Made by a program: the position numbers and the translations under genes. From Candidatus Terraquivivens ruidianensis (GTDB lineage Archaea; Thermoproteota; Nitrososphaeria_A; Caldarchaeales; Wolframiiraptoraceae): a DNA stretch of 64,000 bases. A model generated the notes under the pieces. That model searched no databases, had not been told where the DNA came from, and worked only from the letters and a program-made list of their open reading frames with translations. Location of the stretch: assembly GCA_023267885.1 (NCBI GenBank), contig JALNLB010000003.1:12792-76791 (forward strand), read 5' to 3'. Shown one piece after another: positions 1 through 64,000 of this stretch. Each line of letters starts with the position of its first letter. Position 1 is the first letter of the stretch.

Positions 1-917
1 ATGGCTGATGGCTTAAGCTTGAGTATCTCTTGAACGGCTATGCCAGCCTTATGAAGGTCGTCAAAGTTTAGGAGTACCAGCCCTGTGTGCTTAGGCTTAT
101 TAATGACCCCCAGCTTAGCTGATACTATTATACCGAGCGTGCCCTCAGACGCGGCGAAAAGCCTCCCTAAATCTATGAAACCATCGTCGAATGCCTTGTC
201 AACTCTGTAGCCGGCGGAGTTCTTGCTAAGCCTCGGGAACCTGTTGCGTATCAGTTCACCATATTTTTCCATTAGCTTCCTTAACCCTTCGTATATTCTG
301 GCCTCGTGCGTATTCTTTGAGACGAGCTCTTTCCACTCGTCAGAATTTGGCTTAAGCCTTTTACACCTTATTATCTCACCCGAGCTCAAAACGACCTCAA
401 GGGATAGTATGTAATCGATGGTGGTACCGTACTTTACTGTGTGAGAGCCAGCAGCATTCGTTGAGATCATCCCGCCGATCGTGCAAAAGTCGGAGCTCGA
501 AGGGTCCGGCGGAAACACCTTACCATATTCCGCAAGGGCCTTATCGAGTACAGATTTGTAAATGCCCGGCTCTACGACTACGTAGTTTTCGTCGGGATTT
601 ATCTCCAAAATCCTATTCATGTACTTAGAAAAGTCGATAATTATTCCCTCTCCAACGGATTGGCCCAGAAGGCTACTGCCACCACCCCTTGCGGTCAAAG
701 TTATTCCGTTCTCAGAAGCGTACTTTACGACCTCCACGACGTCATCTTTTGACCTCGGAAGCACGACGCAAAGAGGCATTATGAAGTATGCGCTGGCATC
801 CGACGCATAGAGCGCTCTTTGCCAAGCCTCGGACAGCACGTCGCCAGATATCCGCTCCCGTAAGTCTGAAGCGACCTTTTCAGGTGTCTTGGTCAACATT
901 TTATCCGATTTAGACAT
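1..917 (-). CDS. FAD-linked oxidase (GlcD/D-lactate dehydrogenase-like), truncated by the window edge. The N-terminus begins at an ATG complementary to 915-917.
   Basis: I translated the minus strand by hand: MSKSDKMLTKTPEKV...GITLTARGGGSSLLGQSVG...IGGMISTNAAGS. This is the FAD-binding PCMH-type motif region. The frame stays open to position 1 and there is a TATA-like tttaaata about 20 nt upstream. Confidence 0.7.
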   Translation of the reverse strand, partial: MSKSDKMLTKTPEKVASDLRERISGDVLSEAWQRALYASDASAYFIMPLCVVLPRSKDDVVEVVKYASENGITLTARGGGSSLLGQSVGEGIIIDFSKYMNRILEINPDENYVVVEPGIYKSVLDKALAEYGKVFPPDPSSSDFCTIGGMISTNAAGSHTVKYGTTIDYILSLEVVLSSGEIIRCKRLKPNSDEWKELVSKNTHEARIYEGLRKLMEKYGELIRNRFPRLSKNSAGYRVDKAFDDGFIDLGRLFAASEGTLGIIVSAKLGVINKPKHTGLVLLNFDDLHKAGIAVQEILKLKPSA

Positions 918-1039
918 CACAACGGTCTCTATTTAAACTGGAGTTCCTAAGAAATACATGTAATGATTCTTACAATAATCTATACTCGTCTTATACTGCT
1001 TAAAGCTAGTGAACTCAAGGACGTAATATCGACAAGTGT

Positions 1040-2173
1040 TTACCTTCTTGTTTTTTCGGCGACCTTTATAGCTATGCCCTCAGCCATCTCCGCTGTAGTG
1101 GTCTGTCCTCCCATGTCATATGTCCTTAACCTTCCCTCGAGTATCGCTTCCGCTACGGCATCCTCTATGACCTTCGCAACCTCAACCTCGCCGAGCCACT
1201 CTACCATCATCTTGCCAGCCATTATCGCCGCTATTGGATTAGCCTTGTTTTTGCCAGCATGCTTTGGCGCAGAGCCGTGGACGGGCTCGAAGACCGCATA
1301 ATTGTCACCTATGTTGCCACTGTACGCGAATCCGAGACCTCCGACGAGTTGCGCCGCCAAATCTGAAAGTATGTCGCCGAACATGTTCTCGGCTACTATC
1401 ACGTCATGGTCGAGCGGATTCTTCAGCATCCACATACACATGGCATCCACGTTCGCCTCCCTATACTCTATATCTGGATACTCGCGTGCTATCTTTCTGG
1501 CAACGTTCAGCATCAGCCCGCCCGTCTCCCTTAACACATTCGGTTTATCGACGACCGTGACCGACCTCCTCTTGTACTTTCTCGTATACTCGAAAGCAGC
1601 TCTAACGATCCTCTCACAGGCCTGCCTCGTCATAACCCGGAGAGAAACCGCCACGTTTTCAAGGCCAAACTTTTCAAATTCCTTCATCCTATTGTTCTCG
1701 CATAGTGCGTCGAACACGTTTCTACTCAGCGGGTAGAACTCGACGCCTGCGTAAAGCCCCTCGGTGTTCTCTCTGAATATCACGATGTCTATGCCATCTC
1801 TATAGTTGAGGGGATTCCCTGGAAATGCTTTACATGGTCGCACGCACGCATAAAGGTCCAGCTCCTGCCTCAGTCGAACGATTGGGCTGTAGTACGTGAA
1901 GCCCTTTCCCCGAAGCTCTGGTGCGAGCTCCCTTTCAGCATCTTCCTTGGGCTTCGAGGTTATAGCGCCGAAGAGCGCGCAATCCGTCTCCCTTATAATT
2001 TTGAGCGTTCTGTCAGGTAGAGGGTTTCCTTCTTTGCACCAAAATTCCCAGCCTATATCGCCATGTATGTATTCTGCATCGAAGTTTGCCGCCTCCAAGA
2101 CCGTGAGCGCTGCCCTTATCACTTCGACACCTATCCCATCACCCGGTAGCACAGCAATCTTGTACTTTACCAT
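1040..2173 (-). CDS. Isocitrate / 3-isopropylmalate / homoisocitrate dehydrogenase family protein
   Basis: 377 aa. It has the IDH/IPMDH family signature ([26 protein letters not shown]). Confidence 0.85.
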
Positions 2174-2284
2174 GGGATTACGGCGTAAACCTCAGTTTTA
2201 AAACGTTTTCTATCCACGACTCTTCTGTTGACTTTAAAGTAAAAATTGCAGCTTTAGGCGATGCTTGTCATGTCGATATGCTAG

Positions 2285-2635
2285 TTAAGAGCCGCCGAGC
2301 AATAACTTCTGCTGCTTCTTGAATTCTTCTAAGACTATTTTTTTGACGAGGTCGCAGGCCTCAACGACTTTTGGGTTCGCTATCCTATAGTAGACGTTTG
2401 GCCCTTCTCGCCTTGTCTCGACTATACCTACATCACGGAGAATTGCGAGATGCTGAGAGAGATTTGCTTGAGCGACTCCGACTTCTTCGATCAATTCATT
2501 CACCGTCTTTTCACCTAATTTCAGCAGGTCAAGTACGTGAAGCCTCGTCGGATGGGCCATGGCTTTACAAAACTTTGCATGGACCTCGTAGAATGTTTTA
2601 CTGGCTTTGACCTCCGTATTCTGTTTCTGCCTCAT
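2285..2635 (-). CDS. ArsR/SmtB-family HTH transcriptional regulator with two Cys (possibly persulfide-sensing, SqrR/BigR-like)
   Basis: HTH region PTRLHVLDLL...TVNELIEEVGVAQANLSQHLAILRDVGIV. Cys residues sit at about 23 and about 93. It directly precedes the SQR-tusA-dsrE genes on the same strand. Confidence 0.8.
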   Translation of the reverse strand: MRQKQNTEVKASKTFYEVHAKFCKAMAHPTRLHVLDLLKLGEKTVNELIEEVGVAQANLSQHLAILRDVGIVETRREGPNVYYRIANPKVVEACDLVKKIVLEEFKKQQKLLLGGS

Positions 2636-3766
2636 TTAAGCCCATCCTTTCAAGACTGCACTCCAATATAGCTTTCCAACCAGCATCTTCGCATAATACC
2701 ACTTTCTGCTCAGCTTCGTCGGCTTTGGCGGGTTTTCGTAGTCGAAGACCATTGTTATGCCCTTCTTGAACCCTGCGTCGCAGAAGCATCGAACTTTACC
2801 ATCATAACGCCTTATTGTATCACTTCCCTTTATATCTGCCGCGATGTTTTCTGCCACGACCTTTGCTTCATAGTGGGCCGTGGCGCCCGCTTTCGATATC
2901 GGTATATCTGTAGCATCTCCGACAACATGAATATCATCGTAACCCTTTGCTCTGAGTGTATGCTTATCTGTCGGTATCCAGCCTCCCCTATTGCCCAGGC
3001 CCGAATCTTCTATTACTTTAGCGCCCCTATGGGGTGGGACAATTATCAGCAGGTCGTACTTTAGCGATTCACCCTCCAGCGAATGAACGAGCCTCTTCTC
3101 CGGCTCTATACGCTCTACGTTGAAAAGCTGTGTGTATTGGATGTCCTTTTTCTCCATAATCTCTTGGACTAGGGGTGCTACGGACTCCAGAGGGAAAACC
3201 CTCGGTAGAGGCGATAGGTAGTGGATCTCTATTTTGTGTCTAGAACCACGTTTCGTGAAGTAGTAATCGAGCTGACAGGCAGACTCCGCCGGTGCAGGTG
3301 GACATTTGTAGGGTATGCCGCCTATGCCAATCACAACCCTGCCGCCCGGAAAGCTATCGAGCGCCCTCCTCAGCCTTACTGAGGCATCAAGGTCGTAAAA
3401 GTGATGCGCGGCCTCGAAACCCGGCAACTCTTCAGGACACAACCTAGCACCTGTGGCCACGACCAAGTAATCGTAGCCCAAGATTCTGCCGGACTTTAAA
3501 CGGACTTTTCTATCGTCGGGCTTTATTAACGTAGCCTCGTCGATGATTAAGTCAACACGCCTATCGAGTAAGCGCCGTTCATCTCTGATCAAGTTCTCTG
3601 GCTTCTCGTCACCGAAGGCGACATAGATAAAACCCGGCTGGTAAACGTGTTTTCCTGTTGCGTCGACAAGCGTTATATTCACTTCGCTCGGAGAGACTTT
3701 TCTTGCTAGGACATTCGCTACTATCGTGCCACCTACTCCGCCGCCGAGTATCAGGACTTTCTTCAT
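2636..3766 (-). CDS. FAD-dependent pyridine nucleotide-disulfide oxidoreductase, sulfide:quinone oxidoreductase-like
   Basis: N-terminal GGGVGG Rossmann motif, 376 aa, and membership of the SQR/NDH-II family. Its neighbours are TusA and DsrE. Confidence 0.65.
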   Translation of the reverse strand: MKKVLILGGGVGGTIVANVLARKVSPSEVNITLVDATGKHVYQPGFIYVAFGDEKPENLIRDERRLLDRRVDLIIDEATLIKPDDRKVRLKSGRILGYDYLVVATGARLCPEELPGFEAAHHFYDLDASVRLRRALDSFPGGRVVIGIGGIPYKCPPAPAESACQLDYYFTKRGSRHKIEIHYLSPLPRVFPLESVAPLVQEIMEKKDIQYTQLFNVERIEPEKRLVHSLEGESLKYDLLIIVPPHRGAKVIEDSGLGNRGGWIPTDKHTLRAKGYDDIHVVGDATDIPISKAGATAHYEAKVVAENIAADIKGSDTIRRYDGKVRCFCDAGFKKGITMVFDYENPPKPTKLSRKWYYAKMLVGKLYWSAVLKGWA

Positions 3767-3768
3767 GG

Positions 3769-4011
3769 CTAACGTTTCTTCCGAACGATAAACTCTGCAT
3801 AGCCGTTACGGTCGAAAACCCCGATCAGCTCATGGCCAGCCTTCTCGACCCAGAGAGGTATATCACGCTTTGAGCCGCTGTCGGAAGAGTAAACACTGAC
3901 AACCTCGCCGACCTTAGCCTCCCTGATTGCCTTAATCAGCTCCATCAGAGGTCCTGGGCAGAAACTTCCTCTAGCATCGATTACCCTATCGACCTTAACG
4001 TCTTGGCTCAT
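3769..4011 (-). CDS. tusA: TusA-like sulfurtransferase
   Basis: 80 aa with the CPGP (CPxP) motif in ...[11 protein letters not shown]... Confidence 0.85.
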
Positions 4012-4029
4012 GCCGTTTCATCCCTCATC

Positions 4030-4458
4030 TTATATGAACAACGTTATCTTAGCATCCTTTGCTATATCGATGAACTCACCAACAGCTACGACATCGTCAA
4101 CGAAGTCCGCAAGGTCTTCTTTCTTCATCCCCATAAGGTCAAAGGTCATGGCGCATGCGTGCACCCTTACTTTTCCCAGCTCCTTTGCTTTCTTAAGTAT
4201 CTCGTACCATGGCTGGACGTTCTTCTGCTTCATCAGCTGCATCATGGCCTGGCCCATATCCTCAAAGTCCTTCGAGATTTTCATATTGGTGGTCAGCATA
4301 TCTTTCCTTAGCGCGTTTAAACCCCAGAAAGTCGCAAAGATGTCAACTTCCATACCCATCGCGACGGCACCGGAGGCGATTATGCTGACTGGGTAGAGCT
4401 TATCGACAGTTCCCGAGAAGAGCACTATGGCAAGTTTCTCTACCATCCAACTCACCAC
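4030..4458 (-). CDS. dsrE: DsrE/DsrF-like sulfur relay protein
   Basis: About 140 aa with the DsrE fold pattern IVLFSG...HACAMT. It lies in an operon with tusA. Confidence 0.75.
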   Translation of the reverse strand: MVSWMVEKLAIVLFSGTVDKLYPVSIIASGAVAMGMEVDIFATFWGLNALRKDMLTTNMKISKDFEDMGQAMMQLMKQKNVQPWYEILKKAKELGKVRVHACAMTFDLMGMKKEDLADFVDDVVAVGEFIDIAKDAKITLFI

Positions 4459-4529
4459 CTTAGTATATTCGAATATTATTATAATATATAAACCTTAACT
4501 CACTACATTGGGTTAAGGTATAACCCTGT

Positions 4530-4892
4530 TTATTGGAATACGTATCCGCAGAATGGACAGATGGTTGAACCCTGCTCGACTAGATGGTGGCAGCTCGGAC
4601 AGTGAAACGAAACAACTCTGTGTGGTTTTTCTGCAGGCTGCTTGACCTCCGGGAGTGGGTAGGGTATGGCTATCAACGTCTCTGTATGTATAACGTTTGG
4701 ATGCTTCTCGACAACCTCATATATGGTTTTTGATAGCTCCTCGAAATCTTTTGCGGCTAACACTAGGACAGCATCGTACCTGCCGAACACACTATGGGCC
4801 ATCTTAACGCCCTTGATCTTCCTAGAGGCTATGAGCTCATGCGATGTACCAGGAACAGTCCTGACCAAGACGAACGCTATAACGGGCATCAT
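4530..4892 (-). CDS. Stand-alone Lrp/AsnC ligand-binding (RAM) domain protein with a C-terminal Zn-ribbon
   Basis: RAM-like core (VLVRTVPGT...VFGRYDAVLVL) plus CPSCHH...CPFCG at the C-terminus. Confidence 0.6.
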   Translation of the reverse strand: MMPVIAFVLVRTVPGTSHELIASRKIKGVKMAHSVFGRYDAVLVLAAKDFEELSKTIYEVVEKHPNVIHTETLIAIPYPLPEVKQPAEKPHRVVSFHCPSCHHLVEQGSTICPFCGYVFQ

Positions 4893-5143
4893 TTCTCACT
4901 TTTGGAGCCAGTAAGCACTATAGCAGTCTCTGTATGAATCACGTTAGGAACCTTCTCGATTACCTTATAAACAACCTCACTCAATTTTTCTAAGCTCGGT
5001 ACTTCAACCACGACTATTGCATCAAACCTTCCAAAGACCGAGTCAGCTTGGACAACACCTTCGAGGCTGCCAACCTCTTTTATGTATTTCAGAACCTCCA
5101 TGGACGTGCCCGGCTTTGTCGTGAGCATCACATAAGCCCTCAA
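4889..5143 (-). CDS. Stand-alone Lrp/AsnC ligand-binding (RAM) domain protein
   Basis: 84 aa paralog of the downstream gene (VMLTTKPGT...VFGRFDAIVVV). It overlaps the next gene by 4 nt. Confidence 0.6.
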   Translation of the reverse strand: MRAYVMLTTKPGTSMEVLKYIKEVGSLEGVVQADSVFGRFDAIVVVEVPSLEKLSEVVYKVIEKVPNVIHTETAIVLTGSKSEK

Positions 5144-5207
5144 AACTTTTCACGACTAACCTTAAGCACAAAGTAGTATTTATGCGCTTTCTAGGTCTCG
5201 GTAAAAA

Positions 5208-5215
5208 TTATAAAT
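5208..5215 (+). promoter_or_regulatory. Candidate TATA box for the atpH-like/atpC transcript
   Basis: ttataaat lies about 29 nt upstream of the ATG at 5244. Confidence 0.35.
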
Positions 5216-5243
5216 CCCACAATCACCACTAAGTTGGCTTGAG

Positions 5244-5591
5244 ATGGCACTCGTGGACAAGGAAGGGTTCGAGAGCATCATCTCCCTGTTGGTAAACGTC
5301 GATAAAGAGCTGGACGAGTTGAGGGCATATGCCGAGAAGGCTAGGAGGGAAATCTTAGAGTTGGCCAAGAACGAAGTGGCCGTTGCTAAAGAGGAAGCGC
5401 TGAAGAGGGTGAGGACAGTAGCTGAGGAAATTATAAAACATGCCCAAGAAGAAGCCAAGGTTGAGGCGGAGAGAATAATAAAGAAGAATAAGGAGCTCTT
5501 GATGAAGCTAAAGGCAAATATGGAAGTTAGGCTTAGCGAGGCGATTCAGTTCACGATGGATGTGTTGCTGGGAAAGAAGGAAATAACATGA
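5244..5591 (+). CDS. atpH: A-type ATP synthase peripheral-stalk subunit (H/G-like coiled-coil protein)
   Basis: 115 aa, charged coiled coil (EEAKVEAERIIKKNKELL). It is translationally coupled (ATGA) to the subunit C gene. Confidence 0.5.
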   Translation: MALVDKEGFESIISLLVNVDKELDELRAYAEKARREILELAKNEVAVAKEEALKRVRTVAEEIIKHAQEEAKVEAERIIKKNKELLMKLKANMEVRLSEAIQFTMDVLLGKKEIT

Positions 5592-6637
5592 TGCTTCGAG
5601 ATTTGGGATACGTCGTAGGGAAGAGTTATGGCCTAAAGGGCAAATTGCTCCCGTACGCTACGCTGGAGGAGTTAGCCGGCTCCAAAAACCTCGAGGAGCT
5701 GGTCGAGAAGCTAAGGCCGACAGATTATGGTCCGTACGTATCTGGTCTCCCAAGACCGTTGAAGCCCACGAATATAGAGTTAGCGCTAAGAAGACACTTA
5801 GTCGAGGTTCACTTCGACCTAGCCATGAAATCAGAGAATGCTGGCATAATCCAGGCCTACTACATGAAATACTTGGCATCGAACCTCAAGACCATTCTAA
5901 AAGGCAAGGCCTTGGGCAAGGGCCACGAGGAGCTTTTGGAATTCGTTGACCTTAGGGCCGAGGAGCTAGTAAGAAGGAGGGATATGGTGGTAAGGGCTAT
6001 GGCAGCAAAGGACCTGGCAGAGGCCGTAAGATCATTGTCCGGAACGAAGTTTGGCGATGTGGCGGGCATGGCTATGGATCTTTACGAGAAAGAGAAGGAT
6101 CTAGTCGTCTTCGACGTAGCCATGGATAAGGCGTACTTCTCGGAGGTTCTGGGGGAGTTCAACAAGCTACGTTTCACGGAGCGTAAGAGGATCAGGCAGA
6201 TGGTGGCCGCCGACATAGACGGCTACACGGTATTGGCGATTATGAGGTCTAAATTGTGGAGGCTTACCGTCGCTGAGGCCAGACGCTTCTTGCTGGACAA
6301 AGCGATAAACATTCCGAGAGAAATTGTTGATATGATGCTCGAGGCCGAGAACGTGTCAGACATCCTATATATTTTAAAGGAAACTCCCTACAAAACCATG
6401 CTGCCTGAGCCGTCAGCACAGGATGCCGCCACGATAAGGTTACTCGAGGAAGCCTTCGAGAGGTTAGCCTTGAAGAAAGCATCGGATGCATTTTTGAGGG
6501 ATATATTCAGCGTCAGCATTCCCCTCGCACTCATTAGGCTCAAAGAGCTTGAAATAAGGAACGTGTCTATCATAACCGCGGGCGTCGATGGAGAGCTTGG
6601 CACCTCTAGAATACTTCAGAGGGTCGTGAAGCTTTAG
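5588..6637 (+). CDS. atpC: A-type ATP synthase subunit C (V0 d homolog)
   Basis: 349 aa alpha-helical protein in an operon with the stalk subunit. Its size and position fit AtpC. Confidence 0.6.
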   Translation: MMLRDLGYVVGKSYGLKGKLLPYATLEELAGSKNLEELVEKLRPTDYGPYVSGLPRPLKPTNIELALRRHLVEVHFDLAMKSENAGIIQAYYMKYLASNLKTILKGKALGKGHEELLEFVDLRAEELVRRRDMVVRAMAAKDLAEAVRSLSGTKFGDVAGMAMDLYEKEKDLVVFDVAMDKAYFSEVLGEFNKLRFTERKRIRQMVAADIDGYTVLAIMRSKLWRLTVAEARRFLLDKAINIPREIVDMMLEAENVSDILYILKETPYKTMLPEPSAQDAATIRLLEEAFERLALKKASDAFLRDIFSVSIPLALIRLKELEIRNVSIITAGVDGELGTSRILQRVVKL

Positions 6638-6918
6638 TAGAGTATTCTGAAGTCTTTAAACTCGCCCTTGTATTCATCCCACATAACATCTACCTTCTCT
6701 ACGATAGCATCCGGAGGTCCTTTGCGACACCACTCTATCATGGAAATGACTGCCTCCCTTTCGCCCTCGAAGACCGCCTCGACCCTGCCGTCAGGAATGT
6801 TCCTGACCCAGCCTTTCACGCCCAGCCTATCTGCCATCCTCTTTGTGTTGGACCTAAAGAATACGCCCTGTACGAGGCCGCTCACATATACATGGGCTCT
6901 GGCCTTCATACCGCTCAA
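6634..6918 (-). CDS. acyP: Acylphosphatase
   Basis: VQGVFFR and GWVRNxxDGRV motifs. Confidence 0.9.
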   Translation of the reverse strand: MSGMKARAHVYVSGLVQGVFFRSNTKRMADRLGVKGWVRNIPDGRVEAVFEGEREAVISMIEWCRKGPPDAIVEKVDVMWDEYKGEFKDFRILY

Positions 6919-6920
6919 CC

Positions 6921-7745
6921 TTAAACATCATGTTCAACTATACATCCGTAAGCAGCCGGAACCCTTCTGGATAGCCTGTCGAACCTAGACTCAACTATGC
7001 TGAGCAGGTCTATGTCACACGTGACTACCGTTGGCCCAGGCTGTGCTTGAGTTAAAACGACTGGATGGACGAACTTCTTGGTACCTTCCACCGGCATGCA
7101 AACGAAGGAACCCCCTGGATGAGCATGATCGGATACATTTACAGCTACGATGGGCGTCCTATTCTCAAGACATCTTGCCTTTACGTATAGGTGCCAAGGC
7201 TCTATGGCCTCTTCTACTATCCTTGAGGGATTGAATATTAGCTCCGCACCCCTCAGGGTTAAGCACCGGGCAGACTCTGGAAATGCAACGTCGTAGCATA
7301 CCATGATGCCGAGTTTGATGCCGTTAACCTCGAAGACCTCGAAATTTGTGCCGGGCTTAAAGAACCTCTTCTCATCCCTGAACAGGTGAACCTTCTTCTG
7401 CTTTCCCACCACGCTACCGTCTGGGGCTATCACGTATGCCGATACAAACATGTCATTCTTGTCCTCCTCGTATATTGCTCCAGGAATTATCGTTACGTTC
7501 AGTTCTTTAGCAAGCCGTGAGAACGTAGACAGGACATATTCAACAGAATTAACCACTTCGTCTATATACGGGAGAGGCTCTTTATGCAACCACATCTCAG
7601 GTAGGCAAACGATTTCCGCTCCGGCCTTTGCCGCAGCCCTTACGAGCGACTCTGCCTTTACTACGTTTTCTTTTATGCTTTCACCAAGCTCTATTTGGAT
7701 GGCAGCAACCCTCACGTTCTGTCTCAATCTGCCTCCATATAACAA
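6921..7745 (-). CDS. Carbon-nitrogen hydrolase (nitrilase superfamily)
   Basis: 274 aa with the E-K-C triad context (VCYDVAFPE). Confidence 0.8.
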   Translation of the reverse strand: MLYGGRLRQNVRVAAIQIELGESIKENVVKAESLVRAAAKAGAEIVCLPEMWLHKEPLPYIDEVVNSVEYVLSTFSRLAKELNVTIIPGAIYEEDKNDMFVSAYVIAPDGSVVGKQKKVHLFRDEKRFFKPGTNFEVFEVNGIKLGIMVCYDVAFPESARCLTLRGAELIFNPSRIVEEAIEPWHLYVKARCLENRTPIVAVNVSDHAHPGGSFVCMPVEGTKKFVHPVVLTQAQPGPTVVTCDIDLLSIVESRFDRLSRRVPAAYGCIVEHDV

Positions 7746-7816
7746 AGAGCTTTTTCTTAATTAATCATTATAAGCATTCTTTTAAATATGCCTTTGGGAT
7801 AAAGGTATGTCATAGC

Positions 7817-8806
7817 ATGGACAAGAAAGTCTTGATAACGGAACCTACTCCGTTTATCGAGGAAGAGTGGAAAATCCTTGAGAGGTATGCGAGCGTTAGG
7901 TTAGCGAAAGGTACAACGGAGGACGATTTGCTTGCTGAGGCAAAGGATGTGGACACGATATTGGTTGTCTACGCGAAAATCACGAGGAGAGTAATAGAAT
8001 CTGCACAACGTCTGAAAGGAATCGTGAGATATGGTATAGGCGTGGATAACGTGGATATACAGGCAGCAACGGAGAGAGGAATATACGTGGCCAACGTGCC
8101 GGATTACTGCGTAGGAACGGTTGCGGAGCATACGTTCGCACTACTCCTCGCATTAGCCAGAAGGATTATCTTAGCCGACTATACAGTCAAGAGCGCCAGT
8201 TGGAAGATTTGGACACAACAACCGATTGAGCTCATGGGCACAGACATTGAAGGTAAGGTATTGGGTCTGATAGGTATGGGTAACATAGGGAGAACCGTCG
8301 CTATTAAGGCTAAAGCTTTCGGCATGAGGGTTATGGCATACGACCCATACCTCGAAAAATACAGGGCAAGGTTGCTGGACGTGGAGCTCGTCGACTTGGA
8401 CACTTTGCTGAAGAACTCTGACTTCGTGTCGATTCACGTACCGTTGACATCGGAGACGCGAGGAATGATAGGTGAGAATGAATTGAAGAAGATGAAGAGG
8501 ACCGCATACCTAATTAACACGTCTAGGGGGCCGATCGTGAACGAGAGAGCGCTTTACGAAGCGCTAAAGGGTGGATGGATAGCCGGTGCAGCGCTCGACG
8601 TCTACGAGAAGGAGCCGCCGGACCGAGACAACCCGCTCTTCAAGCTCGATAACGTCGTCCTGACGCCCCACGTGGCATGGTATACGGAGGAGGCTCTAAA
8701 GCGGCTTAAGAGGTCCGTGGCCGAGGAGGCAATAAGAATGCTTAACGGTATGCCGCCTAAGAACCTCGTGAACAAAGACGTCCTTTTAGGTAAGAAAACA
8801 ATGTAA
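7817..8806 (+). CDS. D-isomer-specific 2-hydroxyacid dehydrogenase (phosphoglycerate dehydrogenase-like)
   Basis: GxGxIG NAD site (GLIGMGNIGRTVA). I moved the start to the ATG at 7817 (MDKKVLIT), because the track ORF starts 63 codons earlier inside the upstream gene. Confidence 0.8.
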   Translation: MDKKVLITEPTPFIEEEWKILERYASVRLAKGTTEDDLLAEAKDVDTILVVYAKITRRVIESAQRLKGIVRYGIGVDNVDIQAATERGIYVANVPDYCVGTVAEHTFALLLALARRIILADYTVKSASWKIWTQQPIELMGTDIEGKVLGLIGMGNIGRTVAIKAKAFGMRVMAYDPYLEKYRARLLDVELVDLDTLLKNSDFVSIHVPLTSETRGMIGENELKKMKRTAYLINTSRGPIVNERALYEALKGGWIAGAALDVYEKEPPDRDNPLFKLDNVVLTPHVAWYTEEALKRLKRSVAEEAIRMLNGMPPKNLVNKDVLLGKKTM

Positions 8807-8841
8807 AGATAGCGCTCCGAGACCCATAGTGGCGGTACACG

Positions 8842-10014
8842 ATGCAAAACTACGATTACGACCTCGTAGTCGTGGGTGCAGGGCCTGCCGGGCTTCTCAC
8901 GGCCAGGGAAGCCGCTGGCATGGGTTGTAGGGTACTCGTCCTTGAGGAGCATGAGGAGATAGGAAAGCCCGAGAGGTGCGCTGGCCTCTTCAGTATGTCC
9001 GGCCTTAAGGCGCTTGGTATACCTTTGTCTCAATCATACGTTCAGAACGTCGTCAGGGGTGCAGTATTCTTCTCGCCTTCTGGAAAGGCATTCGTTCTGG
9101 ATGCAAAGAGACCCGTAGCCGTCGTCTCGAATCGTGAGATGTTCGACAAATTCTTGGCACAGCAAGTAGCGCTTAATGGTGCAGAGATAGTTACTGGTGA
9201 AATGATTGTTAGAATAATTCCGGACGAAGATGTACCATCCGTCAAGACTTCTAGTTCCTCAATTTCGGCCAGAATGGTCGTTGATGCGGAAGGTCGGTCT
9301 GGATTCTTGGCAAGGCAAGTATGGAAAGATTGGAGACCTAAAGGCTGGATACCGATAATTCAGGCGGTCGTGGAAAACCATCGATTGGATAGGGACTTCG
9401 TTTATCTGTACTTCAAGGAGTACCTCAGGGACTTCTTTGCGTACTTGATTCCAATAGACAGCGAGCTGGGAAAGCTGGGCGTTGCGGCAAGAAAGGATAC
9501 GAGGAAGTTGTTCTTTCACTTCTTGCAAGAAGAGTTCGGACACGTTAAAACTCTGCTGACGACATCGGCATCCATATACACCGGTCCACCACTTGAACTT
9601 CGCCAGAGCGGTAGAGTGCTGGCCGTCGGAGATGTGGTTGGTCACGTGAAGGCTACGACTGGTGGTGGAGTAGTGTACGGCGGTCTTTGTGCCATAGAAA
9701 CAGGAAGGTACGTCGCAAACTTTCTCTTGAACGGGACAGGTATCCGTGAGTATCAGGAAAGGATGAGCAGAATATACGAACAATTGAAGTCCATACATAA
9801 GCTGCGCGTCCTTATCTCCCATATCCCGCCGAAATTCTATGACTCCCTATTCAAGGCAGCCAGCGACGTACATCTAGATATGTGGTTAAGCACTGAAGGA
9901 GACATGGATAGGCACGGCGATACGGTAAAGGCCATGCTCAAGTCAGGCATGGCGCTGAAGCTTTTTATGAGGACAAATTTCCAAGTACTGAAGGATGCTC
10001 TAAGCATTCCCTAG
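8842..10014 (+). CDS. Geranylgeranyl reductase family FAD-dependent oxidoreductase
   Basis: DLVVVGAGPAG FAD motif, 390 aa. Confidence 0.8.
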   Translation: MQNYDYDLVVVGAGPAGLLTAREAAGMGCRVLVLEEHEEIGKPERCAGLFSMSGLKALGIPLSQSYVQNVVRGAVFFSPSGKAFVLDAKRPVAVVSNREMFDKFLAQQVALNGAEIVTGEMIVRIIPDEDVPSVKTSSSSISARMVVDAEGRSGFLARQVWKDWRPKGWIPIIQAVVENHRLDRDFVYLYFKEYLRDFFAYLIPIDSELGKLGVAARKDTRKLFFHFLQEEFGHVKTLLTTSASIYTGPPLELRQSGRVLAVGDVVGHVKATTGGGVVYGGLCAIETGRYVANFLLNGTGIREYQERMSRIYEQLKSIHKLRVLISHIPPKFYDSLFKAASDVHLDMWLSTEGDMDRHGDTVKAMLKSGMALKLFMRTNFQVLKDALSIP

Positions 10015-10063
10015 GCGACGAGCTCATACTTTTATAGCAGTTGAGCTTCCGTCATAAGCTGAA

Positions 10064-10240
10064 ATGAAGCAGATAACGCTTCCAACTTGTTCGTGGTGTC
10101 ACAGGTCAATATTACCTGGCGAGAGAGCGGTGAGTTTTCCATGTCCGAACTGCGGAAGGGTGACGATATGGAGGTGCAGGGTTTGCAGGGAGCTGGCGAG
10201 GCCTTACGTCTGCCCCTCATGCGGGTTCGAGGGGCCATAG
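10064..10240 (+). CDS. Small Zn-ribbon protein (58 aa), unlisted in the ORF track
   Basis: I translated MKQITLPTCSWCHRSILPGERAVSFPCPNCGRVTIWRCRVCRELARPYVCPSCGFEGP. It contains four CxxC pairs and sits immediately upstream of EF-1beta. Confidence 0.6.
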   Translation: MKQITLPTCSWCHRSILPGERAVSFPCPNCGRVTIWRCRVCRELARPYVCPSCGFEGP

Positions 10241-10252
10241 GAGGAGTGGCTT

Positions 10253-10519
10253 TTGGCTAAGGTACTTGTGCTCATCAGGGTAATGCCGGTCGATGAGAAC
10301 GTCGATTTGGATGGGCTGGCCGATAAAATATCTAAAGGCCTTCCTAAGGGCATAGAGTTGCACGAGAGCAGAAGAGAGCCTCTCGCCTTCGGAGCGGAAT
10401 CCCTTTTAATGGCGTTTGCCATGCCAGACGAGGAGGGTCACGTTTACGCTCTTGAGGAATACCTGAAGGGCTTCCCCGAGATACAAGAGTTCATGACAGA
10501 ATTCGTAACTAGGGTTTAA
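10253..10519 (+). CDS. ef1b: Translation elongation factor aEF-1 beta
   Basis: 88 aa, VLIRVMPVD...GFPEIQEF. Confidence 0.85.
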   Translation: MAKVLVLIRVMPVDENVDLDGLADKISKGLPKGIELHESRREPLAFGAESLLMAFAMPDEEGHVYALEEYLKGFPEIQEFMTEFVTRV

Positions 10520-10573
10520 GGTATTTTAAACCTACCGCTTATCTCCCAAACTATACTTAAATAATGCACGCTG

Positions 10574-12763
10574 ATGATTTTTGATGAAATGAGCAGCAAG
10601 GAGCTTAGGCTTAGGGTCGTTGAGGCGAAGCAGCGCGACGTTGGCTATGGTATAGCGAGGATTGACAGGGATGTCGGAGCTTCCGCAGGCCTTACGACTG
10701 GAGATATAATTGAAATAAGGGGAAAGAAGGTCACGGCCGCTACGCTGTGGCTGGGCTACACAGAGGACGAGAAAGATACGATAAGGATAGACGGCTACAT
10801 AAGGAGCAATGCCGGAGCATCCTTGAACGACTATGTAACGGTCAGGAAGGCGCAGGTGAAGGAAGCCCAGCTGGTTATACTGGCGCCCGTGAATAACTCC
10901 ATCAAGCCCGACGATAATTTCATAAAGCTGGTGAAGAGCAGGCTAATAGAGTATCCGACGGTTCAGAAGAACATCGTGCCCGTTCTCTTCTTCGGCAACC
11001 TATTCACGTTCGCTGTCATACAGACAAGACCTATGGGAATCGTCAAGATAACACCTAGGACGAAGTTGATAGTGCAGGCGAGGTCGGTCCAAGAGAGGGT
11101 CTTCAGGACTAGCGTGACATACGAAGACATAGGAGGTCTTCAAGAGCAGATACAAAGGATAAGAGAGCTGATAGAGCTTCCGTTAAGATATCCTGAGCTT
11201 TTCCAGAAGCTTGGGATAGACCCGCCGAAGGGCATACTGCTTTATGGCCCACCCGGCTGCGGCAAGACACTCTTGGCCAAGGCCGTCGCAACGGAGGCCG
11301 ATGCCAACTTCATACTTATAAACGGACCTGAGATCATGAACAAATATTACGGCGAGACCGAAGCGCGATTAAGGGAGATATTCAGGAAGGCCGAGGAGGA
11401 AGCTCCGAGCATAATATTCATCGACGAAATAGATGCGATAGCACCAAAAAGGAGCGAGGTAACGGGTGAGGTCGAGAAGAGGGTTGTAGCCCAACTCCTT
11501 GCGCTCATGGATGGTTTGGAGTCAAGGGGCTCCGTAATCGTTATAGGTGCTACGAACAGGCAGAATGCGCTAGACCCGGCTCTAAGAAGACCCGGTAGGT
11601 TCGACAGGGAAGTAGAGATTGGGATACCCGATAAGAAGGCTAGGAAAGAGATACTTGACATACATACGAGGGGCATGCCATTAGACGAGAGCGTCGACTT
11701 GGACAGGCTGGCCGAGATCACCAAAGGCTACACCGGAGCTGACATAGCTGCGCTTTGCAGGGAAGCGGCCATGAGGGCCATACGCAGAATACTGCCGAGC
11801 ATAGACTTCTCAGAGGAGAAGATATCACCAGAATTGCTGAACAACCTTGCAGTGATGATGAAGGACTTCCAAGATGCCTACAAGGAGATAACGCCCACGG
11901 CCCTCAGGGAGGTCGAAATAGAGACGCCGACGGTGAGGTGGGAACAGGTGGGCGGACTCGAAGATGTGAAGCAAAGGTTGAGAGAGGCAATCGAGTGGCC
12001 TCTTAAATATCCCGAGAAGTTTGAGAGGCTCGGCATAAAGCCACCGAAGGGCATACTGCTCTACGGCCCACCTGGCTGCGGCAAGACACTCTTGGCCAAG
12101 GCGATAGCGACTGAGAGCGAGGCCAACTTCATATCAATAAAGGGACCTGAGATATTCAGCAAATGGGTTGGCGAATCGGAGAAAGCCATTAGGGAGATAT
12201 TCAGGAAGGCAAGGCAGGCAGCACCCTCAATAGTGTTCTTAGACGAGATAGAGTCCATAGTTCCTAGGAAGGACTTCTTAGAAGACAGCTCTGGTGTGTC
12301 GCACAGAGTAGCGAGCCAGCTCTTGGCCGAGATGGACGGAATAGAAGACCTGAATGGCGTAATCGCAATAGGTGCGACCAACAGGCCAGACCTACTGGAC
12401 CCCGCTATACTCAGGCCGGGTAGGTTCGATAGGCTAGTATACGTGCCACCGCCCGACGAGAAGTCAAGGCTTCAGATACTGAAGATATACACGGCTAAGA
12501 TGCCGCTTGCGGACGACGTCTCGCTTGAAGAGATTGCGAGCATGACCGAAGGCTACTCTGGCGCTGACTTAGAATCGCTGTGTAGAGAGGCTGCGTTATC
12601 CACGATCAGAAGAGGAGGGGAACCGGAAGTAGTAACAAAGCAGGACTTCCAAGAGGCCCTCAGACTCGTGAAGCCGAGCCTCTTGCCGCACATGATCAAA
12701 GAGTACGAGAAGATAGGTGAGCTACTGAGGTCTTCGGAAAAACCTTTAACCATGATAGGATGA
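10574..12763 (+). CDS. cdc48: Cdc48/p97 AAA+ ATPase (two AAA domains)
   Basis: Two GPPGCGKT Walker A motifs, an N-terminal Cdc48 domain and 729 aa. Confidence 0.95.
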   Translation: MIFDEMSSKELRLRVVEAKQRDVGYGIARIDRDVGASAGLTTGDIIEIRGKKVTAATLWLGYTEDEKDTIRIDGYIRSNAGASLNDYVTVRKAQVKEAQLVILAPVNNSIKPDDNFIKLVKSRLIEYPTVQKNIVPVLFFGNLFTFAVIQTRPMGIVKITPRTKLIVQARSVQERVFRTSVTYEDIGGLQEQIQRIRELIELPLRYPELFQKLGIDPPKGILLYGPPGCGKTLLAKAVATEADANFILINGPEIMNKYYGETEARLREIFRKAEEEAPSIIFIDEIDAIAPKRSEVTGEVEKRVVAQLLALMDGLESRGSVIVIGATNRQNALDPALRRPGRFDREVEIGIPDKKARKEILDIHTRGMPLDESVDLDRLAEITKGYTGADIAALCREAAMRAIRRILPSIDFSEEKISPELLNNLAVMMKDFQDAYKEITPTALREVEIETPTVRWEQVGGLEDVKQRLREAIEWPLKYPEKFERLGIKPPKGILLYGPPGCGKTLLAKAIATESEANFISIKGPEIFSKWVGESEKAIREIFRKARQAAPSIVFLDEIESIVPRKDFLEDSSGVSHRVASQLLAEMDGIEDLNGVIAIGATNRPDLLDPAILRPGRFDRLVYVPPPDEKSRLQILKIYTAKMPLADDVSLEEIASMTEGYSGADLESLCREAALSTIRRGGEPEVVTKQDFQEALRLVKPSLLPHMIKEYEKIGELLRSSEKPLTMIG

Positions 12764-12991
12764 ATGCCCTTGAACGTGAAGTCAGAGGTTCACTCCGCAA
12801 TCTTGGAAACTTTACGAAGGATGGGCGGAAAGGCGCTAGAGCAGAATCTGCTGGATGAGCTCAGGGCAAGAGGCCTGGAGCTAATGCCAGAGATGCTAAG
12901 GCAGGCTCTGCTGAAGCTGGAGATACACGACAAGGTTAGGGTCATGAGCTTAGACGCTGAGCGGAAGCTGATAGAGCTCATCGAGGGCTAG
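12764..12991 (+). CDS. Hypothetical small protein, translationally coupled to cdc48
   Basis: Its ATG overlaps the cdc48 TGA (ATGA). 75 aa. Confidence 0.4.
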   Translation: MPLNVKSEVHSAILETLRRMGGKALEQNLLDELRARGLELMPEMLRQALLKLEIHDKVRVMSLDAERKLIELIEG

Positions 12992-14025
12992 CCCAACCAG
13001 GCATCCAAGCTCGTCTCCCCCTTGCCCTTTTCTAAGGCAACCTTCAACTCAGCAAGTGCCTTATCTACCCTGTCGGATGAAAAGTCGTACTCCTCGCAGA
13101 GTATCGACTTGGTGACTGCGTAATCTATCTCCTTCCACTTAAGCGTGTAGTTGTCCGTGACGTTCGGCCTCAAGAAGGCTTGTCTTATCACTTCTGGAGG
13201 GATTTCTAAGTTTGCGTTCAACGCCTCTAAGACCTTTTCGGCATCTCCGTACTCCTTGACAAGCTTGAGGGCCTTCTTCGGCCCTATTCCTTTCACACCC
13301 TCGCAGTAGTCTGTCCCCACGAGTATGCCTATGTCTATCAAAAGCTCCCTCGTTATTCCCAAAGATGAGAGCAGGGCCTCGAGGCTTATCAGTTCAGGCT
13401 CGACCTCGACGTACACTTTCTTGCCCGGAAGCTTTCGCTTTCCGACTATGGACAGGTTCCTCACGAGCCTTGGCGAGCCGAAGAGTAGCGAGTCCATGTC
13501 TTGGGATGCGGACGCGTAAACGTCGCCCTTAGCGGTCATGTAAGCGGCTTGTGCCTCACCTTCCGACGGCGCTTGGACTGTTGGTATGCCCATGGCTTCA
13601 AGAAGCCTCCTCGAACTTTCCAGCATGTACTCTTCAAGCGTTGCCGCCCTCTGCGCGTACTTCCTGGCAGTCTCCACGTCGCCCCTCAGCAGAGCCTCCT
13701 CGTAAAGCTTCCCGGCCTCCTTCCTCAGCTCTACCCTTCTCTCGACCGTAGTTTGCTTCAGCTCCGGAGGCCTTCCGTCGAAGACATAGACCGGCTTGAT
13801 TCCCTTCTCAAGCAAGTTGATACTCCTGAAGAACAGACCGCTGAGGTGGCTGGTAATCCTGCCCCTGCTGTCCATGAGAGGCCTTCCGTCAGGGCCCCTG
13901 ATCGTCGCCAAGAACTGGTAGAGCATGTTGAACGCGTCTAATGCTATGGCCCTCCCCCTGAGCGATTCCAGCGCTATCGTCTGGACAGCCTCGGGCGGAA
14001 CTATGTCGCCCAGCTTCACGCCCAT
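12988..14025 (-). CDS. fen: Flap endonuclease FEN-1
   Basis: MGVKLGDIVP, the XPG N/I domains and the PCNA-binding C-terminus. Confidence 0.95.
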   Translation of the reverse strand: MGVKLGDIVPPEAVQTIALESLRGRAIALDAFNMLYQFLATIRGPDGRPLMDSRGRITSHLSGLFFRSINLLEKGIKPVYVFDGRPPELKQTTVERRVELRKEAGKLYEEALLRGDVETARKYAQRAATLEEYMLESSRRLLEAMGIPTVQAPSEGEAQAAYMTAKGDVYASASQDMDSLLFGSPRLVRNLSIVGKRKLPGKKVYVEVEPELISLEALLSSLGITRELLIDIGILVGTDYCEGVKGIGPKKALKLVKEYGDAEKVLEALNANLEIPPEVIRQAFLRPNVTDNYTLKWKEIDYAVTKSILCEEYDFSSDRVDKALAELKVALEKGKGETSLDAWLG

Positions 14026-14196
14026 GGCTCCTTCTGCACCGTAAGAAAGTGCGAGCTTGAAGTATAAGGGCGTATCTATGGTTCATGAAAAGCTGTCTTT
14101 CGGTCCCTGTAGTATGACGCTATTGAATTTCTCAGAGCAAACCCTCTCGAACTAGGAGAGAGCCCTTATATAAAACGCGATACAATAGGATAAACG

Positions 14197-14493
14197 ATGC
14201 GGGCAGTAGCCGTAGGTAGCAGGAGCTTCGTGCTGGGCTTCAGGCTTGCCGGCGTCAGAGGAGTTGAGGTCACCAATGCAAACGAGGCACTCTCTACAGT
14301 CAACAGGCTGATGAACGACCCAGAGATAGGGCTGATAATACTATCCGAAGAGCTGACATCCGAGATAAGAAACGAAATAAATGAGATAAGGACCAAAAAG
14401 CCTATGCCGCTCATATACGTATTACCCTCGTCCTCGACAGGCGCAAGGGATATGGACTATAGGTCTTTGCTCAGGCAAGTTTTAGGTATTTAG
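14197..14493 (+). CDS. atpF: A-type ATP synthase subunit F
   Basis: 98 aa, MRAVAVGSRSFVLGFRLAGV. Confidence 0.75.
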   Translation: MRAVAVGSRSFVLGFRLAGVRGVEVTNANEALSTVNRLMNDPEIGLIILSEELTSEIRNEINEIRTKKPMPLIYVLPSSSTGARDMDYRSLLRQVLGI

Positions 14494-14569
14494 GTGGGCA
14501 ATTTGACGAAAGGAAAAATAAATATATTGACTCAAAAAAGTGAAAACCAATTAATAGGTCGGTGAGCCC

Positions 14570-15421
14570 TTGACTTCTGTCATTTCTTTTCAGCATGCAC
14601 GAGGCGGCTCTGGCACTTCGCTCATTTCTATGATTAGCGCAAAGATCCTCTCAAGCTTTGGTAAGGTTGCTTTGCTGGAAATGGACTTCCTTAACCCTCT
14701 GCTACATCAAGTCTTTCCGCAAAAAACCTTGAAGGCACACGTTAACGACTTTATCTTTGGTGAGGCAAGCTTGGACGACGTGCTGGTAGACGTCGGACAA
14801 GAGGTTGATGCGAAGCCGAAGAATTTTTGGGTTGCTTACATGAATCCGCTTGAGGGCGCGAGGAAGAGGATGGAGTTTGCCGACGCTACACGGGATAAGC
14901 GGATAACTAAGACTTTTGAGAACGTTAGTTGGAGGGTCGAAGGCATGCCTTTAGACTTTGTTATGCTTGACATGGCACCGTGGAGTAACTACCTTAACGA
15001 CATAACATCCATAATATCGGATGTTGTATTCTTTATCATAAGGCCGAGCAGACTAGAGCTTACGTTGTTCCTCCATAGGTATGCAACGCAGCTCTCTCGT
15101 ATAATAGCGAAGGTTGTGCCCATAATCAACTTCTGCCCTTCGGATGACGAAGAATATGTCCAGATGATTATTAAGAGATTACAGGAGAATTGTCCAGAAT
15201 GTAAGAACGTTATCACCATACCGTATTACCAAGACCTTGCCTCGGGTCCAAGCAAGAAGCTAATCAAAGATTGCTCGCATCCTATATGCCGCGATTTAAG
15301 TAAAGCTATACTCAGTCCCGTCCCTAGAGAGAAGCCTTTTTTCAAAAACTCAAAAAACCATGAAACAAACGGACTAGTGGAAAGGTTGCAGGCTATCCAC
15401 TATCCTGAAAAAACTCCCTAA
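14570..15421 (+). CDS. ParA/MinD-fold (SIMIBI) P-loop protein with a degenerate Walker A motif
   Basis: It aligns to the deviant Walker A region (HARGGSGTS versus KGGxGKT), so both lysines are absent. The Walker B-like stretch FVMLDMAP is present. The track start is TTG. Confidence 0.55.
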   Translation: MTSVISFQHARGGSGTSLISMISAKILSSFGKVALLEMDFLNPLLHQVFPQKTLKAHVNDFIFGEASLDDVLVDVGQEVDAKPKNFWVAYMNPLEGARKRMEFADATRDKRITKTFENVSWRVEGMPLDFVMLDMAPWSNYLNDITSIISDVVFFIIRPSRLELTLFLHRYATQLSRIIAKVVPIINFCPSDDEEYVQMIIKRLQENCPECKNVITIPYYQDLASGPSKKLIKDCSHPICRDLSKAILSPVPREKPFFKNSKNHETNGLVERLQAIHYPEKTP

Positions 15422-15797
15422 AGTTTAGTATCCTGAGGGTCTCCGGCTCCGTTAGCTCTAGCCCATGGAGCACCCTTCCGAGCCTGTGGAGACCGTAGAA
15501 AACTTGTCTTACCGGTATGGGTTTAGGGAACTTCTCCATCGAATCAAAGTCTATCCTGAGTGTCCAACCCCTCCTTATGCACATCCTTATCTCCTCTTCC
15601 TCCATGTCCTTCAGGTGCACTACGTCCTTAATCCTTCCGTAACCCACGAATGAGTCCACGTTTTTCTTCATTATAAAGAAGACCATGCTTCCGGGCTCGA
15701 ACTTCCTCTTCAGGCCTGTGTAGTACCTCCTCTTGGAGAAGACATGCTCCTCGTTGTTTTCCCCGACAATCCTAAGGATGAAAGCGTTCGCCGTCAT
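15393..15797 (-). CDS. EVE/PUA-like domain protein
   Basis: 134 aa with an EVE-like core (GSMVFFIMKKN...FVGYGRIKDV). Confidence 0.5.
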   Translation of the reverse strand: MTANAFILRIVGENNEEHVFSKRRYYTGLKRKFEPGSMVFFIMKKNVDSFVGYGRIKDVVHLKDMEEEEIRMCIRRGWTLRIDFDSMEKFPKPIPVRQVFYGLHRLGRVLHGLELTEPETLRILNFREFFQDSG

Positions 15798-15933
15798 TTT
15801 TAATCAACGACTTTTTGTCTACTAATATTTAATGGAACTAATATACGTTCGGTAGCAAAGTGTTTTAGGTACGTTCAGAGACTTTATTCTAAGCCGTTTC
15901 CATGTGCTCGCTGAACGTAGTCTCCGGTACTGG

Positions 15934-15962
15934 TTCGCCTTTCCAGAAAATTTTTCTTATGA
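15934..15962. repeat. 29-bp direct repeat, left copy (TTCGCCTTTCCAGAAAATTTTTCTTATGA)
   Basis: A near-identical copy lies at 16531..16559. The two copies bracket the toxin-antitoxin cassette. Confidence 0.8.
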
Positions 15963-16035
15963 AGGTGGGTTCAAGCCTTAACCTTCAAAAACCTTATTAT
16001 GGAGCCTCACTAAAATGGAATTTTAGTGAAGTAAA

Positions 16036-16245
16036 GTGGTCAGAAGCTCCCTTTTAACGGACGACGACAGGGCCCTTCTCTTAAAGGTCAGCAACATGCT
16101 CGACGAGCTCTTGGAAACTCTTGGTGTCCTCGAGGATGAGGAGGTTATGAGGTCTATCGAGGAGGCCGAGGACGACGTCAAAGCTGGTAGGGTTAGAGGA
16201 TATGAGGAATTCATCGAGGAGCTGAAGAAGTCTGGAGAGATATGA
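16036..16245 (+). CDS. Type II antitoxin
   Basis: 69 aa acidic protein directly upstream of, and overlapping, a RelE/ParE toxin gene. Confidence 0.7.
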   Translation: MVRSSLLTDDDRALLLKVSNMLDELLETLGVLEDEEVMRSIEEAEDDVKAGRVRGYEEFIEELKKSGEI

Positions 16246-16297
16246 GCTTAAAGTTACCAAGTGTTTTGAAAAGGATTTCCGAAAACTTGACCCGCAG

Positions 16298-16489
16298 GTG
16301 AAAAGAAGGGTGGACTCGGCTATAAGAAGGCTTGGAGATGATCCCCGTCAAGGAAAACCCCTTAGGGGAGAGCTGTCTGGTAAATGGAGCCTAAGGGTTG
16401 GAGATTACAGGGTTATATACGTCGTAAACGAAGCAGAAAAGGCTGTCATACTCTACACAGTGAAGCATAGGAAGGTAGCGTACCGATGA
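16298..16489 (+). CDS. RelE/ParE-family toxin. The conserved N-terminus (YELKVTKCFEKDFRKLDP) is encoded upstream in frame without a canonical start, so this may be frameshifted.
   Basis: The C-terminal GDYRVIYVV...ILYTVKHRK is a RelE/ParE hallmark. The frame is open back to 16226. Confidence 0.65.
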   Translation: MKRRVDSAIRRLGDDPRQGKPLRGELSGKWSLRVGDYRVIYVVNEAEKAVILYTVKHRKVAYR

Positions 16490-16530
16490 ACGTATTCTTC
16501 GAACAAAAACGTTGTGGTTCTTGACGCTAT

Positions 16531-16559
16531 TTCGCCTTTCCAGAAAATTTTTCTTACGA
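16531..16559. repeat. 29-bp direct repeat, right copy (TTCGCCTTTCCAGAAAATTTTTCTTACGA)
   Basis: It matches 28 of 29 positions of 15934..15962. Confidence 0.8.
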
Positions 16560-16608
16560 TGACACTTTTGGAGCGCTCTCTATATATATAGCTGGTATTA
16601 GTTACGAA

Positions 16609-16632
16609 CACGGAAAAAATTTTTTTTCCGTG
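16609..16632. terminator. Perfect 24-bp palindrome CACGGAAAAAATTTTTTTTCCGTG between convergent genes, likely a bidirectional terminator
   Basis: It has a T8 tract on the + strand and a T6 tract on the - strand. It sits between the toxin 3' end at 16489 and the GT 3' end at 16687. Confidence 0.45.
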
Positions 16633-16686
16633 CAAGATGAACTAATCGTCCGAGGTGTTAAAGGAGTCTGGAGAGAACCTAACGCT

Positions 16687-19191
16687 TTAAGAGGGTAGCG
16701 CTCTGCTAAGGCTTGAAGCTCGGCTTTTTCGGTATGCTCTTCTGGCCAGAAGTAGCAGGAGTGCGAAAGGCAGGAATGCTAAAACGTTCTCGGGTATCAC
16801 GAGGTAGGTGTATTTGCCGGTATATCCCGTGTACATGGTTATAGGTACACGTACGACTCTAACACCTCCCGGTAATTCTTCTACTATAAATGACTGGTGT
16901 TGGAACCTGAGGTGTATGTAGCAGTTGGTACACGTCGGTAGGTTCACGGGCACGAAGACATCCTCCTCAAAGTCGCCATAATAAGTACCGCTGAAAGAAC
17001 CGCTTCCTATTTGTGTGCCCAAGTTGTTGGTATTGGGCGAGACATAAACCTCAACAGAACCTACCGTAGAGTCTGCCAACGAGTTCCCGGCGAAGTGGAA
17101 GACCCAAGTCCCATCGTCTGAATCTTGGAAGTTATAGGTTGACTCAGACCTCCAATAATAGTATGTAGATGAACTCAAACTTTGGGAACCGGATGGTTGG
17201 GTCGTACTCATCGTACCACTTCCTACTGTGGTGCCACCGTTGGGGTAAAGGTACAGGGTCTGATAAGGCACGTAGGCTTGAGCCTGCTGTATCGGCTGGA
17301 AGCTCACGAGAAGCATGAGCGACGTCGTCACGAATAATATGCCAGCCTTCCTCAACATGGAGGAATCTGGGCCGAACCTCGAACCGTAGAAGAGGAGCAC
17401 TCCCAAGCAAGCAGAAGCCAGGGCAGAGGCCGCATCGTAGAGCACAAGGGGCCCCATACCGAGGAGAAGCCTTAAGGGAATGTAGGAGGATACTACTGCC
17501 ACGACGCTGATGAGTAGCCTCGGCATCATGGCTCCGATTCGGATGCTTCGGCCCATCAGCCAAACGAGCGTGGCGATTCCCACGGATATGCTGGCCATCA
17601 AAATGGCGTACTCGGCCGGTTGTGGTATCCTGCTCCCTGACCCTTCGATGCTCGTCAGCAAGAGCTTAAGGAGGGCGTAGGCCAAGAAGGAGGATAGGAA
17701 CGATAGTATTGCGCAGGATACTATCCCTGACCTCTTCTTCATCGATTGCCTGCCCCTGAAGATTTTCCTGATGATGAACGCAAAGATGCCCTCGGTAATC
17801 TTTCCGGTCTTCAGCGTCCTGAACCAAGCAGACTCCTTTTTACTAAACAGCCCCTTGAGCGCAGCCATTGCCTGAAAGGTTGCCAAGACATGCATGAGCG
17901 GAATGAAGGTGAAAGCTCCCTTCCAATGCCTAGACGCCCTGTACTCTAAGTATAGACCAGTCAGGTTGACGAGTGGTATGGCCATCATGTTGGTGAGCAG
18001 TAGCGACCACCCGAAAATCGAGGTCCAGAACGGTATCTTCACCCTCAGGACTTCCGCAACCAACCATACGACCGTCCCAAGGATGAGGAACAAGCTGCTG
18101 AGGTAGTATGGGGATAGGTAGAGAAACTCCAGCTTCTCCCTCAACGATAAGAACTTGCTCCTAAGTATCTCCATGAAATAACGCTTCACAGCAAAGGTGT
18201 GGCCTTCAGCCCATCTTGCCCTCTGCCTAATCAGCGACATAAGGGTGGCGGGGCACTCGGCGGGCGCAGCTGCCAGCTGAGTGTACTTGACCTTGTAACC
18301 GTCCCGATAAAGCCTGAGCGTCAAGTCCCAGTCCTCCGTCAGGCTGTCCCTCCAGCCATACTGGCGTAGTATGTCGGCCCTTATCATGAAGACGCTACCT
18401 GATATCATACGCATACCCAGCATCAAATCGTTCACGAGCAACCTCTCAACCAAGTAGTTGCCCGCGTACTCGGCGCTCACGGCCTTCGTTATCCAGTTCT
18501 CGGAAGCGTTCAGGACGTGCCACTGGTAACCTTGAACTACAACGATCTCCCTAGAGCTGTACAGCTCGTCTAACATCTTACGTATGCCTCTGCCGTTCAG
18601 TTGACCGTTCTCGTATCCGTTACCGAATTCGTTAAGTAGCCTCTGGATTATGTCCTTTGGTGGTATGAAGTCTGCATCGAATACAACGACGTACTCCGCC
18701 TCATCGCTCATGAACTTGAGCGCCTCACGTAGCGCTCCACCTTTGAAGCCGCTCCTACTCTTCCTGTGGATTATCTTCACGCGCGGGTCTTTTTCATAGC
18801 GTCTCAATATGGTGGGCGTCGAGTCGGTCGAGTCGTCCACGACGATGACCTCGTATTTCGGGTAGTCCAAGGAAAGGAGAGCTTCCATGAGCCTCGCCGC
18901 AACCTTCTCTTCGTTGTAGAGGGGTATGTGGATACTCACCATCGGATAGTAGCCGTTACCTAAGGGGTCGGTAGTGCCGCCGTTCGTGTTGTGCCCGTTG
19001 TGCCTTAACTTTATACCGCCGTTCGTGTGGAATTTGTTGTTTCCGTTACCGTTGTTTCCATTCCTCTTGAAAAGTATGTAGGCCGTATATGCCAGCGCTA
19101 GATAGTACCTTATCGCGTACGTAAAGAAGAGTAAGCCGAATGCCAGGCTGAAGTACGGTAGTAGCTCAAGCACCTGCAACGCTATCGCCAC
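16687..19191 (-). CDS. Membrane-embedded processive family-2 glycosyltransferase (cellulose/chitin-synthase-like, QxxRW) with a C-terminal extracellular Ser/Thr-rich domain and a PEP/PGF-CTERM-like sorting signal
   Basis: DDSTD, DAD and QRARW motifs, multiple TM segments, and a C-terminal IPENVLAFLPFALLLLLARRAYRKSR tail. Confidence 0.8.
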   Translation of the reverse strand: MAIALQVLELLPYFSLAFGLLFFTYAIRYYLALAYTAYILFKRNGNNGNGNNKFHTNGGIKLRHNGHNTNGGTTDPLGNGYYPMVSIHIPLYNEEKVAARLMEALLSLDYPKYEVIVVDDSTDSTPTILRRYEKDPRVKIIHRKSRSGFKGGALREALKFMSDEAEYVVVFDADFIPPKDIIQRLLNEFGNGYENGQLNGRGIRKMLDELYSSREIVVVQGYQWHVLNASENWITKAVSAEYAGNYLVERLLVNDLMLGMRMISGSVFMIRADILRQYGWRDSLTEDWDLTLRLYRDGYKVKYTQLAAAPAECPATLMSLIRQRARWAEGHTFAVKRYFMEILRSKFLSLREKLEFLYLSPYYLSSLFLILGTVVWLVAEVLRVKIPFWTSIFGWSLLLTNMMAIPLVNLTGLYLEYRASRHWKGAFTFIPLMHVLATFQAMAALKGLFSKKESAWFRTLKTGKITEGIFAFIIRKIFRGRQSMKKRSGIVSCAILSFLSSFLAYALLKLLLTSIEGSGSRIPQPAEYAILMASISVGIATLVWLMGRSIRIGAMMPRLLISVVAVVSSYIPLRLLLGMGPLVLYDAASALASACLGVLLFYGSRFGPDSSMLRKAGILFVTTSLMLLVSFQPIQQAQAYVPYQTLYLYPNGGTTVGSGTMSTTQPSGSQSLSSSTYYYWRSESTYNFQDSDDGTWVFHFAGNSLADSTVGSVEVYVSPNTNNLGTQIGSGSFSGTYYGDFEEDVFVPVNLPTCTNCYIHLRFQHQSFIVEELPGGVRVVRVPITMYTGYTGKYTYLVIPENVLAFLPFALLLLLARRAYRKSRASSLSRALPS

Positions 19192-19726
19192 CAGTGCGCG
19201 TGCTGATGAACCAGAAGAGCATGAGCCAGCCGAACGTGACGAAGCTACCGAAATAGTCGTGGAATATTATGGCCGGACCTTTTCCAACGTATACGGCTAT
19301 GAGAGCTACGAGGGCTATCCTAAGTATGTTTACTAGGATTGTTCCCTGAAGGCCTACCAAGGTCGTCGTGAGCTTTCCGAGAAGGGATGAGGACGATTCC
19401 TTAAGGACGAGGTAGGATATGGCCGAGAATATCACGATGCTCTGCCAGCCTATGCAGTTCCAAGCTATGTACAGGGCAATTGCTCCGCCCGGCGCATTTA
19501 GGTAAACGATGGGGCCCGACAGCGTAGCCTCGAGCCCGAAAAGGGCCAGCATGGATGCCGTGAAGCGTGCCACGAGCGGAGCGATGTACGTCTCTATAAA
19601 CCACCATAGGCCGATCGACTTTATAATCTCCGTGAGAAACTCGTTAAAGGTGATGTAAAAAGGCATGATTATAAGGGTAAACGACGCGGCTATGAGAAGT
19701 ACGGCGTAGCCCCTTTCTTCCCTCAA
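19166..19726 (-). CDS. Exosortase/archaeosortase-family protein (small, 186 aa)
   Basis: Polytopic membrane protein with a Cys (WNCIGWQS) and an Arg (NILRIAL) about 47 residues apart, as in the exosortase core. It overlaps the GT gene start by 26 nt. Confidence 0.55.
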   Translation of the reverse strand: MREERGYAVLLIAASFTLIIMPFYITFNEFLTEIIKSIGLWWFIETYIAPLVARFTASMLALFGLEATLSGPIVYLNAPGGAIALYIAWNCIGWQSIVIFSAISYLVLKESSSSLLGKLTTTLVGLQGTILVNILRIALVALIAVYVGKGPAIIFHDYFGSFVTFGWLMLFWFISTRTGGDSVAGA

Positions 19727-19866
19727 CGCCGTTTAGCTCCGTGTTTTTAATACTTAAAAATAAATTTTTCCCTTATATAGTTATGTTAGGAAAAGCATCG
19801 GCCCTTATCACGTCTGACGTAGCAATTTATATATTCCGAAACAAGGCAACTAATGCCTGAAAGTGT

Positions 19867-20469
19867 ATGTCGGATGCTTTGGATAAAGTTCTCAAAAAGG
19901 TCGCTGAGGAGACCATGATGGAGTGCTTTTCTTTGTTGGACTCTGCCGAGAAGGATGCCATGGTGCTTTTGGATAGTGAAATGCGTGAGGCCAGCAGCGA
20001 GGCTGTGGAAATAATCGAATCGGCCAAGAGGCAGGCCGAGCTGGAGAGGTCTAGGATACTTAGCGTAGCAGAGGTTGAGGCTAGGAATGAGATGCTCATA
20101 CTCGTCGAGGAATACGTCAACATGGTCATAGAGCGTGCCATGGAAAAGCTGAGGCATACTCCAACCATGCCGGATTACAGGGATGCGATGAAAAAGCTAC
20201 TCCTCGAGGGCCTGAACGCTGTAGGAAGCGACGTAAAGGTATGGACGAATGCAAGGAGCATAGGCCTGCTGAGGGAGCTGGCCGAAGAGGTCTCTACGAG
20301 CACGGGCTTTAAGGTATATGTGGACGATGAAGCAATAGACTGCATAGCTGGCTTAAAGGTTAGCAGCTTGGACGGAAAGAGGGTCTTCGACAACACAGTC
20401 GAGGGAAGGCTGAGGCGCCTAAGGCCGGTCCTTAGAAGGGAAGTTGCCAAGCTGCTGGCCATCGAATAA
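19867..20469 (+). CDS. atpE: A-type ATP synthase subunit E
   Basis: 200 aa, directly upstream of atpA. Confidence 0.8.
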   Translation: MSDALDKVLKKVAEETMMECFSLLDSAEKDAMVLLDSEMREASSEAVEIIESAKRQAELERSRILSVAEVEARNEMLILVEEYVNMVIERAMEKLRHTPTMPDYRDAMKKLLLEGLNAVGSDVKVWTNARSIGLLRELAEEVSTSTGFKVYVDDEAIDCIAGLKVSSLDGKRVFDNTVEGRLRRLRPVLRREVAKLLAIE

Positions 20470-20511
20470 GATATTAATACGAATGGATGCGGCTAAGTGG
20501 GTGGACGTTTT

Positions 20512-22296
20512 ATGGGTATCGAAGGCAAGATAATATGGGTTGCAGGACCAGCGGTAAAGGCAGATGGTATGCTCGGCGCGAAAATGTACGAGACCGTTTA
20601 CGTCGGCGAGGAGAGGCTCATAGGCGAGATAATAAGGTTGACAGGAGACGTCGCCTTCGTACAGGTTTACGAGAACACTAGCGGGCTCTCGCCAGGAGAG
20701 CCTGTTTATGGTACTGGACAACCGCTCTCGGTCATGCTTGGCCCTGGAATAATAGGAAGCATCTACGACGGAGTTCAGAGACCCTTGGATAGGATTGCGT
20801 CTGCCATCGGGCCATTCGTGAAGAGAGGGGTCCAAGCCCCTCCGCTACCGTTCGAGAAGAGGTGGAGGTTTAAGCCTCTCGTAAAGAAAGGAGATGTGCT
20901 CAGCCCAGGAGACTTTGTAGGCGTGGTCCAAGAGACGCCTTTAGTTGAGTGCAGGATAATGGTGCCACCCGACAGCAAGGGCGGAGAGGTGGTTCACATA
21001 GCGGAAGAGGGAGACTACACGGTCGAGGATACTGTTGCAGTACTCTCTAAAAGTGGAGTAAACGAGGAGATAAAGCTGTACCATCGCTGGCCTGTCAGGA
21101 CGCCGAGACCCTTCAAGAGGAGGCTTAGTCCGGAGGTACCGCTCATCACTGGCCAAAGGGTCATAGACACATTCTTCCCGATGGCAAAGGGAGGAACCGG
21201 ATGCATACCCGGAGCATTCGGGACAGGCAAGACTGTCATGCTACACAACCTCGCCAAATGGAGCGACGCCAAAGTGATATTCCACGTGGGCTGCGGCGAG
21301 AGAGGGAACGAGGAGGCAGAAGTCCTGACGAAGTTCCCGGAGCTTACAGACCCTTACAGCGGAAGACCTCTCATGGAAAGGACGGCGCTGATAGCCAACA
21401 CGAGCAACATGCCCGTGGCCGCGAGGGAAGCTAGCATATACACCGGGGTCACCATGGCCGAGTTCTACAGGGACATGGGATACGACGTGCTCTTGGTTGC
21501 GGATTCGACGAGCAGATGGGCTGAGGCGCTGAGGGAGATAAGCGGTAGGCTCGAGGAGATGCCTGCAGAGGAGGGCTATCCAAGTTACCTCGCCAGTAGG
21601 CTTGCCGAGTTCTACGAAAGGGCTGGAAGGGTTGAGACGTTCGGAAGACCAGAAAGAATCGGGAGCGTCACGCTGATAGGCGCCGTCAGCCCGCCTGGCG
21701 GTGACTTCACGGAGCCGGTGACTACGCACACGATGCGCTTCATAAGGACCTTCTGGGGCCTCGACCCAAACTTGGCGTACAGCAGACACTATCCAGCCAT
21801 CAACTGGATAACGAGCTACTCGGGATACGTCGAAACCGTCAAGGTATACTGGGAGTCCCAGGTAAGCAAGGAGTGGTCTGAGCTCAGGTCCTACGTTTAC
21901 TCCATACTACAAAGGGAGGAGGAGCTCTTAGAGATAGTGAGGCTCCTTGGACCAGAGGCCCTGCCCGACGAGGAGAAGCTTTTGCTGGACGTAGCCAGGA
22001 TGGTAAGGGAGGGCTTCCTGCAGCAGAGCGCTTACGACGAAATGGATGCCTACTGCGACGTGAGAAAGCAGGTCAAGCTACTCGGGCTTTTCGCAGAGTT
22101 CCACAAACTGGCGGTAGATGCTCTCAAGCGGGGTGTGCCCTTGAAGAGCATAAGGGGTATGCCGATAATATTCAGGCTCATCAGGGCTAAGTCTGAGGTC
22201 AGGAACGATGAGGTCGAGAAACTCGACGCGTTGCTCGAGACGATGAGGTCTGCGTTCGAGAAGCTCATGGCTGAGGAGGTCGTGGCGGTGAGATGA
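20512..22296 (+). CDS. atpA: A-type ATP synthase catalytic subunit A
   Basis: GAFGTGKT P-loop. The start is the ATG at 20512 ([13 protein letters not shown]). No intein is present. Confidence 0.95.
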
Positions 22297-23708
22297 GCTT
22301 GAGCAAGGACAAGAGGTCAACGCCAGCTGGCCTGACGTACGGAACGATCAGCGAAATAAAAGGCCCACTCATGATAATAGAAGGCGTGACGAAGGCATCT
22401 TACGATGAGCTCGTGGAGATAGAGACGAGGGAAGGCGAGAGACGCCTGGCAAGGGTTCTTGAGGTCGGAATGGGCAAAGCAGTTGTACAAGTCTTCGAGG
22501 GGACGCATGGTCTATCAATAGAGGGCACGGTCGCGAGGTTCTTGGGCAGGGTCATGGAGCTTGGCGTATCGGAGGATATGCTCGGCAGGACCTTCGATGG
22601 ACTCGGAAGACCGCTCGACGGGTTACCGGAGCCGATACCGAGGGAGTTCAGGGACGTGAACGGTGAGCCAATTAACCCCGAGAGACGCGATTATCCGAGC
22701 GACTTCATACAGACAGGCATGTCAGCAATAGATGGAATGAACTCGCTTGTCAGAGGCCAGAAGCTACCGATATTCTCCGGCGCTGGCTTGCCGCACAACA
22801 TGCTGGCCGCGCAGATAGCTAGGCAGGCGACGGTTCCCGGCAAGGAAGAGGAATTTGCGGTTGTGTTCGCAGCCATAGGCGTCCAGAACGATGAGGCGAG
22901 GTTCTTCAAGGAGAGTCTCGAGAAGAGCGGAGCGATATCTAGGAGCGCCCTCTTCCTAAACTTGGCGGACGACCCGGCAATAGAGAGAATCATAACGCCG
23001 AGGATAGCGCTGACGCTTGCCGAGTATCTTGCTTTCTGGCACGACTACCACGTACTCGTAATCTTGACGGATATTACCAACTACTGCGAAAGCCTGCGGG
23101 AGATAAGCGCCGCGAGGGAAGAGGTTCCAGGAAGGAAGGGATATCCAGGATACATGTACACGGATCTTGCCTCGAACTACGAGAGGGCCGGAAGGATAAA
23201 AGGCAAGAAGGGCAGCGTGACGCAGATGCCCATACTGAGCATGCCGAGCGACGACATCACGCACCCAATACCAGACCTAACGGGCTACATCACGGAAGGC
23301 CAGATAGTTCTGAGCAGGGAGCTCTACAGGAAGGGAATATACCCGCCGATAAACGTGCTAATGTCTCTGAGTAGACTGATGGGACCCGGAATCATCGCCG
23401 AGAAAAGGACGAGGGCTGACCACGGTGACGTGAGCAACCAGCTTTATGCAGCCTACTCAAGGGCTGTTCAGTTAAGAGCCTTGGCTGAGATAGTGGGAAG
23501 GTCTGGTTTATCTGCAACCGACATAAAGTATCTGGAGTTCGGTGACCTATTCGAGCAAAGGTTCTTAAAGCAGGGCTATGACGAGAACAGGTCTTTGGAT
23601 GACACGTTGGAAATAGCTTGGGATATACTCTCGAGCCTGCCGGAGCAGGAGCTGACGAAGATAAAGGAAGAGCATATCCACAAATACTACAAAGCAAAGA
23701 GCAGATGA
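22293..23708 (+). CDS. atpB: A-type ATP synthase subunit B
   Basis: 471 aa regulatory subunit, overlapping atpA (ATGA). Confidence 0.95.
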
Positions 23709-23826
23709 TAAGCTCAGTTTTGGTATCGGCCTAAAGCTATCATACGACGCACGGTTCCTATGTAAACTACGTAATTTAATTCGGTTAGCCTTTTTACAGG
23801 TCGAATCTAAGTAACCCAAGGTAAGC

Positions 23827-24684
23827 ATGTCAGAAGCAAAGGAAGGCCGCAAGAGCTTAAGCAAGACCGTTGCGCTTATCGCGATCTGTGCTGCGCTCTA
23901 CGCAGCCGCAGCGGCTGCTACCTCGCCGATACCCACTCCTTGGGGTGTAGGCCATTTCAGGCCAGGCGTCATAGTACCTGCTTTGTTCGCATTAATCTCC
24001 ACACCTCTCGTAGCCGGAACAGGTGCCGCGATAGGAACATTCATGGCCAGCTTCATCCTCGCCACGTTTGGCCTAAGCAACCCGGCTCTGAGCTTGGTGT
24101 CGGGCGTTCCCGGGAACCTCGTTGGCTTCTACTTATTGGGCTGGTTACTATCTAAGGGCAGAACATGGCGTTCCTTCGTTTCCAGTAGCATCGTATCCCT
24201 ATTCGTCGGGAACTTCATAGCGGCGACCGGTGTGACGGCGTACTTCTCCTTCGTCGTGCCAACTTGGGCGGCATGGACGATTAATGAGAAGCTTCTTACG
24301 ATACTCGGCCTCACATTATTCTGGATGGTTACGATGATTCCGTTCGTCGTTGCCCTAGTGCCTCCGCTCTACAGAGGGATAGCGCCGATCGTATCGGAGA
24401 GGTTTGCCACGGCCGTGAGGTCCGAGGTTTTCGGCAACGACAAGCCTAGGGACCTACTATACAACTCGGTCATGATATTCTTGCTATTCGTGGCCATTTA
24501 TGTGGGCGTGGTTATGACGCCCTTCGGTGACGCCATCTTTAGCAAGGTCATCAGGCCCGAATACATCTTTTGGGTCAAGAACCTGTTCATAATAGCAGGT
24601 GGTACCGTGCTGGCGTTCGGGTTGACAGCGTCGTTCTTCATGGGCAAGAAGTTGTCCCCGGAAAGCATCGGACGGAGAATCTAA
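23827..24684 (+). CDS. Polytopic membrane protein (possibly an ECF-transporter S-component-like protein)
   Basis: 285 aa with 6-7 predicted TM segments. Confidence 0.4.
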   Translation: MSEAKEGRKSLSKTVALIAICAALYAAAAAATSPIPTPWGVGHFRPGVIVPALFALISTPLVAGTGAAIGTFMASFILATFGLSNPALSLVSGVPGNLVGFYLLGWLLSKGRTWRSFVSSSIVSLFVGNFIAATGVTAYFSFVVPTWAAWTINEKLLTILGLTLFWMVTMIPFVVALVPPLYRGIAPIVSERFATAVRSEVFGNDKPRDLLYNSVMIFLLFVAIYVGVVMTPFGDAIFSKVIRPEYIFWVKNLFIIAGGTVLAFGLTASFFMGKKLSPESIGRRI

Positions 24685-24740
24685 AGCATCGCGTCTTTAA
24701 GGGTTATTTAGAAGAAGCTCAAAACGGTTAGCGAAAGACA

Positions 24741-24847
24741 GGGGCCGTGGTCTAGCGGTATGACGCGCTCGCATAAGGCCGCCCTCACGGCACCTCGATA
24801 TGGCTGGGAAACGGCGGAGGTCGTGGGTTCGAACCCCACCGGCCCCA
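24741..24847 (+). tRNA. tRNA-Val(CAC) with two introns (about 13 nt in the D/anticodon junction region and about 23 nt in the anticodon loop)
   Basis: Acceptor GGGGCCG/CGGCCCC, anticodon stem CCGCC/GGCGG, loop CUCACG.., T-arm GTGGGTTCGAACCCCAC. CCA is not encoded. Confidence 0.75.
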
Positions 24848-24933
24848 TCCACGCGAACATTACGAAGAACCTCAGAAATATATCGAGTGAAGGTTAGAAA
24901 AACTAAAATCAAGTTGTTTACACATACCTTACC

Positions 24934-25812
24934 ATGAGTTTTGTCGGTTTCATAGGTCTCGGGCTTATGGGAAAGCCCATGGCGAGTAGGTTGCTGAAAG
25001 CTGGATATGAGGTGGTGGTGCATAATCGGAGCCCTAAGCCCGTGGAGGAGCTTGTCGCGTTGGGCGCCCTTCCCGCATCGTCACCTCGTGAGGTGGCTGA
25101 GCGGTCGGAGTTTATTATCACGATGCTACCTGACAATCCCGATGTACGTTCGGTCATCGCTGGGACCAACGGCGTAATCGAGGGAGTTAGAAAGGGTATG
25201 GTTGTTATCGACATGTCCACGATCTCGCCCTCTCTTGTTCGGGAGCTCCATAAGATGTTGGCCGATAAGGACGTAGATCTTCTCGATGCGCCAGTATCTG
25301 GAAGTACGATGGCCGCAGAGGCTGGTACCCTTACCATCATGGTTGGTGGAAAGCAGGAGGCCTACGAGCGAGCTCTACCGCTTTTCAGGGCTATGGGTGA
25401 CAAAATCTTTTACATGGGCGACCCGGGAATGGGAGCTTACACCAAGCTTTGTAACCAGATAGCTGTTGGCCTCAACCTCCTCGCAACCTGTGAGGTCCTC
25501 CTCTTAGCCAAAAAGGTCGGCTTAGACCAGCAGAAGGTTATCGAAGTCCTCAGCACCGGCGCGGGCAACTCTTGGCAACTCACCACACTCGGTCCACGAA
25601 TTATAAAGCGTGACTTCAGGCCTGGCTTCAAGGTTCAGCACTTACGGAAAGACTTACGCATCATTCGGGAGATTGCCGAGCAGCTTGGTCTACCGTTGAT
25701 TGGTATCAGCTCGGTGGCCGAACTTGTCAAAGCTTTAGACCAGAAAGGACACGGGACCGATGGAACTCAATCGCTAATAACGTTACTGGAAGAGTTGGCC
25801 GGTATGGGGTAG
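24934..25812 (+). CDS. 3-hydroxyisobutyrate / 2-hydroxy-3-oxopropionate reductase family (NAD-binding)
   Basis: FIGLGLMGxPMA motif, 292 aa. Confidence 0.85.
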   Translation: MSFVGFIGLGLMGKPMASRLLKAGYEVVVHNRSPKPVEELVALGALPASSPREVAERSEFIITMLPDNPDVRSVIAGTNGVIEGVRKGMVVIDMSTISPSLVRELHKMLADKDVDLLDAPVSGSTMAAEAGTLTIMVGGKQEAYERALPLFRAMGDKIFYMGDPGMGAYTKLCNQIAVGLNLLATCEVLLLAKKVGLDQQKVIEVLSTGAGNSWQLTTLGPRIIKRDFRPGFKVQHLRKDLRIIREIAEQLGLPLIGISSVAELVKALDQKGHGTDGTQSLITLLEELAGMG

Positions 25813-25946
25813 CCGCATTTTTATCCTCAGATACCTGAGCGAAGGTTCTGTTCAGGCTAAGATAAAGGTTTGAAGACATGTTAATTTTAGGACCGATTTG
25901 CTAAGAATAAAGCTTGGCCTGATCGAAACTTTGCCTGAATAAACTT

Positions 25947-26108
25947 TTAGCGCTTTATCTCTCGCCTCTTCCACCTGAGATTCCTACTTCTGCACTTTCT
26001 GCACTTTTCTGCGGAGGCCGGATTCCTTACGCCGCAATTTCTGCATATCTTCACGTAGAGCTTGCGTCTCTGGGCCAGCTGTAGTAGCTCGGTATCCCTT
26101 ATAGGCAT
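25947..26108 (-). CDS. rpl40e: Ribosomal protein L40e
   Basis: KICRNCGVRNPASAEKCRKCRSRNLRWKRRE is the zinc-ribbon L40e signature. The start is taken at MPIRDTEL. Confidence 0.8.
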   Translation of the reverse strand: MPIRDTELLQLAQRRKLYVKICRNCGVRNPASAEKCRKCRSRNLRWKRREIKR

Positions 26109-26245
26109 GTCAGCGGTTGCCCCTAAAGCCACTAAATAAGGCCTTTCTTAAACTTTATTCTTTCAGCAAGCCCATATCCTCGGGGAAAGTATTTATTTAG
26201 GGCTCAGAAGATATCCTCAGTAGTCCCGCTAGTAGAAAAATACTG

Positions 26246-26536
26246 GTGAGTAAAATGTCAAAGGAGCAACCGGCGTCTACGATACTCGTAGGGAAGAAGC
26301 CTCTGATGAACTACGTGTTCGCGTGCTTGACGAGTCTTCAGAGCGGTTCTAATAACCTAGTCGTAAAGGCCAGGGGACGGGCGATAAGCAAGGCGGTCGA
26401 CCTAGTCCAGATACTTCAGCAAAGGTTCCACAAAGACTTGAAGATAACGGACATAAAGATAGGTACTGAGCAGGTAACGGGTCAGGACAACCGGACGGTA
26501 AACGTGAGCACGATAGAGATCAGCATAAGCAGGTAG
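26246..26536 (+). CDS. albA: Alba (Sso10b) chromatin protein
   Basis: VGKKPLMNYV...VVKARGRAISKAVD...VSTIEI. Confidence 0.9.
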   Translation: MSKMSKEQPASTILVGKKPLMNYVFACLTSLQSGSNNLVVKARGRAISKAVDLVQILQQRFHKDLKITDIKIGTEQVTGQDNRTVNVSTIEISISR

Positions 26537-26558
26537 CCGACATCCCGGCGACTAGAAA

Positions 26559-27212
26559 ATGGGTAGTCATGCCGCAGCGGGCTACTTGGTGGTGTGCAGG
26601 ATGGAAATGCCAGTGTGTGCGTTCGACTTAAGGACTGGTATATTCTGCGAAAGGTGTGAAGAGAAGGTCAGACGTGGCGAAGTATCAGAGTTGGACATAA
26701 GGGTAATGAAGAGTCTCTTGGAGCTGGAGAAGACTTTCCACCAGCTCCAATCCATGTGCTACGTAAAGAGCGTGGACACTAAAGATACAATAGCCGTGGT
26801 GCTGAGGAATGGAAATCTGAACGCGATGTCCCAACAATCGTTGGCATCGCTAAGGAGGAAACTCTCGGACATCCTGGGCAAGAACGTTAAGCTCATTGAG
26901 GACTCTTCCGACATAGGTAGGTTCTTGGAACCACTCGTCGCACCGGCGAGGATAGTCGCCATCAACAAGATATGGCTGCCCGACAACTCCATGGAGATAA
27001 GGATAATCCTTGACGAGGAGAGGGGCCTAAAGCTTAGCGTTGAATCCATTCAGGAAATTGCGAGGGTAACGAAGAGCGTGAATCTCAAGGTGGACTTTGC
27101 GAGAAGGTCATGGAAAAGGATGCTACCAGTAAAGCAGAAGGTAGTGAAGGAAGCGGATGCCCCTGAAGATAGGGATAAAAGACGGAACAAAAATCATCTA
27201 GTAAACGTCTAA
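26559..27212 (+). CDS. Zn-ribbon plus KH-like RNA-binding protein (NusA/Dim2-like), uncertain
   Basis: N-terminal CxxxxxxxxxCxxC followed by two KH-like segments (GKNVKLIEDSSDIGRFLEP...). Confidence 0.35.
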   Translation: MGSHAAAGYLVVCRMEMPVCAFDLRTGIFCERCEEKVRRGEVSELDIRVMKSLLELEKTFHQLQSMCYVKSVDTKDTIAVVLRNGNLNAMSQQSLASLRRKLSDILGKNVKLIEDSSDIGRFLEPLVAPARIVAINKIWLPDNSMEIRIILDEERGLKLSVESIQEIARVTKSVNLKVDFARRSWKRMLPVKQKVVKEADAPEDRDKRRNKNHLVNV

Positions 27213-27239
27213 AGCGGGATGGTTGTTTTGGTCAAGAAG

Positions 27240-28538
27240 ATGTGGATTAGAACGCACGTTGCACGCCAGATAAAGCCAGAATTGAATGGCCAAGAGGTCC
27301 ACTTGGTCGGATGGGTTCATGAGGTTAGGGATCTGGGCGGCATAAAGTTCATCTTGCTTCGCGACGCATCAGGGCTTTGTCAAGTCTCCGCCAGAAAGTC
27401 TGAGTTATCACAAGGTATGGTTTCGGCACTGGAGGGGCTTGGTAGCGAGGACGTCGTTTACGTTAATGGCGTCGTCAGTGAGGAGCCGAAGGCGAGGCTA
27501 GGCGTTGAGGTCAAGCTAAAGGAGCTAAGGATTCTTAGCAAAGCACGGCAACCAATACCTTACGACGTAACAGGAAAGGTTCCGGCCGGCATGGACACAA
27601 GACTCAATTATAGAATACTTGACCTCCGAAAGCCCGAGAACAAGGCAATATTCAAGATAGCCACCACGGCGCTCGAAGCGATAAGGGAGTTTTTCTTGAA
27701 GGAGGGCTTCGTAGAGGTTAGAACACCGAAGATAATAGCCACGGCTACAGAGGGTGGCGCGGCCCTCTTCCCTGTTCAGTACTTTGAGAGAACCGCATAC
27801 CTCGCCCAGAGCCCGCAGCTTTACAAGGAGCAACTCACGACAGTTTTCGAGAAGGTCTTCGAGATAGGTCCGTTCTTCAGAGCTGAGGAGTCGCACACAA
27901 GAAGGCATGTGAGCGAGTTTACGTCGGTAGACATAGAAATGGCATTCGCTGACCTTTACGACGTCATGAACGTCTTGGAGAGGTTGATTGCATACGTAAT
28001 CGGCGCCGTCATTAAGAATAACGCGGAGGAGTTGAATTTACTGGACGTCACGCTTAAGCCCATCCAGCTACCGTTAAAGAGGTTCACGTACAAGGATATG
28101 CTGGAGGAACTCAGAAAGGAAGGAAGGGAGCTAAAATGGGGCGACGACTTCGGAACCGAAGAGAACAGGATACTCGGCAAGAAGCATCCTTACTACTACT
28201 TCATAACACACTTCCCGACGAAGGCTAAGCCGTTCTACATACAGCCCTGCGAGGATGACCCGCAAATTTCGGAGTCATTCGACCTAATGTATCAGTGGCT
28301 TGAACTCGCGTCAGGGGGAACGAGAGTATCCGATAGAAGTCTGCTAGAGAGGAGGCTGAGGGAGCAGGGTCTAAACCCCGAGAGCTTCAAGAGTCATCTC
28401 TCTGTCTTCGACTATGGAATGCCTGTCCACGCAGGATGGGGTCTTGGATTTGATAGGCTGACGATGGTACTCACCAAGAGGACGAATATACGGGAGGTTA
28501 TACTCTTCCCGAGGGACAGATTCAGGCTCGAGCCTTAG
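27240..28538 (+). CDS. aspS: Aspartyl-tRNA synthetase (archaeal type)
   Basis: Class II motifs (FRAEESHTRRHVSEFTSVDIEMAF). The start is taken at MWIRTH. Confidence 0.9.
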   Translation: MWIRTHVARQIKPELNGQEVHLVGWVHEVRDLGGIKFILLRDASGLCQVSARKSELSQGMVSALEGLGSEDVVYVNGVVSEEPKARLGVEVKLKELRILSKARQPIPYDVTGKVPAGMDTRLNYRILDLRKPENKAIFKIATTALEAIREFFLKEGFVEVRTPKIIATATEGGAALFPVQYFERTAYLAQSPQLYKEQLTTVFEKVFEIGPFFRAEESHTRRHVSEFTSVDIEMAFADLYDVMNVLERLIAYVIGAVIKNNAEELNLLDVTLKPIQLPLKRFTYKDMLEELRKEGRELKWGDDFGTEENRILGKKHPYYYFITHFPTKAKPFYIQPCEDDPQISESFDLMYQWLELASGGTRVSDRSLLERRLREQGLNPESFKSHLSVFDYGMPVHAGWGLGFDRLTMVLTKRTNIREVILFPRDRFRLEP

Positions 28539-28545
28539 TGATAAG

Positions 28546-29625
28546 TCAAAGCAAGCCCGCTTGAATCAGTGTCGCGACTATCAAAAGGTTTAGGAGCGCT
28601 AGCGGTATCAGGACTCTCCAGCCAAGGTCAAGCAGCTTGTCTAAGGTAATCCTCGGAAACACGCCTCTGAGCAGGAGTACCAAGAAAACAACGATCAGGC
28701 TCTTGAGTATTAACCAGAAAGGCCCCAAGATGCTTTCGGGCACACCCGCTATCGAGGGCCCGTGCCAACCTCCAAGAAAGAGCAGGGCGGTAAGGATTGC
28801 GACGGCATCGAGCTTTATGTAAGCGGCAAGATAGAACAGCGCAAAGTACGCACCCGTGTATTCTGTCTGCCATCCGCTGACTAGCTCCTGCTCAGCCGTC
28901 GGAAGGTCAAACGGAACCCTCTCGACCTCGGCGATGGAGGTTATTAAGAATACGATGAATCCCAAGAGGGCTGGTATTATGAAAGGTAGCCCTGCTTGCG
29001 CCTCCACTATCCTTTCTAAGTTGAATGACCTTGCGGCTAAGGTTACGCTGGCAATCGCCAAGAAGAATGGGACCTCGTAGGAGAACACTTGGAAGGCGAA
29101 CCTGACCATTCCGATGAAGCTGTACTTGCTTCTCGATGCCCATCCGGCCACGAGTATCGTGATTGGTGTTACCGCCAGTATAACAAAGACCAATAGGAGG
29201 CTGATATCCGAGGGATATATCACCCAGCCAGGGCCTAGGGGTAGGAAGGCAAAGGTTAGTATCGAAAGGGCGCCGCACAGGATTGGCATGGAAACGTAAA
29301 GCGGCTTTACGGCCTTCTCGGGGACTATCAGTTCTTTGGACAAAAGCTTCACGGCGTCGGCCACAAGCTGGAGGAGACCTGCATACTTACCTACGTGAAG
29401 GGGTCCTAACCTTACCATCACCCTAGCTAAGAGTTTCCTCTCGAACCATATCGTGAACATGACGAAGGTGAGTATGAAAAGTATCCCAGGAAATACTATT
29501 GCCTTTATGAAAGCATCGCTGTGTAAGAACAGTATGAAGTCTCTCAATGGTTGTGACAAATCGTTAAGGAAGTTGGCAGCGGCCTTTGCGTACTCCTGAA
29601 GAATTGGCGATAACAACCCACTCAT
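28546..29625 (-). CDS. nuoH: NADH-quinone oxidoreductase subunit H
   Basis: 359 aa polytopic protein in the NuoH/ND1 family. Confidence 0.85.
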   Translation of the reverse strand: MSGLLSPILQEYAKAAANFLNDLSQPLRDFILFLHSDAFIKAIVFPGILFILTFVMFTIWFERKLLARVMVRLGPLHVGKYAGLLQLVADAVKLLSKELIVPEKAVKPLYVSMPILCGALSILTFAFLPLGPGWVIYPSDISLLLVFVILAVTPITILVAGWASRSKYSFIGMVRFAFQVFSYEVPFFLAIASVTLAARSFNLERIVEAQAGLPFIIPALLGFIVFLITSIAEVERVPFDLPTAEQELVSGWQTEYTGAYFALFYLAAYIKLDAVAILTALLFLGGWHGPSIAGVPESILGPFWLILKSLIVVFLVLLLRGVFPRITLDKLLDLGWRVLIPLALLNLLIVATLIQAGLL

Positions 29626-29626
29626 C

Positions 29627-29980
29627 TCATATTCCCTGAATCAGCCTCTTTAAGTTTATGCTAACGAATACTGAGGAGAACGCCAGAATTGCTAGGAAGA
29701 TAGTCACCCTCATGAGAGCGTCCGGTGTTTCGAAGATATAGAACAGGGAGACTAGGACGAGTATGGCTATGACCGCATAAACGACGTAGACCAATAGGTA
29801 AGGGAAGTACTGTATGGGGAATTGTAGCGTACGCCACTCGAAGGGTTTTTGGCCACACTCGAAGGTGAGGACTTTCGTCCTCTTGACCCTTCTATGACTT
29901 AATAGCATTCCCAACAGAACGAAGAGCAGCGATACCAAAAACGCCACCACGACGAATATCAGCAAGGCTTTCACGCTCAT
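29627..29980 (-). CDS. nuoA: NADH-quinone oxidoreductase subunit A
   Basis: FECGQKPF motif, 117 aa. Confidence 0.8.
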   Translation of the reverse strand: MSVKALLIFVVVAFLVSLLFVLLGMLLSHRRVKRTKVLTFECGQKPFEWRTLQFPIQYFPYLLVYVVYAVIAILVLVSLFYIFETPDALMRVTIFLAILAFSSVFVSINLKRLIQGI

Positions 29981-29998
29981 GGCAGCGACCCCTCGAAC

Positions 29999-30352
29999 TC
30001 AGAAACCTCGCATCCTCTTAACTTTAAATTCTAAGCCAGTCGACAGTATGTTGGCCCTTACTATCGTGTAGACAGCTTGGCTGACTAGATGGGCATGGGT
30101 TTCCGTGTCTAACTTGCCACCCGCTTGCCTATACGTTGAGTATATGGTATTAACGTTGTCCCTCAAATCCTCGAAACTTGGGAGCTCCTTTCCGTCTAAG
30201 CTTTCGCATAGGTGCTGTGCCTTCTCGACGAAGGAGTAATCCTCGGTCTCGACAAACGCCCTTAGGTTCTTGAGAACATCCTTTATACCGTCTCTCAATT
30301 TGAGCATCTCTTCCCTGAGCCTAATAGGCGAAACCTTCTCGGCCATTACCAT
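29999..30352 (-). CDS. Hypothetical protein embedded in the nuo cluster
   Basis: 117 aa soluble protein with no recognisable motif. Confidence 0.4.
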   Translation of the reverse strand: MVMAEKVSPIRLREEMLKLRDGIKDVLKNLRAFVETEDYSFVEKAQHLCESLDGKELPSFEDLRDNVNTIYSTYRQAGGKLDTETHAHLVSQAVYTIVRANILSTGLEFKVKRMRGF

Positions 30353-31269
30353 ACCAACCTCCTGAAGACCATCCTCGTCCTTTCTATGACGTTAAGCTCC
30401 GGAGGAACGCCGGTAACGTTAAGCTCTTCTGGTCTCTTAGCGAGCATGTTAGGTGTGTATACCAGCTCCCTTCTGCTGATGGCCGATATCTCGAACTCGC
30501 TCGTCATCTCTAGGGCTTGGAATGGACACGCGTCAACACAGAATCCACACATCACGCATCTTCCGTAGTCGACCGACGGGAACAAAGACCTCTTGTTCTG
30601 CTTGTATCCCATGTCTATTTTGCGTACGAGGACCTTCACTGTAAAGTCGTGCTTTGAAAGTTCAACTGACGCAGACTCCGTTGCCGCCTCATGCTTTCTA
30701 AGTTCCCAGCCTGCGGTCCTAAGTTTCTCCACAGCGGTGTAAACCTTCTGGTAGAGAATCTCAACAGCCCTTGCGTCAAAAATTGGCTCGAGGTTCAGCT
30801 TAATTTCATACCCTCCCTCTATCTTTATAACTTGCCTAATATCCGTCGGCGTCCAGAAGAAGGAGCTGAGGGAGTTATACTGGATGTAACTAGGCTCGGC
30901 CGAGAATGAGCTCACGATTGCATCCAAGGCTCCCACAATTTCTGGTGTAGATGCTTTGAAGTGTTCATAACATTTCTCGTCCATAACGATGACGACATCG
31001 AAGCCATAAGTCATCGTTATGGCTTCTGCTATATTCTGACACGCCAAGTCGCAAGAGCCGCAGCCGGTGCACTTTTCCATATAAAGCATGTGCCTTCCTT
31101 TGCTACCAGGATACCCTATGCCTGCCTTAGGGTCGAACCTGTAACCCTCATCTGGTAGGTTCGGAACCTTTTCATACGGCCACTTCACCGTGTAGGGCTT
31201 TAGGAACACGTGCTTCAACCCTGAGTATATCGGCATTAGCGTCCTCTTAACACCCTGAGCTATACCCAT
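30346..31269 (-). CDS. nuoI: NADH-quinone oxidoreductase subunit I with a large insertion between its two 4Fe-4S motifs
   Basis: CTGCGSCDLAC and CVMCGFCVDACP are separated by about 170 aa. Confidence 0.75.
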   Translation of the reverse strand: MGIAQGVKRTLMPIYSGLKHVFLKPYTVKWPYEKVPNLPDEGYRFDPKAGIGYPGSKGRHMLYMEKCTGCGSCDLACQNIAEAITMTYGFDVVIVMDEKCYEHFKASTPEIVGALDAIVSSFSAEPSYIQYNSLSSFFWTPTDIRQVIKIEGGYEIKLNLEPIFDARAVEILYQKVYTAVEKLRTAGWELRKHEAATESASVELSKHDFTVKVLVRKIDMGYKQNKRSLFPSVDYGRCVMCGFCVDACPFQALEMTSEFEISAISRRELVYTPNMLAKRPEELNVTGVPPELNVIERTRMVFRRLVW

Positions 31270-31275
31270 GTGAAC

Positions 31276-32493
31276 TCACCTGTCACACTCTACCGGCCAG
31301 TAATTCAGCGACCAGTATATTATCGGTACGTCCGCAATCCTAACTTCCCTGATTAGGTGAGGTATCGCTATGATGTTCCTGAAGGAGGGCGAGCATATCT
31401 TCACCCTGTAAGGCCTGTCCGTTCCGTCGCTTCTAATGTAGATAGAGCACTGCCCCCTAGCCGCCTCTGCGCTCGCGAAAACCTCGCCAGCAGGAACCCT
31501 TATCGTGACAGGATGCTGCTTCAGCTTGACGGGCCCCTCGGGCATCTGCTCGATGGCCTGCTTGATTATCCTGACGCTTTCCTTCATCTCGTAGTAGCCC
31601 ACCATCATTCTTGAGTAGCTGTCGCATCCCTCCATGGTCGGCACGTTGAACTTGATGTATGGGTACGCATCATAGGGTTCATCTATTCTCGTGTCAGACT
31701 TCACGCCCGAACCCCTCAAGACAGGGCCAACCACACCCAAGGACACCGCATCCTCCTTCTTAAGCACACCGATACTCTTCGTTCTATAGATGAATATCGA
31801 GCTGTCGAGGAGCATCGGATAGTATTCGTCAAGCCTGGTATCGAAGAAGTCGCACACTGCGAGGGCATACTTCCGGAAGTCCTCGGGTACCTCGCCGCCG
31901 GGATAATCCTTTCCCAGCATCATGCGGTAGTACCTCCTGAAGTCTTTCATGAGCTCCTTGGGAACGTTGACTGGCGCATCGTTCCTAACACCACCAGGAA
32001 CGAAGTACGAATGCGTTATCCTCTGACCGCCTATCAGCTGCGTCAGGTCCACGAGGTACTCTCGGTCGCCGAAGCACCACATGTACATCGTCGCGTGACC
32101 TGCGAAGACACCCATCAGGCCCAGCCAGTAAAGGTGGCTGCATATTCTCTGGAGCTCGGCCATTATGACTCTCAGGTATTTCGCCCTTTCTGGAGGCTCA
32201 ACACCCATGAGCCTCTCTACAGCAAGAACGTACGGATAGGTCATGCCGGCAGAGTCGAGTATCGCCGGCCTCTCGAGGTGAGGTATGTTCGTTATCCATG
32301 TCTTGTACTCGCACATCTTCTCCTCGCCCCTATGGACGAAGCCAGGGTCTGGGTCGCACCTAACCACGACGTCACCTACGACTGTGAGTATCATTCTAAA
32401 GTGGCCGGTCCCGGGATGTTGTGGCCCCATGCTGAACGTGAGCGCTGGCCCGCCTTCGTAGACCTCTAACGACTTTACTTCTTCTCTAGCCAT
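31276..32493 (-). CDS. nuoD: NADH-quinone oxidoreductase subunit D
   Basis: 405 aa in the NuoD / [NiFe]-hydrogenase large-subunit-like family. Confidence 0.9.
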   Translation of the reverse strand: MAREEVKSLEVYEGGPALTFSMGPQHPGTGHFRMILTVVGDVVVRCDPDPGFVHRGEEKMCEYKTWITNIPHLERPAILDSAGMTYPYVLAVERLMGVEPPERAKYLRVIMAELQRICSHLYWLGLMGVFAGHATMYMWCFGDREYLVDLTQLIGGQRITHSYFVPGGVRNDAPVNVPKELMKDFRRYYRMMLGKDYPGGEVPEDFRKYALAVCDFFDTRLDEYYPMLLDSSIFIYRTKSIGVLKKEDAVSLGVVGPVLRGSGVKSDTRIDEPYDAYPYIKFNVPTMEGCDSYSRMMVGYYEMKESVRIIKQAIEQMPEGPVKLKQHPVTIRVPAGEVFASAEAARGQCSIYIRSDGTDRPYRVKICSPSFRNIIAIPHLIREVRIADVPIIYWSLNYWPVECDR

Positions 32494-32494
32494 T

Positions 32495-33004
32495 TTAACG
32501 CTCCCTCCCCGGAACTACGTACTCCTTCCTCAGCGGAGGCTTGTCCGACCAAAATTCGGGTAGAATCAACCTCCTTAGGTCTGGATGCCCCTCGAAGCTG
32601 ACGCCTAACATCTCGTAGACTTCGCGTTCATGCATCTCCGCACCTTTCCAAATGTTAACCAAGGATGGCATGATTGGGTTTGAGAGGCTAACCTTCGTTG
32701 ACAATGAGAGCGTCACACCTCTAAGCACATCTGAGGATAGGCTACTGACATGGTAAATTACCTCTAACCCATCTTGTGCCTTGCTGGGCAGCCTTGATAA
32801 ATCCACACTCGTTACACCCTTCACATAATCCATCCCCCATTCCGATTTCAAGTATTGGGCAACATCTTTGATACGGTCAGGAGCGATGAGAATCTTCACT
32901 ATCTTCTTTGGTTCTACAATTACTTCCAGAACTTTATCGCCAAACTTCTCCCTCAAATCGTCGACGAGCTTATTCAAAACATCCTCTGCAACCGACAAGT
33001 TCAC
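32495..33004 (-). CDS. nuoC: NADH-quinone oxidoreductase subunit C
   Basis: 169 aa, positioned between nuoB and nuoD. Confidence 0.8.
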   Translation of the reverse strand: MNLSVAEDVLNKLVDDLREKFGDKVLEVIVEPKKIVKILIAPDRIKDVAQYLKSEWGMDYVKGVTSVDLSRLPSKAQDGLEVIYHVSSLSSDVLRGVTLSLSTKVSLSNPIMPSLVNIWKGAEMHEREVYEMLGVSFEGHPDLRRLILPEFWSDKPPLRKEYVVPGRER

Positions 33005-33684
33005 CTAATCACCTCGTTCATTATCTTGTCCCTAAGCATCAGTATCCCCTGAAAGAGTGTCTCGGGCCTTGGCGGGCATCCAGGTATGTAGACGTCCACG
33101 GGAATTATGTCATCTATGCCTTGGATCACGTTGTACGAGTCCTTCGCGTAAAGTCCGCCGCTTATGGCACAAGCCCCCATGGCTATGACCCACTTCGGCT
33201 CCGGCATTTGGTCATAGATCAGCCTGACCCTTTGAGCCATCTTTGCCGTGACCGTGCCCTCAATCAGGAGAACGTCCGACTGTCTCAACGAGCCAACTGC
33301 CGTAAGCCAGCCGAACCTTTCAGGGTCGTACCTCGGCCCGCTCAGGGCCGCAAACTCAACGGAGCAGCATGCCGTCGTGAGGTGAACGGGCCACATCGAG
33401 CAGAGCCTTCCCCAATTTATTATGTACTTGATAAGCGATAGGTTCTTTAACTTATAAATTACATACCTTAGCCTTCCCTTTCCTTCTTCGTAAACGCATC
33501 CGGGCTTATATCTCCTCAGCACTTCGTCAACATCGCTTCTCGGCACAACCTCCTCCTCAACAGATTCTATCACCGTCTTGGAGTTGCCTAAACTGTAACC
33601 GAAAGTGCCAGCCTTACGGTGAAAGGTTTTCATCGGATAATTGCTATAAATCAAGAAATCGTGCACCCCTGCGATGCCGAGCAT
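33001..33684 (-). CDS. nuoB: NADH-quinone oxidoreductase subunit B
   Basis: Cys ligands (CCSVEF ... GACAISGG ... IPGCPP). Confidence 0.9.
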   Translation of the reverse strand: MLGIAGVHDFLIYSNYPMKTFHRKAGTFGYSLGNSKTVIESVEEEVVPRSDVDEVLRRYKPGCVYEEGKGRLRYVIYKLKNLSLIKYIINWGRLCSMWPVHLTTACCSVEFAALSGPRYDPERFGWLTAVGSLRQSDVLLIEGTVTAKMAQRVRLIYDQMPEPKWVIAMGACAISGGLYAKDSYNVIQGIDDIIPVDVYIPGCPPRPETLFQGILMLRDKIMNEVIR

Positions 33685-33719
33685 ATGGTCCCATATTTAA
33701 ATTCTTGTTAAAGCTTTTG

Positions 33720-34337
33720 CTACAATATACGTCTAGATTTTGAGTAGAGCTTGACGGCGTAAAATAAGACAGTTACCGCGATGGGCACGATTAACAGTAT
33801 AGACCATCTAGGCATGTAAGGAGGTAAGGTTGCGAACGGTGCTGCTAGTGCGGCGACGATCAGCGAGAGGACGAACATGAACGCTATGAACCTTGTGCCC
33901 GACCTAGGGTCCGCGAGCAACTTCAGGAATGACTCCACCAAACCGTCCCTGAGCTTTTTCTCACGAATGGAATACAATCCATAAACTTCCCTACCTACTT
34001 CCTCAAATAGAGCCGGGTCGTCAGCGCCGAAGAAGTCCTCCCTCAACCATGCAGCAACCTCTCCATTCCTTTTTAGGAAAATCCCGTTTCCTATAACTTC
34101 GGCATTAAGGTTCCTGAGCTTCGCAAACTTCCTTGTTAGTGCTACGAAGTTTCTGTCGAACTTGATGTTTGTGCTTCCCGCCATCCCAATTATTGGTTTA
34201 TCGAAGAAGTATACCCTATTGACGACGAAACCGTTCGCCTCGAACTCGGGCATCCTATCCTGAACCGTTATCCTTGGAACGCCTTTCCGTAGTTGCTCCC
34301 TAACATATTCTTGGGCCTTCAGGAAAGCCTCCGACAA
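33720..34337 (-). CDS. Hypothetical C-terminally membrane-anchored protein upstream of nuoB
   Basis: 205 aa with two C-terminal TM helices. Confidence 0.4.
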   Translation of the reverse strand: MSEAFLKAQEYVREQLRKGVPRITVQDRMPEFEANGFVVNRVYFFDKPIIGMAGSTNIKFDRNFVALTRKFAKLRNLNAEVIGNGIFLKRNGEVAAWLREDFFGADDPALFEEVGREVYGLYSIREKKLRDGLVESFLKLLADPRSGTRFIAFMFVLSLIVAALAAPFATLPPYMPRWSILLIVPIAVTVLFYAVKLYSKSRRIL

Positions 34338-34621
34338 CAGCCACCACGGTTTTACTCAGAAGCTTCTAATATTAAAAATTATTACGGTCCCAAAAAATAG
34401 TTATATTTTCCACATGCTGGATTATACGGGAGTTCGATGGTGCTAAGGATATCGATATCCGCGGCTGGCCTCAGGGAGGTTTTCGCGATAGTCGTCCTGT
34501 TTTTGATATTCCTAGCTACGTTAATGATTGTCGTGGTGCTTGCTGCATTCCTTAAGACATTCGGAACAGAAATAAGCAAGTACGTGCTGGACTTGGCCCT
34601 CAGGGTTGTGGGGTAGCCAAA

Positions 34622-35257
34622 TCAGATGTAGTAGTATCTCCTAAGCCCAGCCCTGTAGATTAACGTGATAATTAAGCCCGTGATGAAACCCCCTATATGT
34701 GCGACGTAAGCAACCGAACCAAGCGGCATCGCTATCGCATAAAGTAACTGTATCAGTGCCAGCCCGAATATCACGACGATGGCAGGTGCTGCGACGGGAA
34801 TCAAACCCAAGAACACGAACAGCCTCCTGAATGGAAATAGGACAGCATAGCTCGCCATCACACCGAATATCGCGCCGGAAGCACCTATGGCGGGTCTGTA
34901 CGCATCTTCGGGGAATAAGCCGTATATGTAAGCGGAGTGGAACACGCCTGCGAGTATGCCGGATAGAAAGTACAATAGGGTGAACTTTTTGGAGCCGTAA
35001 GCGATTTCGCAGTCCCTACCAAGGAGAAAGAGCGCATACATGTTGAAAAATATATGGAAAAAATCCGCGTGCAAGAACATGGACGTTATGAGCCCGTGAA
35101 AGGCCATACCGTTCATGATAGATGCAGGAACGACACCAAAGGTATATACCAGCTTTGTCATATCCCTATTCGATAATGTCAGCATGTAAACAAAAACTGC
35201 CAAGTTGATCAGTATGATGGCATAAACCACTTTAGGCCTTTCGTGGACGTAGTACAT
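34622..35257 (-). CDS. Rhomboid-family intramembrane serine protease
   Basis: GASGAIFG (catalytic Ser) and AHIGG (catalytic His). Confidence 0.85.
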   Translation of the reverse strand: MYYVHERPKVVYAIILINLAVFVYMLTLSNRDMTKLVYTFGVVPASIMNGMAFHGLITSMFLHADFFHIFFNMYALFLLGRDCEIAYGSKKFTLLYFLSGILAGVFHSAYIYGLFPEDAYRPAIGASGAIFGVMASYAVLFPFRRLFVFLGLIPVAAPAIVVIFGLALIQLLYAIAMPLGSVAYVAHIGGFITGLIITLIYRAGLRRYYYI

Positions 35258-35437
35258 TCTGCGTGGTGTGTTAGTTCGGCTTTATATATTTTAAACAACA
35301 ACGAAAATTAAATAAGAGCTATGCCATAACATGTTGATGGTGGCGATGAAGAACCAGAGTTACACGGATTAGTGACGAAGAGGCATTTGTCGGAGCCACC
35401 GTTAAACGGCCTGTCAAAAAATTGGTTTAGTAGGTCC

Positions 35438-35767
35438 TTATGCACCGAGTATAAAGAACGCGATGACTATGCCGTAGATAGCCAGCGCTTCGGCGAACGC
35501 AGCGACTATTATCGCCGTGGTCCTTATCTCGGGTCTCTCGGCAGCAGCTGCCAAGCCAGCCGAGCCAGCCCTCGCGATACCGAAGCCAGCCGATATGACA
35601 GCGACGCTAAATGCTATGGCGGCAGAAAGGGTCTTCGGAAAGAGTTCTGGCACTTCTTGGGGAGCAGCGGCCACCGGCGTCATAAATGATGCCACCAAAG
35701 AAAGCACGAGCAGGGACGCAAACACCAACTGACCAATAACACCTAACTTCAACACCCTTAAGCGCAC
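35438..35767 (-). CDS. atpK: A-type ATP synthase proteolipid subunit K
   Basis: Two-helix proteolipid with the AEALAIYG carboxylate motif. Confidence 0.8.
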   Translation of the reverse strand: MRLRVLKLGVIGQLVFASLLVLSLVASFMTPVAAAPQEVPELFPKTLSAAIAFSVAVISAGFGIARAGSAGLAAAAERPEIRTTAIIVAAFAEALAIYGIVIAFFILGA

Positions 35768-35809
35768 CTCTTTTGCGTGAGGCTTTCAGTGCTTAGCATC
35801 TTATAAGGC

Positions 35810-36010
35810 TTATCGCAAAACGTTTCTCTTATACCTTTCAGCAAATACTACCACCAGCACGGTCCAGCATAGCGCGAATATTCCCCAGCCCAAAATTGAG
35901 AACGTATTGAGAAAATCTAACATCCTTAAGATTATCAGCAAAATGATTGGAGGACCTGTGAATAGTATGGCCAACAACGTTGACCTTAGCAGTAGCTCCC
36001 TACGTCTCAT
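35810..36010 (-). CDS. Small membrane protein (66 aa)
   Basis: Two TM helices, in an operon between atpD and atpK. Confidence 0.35.
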   Translation of the reverse strand: MRRRELLLRSTLLAILFTGPPIILLIILRMLDFLNTFSILGWGIFALCWTVLVVVFAERYKRNVLR

Positions 36011-36261
36011 CAGGACACCCAGGATAACCCTCTTAAGGCGCTTAATATTGACGAAAGCCTGCGCCTCCTAAGCCTCTCTTTTTCACACGAGAGAACTTCA
36101 TGGTGAGTTCTCCTAAGCGTGTTCATCTGTGCGGATTGGTCTTGCCTAGTCCTTTCGGCTATCTCCCTTCGGGCGTTAAGTTCTTCCTTTAGCCCCTCCC
36201 TCAATTTTCCGAGAAACTTCTCGGAGAACTTCTTTTTTACGACCTTACCCGAAGCCACCAT
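36010..36261 (-). CDS. Small charged coiled-coil protein (possible A-ATPase stalk component)
   Basis: 83 aa, K/R/E-rich. An SD-like GGAGG precedes its start. Confidence 0.4.
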   Translation of the reverse strand: MVASGKVVKKKFSEKFLGKLREGLKEELNARREIAERTRQDQSAQMNTLRRTHHEVLSCEKERLRRRRLSSILSALRGLSWVS

Positions 36262-36281
36262 ACGAACTCCTTCCTACATGG

Positions 36282-36425
36282 TCACCGTTGCTTACTCAGA
36301 ACCTCATAGGCTTTTTTCAGAATTTCTTCTGTCTTGGACCCTATGTCTTTCACGTACGCCTCCTTCTTATCCTTCACAACCTTCTTGGCCCTCTCGAAGA
36401 CTTTCTCAACCTCCTTAACTTGCAT
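36282..36425 (-). CDS. Unlisted 47-aa coiled-coil ORF overlapping the atpD stop (possible A-ATPase small subunit)
   Basis: I translated MQVKEVEKVFERAKKVVKDKKEAYVKDIGSKTEEILKKAYEVLSKQR. Its ATG overlaps the atpD TAA. Confidence 0.45.
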   Translation of the reverse strand: MQVKEVEKVFERAKKVVKDKKEAYVKDIGSKTEEILKKAYEVLSKQR

Positions 36426-37071
36426 GCGAACCTACCTCCATTAACTCAAGCTTCTTTTTGACGTGCTTCAGCTTGACGAAATCGTCCCTTTCTCTCTCCT
36501 CGAGCGTCATGGATATGAACTTTATCGCGTCCTTGTATTTGGGTATGACGACGTGCTCGAGGGCATTAAGGAGGCGCTGGGTCTTCTTCAACTCCTCGGC
36601 AAGCCTGAAGATGGCGTTCTCGAGTTCTGCTGCCCTGCAGACAGTGCCGACCAACTCCTTGAACATGCTGGCCGCCTCATCCAGCGAGACGGACGTATCC
36701 GCGAAGCCGTAGGTGAGCCCCATCCTTCCGCTATCTACCTCCACTATGGGTATGCTTATCCCTATGATGGTCCTTGATTTTGCCCTGACGGAAACCGTTT
36801 CAGGAACGTTGGCGGCAACACTCTGCAACCTCAAAGGTCCCATGCTAAGCAAGCTCTCATGTAGAGCGCCGTAGGCTTTCATGAGCGGCTCCATGAGTTT
36901 TCGTCTCGCCTCCTCAGCCTCCTCTATGAGCTCGTTCAGCCTCCTTACGAGTATGTCCCTCTTGTCCTCCAGTATCCTGTAAACGTTTTGGGCAACCTGC
37001 AAGGAGCGGCGTATCCTTATCAGCTCCAACTTCGTCGGTAGGTACTTTCCGCCAAAGCTTACGGACAACAC
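36415..37071 (-). CDS. atpD: A-type ATP synthase subunit D
   Basis: PTKLELIRIRRSLQVAQ N-terminus, 218 aa. Confidence 0.9.
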   Translation of the reverse strand: MLSVSFGGKYLPTKLELIRIRRSLQVAQNVYRILEDKRDILVRRLNELIEEAEEARRKLMEPLMKAYGALHESLLSMGPLRLQSVAANVPETVSVRAKSRTIIGISIPIVEVDSGRMGLTYGFADTSVSLDEAASMFKELVGTVCRAAELENAIFRLAEELKKTQRLLNALEHVVIPKYKDAIKFISMTLEERERDDFVKLKHVKKKLELMEVGSHAS

Positions 37072-37116
37072 CCACCACCATTACCCGAAAACTCTATAAT
37101 GCATTTGATGGTAGCA

Positions 37117-37938
37117 TCATAATAAAACAGGCTTTATTTCTTTCTTCACATGAAAGAGGCACTTCTCATGGCCAGTGTTTATACACTCGAGCTCCGTCAC
37201 AGTCCAGTCTCCGCCGAACAACTTTGATAGGTAGCCTACCAAAATGCCCCTGCGTAAGTTGCCGGCTGGTCCATTCACGACGCCTGACAGAAAGGTACAC
37301 TCAACATGTTCCCATATCTTAATACGAAACTCGTCTTTCGAGATAGTGTCAAGCTCATACTTTGAAAACCAACCAAATATCCTTCCTGTTTGTAATGCAA
37401 GCTCTAGTAAAGTTTTCGGCGCCGCTCCAGCCTCTAACAGCGGCTTGTAAGTGTTAGCCATGAATTCTCCCACCGTTAAACCTAAATGATACAGGAAAAT
37501 TGCTGCACCTTCCCCAAACTTTTCGTACAAACCGTTGAATAACCCCTTTAAGTGTGCATAAGTAAAAATCGTAGCCCTTTCGTTAAATATACTGAGCTCT
37601 TCGTAATATTGCGAGAAGGCTGCCGAGCCTACGGAGTTTATACTAAACTCATTATAATCAACATAACAAACTTCATCCATGCTTTCAAGCTCTTTTATCA
37701 AACTCCTAAAATCTGAGACTGGAACATCTGTAACGTCCAAGTAAATCGCATTGAATATGCCTTTGCTTTCTTCTGACGTAGCGCTTGTTATGCAACCAAC
37801 CACGTTAATATTTCGGGTATGTATGGCGTTGAAAACTTTAGCGAGCGTACCAGGAACGTCCTTTAGGATGAGGTTGAGCGTCGTTACTCTTCTACCACGT
37901 CTAAACACCAACAAGGGTAAATCTAAGCTTTTGCCCAA
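37117..37938 (-). CDS. ACT-domain plus V4R-domain protein
   Basis: N-terminal ACT-like LNLILKDVPGTLAKVFN. C-terminal V4R-like region with conserved Cys/His (HVECTF...NTGHEKC). Confidence 0.45.
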   Translation of the reverse strand: MGKSLDLPLLVFRRGRRVTTLNLILKDVPGTLAKVFNAIHTRNINVVGCITSATSEESKGIFNAIYLDVTDVPVSDFRSLIKELESMDEVCYVDYNEFSINSVGSAAFSQYYEELSIFNERATIFTYAHLKGLFNGLYEKFGEGAAIFLYHLGLTVGEFMANTYKPLLEAGAAPKTLLELALQTGRIFGWFSKYELDTISKDEFRIKIWEHVECTFLSGVVNGPAGNLRRGILVGYLSKLFGGDWTVTELECINTGHEKCLFHVKKEIKPVLL

Positions 37939-37989
37939 GCATCAAGCACCGCCAATAAAATAAATTTTTTATTATATAACTATTATTAA

Positions 37990-38727
37990 TTACCGTGCGG
38001 GTACGAATGCACTCGTAACTTCTTCCCATCTGAGTACGAACATGAGCGGCCTAGCTCCGGTGGACTCAGCAATTTCGGATAGCAATGCCTTTACGCTGGA
38101 CGGCTCGACACCCAGCTTAACTGAAAAGGCATAGCTAAGGGGCGTAAGAACCTTCATCTCGACGACATTATCGCTAACTCCTCTCGAATCCATGAACTCC
38201 TCGGCTTCAATCGGTGTAAGGTCCAGAGCTAGGACGGCATCTAACCCGCCCCTCAGAAAGTCCATGAAAAAATTAACGGAAAGGTCCGAAATAGTCCCCT
38301 TCATGGGAATGATGCCTAAGGGGAGTCTCTCGACTATGCCAAATGTTCTGATAAACTCGCTCCGTCCTATCCTTTTTATCTTCAATCGTGCCATGAGTTT
38401 CTTAACAGGAATCGCAACTGTTGAGGTTTTACCACTTTCATTTGGGTATATAACGTGTATTTCCTTAGATGAACCAACCTCAGAAACCTTTGAGGTCCTT
38501 TCTTCTCCCTGCCCGACGGATACTGGATAGTAGCAAAGCTTGTCCAGCACGTTAAGCGTAAATTTCGCGCCATCACCCTTAACGACAAACCAGCCATCAT
38601 CGTTAAACTCGACTGAAGCCTGCGTGTTGGCCCTTTCCAATAGTATGCGTAACCAAGAGTTCATGTCTGACAGAACCTTCGAGCTATCCTTTCTCCAAGT
38701 CCTCTCGGCTATAGGTATGGCAACCAT
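37990..38727 (-). CDS. Hypothetical protein
   Basis: 245 aa with no recognisable motif. Confidence 0.35.
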   Translation of the reverse strand: MVAIPIAERTWRKDSSKVLSDMNSWLRILLERANTQASVEFNDDGWFVVKGDGAKFTLNVLDKLCYYPVSVGQGEERTSKVSEVGSSKEIHVIYPNESGKTSTVAIPVKKLMARLKIKRIGRSEFIRTFGIVERLPLGIIPMKGTISDLSVNFFMDFLRGGLDAVLALDLTPIEAEEFMDSRGVSDNVVEMKVLTPLSYAFSVKLGVEPSSVKALLSEIAESTGARPLMFVLRWEEVTSAFVPAR

Positions 38728-38812
38728 TCTAAACGAACCAATTGGGGAGCTTGCCGAAAAACTTTAGCAAGTTTTAAATAAGTAATGCTAACAACATTAT
38801 TAACGAAATCTT

Positions 38813-40135
38813 TTGTACGAGAAAGGCACGCAAAAAGTATTGGATGCTTTACTGAACGATAAGTTTACGGATGGAATTATAGGACCAAGCGTAAAGATGC
38901 TGGGCCCGGTTAAAAACGGTGGCCTAATACTCTACGTAACGACGCCGGGATGCTGGGGTCCGATGATCACACCTACTATAAGAGGAGGCCACGAGGTCAA
39001 CGTTCCTGTAGCAGTCGATGATGCGTCTGTCGGTGATGCCGTAGCCATAAGTATCGAATCGATAAGGGTTAGGTCCAAAGCAACGTCGTCTGGAACGGAC
39101 AGGCCTGTTAACGGCGCCTACGTCGGAGACCCTTACGTGGCAAAGAAGTGTCCCAACTGCGGTGAGCCTTGGCCGAAATCAGCACTCGAGGGCATAGGCT
39201 TGGAGGCAATAAAGTGCGAGAAGTGTGGTTCACCTTCGTCTCCCTTTAGGATGGTTAATGGTTACACAATCGTCTTCGACGAGCGTAGGTGTCTCGGCGT
39301 GGCTGTCAGAGAAGAGGTAGCAAGACGTCTCGCGGCCGATGGTTACGCTTGGATGGACATACCGAGAAACTCAAGGCAATTCCCCGTGATAATTGCGGCT
39401 AAGGCTGACTTAGTAGGTCTCTCCATGAGGCTGAGACCGTTCCTTGGCCAGCTTGGAACCACACCCAGCGTCGACATACCTGACTCCCATAACGCTGGAG
39501 ACTTCGGCACATTCCTTATAGGCGCGCCCCACAAGTATGCGATAACTGAGCAGCAGTACAAGGAGTGTATAACGGACGGTCACCTCGACATAGACTCCGT
39601 GAGGGAGGGCGCTGTACTCGTCGCGCCCGTAAAGCTGGATGGTGCTGGAATCTATGCTGGTGATGCCCATGCCCAGCAGGGAGATGGTGAAGTAGCCGGA
39701 CACACAACGGACATCTCGGCCGAGGTTAAGGTTAGGGTAAACGTGATAAAAGGTCTGAACCTAAAAGGGCCGCTCCTCTTCCCACCACTTGAAGACCTAC
39801 CGCCGCTAGCCAAGCCAATGTGTGTCGAAGAGTGGGCACTCGTTAAGAGGCTGGCGAACGAATATGGCTTAGAACCAGAACCATGGTTGCCAGTCCAAGT
39901 CATAGGAACGGGTCCGAACATAAACAAGGCTGCCGAGACGGGCTTTTCGAGAGCCTCCGAGCTATTCGATATGTCCGTGGATGAGGTGAGGAACAGGGTG
40001 ACCGTGGCTGGTGCCGTGGAGATAGGTAGGCTGCCGGGCGTGGTTCAGGTCACGTTGCCCGTACCCGTGAAGAAGATGAAGGAGTTGCGGCTCTACGAGA
40101 TAACCAAGAAGTTATACGCACCGCCCTTTGAATAA
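38813..40135 (+). CDS. Acetamidase/formamidase (FmdA_AmdA family) with an inserted Zn-ribbon
   Basis: 440 aa. CPNCGE...CEKCG is inserted in the N-terminal half. Confidence 0.7.
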   Translation: MYEKGTQKVLDALLNDKFTDGIIGPSVKMLGPVKNGGLILYVTTPGCWGPMITPTIRGGHEVNVPVAVDDASVGDAVAISIESIRVRSKATSSGTDRPVNGAYVGDPYVAKKCPNCGEPWPKSALEGIGLEAIKCEKCGSPSSPFRMVNGYTIVFDERRCLGVAVREEVARRLAADGYAWMDIPRNSRQFPVIIAAKADLVGLSMRLRPFLGQLGTTPSVDIPDSHNAGDFGTFLIGAPHKYAITEQQYKECITDGHLDIDSVREGAVLVAPVKLDGAGIYAGDAHAQQGDGEVAGHTTDISAEVKVRVNVIKGLNLKGPLLFPPLEDLPPLAKPMCVEEWALVKRLANEYGLEPEPWLPVQVIGTGPNINKAAETGFSRASELFDMSVDEVRNRVTVAGAVEIGRLPGVVQVTLPVPVKKMKELRLYEITKKLYAPPFE

Positions 40136-40210
40136 AGAAGCTCAGCGCAACTAACTTTACCGTCGTTCGTTAGTTTTAGTGTGGGATATCGAAAGAACTA
40201 ATCCGATTGC

Positions 40211-40218
40211 TTTATATT
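40211..40218 (+). promoter_or_regulatory. TATA box for tfe (tttatatt)
   Basis: It lies about 28 nt upstream of the GTG at 40246, inside the track-predicted ORF start. Confidence 0.45.
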
Positions 40219-40245
40219 TTTGCGCGTAGCATACGTATCTTTGGG

Positions 40246-40761
40246 GTGCCGGACTTCCTGTTGATAATCGACGAGGATACGGTCCTCGAGGTGATGAGGT
40301 TGGTCGGCGGCGAAGAGGCGGTCAGCATAGTGAGATTCCTAATAAAGAACCCGTCCAAAAGCGATGAGGAGATAGCCTCTGCCCTAGGAATGAATATAAA
40401 GGACGTGAGAAAAATTCTCCACAAACTCATCGAGTATTCCCTTCTTACGTATGAGGTAGCAAAGGACAAGGACACGGGACATAGGATATTCAGGTGGAGG
40501 GTTCAGCAGGACCAAGTCTTAGGCTATATAAAGACTCAGATAAGGAGGATGACAGAAAGGCTCAGGGCTAGGCTGGAGTACGAGCGGTCCCATCAGTTCT
40601 ACTATTGCGGCACGAAGGGGTGCAGGAAGTATACTTTCGAAGAGGCCGTCGATAAACTCTTCAAATGTCCAGTATGCAATAACACGTTGAACTACTACGA
40701 TAACAGCAGGATGATAGAGGCGCTTACGCAGAAACTTCAGGTCTTGGAGAAAGCGATTTAG
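40246..40761 (+). CDS. tfe: Transcription factor E (TFE alpha; TFIIE-alpha homolog)
   Basis: Winged helix (DEEIASALGMNIKDVRKILHKL) plus a C-terminal Zn ribbon (CGTKGC...CPVC). The start is re-assigned to a GTG downstream of the TATA box. Confidence 0.75.
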   Translation: MPDFLLIIDEDTVLEVMRLVGGEEAVSIVRFLIKNPSKSDEEIASALGMNIKDVRKILHKLIEYSLLTYEVAKDKDTGHRIFRWRVQQDQVLGYIKTQIRRMTERLRARLEYERSHQFYYCGTKGCRKYTFEEAVDKLFKCPVCNNTLNYYDNSRMIEALTQKLQVLEKAI

Positions 40762-40784
40762 TCTCCCACCCGCATCTAAATTGT

Positions 40785-41315
40785 ATGAAATTGGTCGTCT
40801 TGAGGCTGGGCCATAGGTTACACAGAGACGAAAGGGTTACGACGCACGTTTGCCTGACCGCTAGGGCATTCGGTTGCGATGGCATCATCATTTCGGGACA
40901 GCCGGATGAGGGTGTGAAGAAATCTGTGGAGGACGTAGTCCAGAGATTCGGCGGCAAGTTCTTCATTGAGATAAGGCAAGACTGGATGAAAGTTATGAAA
41001 GGTTGGCTGGAGTCCGGGGGCGAAGTGGTGCACCTGACTATGTACGGGCTCCCGTTGCCTGAGGTCATCGAAGGGATAAGGTCCTCTGACAAGGATAAGC
41101 TCATCGTCGTAGGCTCCGAGAAGGTACCGAGGAAAGTTTACGAGATGGCAACATGGAATGTATCCGTGACGAGCCAACCAATATCCGAGGTTGCGGCGCT
41201 GGCCGTCTTCCTTGACTGGTTCCAGCAGCATCGTGAATTTTACATAAACTTCGAGAATGCAAAAATTAAGGTGATCCCCTCACCAAGGGAAAAGAAGGTA
41301 GTACGTCTTGCATAG
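40785..41315 (+). CDS. trm56: tRNA (cytidine56-2'-O)-methyltransferase aTrm56 (SPOUT)
   Basis: MKLVVLRLGHRxxRDxRVTTHVCLTARAFG. Confidence 0.85.
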   Translation: MKLVVLRLGHRLHRDERVTTHVCLTARAFGCDGIIISGQPDEGVKKSVEDVVQRFGGKFFIEIRQDWMKVMKGWLESGGEVVHLTMYGLPLPEVIEGIRSSDKDKLIVVGSEKVPRKVYEMATWNVSVTSQPISEVAALAVFLDWFQQHREFYINFENAKIKVIPSPREKKVVRLA

Positions 41316-41404
41316 TGGACCAAAGAGTGTACGGGCGCCTCACTATATTGTCGTCTTATCAAAGAAAGCGCGTTTGTAAAGTCGTAGGGCTCTTTATCCT
41401 CTTG

Positions 41405-42211
41405 CTAGATGCTTATCCCGAAAATACTTAAGATGAATTTTAGAGAAACGTATAGGAAGACGATTCCGAAGACCAGTTTTATATAAGAGGCTGGAACCTT
41501 TGGTACAAGTCTTGAACCTATCTGCGCTCCTATTGCCGTTCCAGCTCCAAGGGATAGCGCAGCAACCACATCTACCAATCCTTGATATATCTTGAACGCT
41601 CCCGAAATGACCGCCATGCTTATGAATGATGCTAAAGACGTTCCTACAGCTATCTTAACAGGTGATCCGAGAAGATATATCATCGAAGGAACTAAAGCGT
41701 AGCCACCCCCTAGACCGACGATACCCGTTAGCACCCCTATGATGAGCCCTATTGATGATTTAGCTAAAGCACTTCCAGGAACGAGGTTTCCAGTTTTTGC
41801 CTCCACTCTTCTCTTAATACCTCCCTCGTATATCATTCTTAGAGAAACGTATAGAAAGGCTACTCCTAAGATAATTTTTAGTAATGGTAGTTGTCCCACT
41901 AGATACTGGAAAGTAATCGAACCGAGTAACGCACCTACTGCGCCTGACATGGCCACGATTATTGTAGTTCTATAATCCACGTTTCTTATCTTTATATGGG
42001 CTATCGAGCCTGATGTTGCCGTGATTATAACGGCAGTAATAGTCGTCCCAATGGCTACAGGCAAGTTATAGTTGAAGAGGAAGTAAAGGGCTGGAAGCAT
42101 CACAACACATCCACCAGTTCCCAAGAATCCCCCAAGAATCCCTGCAAGCAAACCAAAGATTATTAAAACAATTACGAATATTATCTCCATAGATGCCCAG
42201 ATATTGTCCAA
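41405..42211 (-). CDS. TauE/SafE-family sulfite/anion exporter (DUF81)
   Basis: 268 aa with two internal repeats of GxxGG membrane motifs. Confidence 0.8.
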   Translation of the reverse strand: MDNIWASMEIIFVIVLIIFGLLAGILGGFLGTGGCVVMLPALYFLFNYNLPVAIGTTITAVIITATSGSIAHIKIRNVDYRTTIIVAMSGAVGALLGSITFQYLVGQLPLLKIILGVAFLYVSLRMIYEGGIKRRVEAKTGNLVPGSALAKSSIGLIIGVLTGIVGLGGGYALVPSMIYLLGSPVKIAVGTSLASFISMAVISGAFKIYQGLVDVVAALSLGAGTAIGAQIGSRLVPKVPASYIKLVFGIVFLYVSLKFILSIFGISI

Positions 42212-42575
42212 TATAGCTATATTTAAATATAGCTATATTTTACTTTTGAATATGCATCTAAAAATGAGAAACCTAAACAGGTTTAAAGCTAAAATCTTCA
42301 GAACTCTCTCAGACCCTGCGAGGCTTAAAATTCTGGAATGCTTGCGTAACGGAGAAAAGTGCGTCTGCGAAATCGTCTCATATGTTGGGATAGCCCAGCC
42401 GATGGTTTCTAGGCATTTATCCATTCTAAAGAAGTGCGGGCTCATTATGGACAGGAGAGAGGGAAACAAGCGGTTCTATTCTGTGACCAATCCAGCCATA
42501 TTCAAGGTAATCGACATGATTGACAAAAGCTTTGCGGATATTCTTACAAAACACGTTATTAAGCAAATAGTTTAA
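42204..42575 (+). CDS. ArsR-family HTH regulator
   Basis: LSDPARLKILECL...CVCEIVSYVGIAQPMVSRHLSILKKCGL. Confidence 0.85.
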   Translation: MSNIAIFKYSYILLLNMHLKMRNLNRFKAKIFRTLSDPARLKILECLRNGEKCVCEIVSYVGIAQPMVSRHLSILKKCGLIMDRREGNKRFYSVTNPAIFKVIDMIDKSFADILTKHVIKQIV

Positions 42576-42607
42576 AGGAAAAGCAATACGCCAAATACCC
42601 AAATAGT

Positions 42608-42704
42608 TGGTGGGCCGGCCCGGATTCGAACCGGGGATTTCCACCGCTTCCTGTAGTCTTAGCCTAAGTCAGGGTGGCGTCATACCAGGCTAGACCACCG
42701 GCCC
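42608..42704 (-). tRNA. tRNA-Val(GAC) with an approximately 20-nt anticodon-loop intron. CCA is encoded.
   Basis: The reverse complement reads GGGCCGG..CCACC CUGAC[intron]GC GGTGG..CCCGGTTCGAATCCGGG CCGGCCC A CCA. Confidence 0.75.
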
Positions 42705-42801
42705 TAAGTATTCAAACCCCAAGCTGTTGATATATATCTATATCCTTAAACAGACGTCTTTCGGACGGCTGATGGATTTTCAACGTGAACGTAACGCGAG
42801 G

Positions 42802-42990
42802 CTACGCGCGATTCCCGTTTGCTTGCTGCGCTCCGTACGGCTGAGCCTCCTGTTCGTTGAATTTCTCCAACAACCTCCTGATGGCGTCCTTAACGAACTC
42901 CGCCCTACTGCTATACCCTGCCTTGTACAGTATCCTATCTATTTGAAGACCTATCTCCTCTGGAATCTTCACGGTTACGTAGCGTGTCAT
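42802..42990 (-). CDS. Ribbon-helix-helix (CopG/NikR-N-like) DNA-binding protein
   Basis: 62 aa, TRYVTVKIPEEIGLQIDRIL... Confidence 0.6.
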   Translation of the reverse strand: MTRYVTVKIPEEIGLQIDRILYKAGYSSRAEFVKDAIRRLLEKFNEQEAQPYGAQQANGNRA

Positions 42991-43205
42991 AGAGGTTCAT
43001 GTATGACACTAAAAGCTAATTGATAAACATAACTAAGTTTTTTGTAAGAAAAATATAGGAACAGAATTTTTGGACACTTTTTGCGGATAATCCATGTAAT
43101 ACTTTATATTATGGTGCAAAAATCTTAAAATATGCATAGGACAATGATTACGCAAACTTCTGTGCCCTCTTTCTATTATAGAAGCACCGCAGGAGGATCT
43201 GGGGC

Positions 43206-44009
43206 ATGGATTCCTTCCTTTTGATGTTGAACGAGGTTCTAACGGATGCGAGTAAGGCGTTGTCTAGCAAGTCAAGGTACGACATACTGACCGCTCTGTC
43301 AAAAGGAAAGATGACGATACTGCAGATTGCAAAGGAAACTGGCCTAAGCCAGATGACCGTTAGGTTTCACCTTAAAACGCTGATTGAGGCAGGTCTAGTA
43401 AGGAGAAGTAACGCGTGTAGGACTGGAGGAGCTGGAAGACCGGGTACGTTGTACGAGCTCTCTAAATCCTTAACGATGATGTCGTTCCCGCCTAGGCAGT
43501 ACATGCTTTTGTCATACGTGCTTCTGTCGGCTCTTAAAGAATCTTTGGGAGAGGTACAAGCAAGAGCCGTCATGTACCGATTTGGTAAGAAATTAGGCCA
43601 GAGCTTCAGGATGGATATCGAAAGGGTCTTCATGAATGATAACGACTATACCGCAGAAAAATTCGCCAACCATCTGATTAACGCATGTTTTAAAAAGATT
43701 GGAATAATCGCCGAGCCTGCCAAGGTCGATGAGAAGGAATTGGTCTTAAAGTTCTACAACTGTCCTTTCGAGGAAGTGGCGCGGAATTATGCAGGCTTAA
43801 TCTGCGATGGGTTTGACAACGGCTTTTACGACGGTTTGTACATGAATATGCACAACAGGAGCTTTATGTGGAAAAAAACAAAGAGCATAGTAAAAGGAGA
43901 TGAATGCTGTGAGCATATAATATTCCTAACTTCGGGAGATAACAAAAAGCCATTCTACGAAAACAATATAAATAATCAGAAGAGCGTCAAATTCCAGGTG
44001 CCCCGGTAG
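43206..44009 (+). CDS. HTH (ArsR/MarR-like) regulator fused to a V4R-like sensory domain
   Basis: N-terminal wHTH (MTILQIAKETGLSQMTVRFHLKTL). C-terminal Cys-containing V4R-like domain (CPFEE...CDGF...CCEH). Confidence 0.5.
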   Translation: MDSFLLMLNEVLTDASKALSSKSRYDILTALSKGKMTILQIAKETGLSQMTVRFHLKTLIEAGLVRRSNACRTGGAGRPGTLYELSKSLTMMSFPPRQYMLLSYVLLSALKESLGEVQARAVMYRFGKKLGQSFRMDIERVFMNDNDYTAEKFANHLINACFKKIGIIAEPAKVDEKELVLKFYNCPFEEVARNYAGLICDGFDNGFYDGLYMNMHNRSFMWKKTKSIVKGDECCEHIIFLTSGDNKKPFYENNINNQKSVKFQVPR

Positions 44010-44109
44010 CGCAGATCGGGAGCGCGCCCGGCTGAAGACGTGTTGTTAGTCACCGGGGTGTCGTGGGTTCAAGGTCTCCTTAAAGGAGATGGAAATCCCA
44101 CCCGGGGCA
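44000..44109 (+). tRNA. tRNA-Phe(GAA) with two introns (14 nt in the anticodon loop and about 20-22 nt in the T-loop)
   Basis: GCCCCGG..GCGC..CCCGG CUGAAG[..]A CCGGG GUGUC GUGGG UUCAA[..]AU CCCAC CCGGGGC A. The 5' end overlaps the stop of the upstream CDS. Confidence 0.7.
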
Positions 44110-44123
44110 TCGCATCAACTTTT

Positions 44124-44699
44124 TTATAATCTAATGAAATACCTCCTCCACAACAGGAGCGTAAGGTATCCGGCCAAAGCTCCGCTAAAGGTACCGCCCA
44201 TCAATATGGCGACGTAAAGCCAGGGCGACCATGGCATGAAGCCCAACATGACGGTTACATACATGCTCAGGATACCGATAGTACCCGTGCTCAACGTTAA
44301 GGCAACTATAAGCCTACCAGCCCTTACGTCGCCACTCAAAGTTTTTACTTTAAATATGTAAAAAAGGCCATCTATCGTCAGACCGTATGCTATGGCGAAG
44401 ACTAAGGAGAACGTGAAGAAGCCCGGCCTCCATATCTGCGTCAACAGCCCGCCTATCGTGGCAACGTATGTGGCGCCCATCCTGCCAAGCAGCAAGGAGG
44501 ATAGCGAGAGGAGTAGCGCTTGGACTATCACCAAAAGCTTGTCGAGTGGTGAGGGCAGTATAACTTTAGATACGAAGATGATGATGCCGAAGAGGGTGGC
44601 CGCGGCAATCCTTTTGGTTAAAGGTTTAGCGGTAGTCATGTTTTTGGCAGCATTCACTATGCACTTACTATTCTTTTTAACCTTTCCCTTTGCGACCAA
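44124..44699 (-). CDS. Polytopic membrane protein
   Basis: 191 aa with 5-6 TM helices. Confidence 0.4.
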   Translation of the reverse strand: MVAKGKVKKNSKCIVNAAKNMTTAKPLTKRIAAATLFGIIIFVSKVILPSPLDKLLVIVQALLLSLSSLLLGRMGATYVATIGGLLTQIWRPGFFTFSLVFAIAYGLTIDGLFYIFKVKTLSGDVRAGRLIVALTLSTGTIGILSMYVTVMLGFMPWSPWLYVAILMGGTFSGALAGYLTLLLWRRYFIRL

Positions 44700-44808
44700 A
44701 AATTTCCTGATAAAATAACTAGCTGGAGTTTTTAAGCTTAAGTTTACGGTCAGTAAACTTTAATTCAAAGCTCCCAACAACTGTTATACTCAGCTTGGGT
44801 GTTTTTCC

Positions 44809-45351
44809 ATGAGAGCTGAGGATGAGGCGCTTCTAAGGGTAGCGGAGTTGATGGCTTTGAGCGCAAGGACTGCGCCGAAGGCGAGGGGTACGGACTCGCT
44901 GAGCGTAGCAATCGTCCACGATGAGAATGATAAAGAGAAGCTGGCAAAAACTATGGAGGAGTTGGCCGACGAACTCGGACAGGCGTTCTTTAAGCGAGAT
45001 GCGCAGAACGTGAGGCAATCGCCAGTCGTCTTCTTGCTTGCTGTGAAGGCCACGGAGCCGAAGCGATTGGATTGCAGCGCCTGCGGGTATAGGACGTGTA
45101 GCGATTTTGAAAAAGCACCGAAGAGTATGGGCAGAGCCTACAGGGGGCCAACGTGTGCTATGTATGTCACAGACCTAGGCATAGCAGCAGGCTCAGCAGC
45201 AAAGACGGCAAGCATGCTCAACGCTGACAACAGGATAATGTACACGATAGGTACGGCAGCCCTTAGGCTTGGGCTGATAGAGGGCGACATTGCCTTGGGC
45301 ATACCGCTCTCGGCGAGTGGGAAGAGCCCGTACTTCGACAGAAAATTTTAG
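44809..45351 (+). CDS. Ferredoxin-domain protein (DUF2148/COG4739-like)
   Basis: CSACGYRTC...C cluster motif, 180 aa. Confidence 0.4.
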   Translation: MRAEDEALLRVAELMALSARTAPKARGTDSLSVAIVHDENDKEKLAKTMEELADELGQAFFKRDAQNVRQSPVVFLLAVKATEPKRLDCSACGYRTCSDFEKAPKSMGRAYRGPTCAMYVTDLGIAAGSAAKTASMLNADNRIMYTIGTAALRLGLIEGDIALGIPLSASGKSPYFDRKF

Positions 45352-45353
45352 GG

Positions 45354-46904
45354 CTAGCAGGCCTCTATCGTGCTCGGCGGCTTTGGCGTCGTGGCATACG
45401 CTACCATCGTCACGTTACCTACTTCGTTCACTATCCTTTTCGATATTCTATCGAGCAAATCCATATCTGGCCTGTACCAATCTGCCGTCATTCCATCCTC
45501 GCTCTCGACAGCCCTTACTACGACCACGTAACCCTCGGCCCTAACGTCTCCCATCACACCTGTCCAAGAGCTATCGGTTACTACGGCGAACGCCTGCCAA
45601 ACCTTATCGTAAACTCCAGCCCTCCTGAACTCCTCCTCAACTATCGCGTTGGCCTCTCTGCATATTCTGAGCTTCTCCTCCGTGACCTCGCCGATTATCC
45701 TGACGGCCAGTCCAGGCCCTGGAAACGGATGGCGTGACACTATCTCTTCGGGTATGCCGAGCTTCCTAGCAACCTCCCTGACCTCGTCCTTGTAAAGGTC
45801 CCTGAGAGGCTCCACGAGCTTCAACCTTAAGCCAGCGGGAAGGCCTGCCACGTTGTGATGAGTCTTTATGAGAGCAGAGCCAGAGCCCGCGAAGCCGCTC
45901 TCTATCCTATCAGGGTAAATCGTCCCTTGGGCCAGCCAACGAGCCTTAGGTATCTTCGCAGCCTCCTCCTCGAAGACCTTCGCGAACTCCTCGCCGATAA
46001 TCCTCCTCTTCTCCTCCGGGTCCTTCACACCCTTAAGCCTTAACAGGAACCTGTCTGCTGCTTTCACGAAAACGAGGTTAACTATGCCCATGCGTCTCAG
46101 GGTCGAGACAACCTGCTCCGTCTCGCCCTTTCTCATTAAGCCGTGGTCGACGAATATGCAGTAGAGCCTCTCGCCGAGCGTCCTACCCAGCAGGACGGAT
46201 GTCGTGACGGAATCGACGCCTCCGCTGACGGCGCAGACAACGTACTCGTTTGGCGGAACGGTTGCGGCTATCTCCCTGCTCATCTCCTCGACCCTGTCCA
46301 TGGGCTTCCAGTCGCACCTGAAGCCGCAAACATCCACCAAGAACCTCCTAAGTATCGCGTTTCCCATCTGGGTGTGCTTAACCTCGGGATGGAACTGGAC
46401 GCCGTAAATCGGCCTTTCGGCATGTCTCATGGCAGCTACGGCACGCCTTTCAGTTAACGCCAAGACTTTAAAATCGAATGGAGACCTCACCACAGAATCC
46501 ATGTGGCTCATCCACGCGATGAACTGCTCCGGCATGTCCATGAACAGAACGTCTCGCTTGATAACCCTGACAGACGTCCTGCCGTACTCCATGAGGGTGC
46601 CGCGCTCGAGCTCTCCGTTGAAAGCCCGGGCTATGAGCTGGTGGCCATAGCATATGCCGAGCACTGGGACTGGGACCTTCGATAAATCTTCGGCCGAGAG
46701 TTTCGGAGCATCTGGCTCGTCGACGCTTCGAGGACCCCCGGACAGAATGATACCAAGGGTTTCATAATTCCCCGAAAAAACTTCCTCGAGGGACGTCCTG
46801 AAGGGCACTATCTCAGAGTACACGCCAAGCTCCCTGCACCTCCTAGCTATCAGGTGCGTGTACTGTCCGCCGAAGTCTATTATCGCTACCCTCTGCGGCC
46901 TCAT
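45354..46904 (-). CDS. guaA: GMP synthase (glutamine-hydrolysing), fused GATase plus ATP-pyrophosphatase
   Basis: GICYGHQ and SGGVDS motifs. The start is taken at MRPQRVAIID. Confidence 0.9.
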   Translation of the reverse strand: MRPQRVAIIDFGGQYTHLIARRCRELGVYSEIVPFRTSLEEVFSGNYETLGIILSGGPRSVDEPDAPKLSAEDLSKVPVPVLGICYGHQLIARAFNGELERGTLMEYGRTSVRVIKRDVLFMDMPEQFIAWMSHMDSVVRSPFDFKVLALTERRAVAAMRHAERPIYGVQFHPEVKHTQMGNAILRRFLVDVCGFRCDWKPMDRVEEMSREIAATVPPNEYVVCAVSGGVDSVTTSVLLGRTLGERLYCIFVDHGLMRKGETEQVVSTLRRMGIVNLVFVKAADRFLLRLKGVKDPEEKRRIIGEEFAKVFEEEAAKIPKARWLAQGTIYPDRIESGFAGSGSALIKTHHNVAGLPAGLRLKLVEPLRDLYKDEVREVARKLGIPEEIVSRHPFPGPGLAVRIIGEVTEEKLRICREANAIVEEEFRRAGVYDKVWQAFAVVTDSSWTGVMGDVRAEGYVVVVRAVESEDGMTADWYRPDMDLLDRISKRIVNEVGNVTMVAYATTPKPPSTIEAC

Positions 46905-47099
46905 TCCTACCGTACTCGGATAAAGCATCGTAGGCGCACGAATTAAAGCTGTCTGTTGCAGTAATACTAAACAATTAAGCGATGTTCTTGGAAAATTCTC
47001 ACAGAGCATGACTTAATATGGATGGATGGGCTTGCCACCGTCCTTTAGGCTAAATTTTAAGAGCACCCGTACGCGTTTAAAGCTTGTCGGGCTTTGGAC

Positions 47100-47175
47100 G
47101 GGCCGGTGGTCTAGCGGCTATGACGCTGCCCTTACGAGGCAGAGGTCGTGGGTTCGAGTCCCACCCGGCCCACCA
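47100..47175 (+). tRNA. tRNA-Val(UAC), intron-less. CCA is encoded.
   Basis: Canonical cloverleaf with anticodon loop CUUACGA. Confidence 0.85.
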
Positions 47176-47710
47176 AGGTATTGGAAGTCTTAAGCTTAGG
47201 AACTTGTATAACAACAATCTCTATGAACCACTCACGCACATCCATATATCGGTATGACGTTTGCCACATCATATAATGCGTGCTCAAAGCATCTGGCCAT
47301 CGAGAATACTCTGAAATTGCAGAGAGGTAGGACCGGTGGAAAACCTACAAGTTTGAACCTCCTTTCTAGGAATTATGTACCTCGTTTTTCTAGCATGGTT
47401 GTTCATTCCCAAGTTTCTTTAAACACCCTTTCATAGATAATGTAACCGCGACAGTGCTATAATATCAGACGTACCGTCATAGAACCATCATCGACCACGT
47501 TTATTTCATAAGTACCATTATAAACTTGCGAGATTAAGGATGGTGCATAGCACCTACCGTTTGTTATTGTGAGCACGACACCTATCGGATAGCTCCATTC
47601 TGCACCATGAATCGTCCAGATGCTGCTAGGCTGAAGACTGATCATGAACAGAGCTCTCGTGTTATTTCAGGTTCCGAACGGTTATGTGAACTTTCGACCA
47701 AAAGGATAGT

Positions 47711-48343
47711 TCATCGCATGTATGAGGCTATCAAAGTAATCCCGCGTCTTTCCGCCTCCTTACTTGCTGAAGGATGTATGAGGTAGCCGAACATCAATTT
47801 GTATGCTGGCATGCCGAGATAATTCTCAATAATCTTCACCTTTCGGTCAAACTCCTCGACGTCCCTGCCGTATATTCTTGACCTAACCTCTCCTACAACC
47901 TTAACCGTCTCGCCGTTTTTCTTGCCGTCGCCGTAGAGGTCAACCTGTACCTCCTCACCATCTATAACAAAAAATGTCCTACCGACCTCGACCTCTATGC
48001 CCTCATGTCTATAAAGCCAGCCGGGGACAACGACCTGTGCTATATCCTCAAGCCCGAAGCCAATAACCTCTGATAACTTGCCTACCTGAACCGCAAGCTC
48101 TTTTAGCGCCGCATCTGTCCTCTGCTGAGCCTCAGCAAGCCTTGCCACCGCATCCTCCAGCCTCCCAACCCTTTCCTCTGTCCTCTGCTGAGCCTCAGCA
48201 AGCCTTGCCACCGCATCCTCCAGCCTCGTGCTCGACCTCCTCAAATCTTCCATTCCTAGCATTCCGGCTACGGCATACCTGAATTCTTCGTCTTCTCTTA
48301 GTAACCTGATGAACTTCTTTTTTGTCTGGCTACTTACGGACAT
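47711..48343 (-). CDS. Coiled-coil protein with a C-terminal PD-(D/E)xK-like/DUF3782-like domain. It contains an internal 21-aa tandem repeat.
   Basis: RLEDAVARLAEAQQRT appears twice, encoded by a 63-bp tandem duplication. Confidence 0.45.
   Translation of the reverse strand: MSVSSQTKKKFIRLLREDEEFRYAVAGMLGMEDLRRSSTRLEDAVARLAEAQQRTEERVGRLEDAVARLAEAQQRTDAALKELAVQVGKLSEVIGFGLEDIAQVVVPGWLYRHEGIEVEVGRTFFVIDGEEVQVDLYGDGKKNGETVKVVGEVRSRIYGRDVEEFDRKVKIIENYLGMPAYKLMFGYLIHPSASKEAERRGITLIASYMR
48113..48226. repeat. Tandem direct repeat, two copies of a 51-bp core with period 63 bp
   Basis: tctgtcctctgctgagcctcagcaagccttgccaccgcatcctccagcctc at 48113 and again at 48176. Confidence 0.85.
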
Positions 48344-48657
48344 CCTGCAGCACGTCTAGCCTTTCTAATATAAAACCATTCAATACGCGCACTCACATAG
48401 TCCATCGCTGGCCTACTTAGAAAGGGTTTTTACTGTACAATAATTTCTGGATAGTTCAGATGTTCTTGAAAGCATCCAGAGAGTATTGCCTCGTCGCAGC
48501 CCCACCAGCTCTGCCGTTTCATAGGAGATTCTGCATGTAATACCGTGAAATTCTTAAAGGCGCTTTGACGGTGTGCTTTAAATTTTTGACTTCTACGTTC
48601 TGATTCCTTGAAATTTTGTGTATTCTAATCAGTAGAATGTCTCTAGAAACGAGCTGG

Positions 48658-48665
48658 TTAAATAA
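48658..48665 (+). promoter_or_regulatory. Candidate TATA box for the giant surface-protein gene
   Basis: ttaaataa lies about 38 nt upstream of the ATG at 48704. Confidence 0.3.
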
Positions 48666-48703
48666 AGCAGGTACAAGCATTCGGTCGCAAAATTGCGAGC
48701 GTG

Positions 48704-51700
48704 ATGAGAAAAATGGATAGACGTGCGAAGATAACCGCGCTGGCGCTTTTGGTAGTGATGGTTGCGGCAGTTATACTTCCTGCCGCGATCGTTCAGGTTA
48801 CAACAGCGCAGGCATACCATGAGGCATGGTTCAAGATAGTCACTTCTGCATGGAAAGGAACCCATAGATGGGAGTTCACAGGTTTTCCAGGTACGGGCTC
48901 TTTGGGCACTACAGGCTATTGGGATGAATATTATCCGCCAGTCTTCCCGATAGCAGACCAGTGGGGTATAATACCTGCAAGGTACAACCTAACGAAGATA
49001 GGTTCTGACGGTATCCCGACGTTGGAGCCGAACGTCGAGGTCGCAGTTTACTACCCGACAGGTCTTGAACCAAACCCCGTTGCATATTCTACGTTCACGC
49101 CGAACGGTACTGGCTTCGTAAAGGTTACATGGCCTAAAGACTGGCAAAACGTCACTATAGCAGTAAAGGCAAAGAGCTGGTACGGAGAGCCGATAAGGAC
49201 ATCTTCCAACAGGCTATACGAAGGAATTATACTGTTTATGATTAAGATAAATGCTACTAGGTACGAGTACGTTCGCAACGGCATAACTTCTGGTACTCTG
49301 TGGAGACCTAACGCGACCTTCATGTACAACGGTAGAGTAGGCATTCATCCATTCCTAGGAATGTTTGACTTTAGATACAGCGGGCCGGTTGTGTTCTGGT
49401 CGAAGGTAAGAGCCGACTCGGCCATTACCGACCTAGGTCCGGGTGCGTTCGCAGCATTCCACGCCAACGCTTCATACGCATTCCTTGCCAACTGCTCAAT
49501 TCTGTGGAAGAAGTTCCACACGCACACTTGGTATGGCATAAGGGACAACCTAAGCTATGCCCAGGTAAGGGTATACGACCTGAACTACACTGCCAACTCC
49601 CTTGGAGGAGTATCGGCACTGAGCGAGGCAACGCTGGTCGGAGCTGGAGTAACGAAGGCTCTCTACAGAGGTGATTCAAAGCTCAGGGATGCGGCTGACG
49701 GTCAGACTCCTTGGATACCCATACCCACCCAGACATTCCACCTGGGACTGAGGCTACCGTTCGCCCTCAGACATCCAACTGGAGATTTTGGCTTCGGCAA
49801 CGCCAGCTTCCCAGCAGGCCAGGCTAACACTGGCCCCCATCTGAACGCTACCGTCAGAGTTTGGTGGGAGACCGTCCTAGTAAACCAGACGAGGTACAGC
49901 TTCTGGGACAACCATACCATTTCTGAGAATCCAGACAGCATTATGGACACTTACGTAGACGCACCAGGTCCTCTAAACTTCACGCGTGGCGGATGGTTCA
50001 AGACACAAGATTACCATGGTATAGCGCCAAACCATAACAGCTCGTTAAACCACCTGAACTGTACGGTGTTCTACGCCAAGTTCCAGGCGAACGATACTGA
50101 CACGAGGGCAAAACACAGGACCTTCGGCGACGCTCTGGTCGATGCTCAAGTGCTAATAGTGTTGACGAAGCAGAAGGCAGGCGATGCAGGGCCAGTAGTT
50201 TACTTTGATAAGGATGAGATTGGTCTGACGAATGCTTCCAACACAGCGCTCCCAGGCCGTCATCCAGGCTATACAGACACCGTAAAGGGCTCCTCCATGG
50301 TGGGAGCTGAGGCCAACTTTACTGCTTTAGGTTACATGAGGTTCCCGAACTCATCGGTATTCTACTATGGAGGATACAAGATTGGAACTACACAGAAGGA
50401 TGTTAACCACCCATGGGTACTATACGACTACCCAGTAGTCTTCCACCCGGAGGATGCTGTGAACAGAGCAGAGGCTCTGGAGAGGCCGTGCACGAAGATA
50501 GTAAACATCAAGGAGCTGAACACGATAAGCCTTGACGATGACAAAGACAAGTGGGGCACTTTCAAGGGCATATTGGTACAAGTTAAGTGGAAGGGAGGTC
50601 CTGCTGGCGTATACGGAGGAGAATTCGTAACTGTAAACTCGACGCATATAACTAACCCATACGCCATAGCCCTCCGCAACGCATCATGGATTGTGCCTAC
50701 GAACCCAATACTGGTCAGGGCGACCCACGATGCTCTCAGCAGGTTTGATACGCCCGCCATCATGAGAGACCAGTACGGTATCAGAGGCCCGGTCTTCCCC
50801 AGACTCAGCAGGGGTGTTCTCACGCTTGGCGGCATATACCTTCTCAACTGTACTGTTTACGACCTTATGCTCCAGATAGTCGACAAGATGCTATCACCGC
50901 TCGAGCCTGCTGACACGAAGGTAGTCCTATACAGGCCGAACGGTCCTCCGGTAGAGTTCCAGGGCCTGCCTACAGAGCATACTGTACTGCTATCCGATGG
51001 AACACCAGTCTACAACGTCGTATTCTATGACTGGATATCGGCTAACGGAACGTTGTTGCTATTCCAGCTACCAGGCGATACGGGCGCTTATGGCATCAGG
51101 GTCTACTACCAAGGCGTTCTCGTCTACGATGAGCTGTTCCTGATACCCAAGCTGATAAAGACAGAGAACCTTACATTGGTAACGAACGTCTATAAGGTTC
51201 TGATAAAGGTGACGGATGCGCACGACGAGGGCTTGGCTTACACACCCGTATGGTACATACACCCAACTTACGGAGAAGTATTGGTCAACACTGCAGATGA
51301 CGGTAAGATAGATTTAGGAAAGACACCAATACCTGTCGGCGGTGGGGTAACGCTACCCACGCTGAAGTTCACTGGTGTTTACTGGAAGGGAGTTAAGGTA
51401 AAGTTCCTTGTGAAGGATGCGGTAAAGTATCCAGACGGCACGACGGCTGACTCAGAGCCTGACGGTTCCGTGTTCGTAGATACATCTAAGAGCGCATACA
51501 CGCCGATAATCGTTAGGGCAAGGATAACTGACCTAATATTCTACACATGGGACTTCCAGAAGGTTGAGAAGATAAACAATGTCAACATAACGATGTCTTG
51601 GTGGGGATACAACATAACGACTGGCAAGATTATAAAGTTCATAGAGACGATGGACCCAGGCGAAAGTAAGGACGTCGACCCGACAAAGCCAAGGCCGCCT

Positions 51701-54700
51701 ATCGGCGTACCGTGGGATTTGGCATTTGACCTGCAGAATTACAACACCTCAAGGATAGTCGCCCAGTTCTTCAGATACAAGATTACTTACTACATGGGCG
51801 AGGCCAAGGTGGTATTCCACCAGATGCCTGCTCTTGATGAGGAGGTCAACAGGCCTTGCATAAACGTAACGACGTCTACTATGACATGGAGATGGACCGG
51901 CTCGAACCATGAGAGGAAGCATTTCTCTGAGCTAATAGGTTGGGCCGGAGGCGCGGGTACATTCGCCGGAAACGCAACGCCTGGCTCTAACCTGTGGGAC
52001 AGTGTTACGACAGCTGAAGATGAGGCACATGGAAGGGTCGTGCTAAGGGTTATACCCAAGGCATTCAACCCTGACGTTTACTACGAAGACATAATCAAGG
52101 CTCTGAAGTTCGAGGAGCTTACGTTCTGCCAGAGGATAGCCATCGACCTTCCGCTCTGGGCTATGGGCTTCGACGTCGTTGCGATAAACGGTGAGAGATG
52201 GCTTGGCGGCGCAGAGTTCACGATAGTCAACGACGTAAACAGGACGATGATAACGCTAGTGACGAAGAGCGATGCGCCGATAACGCTAAGGTCGATAGTG
52301 AACAAGACGAACCCATTACTATCTAGGATATGGTGGAACAGCTCATCCCACTGGACGACTTACAACTTAGGCCCAAGCGGTAGGGCTAGGATACACGTAC
52401 CCGTCGCAGGCCAGGCGATGGTCGGCGCGATTGGAAGGGGATACAGGACAGAGTCCCTGACCTTCAAGACCGACATGGGTGTTACAGTGAGGAACTTCAC
52501 TTGGTACAGGTACGGCGGCGTATGGGCCGCTAACATAGGTCCGTGGCCAGACCGGGTCTCTGCTAACTACACGTTCTACGTGACGCCGAACGTAGCGCTG
52601 AAGGATGCATGGGCCACGAAGAAGACGATGGTTAGGGTCTGGGTCTGGAGCTTTGCAGAAGGCACGATGCCAGCAAAATACGACATTCCGTACATCTACG
52701 ATAAGCAGCTACTCAGGGTTCCGCTGCCCGTTGGCTTCATAACGCTGGAGCTGACTGACCAGGGTGGCGCTAGACCACTCAAGTACGCTTTTGTAAACAT
52801 AACAGCCCACATCAACGCTACTGTAGATGATGTGTGGCCGAGGTTCGTCGTCTACCCAGGGCCTGACGGAAAGGCACAGTGGGCAGGAAAGGTCGATTCT
52901 GAAGGAAAGGCAGAGATAATCGCACCGACTGCAGGATACCTGAACTACACGAGCAAGAAGTTTGGATATGAAGGTGATCCAGTAAGGTTCAAGACCTTCA
53001 ACATAACGGTATACTGGTACCTGAACAGCAGCGTCGTCTACGAGGCTTACTTCAACCTGACGAAGATGGGATGGAAGGTAGACAAGGTAGCGGTTGCAGA
53101 CGTCGTTCTGCACCACACGATATGCTCAGACCTTAACAGGGTAGTCAAGGGACTATACGCAGACGTGGCATGGAGGAACGTGACGGCGCCTGCCAATTTC
53201 GTGCACCCAGGCATACTGACTGCCGACGACGAGAAGTGGACGTGGACGCTGACGGAGATAGACGAGACGAAGGGGAAGGCAGCATGGACAACTGGAACAG
53301 TCGAGCTTAACCTAGTACCGACGGCTATGAAGTTCAAGGTCTACGACTGGTTCCTACAGAGGGAAGTCACGTGGAACGTAAGCCATCTATGGAGGGTCGC
53401 AGCGTGGTACACCGACCTGAAGAAAGGACCCGTACAGTTCGAAGGCGAGAGCTACAAGCAGCTGATGTTCGGTAGCGGCACTGATAAGTCACCAGTCAAC
53501 TCTGCTGTCTACATAATAATAGGCGCAGCACCATTCGACCACACGACGTACAGATGGACGAGAGCGAGCACTGATGTGCTAAGCGGCTGGTGGCCGGCAA
53601 CTACTGGTAGTGATGCGGACGGAAGTGGAGCACGATTTGTTGGTAAGATAGGCAGGTATCATCCTGTTACTTCGATAGGACTCATCGATTACTACGGTAC
53701 CGTCAAGACCAAAGAGGTCGTCGAGGCAACAAGGACAGTCAAGCTAGTGGCGCTTAAGCTGAACGCAACAGACTTGGCAGTAAAGGTAGCATGGCAGAGA
53801 GGAGAGAACGAGACGGCCACTTACATAACTGGTCCGCTGGTAGGCTGGAAGGTAAAGCTGACCTACGTACCGCCATACGAGTACCTATCTGATGCTGAAA
53901 GGGATGCTCTATGGACTGCATGGAGGAGGACGCTGGAGGTAACGACAGATGACGAGGGATTTGCATGGTTCAGGAGTGGTGACACACCGGAGACGGTCAT
54001 ATGGAACGCAAGCAGGATAAAGGCAGGAATGACCAGGGAGGCATCATGGCTTGTCGTCAGCCCGCCTGCTTACATGCTGAACGAGAAGGACCCGTACTGG
54101 CGTGACAACGTCGTAAAGCCTGGCGCTGAGGCACACGGCCTTAGCGTCTTCGAGGGAACGCAGGACCCAGCTGCCATGGTCGGCGTAGACCTTACACCGG
54201 AGGGATACTTCTCATGGCTGCCAGACCCATCGCTATGGGTAAGTGATGAGTGGTTTAGCACTATCTACTCCTTGTATGGCTATCCAGGTATGTGGACTTT
54301 CTATAACGAGTGGGGTGCAGGACTATGGTTGCCTTCACTCTTTGGCGAGGGATACAGTGGAAGCTCCGGATGGGCAAGGATAGCAGGCGCATGGTACGCA
54401 AGGATAAACGTATGGCCTAACAACCCAGCGACATCCCAGCACGTGCCTTACACGCCAGTGTTCCAGTACATGGAAGTAACGGCACAGATAAGGGACTTCA
54501 ACGGAAGGCCGCTGCCAGGCGCATTCTTCTGGATGATAGACTCGGTAACTGGCAAGACGGCAGGCTGGTCCTATGCTGGTAAGGACGGCCTCACTGAAAA
54601 AGTATACCTGAGGAAGCCTGAGTTCACCCTGCTGCTCAGAGTCCACTACCTAGGCAGGGATGCTGAAGGCCATCCAGCATGGCCGTTCAACGCCTTCGGA

Positions 54701-56086
54701 AAGTGGCCGGCTAGCTACTACAGCGATGCAGACGAGACAGAGCCAGGACCTGGAATATTCGGAGAGCTAGCAAAGAGGGTAAAGGTAACGACATTAGCCC
54801 ACGAGTATCATGGTGTTTGGAGGGTCAGGCCAGGCGTCCACTGGGATATAACGGCGAGGATATTCGACATAAGGGTAAGGCATTACTACGAGACTGCTAA
54901 GCCGATAGAGGTTGATGCAACGTTCTACAGGGAGTTCCCAGATAAGCTAGGTGGAACGGTTGAGTTCAAGGCTAAGGAGATCATAGAGGTCAAGAGGCTG
55001 AACAGGGGAACCTACGAGGAGATAGCCAAGTGGCTCGGAGTTGCAGTAGGAAGGAAGAGCTTCGACCTTAGCGCTGCCAACGTAGGAACGGTCGCCGCCG
55101 AGCTTGAGTGTGCCGTCGGTGACATAAGCGTGACCGCCAAGGACATAACTGGAAGGGTGCTGAGTGACGCCATCGCAAAGTTCGAGGGCGTCGAGCAGAA
55201 GCTGACGATACCGCCGGAGATACTTGAGAAGTACGGTATTGCGAGCGAGGAGGATGCTAAGACGTTGAAGGCAGTAGGCGCAGTGTTCGTGACGAGGTTG
55301 CCGATACCGACGAACATAAGGTACAGCCTAGACCTCTCATGGACCTCGCCTGACTTCGGAACGGATGCAAAGGTCTCAGTGGTCGACACGGTCAGCGGAC
55401 TTAACGCCAGGAGGGAGATAACGCTGCCTGTTGGCGTCGTTACGATCAACGTCGTGGACGGCAAGGGAAGGGCCATAGCAGGAGCCGAGGTGTCGCTAGG
55501 ACCAGTAAAGGCTAAGACAGATGCAGCAGGAAAGGCGGTGTTCGAGAGCGTACCGCTCGAGAGGGAAGGCAGGGGCATAGCCTACCAGATAACCGTCACA
55601 CGCGAGGGTGAGGTGGTCTACAGGGAGACCGAGACCTTCTCGGTAGCTAAGACCTCGATAACGGTCATAGGAGAGCTGTATGACCTTAGTGTGCTGGTGA
55701 AGGGTGCCGCAGGCCAAGGCCTGCCGTTCGCAACGGTAACGTTGAAGAGGGCAGGCGTGGTGGTGGGACACTTCACGACCGACGAGGGAGGTGCAGTGAC
55801 GATACCGAAGCTAGTGGCCGCAGACTACGAGGTAGAGGTTGCGTACAAGGGATACACAGGGACGGCCACCATCTCGAAGGCAGACCTGACGGCTGGCAAG
55901 AGGGCTGAGGTAACGCTGCCGCCATACGTAGAGATAGCCGGCATGCCTCTGACGTTCGCCACGTTCCTAGCCTTGATAATCGGCATAGTCCTGCTGGTCA
56001 TAGTAGTAGTCGTCATAGCATTCGAGTACGTGCGCTGGCGCGGTAGAAGGGTGGGAATATTCCCGCCTCCGCCACCAAAGAAGTAG
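48704..56086 (+). CDS. Giant (2460 aa) secreted, sequon-rich surface protein with a C-terminal TM anchor. It is a candidate S-layer or stalk glycoprotein.
   Basis: Signal peptide, more than 40 N-x-S/T sequons, two C-terminal CarboxypepD_reg/Cna-B-like beta-sandwich repeats, a TM helix and a RRVGIFPPPPPKK tail. Confidence 0.7.
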   Translation: MRKMDRRAKITALALLVVMVAAVILPAAIVQVTTAQAYHEAWFKIVTSAWKGTHRWEFTGFPGTGSLGTTGYWDEYYPPVFPIADQWGIIPARYNLTKIGSDGIPTLEPNVEVAVYYPTGLEPNPVAYSTFTPNGTGFVKVTWPKDWQNVTIAVKAKSWYGEPIRTSSNRLYEGIILFMIKINATRYEYVRNGITSGTLWRPNATFMYNGRVGIHPFLGMFDFRYSGPVVFWSKVRADSAITDLGPGAFAAFHANASYAFLANCSILWKKFHTHTWYGIRDNLSYAQVRVYDLNYTANSLGGVSALSEATLVGAGVTKALYRGDSKLRDAADGQTPWIPIPTQTFHLGLRLPFALRHPTGDFGFGNASFPAGQANTGPHLNATVRVWWETVLVNQTRYSFWDNHTISENPDSIMDTYVDAPGPLNFTRGGWFKTQDYHGIAPNHNSSLNHLNCTVFYAKFQANDTDTRAKHRTFGDALVDAQVLIVLTKQKAGDAGPVVYFDKDEIGLTNASNTALPGRHPGYTDTVKGSSMVGAEANFTALGYMRFPNSSVFYYGGYKIGTTQKDVNHPWVLYDYPVVFHPEDAVNRAEALERPCTKIVNIKELNTISLDDDKDKWGTFKGILVQVKWKGGPAGVYGGEFVTVNSTHITNPYAIALRNASWIVPTNPILVRATHDALSRFDTPAIMRDQYGIRGPVFPRLSRGVLTLGGIYLLNCTVYDLMLQIVDKMLSPLEPADTKVVLYRPNGPPVEFQGLPTEHTVLLSDGTPVYNVVFYDWISANGTLLLFQLPGDTGAYGIRVYYQGVLVYDELFLIPKLIKTENLTLVTNVYKVLIKVTDAHDEGLAYTPVWYIHPTYGEVLVNTADDGKIDLGKTPIPVGGGVTLPTLKFTGVYWKGVKVKFLVKDAVKYPDGTTADSEPDGSVFVDTSKSAYTPIIVRARITDLIFYTWDFQKVEKINNVNITMSWWGYNITTGKIIKFIETMDPGESKDVDPTKPRPPIGVPWDLAFDLQNYNTSRIVAQFFRYKITYYMGEAKVVFHQMPALDEEVNRPCINVTTSTMTWRWTGSNHERKHFSELIGWAGGAGTFAGNATPGSNLWDSVTTAEDEAHGRVVLRVIPKAFNPDVYYEDIIKALKFEELTFCQRIAIDLPLWAMGFDVVAINGERWLGGAEFTIVNDVNRTMITLVTKSDAPITLRSIVNKTNPLLSRIWWNSSSHWTTYNLGPSGRARIHVPVAGQAMVGAIGRGYRTESLTFKTDMGVTVRNFTWYRYGGVWAANIGPWPDRVSANYTFYVTPNVALKDAWATKKTMVRVWVWSFAEGTMPAKYDIPYIYDKQLLRVPLPVGFITLELTDQGGARPLKYAFVNITAHINATVDDVWPRFVVYPGPDGKAQWAGKVDSEGKAEIIAPTAGYLNYTSKKFGYEGDPVRFKTFNITVYWYLNSSVVYEAYFNLTKMGWKVDKVAVADVVLHHTICSDLNRVVKGLYADVAWRNVTAPANFVHPGILTADDEKWTWTLTEIDETKGKAAWTTGTVELNLVPTAMKFKVYDWFLQREVTWNVSHLWRVAAWYTDLKKGPVQFEGESYKQLMFGSGTDKSPVNSAVYIIIGAAPFDHTTYRWTRASTDVLSGWWPATTGSDADGSGARFVGKIGRYHPVTSIGLIDYYGTVKTKEVVEATRTVKLVALKLNATDLAVKVAWQRGENETATYITGPLVGWKVKLTYVPPYEYLSDAERDALWTAWRRTLEVTTDDEGFAWFRSGDTPETVIWNASRIKAGMTREASWLVVSPPAYMLNEKDPYWRDNVVKPGAEAHGLSVFEGTQDPAAMVGVDLTPEGYFSWLPDPSLWVSDEWFSTIYSLYGYPGMWTFYNEWGAGLWLPSLFGEGYSGSSGWARIAGAWYARINVWPNNPATSQHVPYTPVFQYMEVTAQIRDFNGRPLPGAFFWMIDSVTGKTAGWSYAGKDGLTEKVYLRKPEFTLLLRVHYLGRDAEGHPAWPFNAFGKWPASYYSDADETEPGPGIFGELAKRVKVTTLAHEYHGVWRVRPGVHWDITARIFDIRVRHYYETAKPIEVDATFYREFPDKLGGTVEFKAKEIIEVKRLNRGTYEEIAKWLGVAVGRKSFDLSAANVGTVAAELECAVGDISVTAKDITGRVLSDAIAKFEGVEQKLTIPPEILEKYGIASEEDAKTLKAVGAVFVTRLPIPTNIRYSLDLSWTSPDFGTDAKVSVVDTVSGLNARREITLPVGVVTINVVDGKGRAIAGAEVSLGPVKAKTDAAGKAVFESVPLEREGRGIAYQITVTREGEVVYRETETFSVAKTSITVIGELYDLSVLVKGAAGQGLPFATVTLKRAGVVVGHFTTDEGGAVTIPKLVAADYEVEVAYKGYTGTATISKADLTAGKRAEVTLPPYVEIAGMPLTFATFLALIIGIVLLVIVVVVIAFEYVRWRGRRVGIFPPPPPKK

Positions 56087-56120
56087 GAGCCTGCGGCGCT
56101 CCTACAAATCCCCCTTTTTA
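56087..56120 (+). terminator. Hairpin plus T-tract terminator after the giant gene
   Basis: GGAGC-ctgcggc-GCTCC followed by cccccttttta. Confidence 0.4.
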
Positions 56121-56134
56121 TTGGTAAAATTCAC

Positions 56135-56980
56135 GTGCTAGGAATATCTCTGCATCTTTATGCAAGCCCTAAGCTTTATTATGAGCTAGACGGCTCGCCT
56201 TATACAAAAGCTTATCAAATAGTAAAGCTAATATATTTAATGAAAATGTGGATTCCGAGATGGTTAGGAGAAGGTTATGCTAGGCTCTACTCCTCTTTTT
56301 CTCGTGGTATATTCACGTTTGACGATGTCTGCAAGAGGTTAGGACTCAGCTCCAGTAGGGCGCACATATTCTTATCGGCGTTAAGAAAATCAGGGGCACT
56401 GATAGATTTTAGAAGAGGACGGCCTAGGCTCTACAGGCTCCTCGAACCTAGAAGCTTCATGCTCGTCGCCTCCGGCATAGCGAGCAGACCGCCTAACATC
56501 CAAGGAGAGTACGTGCAGCTGGTATACGACGTCCTGAGAGCCTTGAGGGCGAGCTTAAACCCGATTTCAATGACCGTTTACGGCTCGGTCGCCAGAGGAT
56601 CCGCAGGGCCAACGAGCGACGTAGACATCCTCGTCGTTTCAGACGAATTCAAGGGGAGTTTAGCATCGAGGATAGATAGGTTGCTCGAGGTTGAGCGCGA
56701 CACGGATATACGGGATGAGCTTAAGCTTCTTAGGTCGCACGGAATACACGCTAGCTTAAGCTTTTACCCGATAAGGAGGGAAGAAGCAGGGAAGCTTCCG
56801 CCCCTCTTGCTGGACGTGGCTTACGAGGCGGCCATATTGTTAGATGACGGCTTCCTGAACAACCTTCTCTCAAGATTAAGGTCTAAGCTTGAGCTAATAG
56901 GAGCTAAGCGTTACGTGCTTCAGGACGATAATTGGTACTGGGACCTAGGACCAAGGGCCTCCGAGGTCTGGGCTTTATGA
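56135..56980 (+). CDS. wHTH plus nucleotidyltransferase (Pol-beta superfamily), the MNT-like partner of HEPN
   Basis: VYGSVARGSAGPTSDVDILVV. Confidence 0.75.
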   Translation: MLGISLHLYASPKLYYELDGSPYTKAYQIVKLIYLMKMWIPRWLGEGYARLYSSFSRGIFTFDDVCKRLGLSSSRAHIFLSALRKSGALIDFRRGRPRLYRLLEPRSFMLVASGIASRPPNIQGEYVQLVYDVLRALRASLNPISMTVYGSVARGSAGPTSDVDILVVSDEFKGSLASRIDRLLEVERDTDIRDELKLLRSHGIHASLSFYPIRREEAGKLPPLLLDVAYEAAILLDDGFLNNLLSRLRSKLELIGAKRYVLQDDNWYWDLGPRASEVWAL

Positions 56981-57402
56981 GTGCCCTATTGAGGTTGGCT
57001 AAAGCTTACTTAAGGCAGGCTGCTGACAGGCTAGCAGACGCTAAGGGCGCACTCGAGAGGGGCAACTACCCCTATGCCCTTAGGCTCTCGCAGGAATGTG
57101 TAGAGCTTAGCTTAAAGGCATCGCTTAAGATGGTAGGGATCGAGTATCCAAAGGTTCATGACGTTTCGGACGTCTTGCTAGATTACAGGGAGAGGTTCCC
57201 AGCATGGTTCAAAGAGAAGGTAGATTTCCTCGCTGAAACTTCTAGAAAGCTTAGTAGCAAAAGGGGACTCAGCTTCTACGGTGGAGAGGAGGCTCTGCTC
57301 TCACCCGAGGAGCTGGTAAGCAAAGAGGATGCTGAGGAAGCCATGAGACGCGCCTCAGATACGCTGGAGCTGGTAAGTCGCCTCATGCCCTGTATTGAGT
57401 AA
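56977..57402 (+). CDS. HEPN-domain protein (PF05168-like), coupled by ATGA to the NTase gene
   Basis: LRQAADRLADAKGALERGNYPYALRLSQECVELSLKA. Confidence 0.7.
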   Translation: MSALLRLAKAYLRQAADRLADAKGALERGNYPYALRLSQECVELSLKASLKMVGIEYPKVHDVSDVLLDYRERFPAWFKEKVDFLAETSRKLSSKRGLSFYGGEEALLSPEELVSKEDAEEAMRRASDTLELVSRLMPCIE

Positions 57403-57545
57403 TTGGACATCAGCCGTCATAGAGGAAGCATCCCATGTAGCCTATTTTCCTTTATGTAAATCCTATCCCCATCAGCGTATAACGTCTAGACGTCCATATC
57501 TTAAACCCTTAGGAAACGTATTTCTATGGCTAATCTTACAGAATT

Positions 57546-58565
57546 GTGACGAATAAGATGGGGAGAGCGCGCATCCTGCTACCGTTAATGGTCCTGCTTC
57601 TCGTAATGCAGTTATTGGTGGTCAACTCACAGCCCGTGCCGGGAGGCTCCTTCGATAGTGCGGGTGAGGTACGCTTAGAGGTTGGAAAAACGGCGCTGGT
57701 TAGTAGTAGCCTTTCACAATTAGAGGACCATTACTATAGGCTATCTGGAGTGAGCGCTGGACACGAGCTGGATCTGAACATAAGCATACGCTCTAAGGAG
57801 GGAGGAATGGTGATGGTATCGCTCTTTACGGAGAAGAAGGCAAAGGTGCTAGACGAGAAGTTTGTCTTAAGGGACGAGGAGCTGAGAAATATACCCCTGA
57901 GGTGGTTGACGGAAAAGGGAGGCGACTTCTACCTCAAGGTAAGCGCGGTCGGAGGAAGCCACGAGTACAACGTTTCGGCAACGCTCTTGGATAGGAGGGA
58001 TGCGGGAAAGAAGGAGGCAGGCTCGAGCATAGAGGACGCGACGTACGTAGGCATGGCATCCTATGGCATGGAGCTTTCCCTATCGGGCTACCTCGCCGCA
58101 TCGGGCGCTGGTGACGACTTTACGGACTTCTACGTCTTCGACACAATGTTGAGGAAGATGGAAGCCGTCAGGATTACCGTGCTACCCGATGCCGGTATGT
58201 CCCTAGAAGCATCCCTACATCTTCCAGACGGCTTTACGGTTACCCGAAACGGCTCCGCATCTCCGGGCAAGGGCTTTACGCTGACGCTTAAGGGAGATAT
58301 AGCAGGCAACAAGACCTTCTACCTGAAAGTTTCCAACATGGACGGCCATGGAGGCGGCGGAAGGTACTCCGTATACATCAATGCTTTTAACCTAACCGCA
58401 CCGAAGCTGGAGCCAAAGGTAAAGATAAACCTGGTGGACAAGGAGCTGGCAAGGCAGCTGATAATAATCTCAGTAGCCGTTATAGCGGGGATGACCGTCG
58501 TAGCCCTCGTCCTAAGGAGGAAAAGCGCCTCGGCCGAAGAGTGGTACGGAGCCTATCAGTATTAG
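57546..58565 (+). CDS. Secreted protein with two beta-sandwich (PPC-like) repeats and a C-terminal TM anchor
   Basis: Signal peptide, sequons NIS/NVS/NGS/NKT/NLT, and a C-terminal IIISVAVIAGMTVVALVLRRK helix. Confidence 0.6.
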   Translation: MTNKMGRARILLPLMVLLLVMQLLVVNSQPVPGGSFDSAGEVRLEVGKTALVSSSLSQLEDHYYRLSGVSAGHELDLNISIRSKEGGMVMVSLFTEKKAKVLDEKFVLRDEELRNIPLRWLTEKGGDFYLKVSAVGGSHEYNVSATLLDRRDAGKKEAGSSIEDATYVGMASYGMELSLSGYLAASGAGDDFTDFYVFDTMLRKMEAVRITVLPDAGMSLEASLHLPDGFTVTRNGSASPGKGFTLTLKGDIAGNKTFYLKVSNMDGHGGGGRYSVYINAFNLTAPKLEPKVKINLVDKELARQLIIISVAVIAGMTVVALVLRRKSASAEEWYGAYQY

Positions 58566-58716
58566 CGAAGGAACCTTTGGGTTTGGTGGCGATAACATCC
58601 GGAGATAGGGATGATAGCATAAAGAAGACAGTCAAAAACATCGTCGGTAATCTCTCAGCAAGCTCGCAGCTTATGATAGCTTAAATACCCCGGGTAAAAA
58701 TTTAACATCGAGCGGT

Positions 58717-59109
58717 ATGGGTTTGGATGCCTTAGCAAAGCTATTTGAAGGTGAGGAGAAAGTTTTAGTCGCCTACGTATTCGGCTCGTATGCGAAGGGG
58801 GTTGCTACGCCCAGGAGCGACTTCGACATAGCCGTTCTTTTGTCGGAGACCCCGCAGAGATTGCTCGACTACTACCTGCACCTTATTAACAGGCTGTCTG
58901 AAGTCCTAGGAGACAGCATAGACCTAGTGATACTTAACGTTGTTCCTCCCGCGCTTAAACATCAAGTTATAAGATATGGCAAGCCGATTTACATTCGGGA
59001 CGAGCAGGCAAGGATAGTTTTTGAGGCAAGAGCCATAAGCGAATATCTGGATTTCGCCAGAATCTTGAAGAGGTATGATGAATGTTTGATGAGACGCATC
59101 CTAGCATAG
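58717..59109 (+). CDS. Minimal nucleotidyltransferase (MNT) antitoxin
   Basis: GSYAKGVATPRSDFDIAVL. Confidence 0.8.
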   Translation: MGLDALAKLFEGEEKVLVAYVFGSYAKGVATPRSDFDIAVLLSETPQRLLDYYLHLINRLSEVLGDSIDLVILNVVPPALKHQVIRYGKPIYIRDEQARIVFEARAISEYLDFARILKRYDECLMRRILA

Positions 59110-59537
59110 ATGAGACGTTAATCCTAGCCAAAATGGGCAAGCTAAACCAATACCTGAAATATCTAAACGAGCTTCGAAAATGTAGCCTAGAAGAATTCAA
59201 GGATGATTTTAAGATAAGCGGGTCTGCCGAAAGATACCTTCAAGTAGCCATCGAATGCGTAATCGACATAGGTAATGAGATTATTTCCTCTCTCCAACTC
59301 AAAAGGCCGGAACGCTACAGGGACATCCCGTACATACTTTCTGAAGCGAAAATAATACCAAAAAACTTTGCAGAGACGTTCGCAACGATGATAGGATTCA
59401 GAAACCTATTAGTACACGACTACGCATCAATAAACCTTGACATGGTTTATGAATTCCTCCAGAAGAAACTTCAAGACTTTGAAGCCTTCATGAGACACGT
59501 CTCCAAATGGCTTAAAGAAGCCAAGAATGTTTATTAG
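59082..59537 (+). CDS. HepT/DUF86 HEPN toxin
   Basis: The Rx4HxY motif FRNLLVHDY. It overlaps the MNT gene. Confidence 0.8.
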   Translation: MFDETHPSIDETLILAKMGKLNQYLKYLNELRKCSLEEFKDDFKISGSAERYLQVAIECVIDIGNEIISSLQLKRPERYRDIPYILSEAKIIPKNFAETFATMIGFRNLLVHDYASINLDMVYEFLQKKLQDFEAFMRHVSKWLKEAKNVY

Positions 59538-60005
59538 AACGTCGCCTCGGGAACTTTGCAACTTATATTATCCACTCTCGGTCCATAAACAGTAAAAGAG
59601 CGACGACCCGAGAGTTGGAAAACCTTGGGACTGGTTTTACCCACCACATAAAATAGCCAAAAAGGCTTACTAAACATAACAGTCATCGATATGGCTTCAA
59701 GAAGGGTTGAGGATGTAGGACAGCAACTCTTATCGCTACCAAAGCAATACAAGCAACGGCTTACTCTAACCTGACATAAGCTTTCTCAAGGTTGCCCTGC
59801 CCCTCGGCGAGCTTCATAACGAATTCTCCTAACTTTGTGACGGCCTCTTCCAGCCCTAAGCTCGCCCCTTATGTCTCAATAATGACCTATCAGAGATAGT
59901 ATTTTATGAGCGTTCAATTTATTTTCAACAATTTTCATTCATCGAAAAGGTTCGAGCCTTTTGGAAAGAAAAACCTTATAAGAAAACTGGCGACTCATCC
60001 AAAAG

Positions 60006-60395
60006 GTGCGTTTAATGGATGCATGCCCTGTCCTTAAATTGTTGAGGAGCATTAGGGTGAGGGCTATCAGGCATGGAACTTATTACAGGAATCTAACCAG
60101 CATAGAGAGGGCTATAACCGAGCTGTCTATTAGATGTAGGATAAAGTTCAGGAGCTTTAGGCTTCTTATGGTAATTGCGAGGATAATCGTCAAGCTACGT
60201 AAGTACACGCCCATATCCTTTTTCGACAGAATTCTATCGTTGGGAAAGGAGCTTGTCAAAAAGGTTTCGCTAATAGCCTATAGCTGGGGTAACGTGTCCG
60301 CCCTGTCTTGGATAGAAGACAGGACTTTTGTCGTTTACTTAGGCATGATGGTGCTCCAAAGGCCGTTCTCAATGTTGATTACCAACTACGCATAA
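60006..60395 (+). CDS. Hypothetical basic protein (may be a gene fragment)
   Basis: 129 aa, R/K/I/L-rich, with no recognisable motif. Confidence 0.25.
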   Translation: MRLMDACPVLKLLRSIRVRAIRHGTYYRNLTSIERAITELSIRCRIKFRSFRLLMVIARIIVKLRKYTPISFFDRILSLGKELVKKVSLIAYSWGNVSALSWIEDRTFVVYLGMMVLQRPFSMLITNYA

Positions 60396-60466
60396 CTTTC
60401 ATGGAGCTCGTATAACATCGACGGGTGTTTAACGACATTAAGCAAAGATAAGAGAACCCGTGAAAA

Positions 60467-61393
60467 ATGGAAGTGAGCGGCTTGGAAGATACTTCTGAAT
60501 CTATTAAGGGCAACTACAAAGTCGTTGCGTGCATACCTGCATACAATGAGGAGAGGACGATAGCGAAGGTTATACTAAAGGCGCAGAAGCATGTAGACGT
60601 GGTCCTAGTCTGCGATGATGGCTCGGCCGATATGACAGCGGAGATTGCCGGGAGGATGGGAGCAACGGTCCTGAGACACGAGAACAATAAGGGGAAGGGT
60701 GCCGCTTTGAGGACGCTATTCGATGCGGCTCTGAAGATGGATGCCGATATAGTCGTCACTCTGGATGCCGATGGTCAGCATGACCCTGATGACATTCCAG
60801 TACTCATAGAACCTATAAAGCAAAATATGGCGGACATCGTCATAGGTTCAAGGTTTTTATCGTCAACAAAAGACGTTCCGCTTTACAGAAGGTTCGGGAA
60901 CAAGATATTAAATTTCTTAACAAGTACCGCATCTAAAAAGCGGTTAACAGATACGCAGAGTGGATTTAGGGCATACTCGTTTGGGGCAATTAAGAGCATA
61001 ACGATAATCGAGGATGGTATCGGTGTTGACTCGCAAATAATAATGGACGCACTCAAAAAGAACCTAAGGATAGTTGAGAGGGGGATATCCGTTCACTATG
61101 AAAAGGGGACATCAACATATAACCCAGTTACTCATATGAGTAACGTTATTGTCTCAATCATAAACTATGCTATCAGAAAGAGACCACTCACACTGGTTGG
61201 AGTCCCCGGATTTCTCATTTCTATTGCCGGGTTCGGTCTAATAGTATATGTTATACAGAGATTCTTTGAAGTGAAAGAGCTTGCGGTGGGTACCATGTTC
61301 ATAGGAGCTCTGATATTCATGATAGGAATTTTCATGATGCTCACGGCTATCATGCTTTATGCTATAACAGGCATAACTACTAGCAGACAGTAA
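60467..61393 (+). CDS. GT2 polyprenyl-phosphate glycosyltransferase (DPM1/GtrB/AglD-like) with C-terminal TM helices
   Basis: ACIPAYNEE...DDGSAD...DADGQHDP. Confidence 0.8.
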   Translation: MEVSGLEDTSESIKGNYKVVACIPAYNEERTIAKVILKAQKHVDVVLVCDDGSADMTAEIAGRMGATVLRHENNKGKGAALRTLFDAALKMDADIVVTLDADGQHDPDDIPVLIEPIKQNMADIVIGSRFLSSTKDVPLYRRFGNKILNFLTSTASKKRLTDTQSGFRAYSFGAIKSITIIEDGIGVDSQIIMDALKKNLRIVERGISVHYEKGTSTYNPVTHMSNVIVSIINYAIRKRPLTLVGVPGFLISIAGFGLIVYVIQRFFEVKELAVGTMFIGALIFMIGIFMMLTAIMLYAITGITTSRQ

Positions 61394-61417
61394 TATGATG
61401 AGGGCGTACATACCATA

Positions 61418-62293
61418 ATGTCCAGCAATAGTGTTAAAGAGCCTGGAAGTGTTTGGCAGGACTTTGCAAAAACCCAGTCCATAGTAGAAAGAGCTGTTAG
61501 GCATCCCTATACAACCTTCCTTAACGTCGTTGAGGGTCGCCTCGTAAATGTTATACTTCGTCAACTCAGTGGTGACTCATACATTTTGGATGTTGGCTGC
61601 GGAACTGGAAGGTGGACGGTAAACATTGCTAAACACGGGGTTAACGTGGTCGGAGTTGACGTAGCCCCGGACTTCATAAAAATGGCGAAGGTCTGGGCTG
61701 TTAAGAAGGGTATAAGAGGTTACACGGATTTTGTCGTTGCAGATGTGAAATCTCTACCATTTAACTGTGACAGCTTACACGGCGCTCTTTGTATAGGCGT
61801 CCTGCAACATCTACAAAGCGTAATCACGATAGCCCATGCACTCCAAGAGATGAAAAGAGTTTTAAGGAATCGGGCATTAATAGTCATGAGGGAGCTGGCA
61901 CCGAAACAGAAAAATGAATACATCATATCACCTTGGTCGCCACCTGCTTTAGCGTTCAGCGTAGGAGAGTGGAAGAAGATGTTTTCTAATGTTAATTTCC
62001 GAGTTAATGAAGTTCGCGGGTTCGAGGTTGCGCCTTTGATGCTCATGTTTGCACGTATTAGCAGGGTACTCTCTGCCAGCCTTCTGTCCAACTACAAACT
62101 AAACCCCTCCCATAAAACATTTCCAATTTTTAAAATTCTTTACATGCTGTTCAGGAACATGGCAGCAATAATATCCTTGCCGTTTGAGCTCCTTTTACAA
62201 TGTAGGTTAGTAGGGATTTCTGAGTTCAAACTTTTTCTGCTTGAAGTTACAAAGGACGATCATACAATAACTAACAAGGGACGGGACGAATAG
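61418..62293 (+). CDS. Class I SAM-dependent methyltransferase
   Basis: LDVGCGTGRWT motif I. Confidence 0.7.
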   Translation: MSSNSVKEPGSVWQDFAKTQSIVERAVRHPYTTFLNVVEGRLVNVILRQLSGDSYILDVGCGTGRWTVNIAKHGVNVVGVDVAPDFIKMAKVWAVKKGIRGYTDFVVADVKSLPFNCDSLHGALCIGVLQHLQSVITIAHALQEMKRVLRNRALIVMRELAPKQKNEYIISPWSPPALAFSVGEWKKMFSNVNFRVNEVRGFEVAPLMLMFARISRVLSASLLSNYKLNPSHKTFPIFKILYMLFRNMAAIISLPFELLLQCRLVGISEFKLFLLEVTKDDHTITNKGRDE

Positions 62294-62339
62294 AAAAAAA
62301 GGATTTAGAAGGTAGCACCCCCGAACCAACTAGAATATA

Positions 62340-63050
62340 ATGAGAGAAATGTTAAGAATTCTAAGCACAGAGAACAGCATGATACGTCCAGTAATTCAGC
62401 TTTTAATGCTTAAAAGAGCAACCCGTTTTACTAAAAAGTGCCTAGGCACTGAAGAAGTGAACATAACTTCTGATCTGCTAGCCCTTCAAAATCATCTTAA
62501 ACGCTTGATAGATAGCTTTCCTGATAAAGGCTTTAGACGTGATTATTGGCTAAGCCCTTATCCAGAAGTAATACTGTACACGCTTCTTAGAACTCTTCGA
62601 CCCAGAACAGTTGTCGAGACAGGTGTTTCAGGTGGGATATCGTCAAGTTATATGTTACAAGCATTAAAAGATAATGGGTGTGGCATGCTTTATTCTATAG
62701 ACCTACCGTCTTCAAGATATCGTTACAGATACAAGTCCGGTTGGATGGTTCCAGAACATCTCAGAAATAGATGGTCCTTAATTATCGGGGATTCTAAAAA
62801 GGAACTGAAGCCACTACTAATAAACCTTAGAGAGATAGATGCATTTTTCCATGATAGTCTCCATACATATGAACACATGCTCTGGGAATACAAGACCGTG
62901 TGGCCTTTTATTCGCTGGGGAGGTCTTTTGATTTCAGATGACATCCAATCAAACAGAGCGTTTCACCATTTTAGCAAGATTATAAACCGGAAAACTTACT
63001 CCTACAGGAAGGGTCCCTTTACATATTTGGGCGTGATAAGAAAATCTTAG
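62340..63050 (+). CDS. SAM-dependent O-methyltransferase (TylF/MycF/CmcI-like)
   Basis: VETGVSGGISS...LYSIDL. Fold pattern of the macrocin-O-MT family. Confidence 0.6.
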   Translation: MREMLRILSTENSMIRPVIQLLMLKRATRFTKKCLGTEEVNITSDLLALQNHLKRLIDSFPDKGFRRDYWLSPYPEVILYTLLRTLRPRTVVETGVSGGISSSYMLQALKDNGCGMLYSIDLPSSRYRYRYKSGWMVPEHLRNRWSLIIGDSKKELKPLLINLREIDAFFHDSLHTYEHMLWEYKTVWPFIRWGGLLISDDIQSNRAFHHFSKIINRKTYSYRKGPFTYLGVIRKS

Positions 63051-63080
63051 TTTTAATACCGCGTGGGAGCCTACATCCTG

Positions 63081-64000
63081 ATGTCTGAATACGTCGTAAT
63101 AGACCCATCAGAACGAACATTTACGGGTTCGCGCATAAACTTAAGTGCTCCTCCAAGGGTTTCGTTTGTTATTCCAACGCTGAATAATGAGAAGACTATA
63201 GGTGCATGCCTTGAGAGCATCAGACATCAAGATTATCCTGAAATTGAAGTGATAGTCGTGGATGGATATTCTAAAGATAAAACGGTCGAGATAGCGAATA
63301 GGTATGCGGATATAGTGCTCTTTGATAAAGGGACATACGGTAGCGCATGCAAGCTGGGCTTTGAGAATGCAACAGGAGAGATAGTGGGCATGTTCGATGC
63401 AGACATTATATTTCCACATCCAAATTGGCTAAGGAACGCCGTAAAGTACTTTAACTATAACGATAGGGTTAGCACCGTTGAACCCTTTAATATAGTTCCT
63501 AAGAATGCATCCATATTCGCAAAAGCGTACTCGGCATTATCTCTTGAACTGATTTTAGAAAGGATAAGGACGGGACGAGGTGTACTTGGAGGAGGAAACT
63601 GTCTTTTATGGAAGGATGCCGTGGTAAAGTCTGGAGGAATAGACGGGAGACTCCACTGGGGTGCCGACTTTACTTGGGCAAAAAACCTGAAGGAAAGTGG
63701 GTACATGGTAGTTTATACATCCGACCCTGTCTATCACATAACTATGAGCACGCTCAGAGAGTTCTTACGGAAACAGATTTATGGGGCCAGAACGTTTACT
63801 GGCTTAGGGTTTGACTTAATGGGCTTAAATAAATCAGAGCTCTTACGACAGCATATGGTGGTAGGAATGAGAGGCCTCAAAAAGATGTTCCTTAATAGAG
63901 AACGAGAATGGATAGTATATCCCCTACTTTTAGGTGCCAGGGTGCTCTCATACGGCACGATATCATTAAGAAACATTTTCATAAAGCAAAGTGAAAAGAA
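63081..64000 (+). CDS. GT2 glycosyltransferase, truncated by the window edge
   Basis: I translated VSFVIPTLNNEKTIGACLESIRHQDYPEIEVIVVDGYSKDKT...DADI. The frame stays open to the end of the window. Confidence 0.75.
   Translation, partial: MSEYVVIDPSERTFTGSRINLSAPPRVSFVIPTLNNEKTIGACLESIRHQDYPEIEVIVVDGYSKDKTVEIANRYADIVLFDKGTYGSACKLGFENATGEIVGMFDADIIFPHPNWLRNAVKYFNYNDRVSTVEPFNIVPKNASIFAKAYSALSLELILERIRTGRGVLGGGNCLLWKDAVVKSGGIDGRLHWGADFTWAKNLKESGYMVVYTSDPVYHITMSTLREFLRKQIYGARTFTGLGFDLMGLNKSELLRQHMVVGMRGLKKMFLNREREWIVYPLLLGARVLSYGTISLRNIFIKQSEK

Follow-up and report, generated by a model that had tools for sequence, protein, structure and literature searches.

S-layer proteins of Thermoproteota

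PySLP of Pyrobaculum arsenaticum (HC235_06945, UniProt A0A7L4PAH2), a 292-kDa "colossal" protein, was identified as the S-layer protein of this organism by cryo-EM, cryo-ET and mass spectrometry (Caspy et al., bioRxiv 10.64898/2026.08.21.746120). One polypeptide performs the roles of canopy and anchor, six stalks are bundled into a hollow pillar, and PySLP homologs share a conserved β-hairpin with an aromatic residue before the transmembrane (TM) helix. Homologs were proposed in Thermoproteales, Thermofilales, Culexarchaeales and Caldarchaeales, and HMM-HMM comparison revealed similarity of the PySLP-like proteins to the Ig region of SlaB. HHpred of representative Thermoproteota proteomes was also queried with SlaA/SlaB and with the Nitrosopumilus, Aeropyrum and Staphylothermus S-layer proteins; only PySLP-like proteins were named as S-layer candidates of Caldarchaeales (bioRxiv 10.64898/2026.08.21.746120).

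In Sulfolobales (PDB 7ZCX, 8QOX), a large glycosylated canopy rests on a C-terminally anchored, Ig-containing stalk; the canopy protein SlaA, which lacks an anchor, and SlaB, which consists of Ig domains, a coiled coil and a TM helix, are separate proteins. Tetrabrachion of Staphylothermus marinus is likewise very large, glycosylated and C-terminally membrane-anchored, its long stalk being a four-stranded α-helical coiled coil of about 70 nm.

Caldarchaeales ("Aigarchaeota") are abundant in hot springs; to our knowledge, there is no pure-culture isolate. A literature search retrieved no expression, proteomic or imaging data for Caldarchaeales, and none on the envelope of the order. The locus described here lies in a stretch of 64,000 nucleotides (the window) from a Caldarchaeales ("Aigarchaeota") MAG of a hot-spring archaeon (Caldarchaeales/Nitrososphaerota); its features are compiled in Table 1.

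Table 1. Features of the giant gene and its surroundings (window coordinates)
Feature	Position	Strand	Remarks
tRNA-Val	47100-47175		1.5 kb upstream of giant gene, beyond another ORF
Conserved upstream region of giant gene	48545..48703	+	about 88% DNA identity to three relatives
Palindromic TCTAGAA box	48642-48648		upstream of giant gene
TATA-like element	48656-48667		GGTTAAATAAAG; upstream of giant gene
Small palindrome	48685-48698		TCGCAAAATTGCGA; upstream of giant gene
Giant ORF	48704..56086	+	2,460 aa, 274 kDa unglycosylated; candidate PySLP-like S-layer glycoprotein
Predicted Sec-type signal peptide	48704..48814	+	aa 1-37; MRKMDRRAK, hydrophobic core, TTAQA/YHE
Outer region	48815..54013	+	aa 38-1770; sequon- and Trp-rich, all 46 sequons; presumed lattice/canopy part
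Sequon-free stalk region	54014..55903	+	aa 1771-2400; includes Ig-like domain aa 1915-1985 (hhalign self-match)
Four tandem Ig-like (CarboxypepD_reg/CnaB-like) domains	54839..55879	+	aa 2046-2138, 2142-2232, 2238-2316, 2318-2392
Membrane-proximal β-hairpin	55904..55936	+	aa 2401-2411 (AEVTLPPYVEI); near-invariant aromatic Y2408
Single TM helix	55949..56023	+	aa 2416-2440; Kyte-Doolittle window values up to 3.6; helix in model
Cytoplasmic tail	56024..56083	+	aa 2441-2460, EYVRWRGRRVGIFPPPPPKK; basic, proline-rich, terminal Lys
Terminator-like hairpin	56083..56122	+	GTAGGAGC-CTGCGGC-GCTCCTAC; overlaps stop codon, followed by oligo-T run
MNT/HEPN-type toxin-antitoxin (TA) pairs (two)	56135-57402 and 58717-59537		both downstream of giant gene
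Inserted TA cassette (first pair)	56135..57402	+	HTH-nucleotidyltransferase 56135-56980, HEPN 56932-57402 (Pfam)
Conserved upstream region of partner gene	57470..57557	+	BRE/TATA-like GGAAACGTATTTCTATGG at 57512-57529
Conserved partner gene	57558..58565	+	335 aa; signal peptide, two β-jelly-roll domains, C-terminal TM helix
GT2 gene	60467-61393		downstream of giant gene
Methyltransferase genes	61418-62293 and 62340-63050		downstream of giant gene

A giant sequon-rich protein and its family

The original prediction described a 2,460-aa surface protein with an N-terminal signal peptide, more than 40 N-x-S/T sequons, a Trp/Tyr-rich composition and a single C-terminal TM helix, and proposed it as an S-layer or stalk glycoprotein. 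The ORF is indeed uninterrupted (48701/48704-56086, plus strand), the length being counted from the ATG at 48704. The conserved start is probably the second ATG at 48713, the sole one that stays in frame in close relatives. Residues 1-37, as judged from the sequence, follow the n/h/c pattern of a signal peptide, with a basic n-region, a 20-aa hydrophobic core (h-region hydrophobic at aa 10-30) and the ending AQA/Y; the predicted signal peptide is kept in every full-length family member, and the presumed mature N-terminus AW[LF]KIVT is conserved in all members.

The protein contains 46 sequons, compared to 12.1 ± 3.2 (maximum 23) in 1,000 shuffled versions. They are not spread over the whole length, as had been assumed, since all 46 are located between aa 95 and 1768 and none occurs in the last ~690 aa. 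Fourteen of them fall in alignment columns in which at least 25 of 30 sequences carry a sequon, at an overall identity of about 30%. The aromatic bias also holds: Trp accounts for 3.41% of the residues versus 1.08% in the 19 other ORFs of the window (about threefold) and Tyr for 4.9% versus 3.7%, and Thr is likewise elevated (8.8% versus 4.7%); there are eight Cys residues. A 34-aa insertion at aa ~1213-1246 is specific to the window sequence.

The family comprises 45 loci, distributed over Terraquivivens, Pelearchaeum, Caldarchaeum, Wolframiiraptor, Calditenuis, Geocrenenecus and HR01. It is confined to Caldarchaeales and spans the order, mostly with one locus per genome, and its members are about 2,100-2,950 aa long. 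The window protein is 62% identical to MCL7394657.1 over the full length and homologous end to end to MCL7393743.1, with which the ORF of locus L028 is identical in sequence. Both accessions were named as remote HHpred homologs of PySLP (bioRxiv 10.64898/2026.08.21.746120); this HHpred similarity lies mostly over Ig-like domains, which are themselves widespread. Since orthologs of the giant protein are listed as PySLP homologs and most features of the defining architecture are present, the reading as a C-terminally anchored, heavily N-glycosylated, stalked S-layer candidate is the best-supported one. In our assessment, the giant protein is likely to be the Caldarchaeales counterpart of the "colossal" S-layer protein, made of a single polypeptide, that Pyrobaculum was the first to reveal. 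The core of the original proposal, including an envelope of Thermoproteales type, is thus supported, although the organism belongs to Caldarchaeales and not to Thermoproteales. The giant protein was already proposed as an S-layer candidate via its orthologs, and for the protein itself the 2026 preprint deserves the credit (Caspy et al., bioRxiv 10.64898/2026.08.21.746120); the proposal is sound, and no longer new.

Our own searches returned no independent link to PySLP. Sequence searches of the PDB with the single protein and with a 30-sequence profile gave noise only. A word-seeded profile search of 5.8 billion proteins recovered Caldarchaeales-type and generic CarboxypepD_reg repeat proteins and no Thermoproteales. 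An exhaustive HMMER search with a profile of the C-terminal 1,200 aa produced 4,072 matches; generic repeat proteins took up much of the best 150, and Thermoproteales were absent from the ten named matches among these 150, so that direct confirmation of PySLP homology failed. The proposed link to PySLP hence goes back to the HHpred result of the preprint, and lattice formation by the giant protein is presumed from this remote homology.

Apart from the remote sequence similarity, the two proteins resemble each other in many respects: a single polypeptide of about 2,500 aa, signal peptide, Ig-like domains and many sequons in the ectodomain, tandem Ig-like stalk, an aromatic residue in a β-hairpin close to the membrane, and a basic, Lys-terminated tail behind the single C-terminal TM helix. 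They differ in Cys content (14 reported for PySLP), and the Caldarchaeales proteins carry extensive insertions while the crown domain is specific to Pyrobaculum (bioRxiv 10.64898/2026.08.21.746120). The gene neighbours differ as well, with a tandem jelly-roll protein in Caldarchaeales (see below) and a membrane Ig-like protein, AMMECR1, a thioredoxin-like protein, adenylate cyclase and DNA ligase in Thermoproteales. Whereas the PySLP lattice has been demonstrated experimentally, the Caldarchaeales protein is known from its sequence.

Stalk and membrane anchor

The C-terminal part of the protein is nearly devoid of sequons in all 29 full-length aligned family members (0-0.44 per 100 aa, compared to 1.8-3.0 upstream; the truncated P0031 was left out of this count). 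Pfam CarboxypepD_reg is matched in two stretches (E = 4.4e-10), comprising the same residues for which two tandem domains had been predicted. AlphaFold2, run on aa 1261-2460 with an alignment of 11 sequences, gave a model that is usable only for aa ~2040-2450 (pLDDT ~70-87), most of aa 1261-2040 having pLDDT <50. Domain parsing, as originally suggested, thus yielded four Ig-like domains, the hairpin and the TM helix. The four domains match one another in hhalign (E 1e-5 to 1e-8), which additionally detected Ig-like repeats at aa 712-816, 823-895 and 1915-1985, the first two in the outer region. Residues ~2040-2415 are all β in the model (pLDDT 70-87), the TM segment being the only long helix. 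The comparison with tetrabrachion made in the original prediction therefore applies only loosely, to a stalked and anchored S-layer protein: the confidently modelled stalk is all-β and Ig-like instead of a coiled coil, and no sequence relationship to tetrabrachion was found.

Foldseek matched the modelled stalk to tandem CnaB/SpaA-type Ig stalks (E 4e-10 and weaker). The best structural matches are the bacterial pilin and adhesin stalks of TIE, SdrD, BcpA and SpaC (E 4e-10 to 1e-5), and a Brockarchaeota-like relative sharing the anchor is named "MSCRAMM family protein" by NCBI. These matches would suit a giant adhesin or fibril on the cell surface, held by a membrane anchor, as the archaeal equivalent of MSCRAMM/CnaB stalked adhesins; it would attach to minerals, biofilm matrix or other cells and form no lattice. 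The likeness to the stalks of Gram-positive pilins and MSCRAMM adhesins (CarboxypepD_reg PF13620, SpaA PF17802) is confined to the domain fold, sortase LPXTG anchors being replaced by a TM helix in the archaeal protein. However, PySLP, the proven S-layer protein, has an Ig stalk of this kind too. Adhesins tend to vary, to occur in several copies and to have a patchy distribution. The giant gene, by contrast, is found order-wide, in most genomes at a single locus; it lies in housekeeping synteny, its promoter and its sequon positions are conserved, and the TM helix and tail hardly vary. Moreover, the preprint named only PySLP-like candidates in Caldarchaeales despite its other S-layer queries. 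We therefore regard an adhesin as unlikely.

Strands formed by aa 2401-2404 and 2409-2411 directly precede the TM helix in the model. Y2408 between them (Y1148 of alignment A4) is near-invariant and replaced by Phe in Brockarchaeota-like relatives. The TM helix (aa ~2416-2440), strongly conserved throughout Caldarchaeales, is followed by the predicted tail ...RWRGRRVGIFPPPPPKK, in which E2441, Y2442, W2445, R2446, G2447, R2448, R2449, G2451, P2457, P2458, K2459 and K2460 are invariant or nearly so in orthologs of about 30% identity; the C-terminal residue is Lys in every family member seen. Because of a G-M-P-L-T-F motif before the TM helix, an archaeosortase-type sorting signal was considered. 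It was dropped, as NCBIfam gave no match to PGF-CTERM, PEF-CTERM, PEFG-CTERM or similar signals at E up to 5, with either the whole protein or its last 100 aa. Such signals generally end shortly after the basic cluster, whereas the tail of the giant protein extends about 11 residues past it.

The module next to the membrane, which consists of three Ig-like domains, the hairpin, the TM helix and the tail, was also found in otherwise dissimilar Brockarchaeota-like giants, which carry the related tail HEYHIYRRKRLPQLFGAPAAPK, and alone in proteins of about 320-450 aa. Because of this occurrence, it behaves like a portable, SlaB-like anchor. SlaB of Sulfolobus (8qox_B) was moreover among the tandem-Ig matches of the stalk in Foldseek (E = 3e-5, ~205 columns), although the likeness is restricted to the Ig part, aa ~2040-2450 having been modelled without the coiled coil present in SlaB. 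With the inspected portion of the genome being only 64 kb, the giant protein might provide just the stalk or anchor of an S-layer with several components, the canopy of which is formed by another secreted protein encoded elsewhere. We consider this even more doubtful than the adhesin: about 1,730 sequon-decorated extracellular residues, conserved along their whole length throughout the order, far exceed the needs of an anchor, the ectodomain of the sole conserved neighbour measures only ~250 aa, and PySLP fulfils both roles with one polypeptide. In contrast to the SlaA/SlaB pair, the window protein combines a canopy-sized region and the TM anchor in one ORF.

Promoter region and partner gene

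The DNA upstream of the giant gene is about 88% identical to that of three relatives, well above the 62-65% identity of their giant proteins. A (T)TCTAGA(A) box was present in 17 of 17 distinct 5' regions from throughout the order, while TCTAGA is rare in the window (7 observed, 23 expected). A structured 5' UTR or riboswitch was rejected, as the region gave no Rfam match and folds ordinarily (z-score -0.19). Downstream of the gene, the hairpin and T-run are conserved in loci L001, L004 and L005.

A gene for a membrane-anchored tandem jelly-roll protein of about 340 aa follows the giant gene in 35 of 40 loci, at a spacing of 12-220 bp in 30 of the 35; one has a 28-nt frame overlap. This conserved partner gene had been overlooked in the original prediction. 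In the window the gap amounts to 1,451 bp and contains the first TA cassette, whose flanking intergenic halves align to the uninterrupted spacer between both genes in relatives; as judged from this alignment, the cassette is an insertion that split the partner off. The jelly-roll domains (aa 36-145 and 162-278) resemble PPC or collagen-binding domains, and the protein has five sequons, a stop-transfer motif (RRK) and a short tail of acidic/aromatic character, ...EEWYGAYQY. Pfam and NCBIfam contain no model that names it; Pfam PPC (PF04151) remained below significance, matching one of 24 members with E = 0.26. The partner shows no resemblance to SlaA or SlaB. It differs from the clostridial collagenases ColG and ColH (PPC/collagen-binding domains, PDB 5IKU, 3JQW, 1NQD) by the lack of a protease domain, its membrane anchor and its cytoplasmic aromatic tail.

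In most lineages, a GGAAAAC-GTTTTTA-like motif precedes the ATG of the partner gene by 35-45 nt. Order-wide co-regulation of both genes by a shared TCTAGA box was rejected, since the box occurs upstream of the partner gene only in Terraquivivens-type loci and few others (10 of 32, several at other positions).

Proposed assembly and implications

Features in line with the S-layer reading are the core-genome synteny and host-like GC3, the conserved sequon positions, the Foldseek match to SlaB, the promoter being more conserved than the protein, the hairpin/oligo-T terminator and the partner gene in 35 of 40 loci. In the assembly that we propose, the N-terminal signal peptide would direct export via the Sec pathway, and oligosaccharyltransferase would attach glycans to many of the 46 sequons in the outer ~1,730 residues, as suggested by their enrichment and conservation. 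By analogy with PySLP, this Trp/Thr-rich, Ig-containing outer part may assemble into the lattice canopy. The sequon-free C-terminal ~690 residues would form a stalk of at least five Ig-like domains, the four nearest to the membrane being modelled with confidence, that holds the canopy off the membrane; if this stalk is buried and tightly packed, the lack of sequons throughout the family would be accounted for. The hairpin with Tyr2408, the TM helix and the almost invariant basic tail presumably fix the protein in the membrane. In the most speculative step, the neighbour gene, under its own promoter, would supply a small protein that combines a membrane anchor with two jelly-roll domains of collagenase type; as an accessory part of the envelope, this protein is probably located at the stalk base.

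Beyond the preprint, our data add for Caldarchaeales the jelly-roll partner gene, the (nearly) sequon-free stalk, the order-wide TCTAGA promoter box, and the recurrence of the anchor module in stalk-only proteins of ~400 aa and in Brockarchaeota-like giants; the predicted conserved outer glycosylation sites and the almost invariant cytoplasmic tail are testable details. On a further reading, the Caldarchaeales S-layer would be no copy of PySLP, but a two-part, membrane-integrated system with a dedicated partner, an ancient portable anchor cassette and a dedicated regulator acting at the box, a tentative view that we hold to be possible, yet rather less likely than not to prove right as a whole. 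The partner, with its TM helix and acidic/aromatic tail, would then sit at the stalk base. The cytoplasmic tails (basic polyproline, ...RWRGRRLGIYPPPPPKK, in the giant protein; ...EEW/Y-aromatic in the partner) could contact one another, or both contact the same cytoplasmic factor, and thereby link the lattice with the interior of the cell. Three Ig-like domains, the hairpin, the TM helix and a tail of the form EY-x-[RWY]-R-x-R-R may together represent a portable anchoring cassette of ancient origin, from which SlaB-like and PySLP-like architectures could have been assembled, and a regulator dedicated to the S-layer gene may act at the order-wide TTCTAGAA box. These details bear on the evolution of Thermoproteota S-layers from modular, Ig-rich parts. 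If the giant protein is a true S-layer protein, the "colossal" stalked architecture extends beyond Thermoprotei, and metaproteomics, glycoproteomics, virus-receptor studies and cryo-ET of enrichments gain a concrete target.

Genomic context

The giant gene had also been placed in an "envelope island", flanked by a tRNA and two TA pairs and followed directly by glycosyltransferase and methyltransferase genes. The tRNA and TA pairs are all present, but both TA pairs are downstream and the tRNA gene is separated by another ORF. The glycosyltransferase/methyltransferase genes are not the next genes; they begin 4.4 kb downstream, after a TA pair, the conserved 335-aa membrane protein, the second TA pair and a 129-aa ORF. 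Nevertheless, tRNA-Val, the TA pairs and the low-GC block at 60-64 kb, which contains the GT2 and methyltransferase genes, could be taken to indicate that the giant gene is recently acquired cargo, mobilised together with them. This is highly improbable. The locus is embedded in housekeeping synteny (TFIIE-α, Trm56, TauE, GMP synthase) common to relatives, its upstream part being kept even in a relative whose ortholog is only 30% identical, and the GC3 of the giant gene equals the window mean (0.614 versus 0.613), both of which argue against an island. Furthermore, orthologs occur throughout the order, the TA cassette was inserted in a spacer that is conserved, and the GT2 and methyltransferase genes are absent from the loci of the three relatives examined. 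Given this absence and the atypically low GC3 (0.49 and 0.45) of the two measured among the three GT2/methyltransferase genes, their adjacency is treated as coincidental and a functional link to the giant gene was discarded. An island origin, contradicted for the S-layer candidate gene, could apply only to this downstream low-GC block.

Orthology and lineage of the giant protein

Caspy et al. (August 2026, bioRxiv 10.64898/2026.08.21.746120) combined cryo-ET, cryo-EM at 5.75 Å and mass spectrometry of envelopes to identify the S-layer protein of Pyrobaculum arsenaticum, PySLP (UniProt A0A7L4PAH2). PySLP consists of one 292-kDa chain of 2,667 aa that carries 19 Ig-like domains. Its core forms the lattice, a pillar is built from eight Ig domains, and a β-hairpin is present together with a TM helix and a basic, Lys-terminated tail. 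Its HHpred remote homologs in Caldarchaeales include MCL7393743.1 (Ca. Wolframiiraptor allenii) and MCL7394657.1 (Ca. Terraquivivens yellowstonensis), and the same preprint proposes that the Caldarchaeales homologs form PySLP-like S-layers. In BLASTP comparisons, the product of the giant gene (Table) shares 62% identity with MCL7394657.1 over the full length and is homologous end to end to MCL7393743.1; it is thus an ortholog of S-layer candidates that have already been proposed. Exact-sequence look-up identified MCL7393743.1 as the family member of locus L028, and placed MCL7394657.1 within the 90%-identity cluster of the protein of locus L006. The giant family and its S-layer assignment are already published as predictions; a literature search did not find the two accessions mentioned beyond the preprint. 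Modest, testable additions of the present analysis are a partner gene, the sequon-free stalk, the invariant tail, a promoter box, and Brockarchaeota-like relatives.

Orthology to the PySLP homologs and the architecture described below bear out the central idea of the original prediction, an S-layer candidate glycoprotein. The giant protein is likely to be a PySLP-like S-layer glycoprotein of Caldarchaeales, in which the outer part would be glycosylated and form the lattice, the Ig stalk would lack glycans, and hairpin, TM anchor and the conserved cytoplasmic tail would follow. PDB sequence searches were empty, a word-seeded profile search reached nothing beyond Caldarchaeales, none of the ten named proteins among the best 150 hits of an exhaustive HMMER search was from Thermoproteales, and Foldseek against the PDB (entries released up to 8 April 2026) gave no match to PySLP.

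Homologs in a collection of 5.8 billion proteins were all about 2,100–2,850 aa long and derived from Nitrososphaerota/“Aigarchaeota” MAGs. Scanning one genome per GTDB species revealed 45 family loci, mostly one per genome; those that are named belong to Caldarchaeales genera only (Terraquivivens, Pelearchaeum, Caldarchaeum, Wolframiiraptor, Calditenuis, Geocrenenecus, HR01), with the Terraquivivens members at 64–82% identity. Since the named loci are all from Caldarchaeales genera, the host is not a member of the Thermoproteales, the lineage originally invoked for the envelope type. In the Calditenuaceae JGI OTU-1 assembly (locus L025, 10924–12543, minus strand), a second N-terminal family fragment is located close behind the giant gene, in convergent orientation; either a further gene copy or an artefact of co-assembly could explain it.

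Features of the giant protein, its gene and the adjacent region
Feature	Location	Strand	Remarks
Giant ORF	48701/48704–56086	+	uninterrupted; 2,460 aa counted from ATG at 48704
Signal-peptide pattern	aa 1–37		basic n-region, 20-residue hydrophobic core, AQA|Y site
Four Ig-like domains	aa 2046–2138, 2142–2232, 2238–2316, 2318–2392		all-β; AlphaFold2
Short β-hairpin	aa 2401–2411		followed by TM helix; AlphaFold2
Second hydrophobic segment (TM helix)	aa ~2416–2440
C-terminal tail	C-terminus		EYVRWRGRRVGIFPPPPPKK
TCTAGA box and TATA-like box	48642–48667		16 other loci, e.g. L002 9923–9937, L019 9932–9946, L040 9927–9941
MNT/HEPN cassette	56135–57402	+	HTH-nucleotidyltransferase/HEPN toxin-antitoxin
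Partner gene	57558–58565	+	L001 16996–18003, L002 17483–18541, L003 18070–19137; 31 further loci

Sequence features and predicted glycosylation

In an upstream alignment, the second ATG (48713) is the sole start kept in frame in all three close relatives, so the true start of the giant gene is probably this codon, three codons after 48704. The protein contains 46 N-x-S/T sequons, as compared to 12.1 ± 3.2 (maximum 23) in 1,000 shuffled sequences of the same composition. They do not extend over the whole length, as had been thought: all are located within aa 95–1768, which leaves the last ~690 residues sequon-free. Trp (3.41% vs 1.08%), Thr (8.8% vs 4.7%) and Asn (3.9% vs 2.6%) are enriched relative to 19 other ORFs of the window. 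CarboxypepD_reg is the sole significant Pfam match, in two stretches at the very residues quoted for such domains in the original prediction.

Conservation across an alignment of 30 sequences spans the whole length and peaks at the mature N-terminus (AWLKIVT), the TM helix and the cytoplasmic tail. The N-terminal ~1,520–2,180 aa carry 1.8–3.0 sequons per 100 aa in 29/29 aligned members (the truncated P0031 being left out of the count), and the last ~630–730 aa just 0–0.44 per 100 aa, again in all 29. At an overall identity of about 30%, 14 of the 46 window sequons occupy columns with a sequon in at least 25 of the 30 sequences; the conserved positions speak for genuine N-glycosylation of the outer region. 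A stalk predicted to lack glycans suits tight bundling into a pillar like that of PySLP. Among the 30 aligned members, the window protein is the only one with a 34-aa insertion (52340–52441, aa ~1213–1246, ...SSHWTTYNLGPSGRARIHVPVAGQAMVGAIGRG), and two Caldarchaeum-type homologs (P0011 and P0013) contain a very acidic, helix-like insertion of ~150 aa (…DDRNDPALQPETITDNERDAIALAIIGLL…) in the region aligning to window aa ~1360–1400.

Modelled stalk and membrane anchor

An AlphaFold2 model of aa 1261–2460, calculated from an 11-sequence alignment, was poor overall (mean pLDDT 51.8) and usable (~70–87) at aa ~2040–2450, a region that contains four all-β Ig-like domains; the analogy to tetrabrachion drawn originally is therefore not right. 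The four modelled Ig-like domains are mutually related (hhalign self-comparison, E 1e-5 to 1e-8). Segments aa 1915–1985, 712–816 and 823–895 are also related to them, and the latter two matches place Ig-like modules in the outer part as well. Tyr2408 of the hairpin is near-invariant across the family and parallels an aromatic residue in the hairpin of PySLP (bioRxiv 10.64898/2026.08.21.746120).

Foldseek matched the model to CnaB/SpaA-type tandem Ig stalks in the PDB (TIE, SdrD, pilins; E from 4e-10), and to SlaB of Sulfolobus acidocaldarius (E = 3e-5). The giant protein might instead be an adhesin that forms no lattice, which we consider unlikely; that it provides the stalk subunit of a multi-component layer appears somewhat less probable still, the outer part being conserved and sequon-rich in the same polypeptide. 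Both are less likely than the favoured assignment as a PySLP-like S-layer glycoprotein.

The exhaustive HMMER search also detected four Brockarchaeota-like giants from Thermoproteota MAGs (P0202, P0224, P0240 and P0247; 1,784–2,057 aa, 25–45 sequons each), three of which have a signal-peptide-like hydrophobic start, P0224 being N-terminally truncated. They share with the giant family only the last ~290 residues (hhalign E = 1.6e-30), i.e., three Ig-like domains, hairpin, TM helix and the tail HEYHIYRRKRLPQLFGAPAAPK; in one hhalign run (P0202 vs the family profile), the outer regions showed no match. The tail of the anchor module follows the pattern EY/HEY-x-x-[WY]R-x-[RK]R. Many proteins of 320–450 aa, such as P0157, P0158, P0160, P0163, P0230 and P0253, consist of little beyond the anchor module, and one short protein that bears it carries the annotation Ca. 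Brockarchaeota. Accession numbers suggest that giant and short protein are encoded at non-adjacent positions in the Brockarchaeota-like assemblies. Since the module occurs in dissimilar giants and in short proteins, the stalk-anchor unit behaves as a portable cassette, in agreement with the modular, Ig-rich origin proposed for the S-layers of Thermoproteota (bioRxiv 10.64898/2026.08.21.746120), and it adds a Brockarchaeota-like lineage not listed there.

Genomic context and partner gene

The tRNA-Val, two MNT/HEPN-type toxin-antitoxin pairs, GT2 and methyltransferases noted originally are all present in the window, albeit in another arrangement: both toxin-antitoxin pairs are on the downstream side of the giant gene rather than flanking it, and the glycosyltransferase and methyltransferase genes, described as its neighbours, start 4.4 kb downstream, beyond five other ORFs. 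The GC3 of the giant gene (0.614) equals the mean of the other window ORFs (0.613). Upstream genes for TFIIE-α, Trm56, TauE, an ArsR-type regulator, DUF2148 and GMP synthase are also found near the orthologs of L001 and L002, and archease and a Methyltrn_RNA_3 gene recur downstream in L001–L003. Host-like GC3 and recurring neighbours indicate that the giant gene is core and vertically inherited; it is not cargo of an envelope island, as had been suggested. It is the block at 60000–64000 (41–44% GC vs ~50%), with GT2 and two methyltransferases, two of these genes having GC3 of 0.49 and 0.45 (window mean, 0.61), that looks horizontally acquired; the GT2/methyltransferase block was absent from the three relatives' loci examined.

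On the minus strand, 47711–48343 encodes a 210-aa protein with a tandem coiled-coil repeat (LEDAVARLAEAQQRTE, twice), which had no match in the Pfam scan and has a weak DUF8196 match on record. In L003 the giant gene has DUF8196 ORFs directly upstream; in L002 there are DUF3782/PDDEXK_10 ORFs on either side of it.

Of the 40 loci that cover the 3' end of the giant gene, 35 continue on the same strand with a gene for a protein of ~335–390 aa; this partner gene was not found just downstream in three Calditenuis-type loci, one Geocrenenecus-type locus and L023. The gap is 12–220 bp in 30 loci, bar one 28-nt frame overlap. In the window, the MNT/HEPN cassette pushes the partner gene 1.45 kb away, having inserted exactly between the hairpin/oligo-T element conserved behind the stop codon and the upstream region of the partner gene, which is likewise conserved. 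Gaps of 2.4–4.3 kb occur at the same spot in L007, L015, L026 and L039. The terminator-like element that follows the giant gene is conserved, as is a BRE/TATA-like motif 35–45 nt before the partner ATG; the two genes probably are adjacent transcription units rather than a strict operon.

The partner protein (AlphaFold2 mean pLDDT 75.8) comprises a signal peptide, two β-sandwich domains of the collagenase-type β-jelly-roll, five sequons and a C-terminal TM helix. In some lineages a Thr-rich linker precedes this helix; behind it come a stop-transfer cluster of basic residues and a short tail whose end is invariably an aromatic (Trp/Tyr) cluster. It matched no Pfam or NCBIfam model, and the preprint (bioRxiv 10.64898/2026.08.21.746120) makes no mention of such a gene for Caldarchaeales.

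Upstream region of the giant gene

Four genomes whose giant proteins share just 62–65% identity are ~88% identical over the ~160 nt that precede the gene. The palindrome (T)TCTAGA(A) is present in 17/17 distinct 5' regions available across Caldarchaeales. Thirteen regions were inspected by eye, and there it precedes a TATA-like box by ~8–12 nt; a TTTAGAAT half-site is often located ~10 nt farther upstream. In the window, TCTAGA occurs three-fold less often than expected (7 sites vs 23 ± 4). The box may be a conserved binding site for a transcription factor. Searches ahead of the giant gene detected no structured RNA, and the fold of the whole region around 48685–48698 was not unusual. The latter positions, just before the start codon, form a small palindrome (TCGCAAAATTGCGA) whose stem bases are kept in L001 and L004 while the central bases vary; it could be a 5'-UTR hairpin or an operator.
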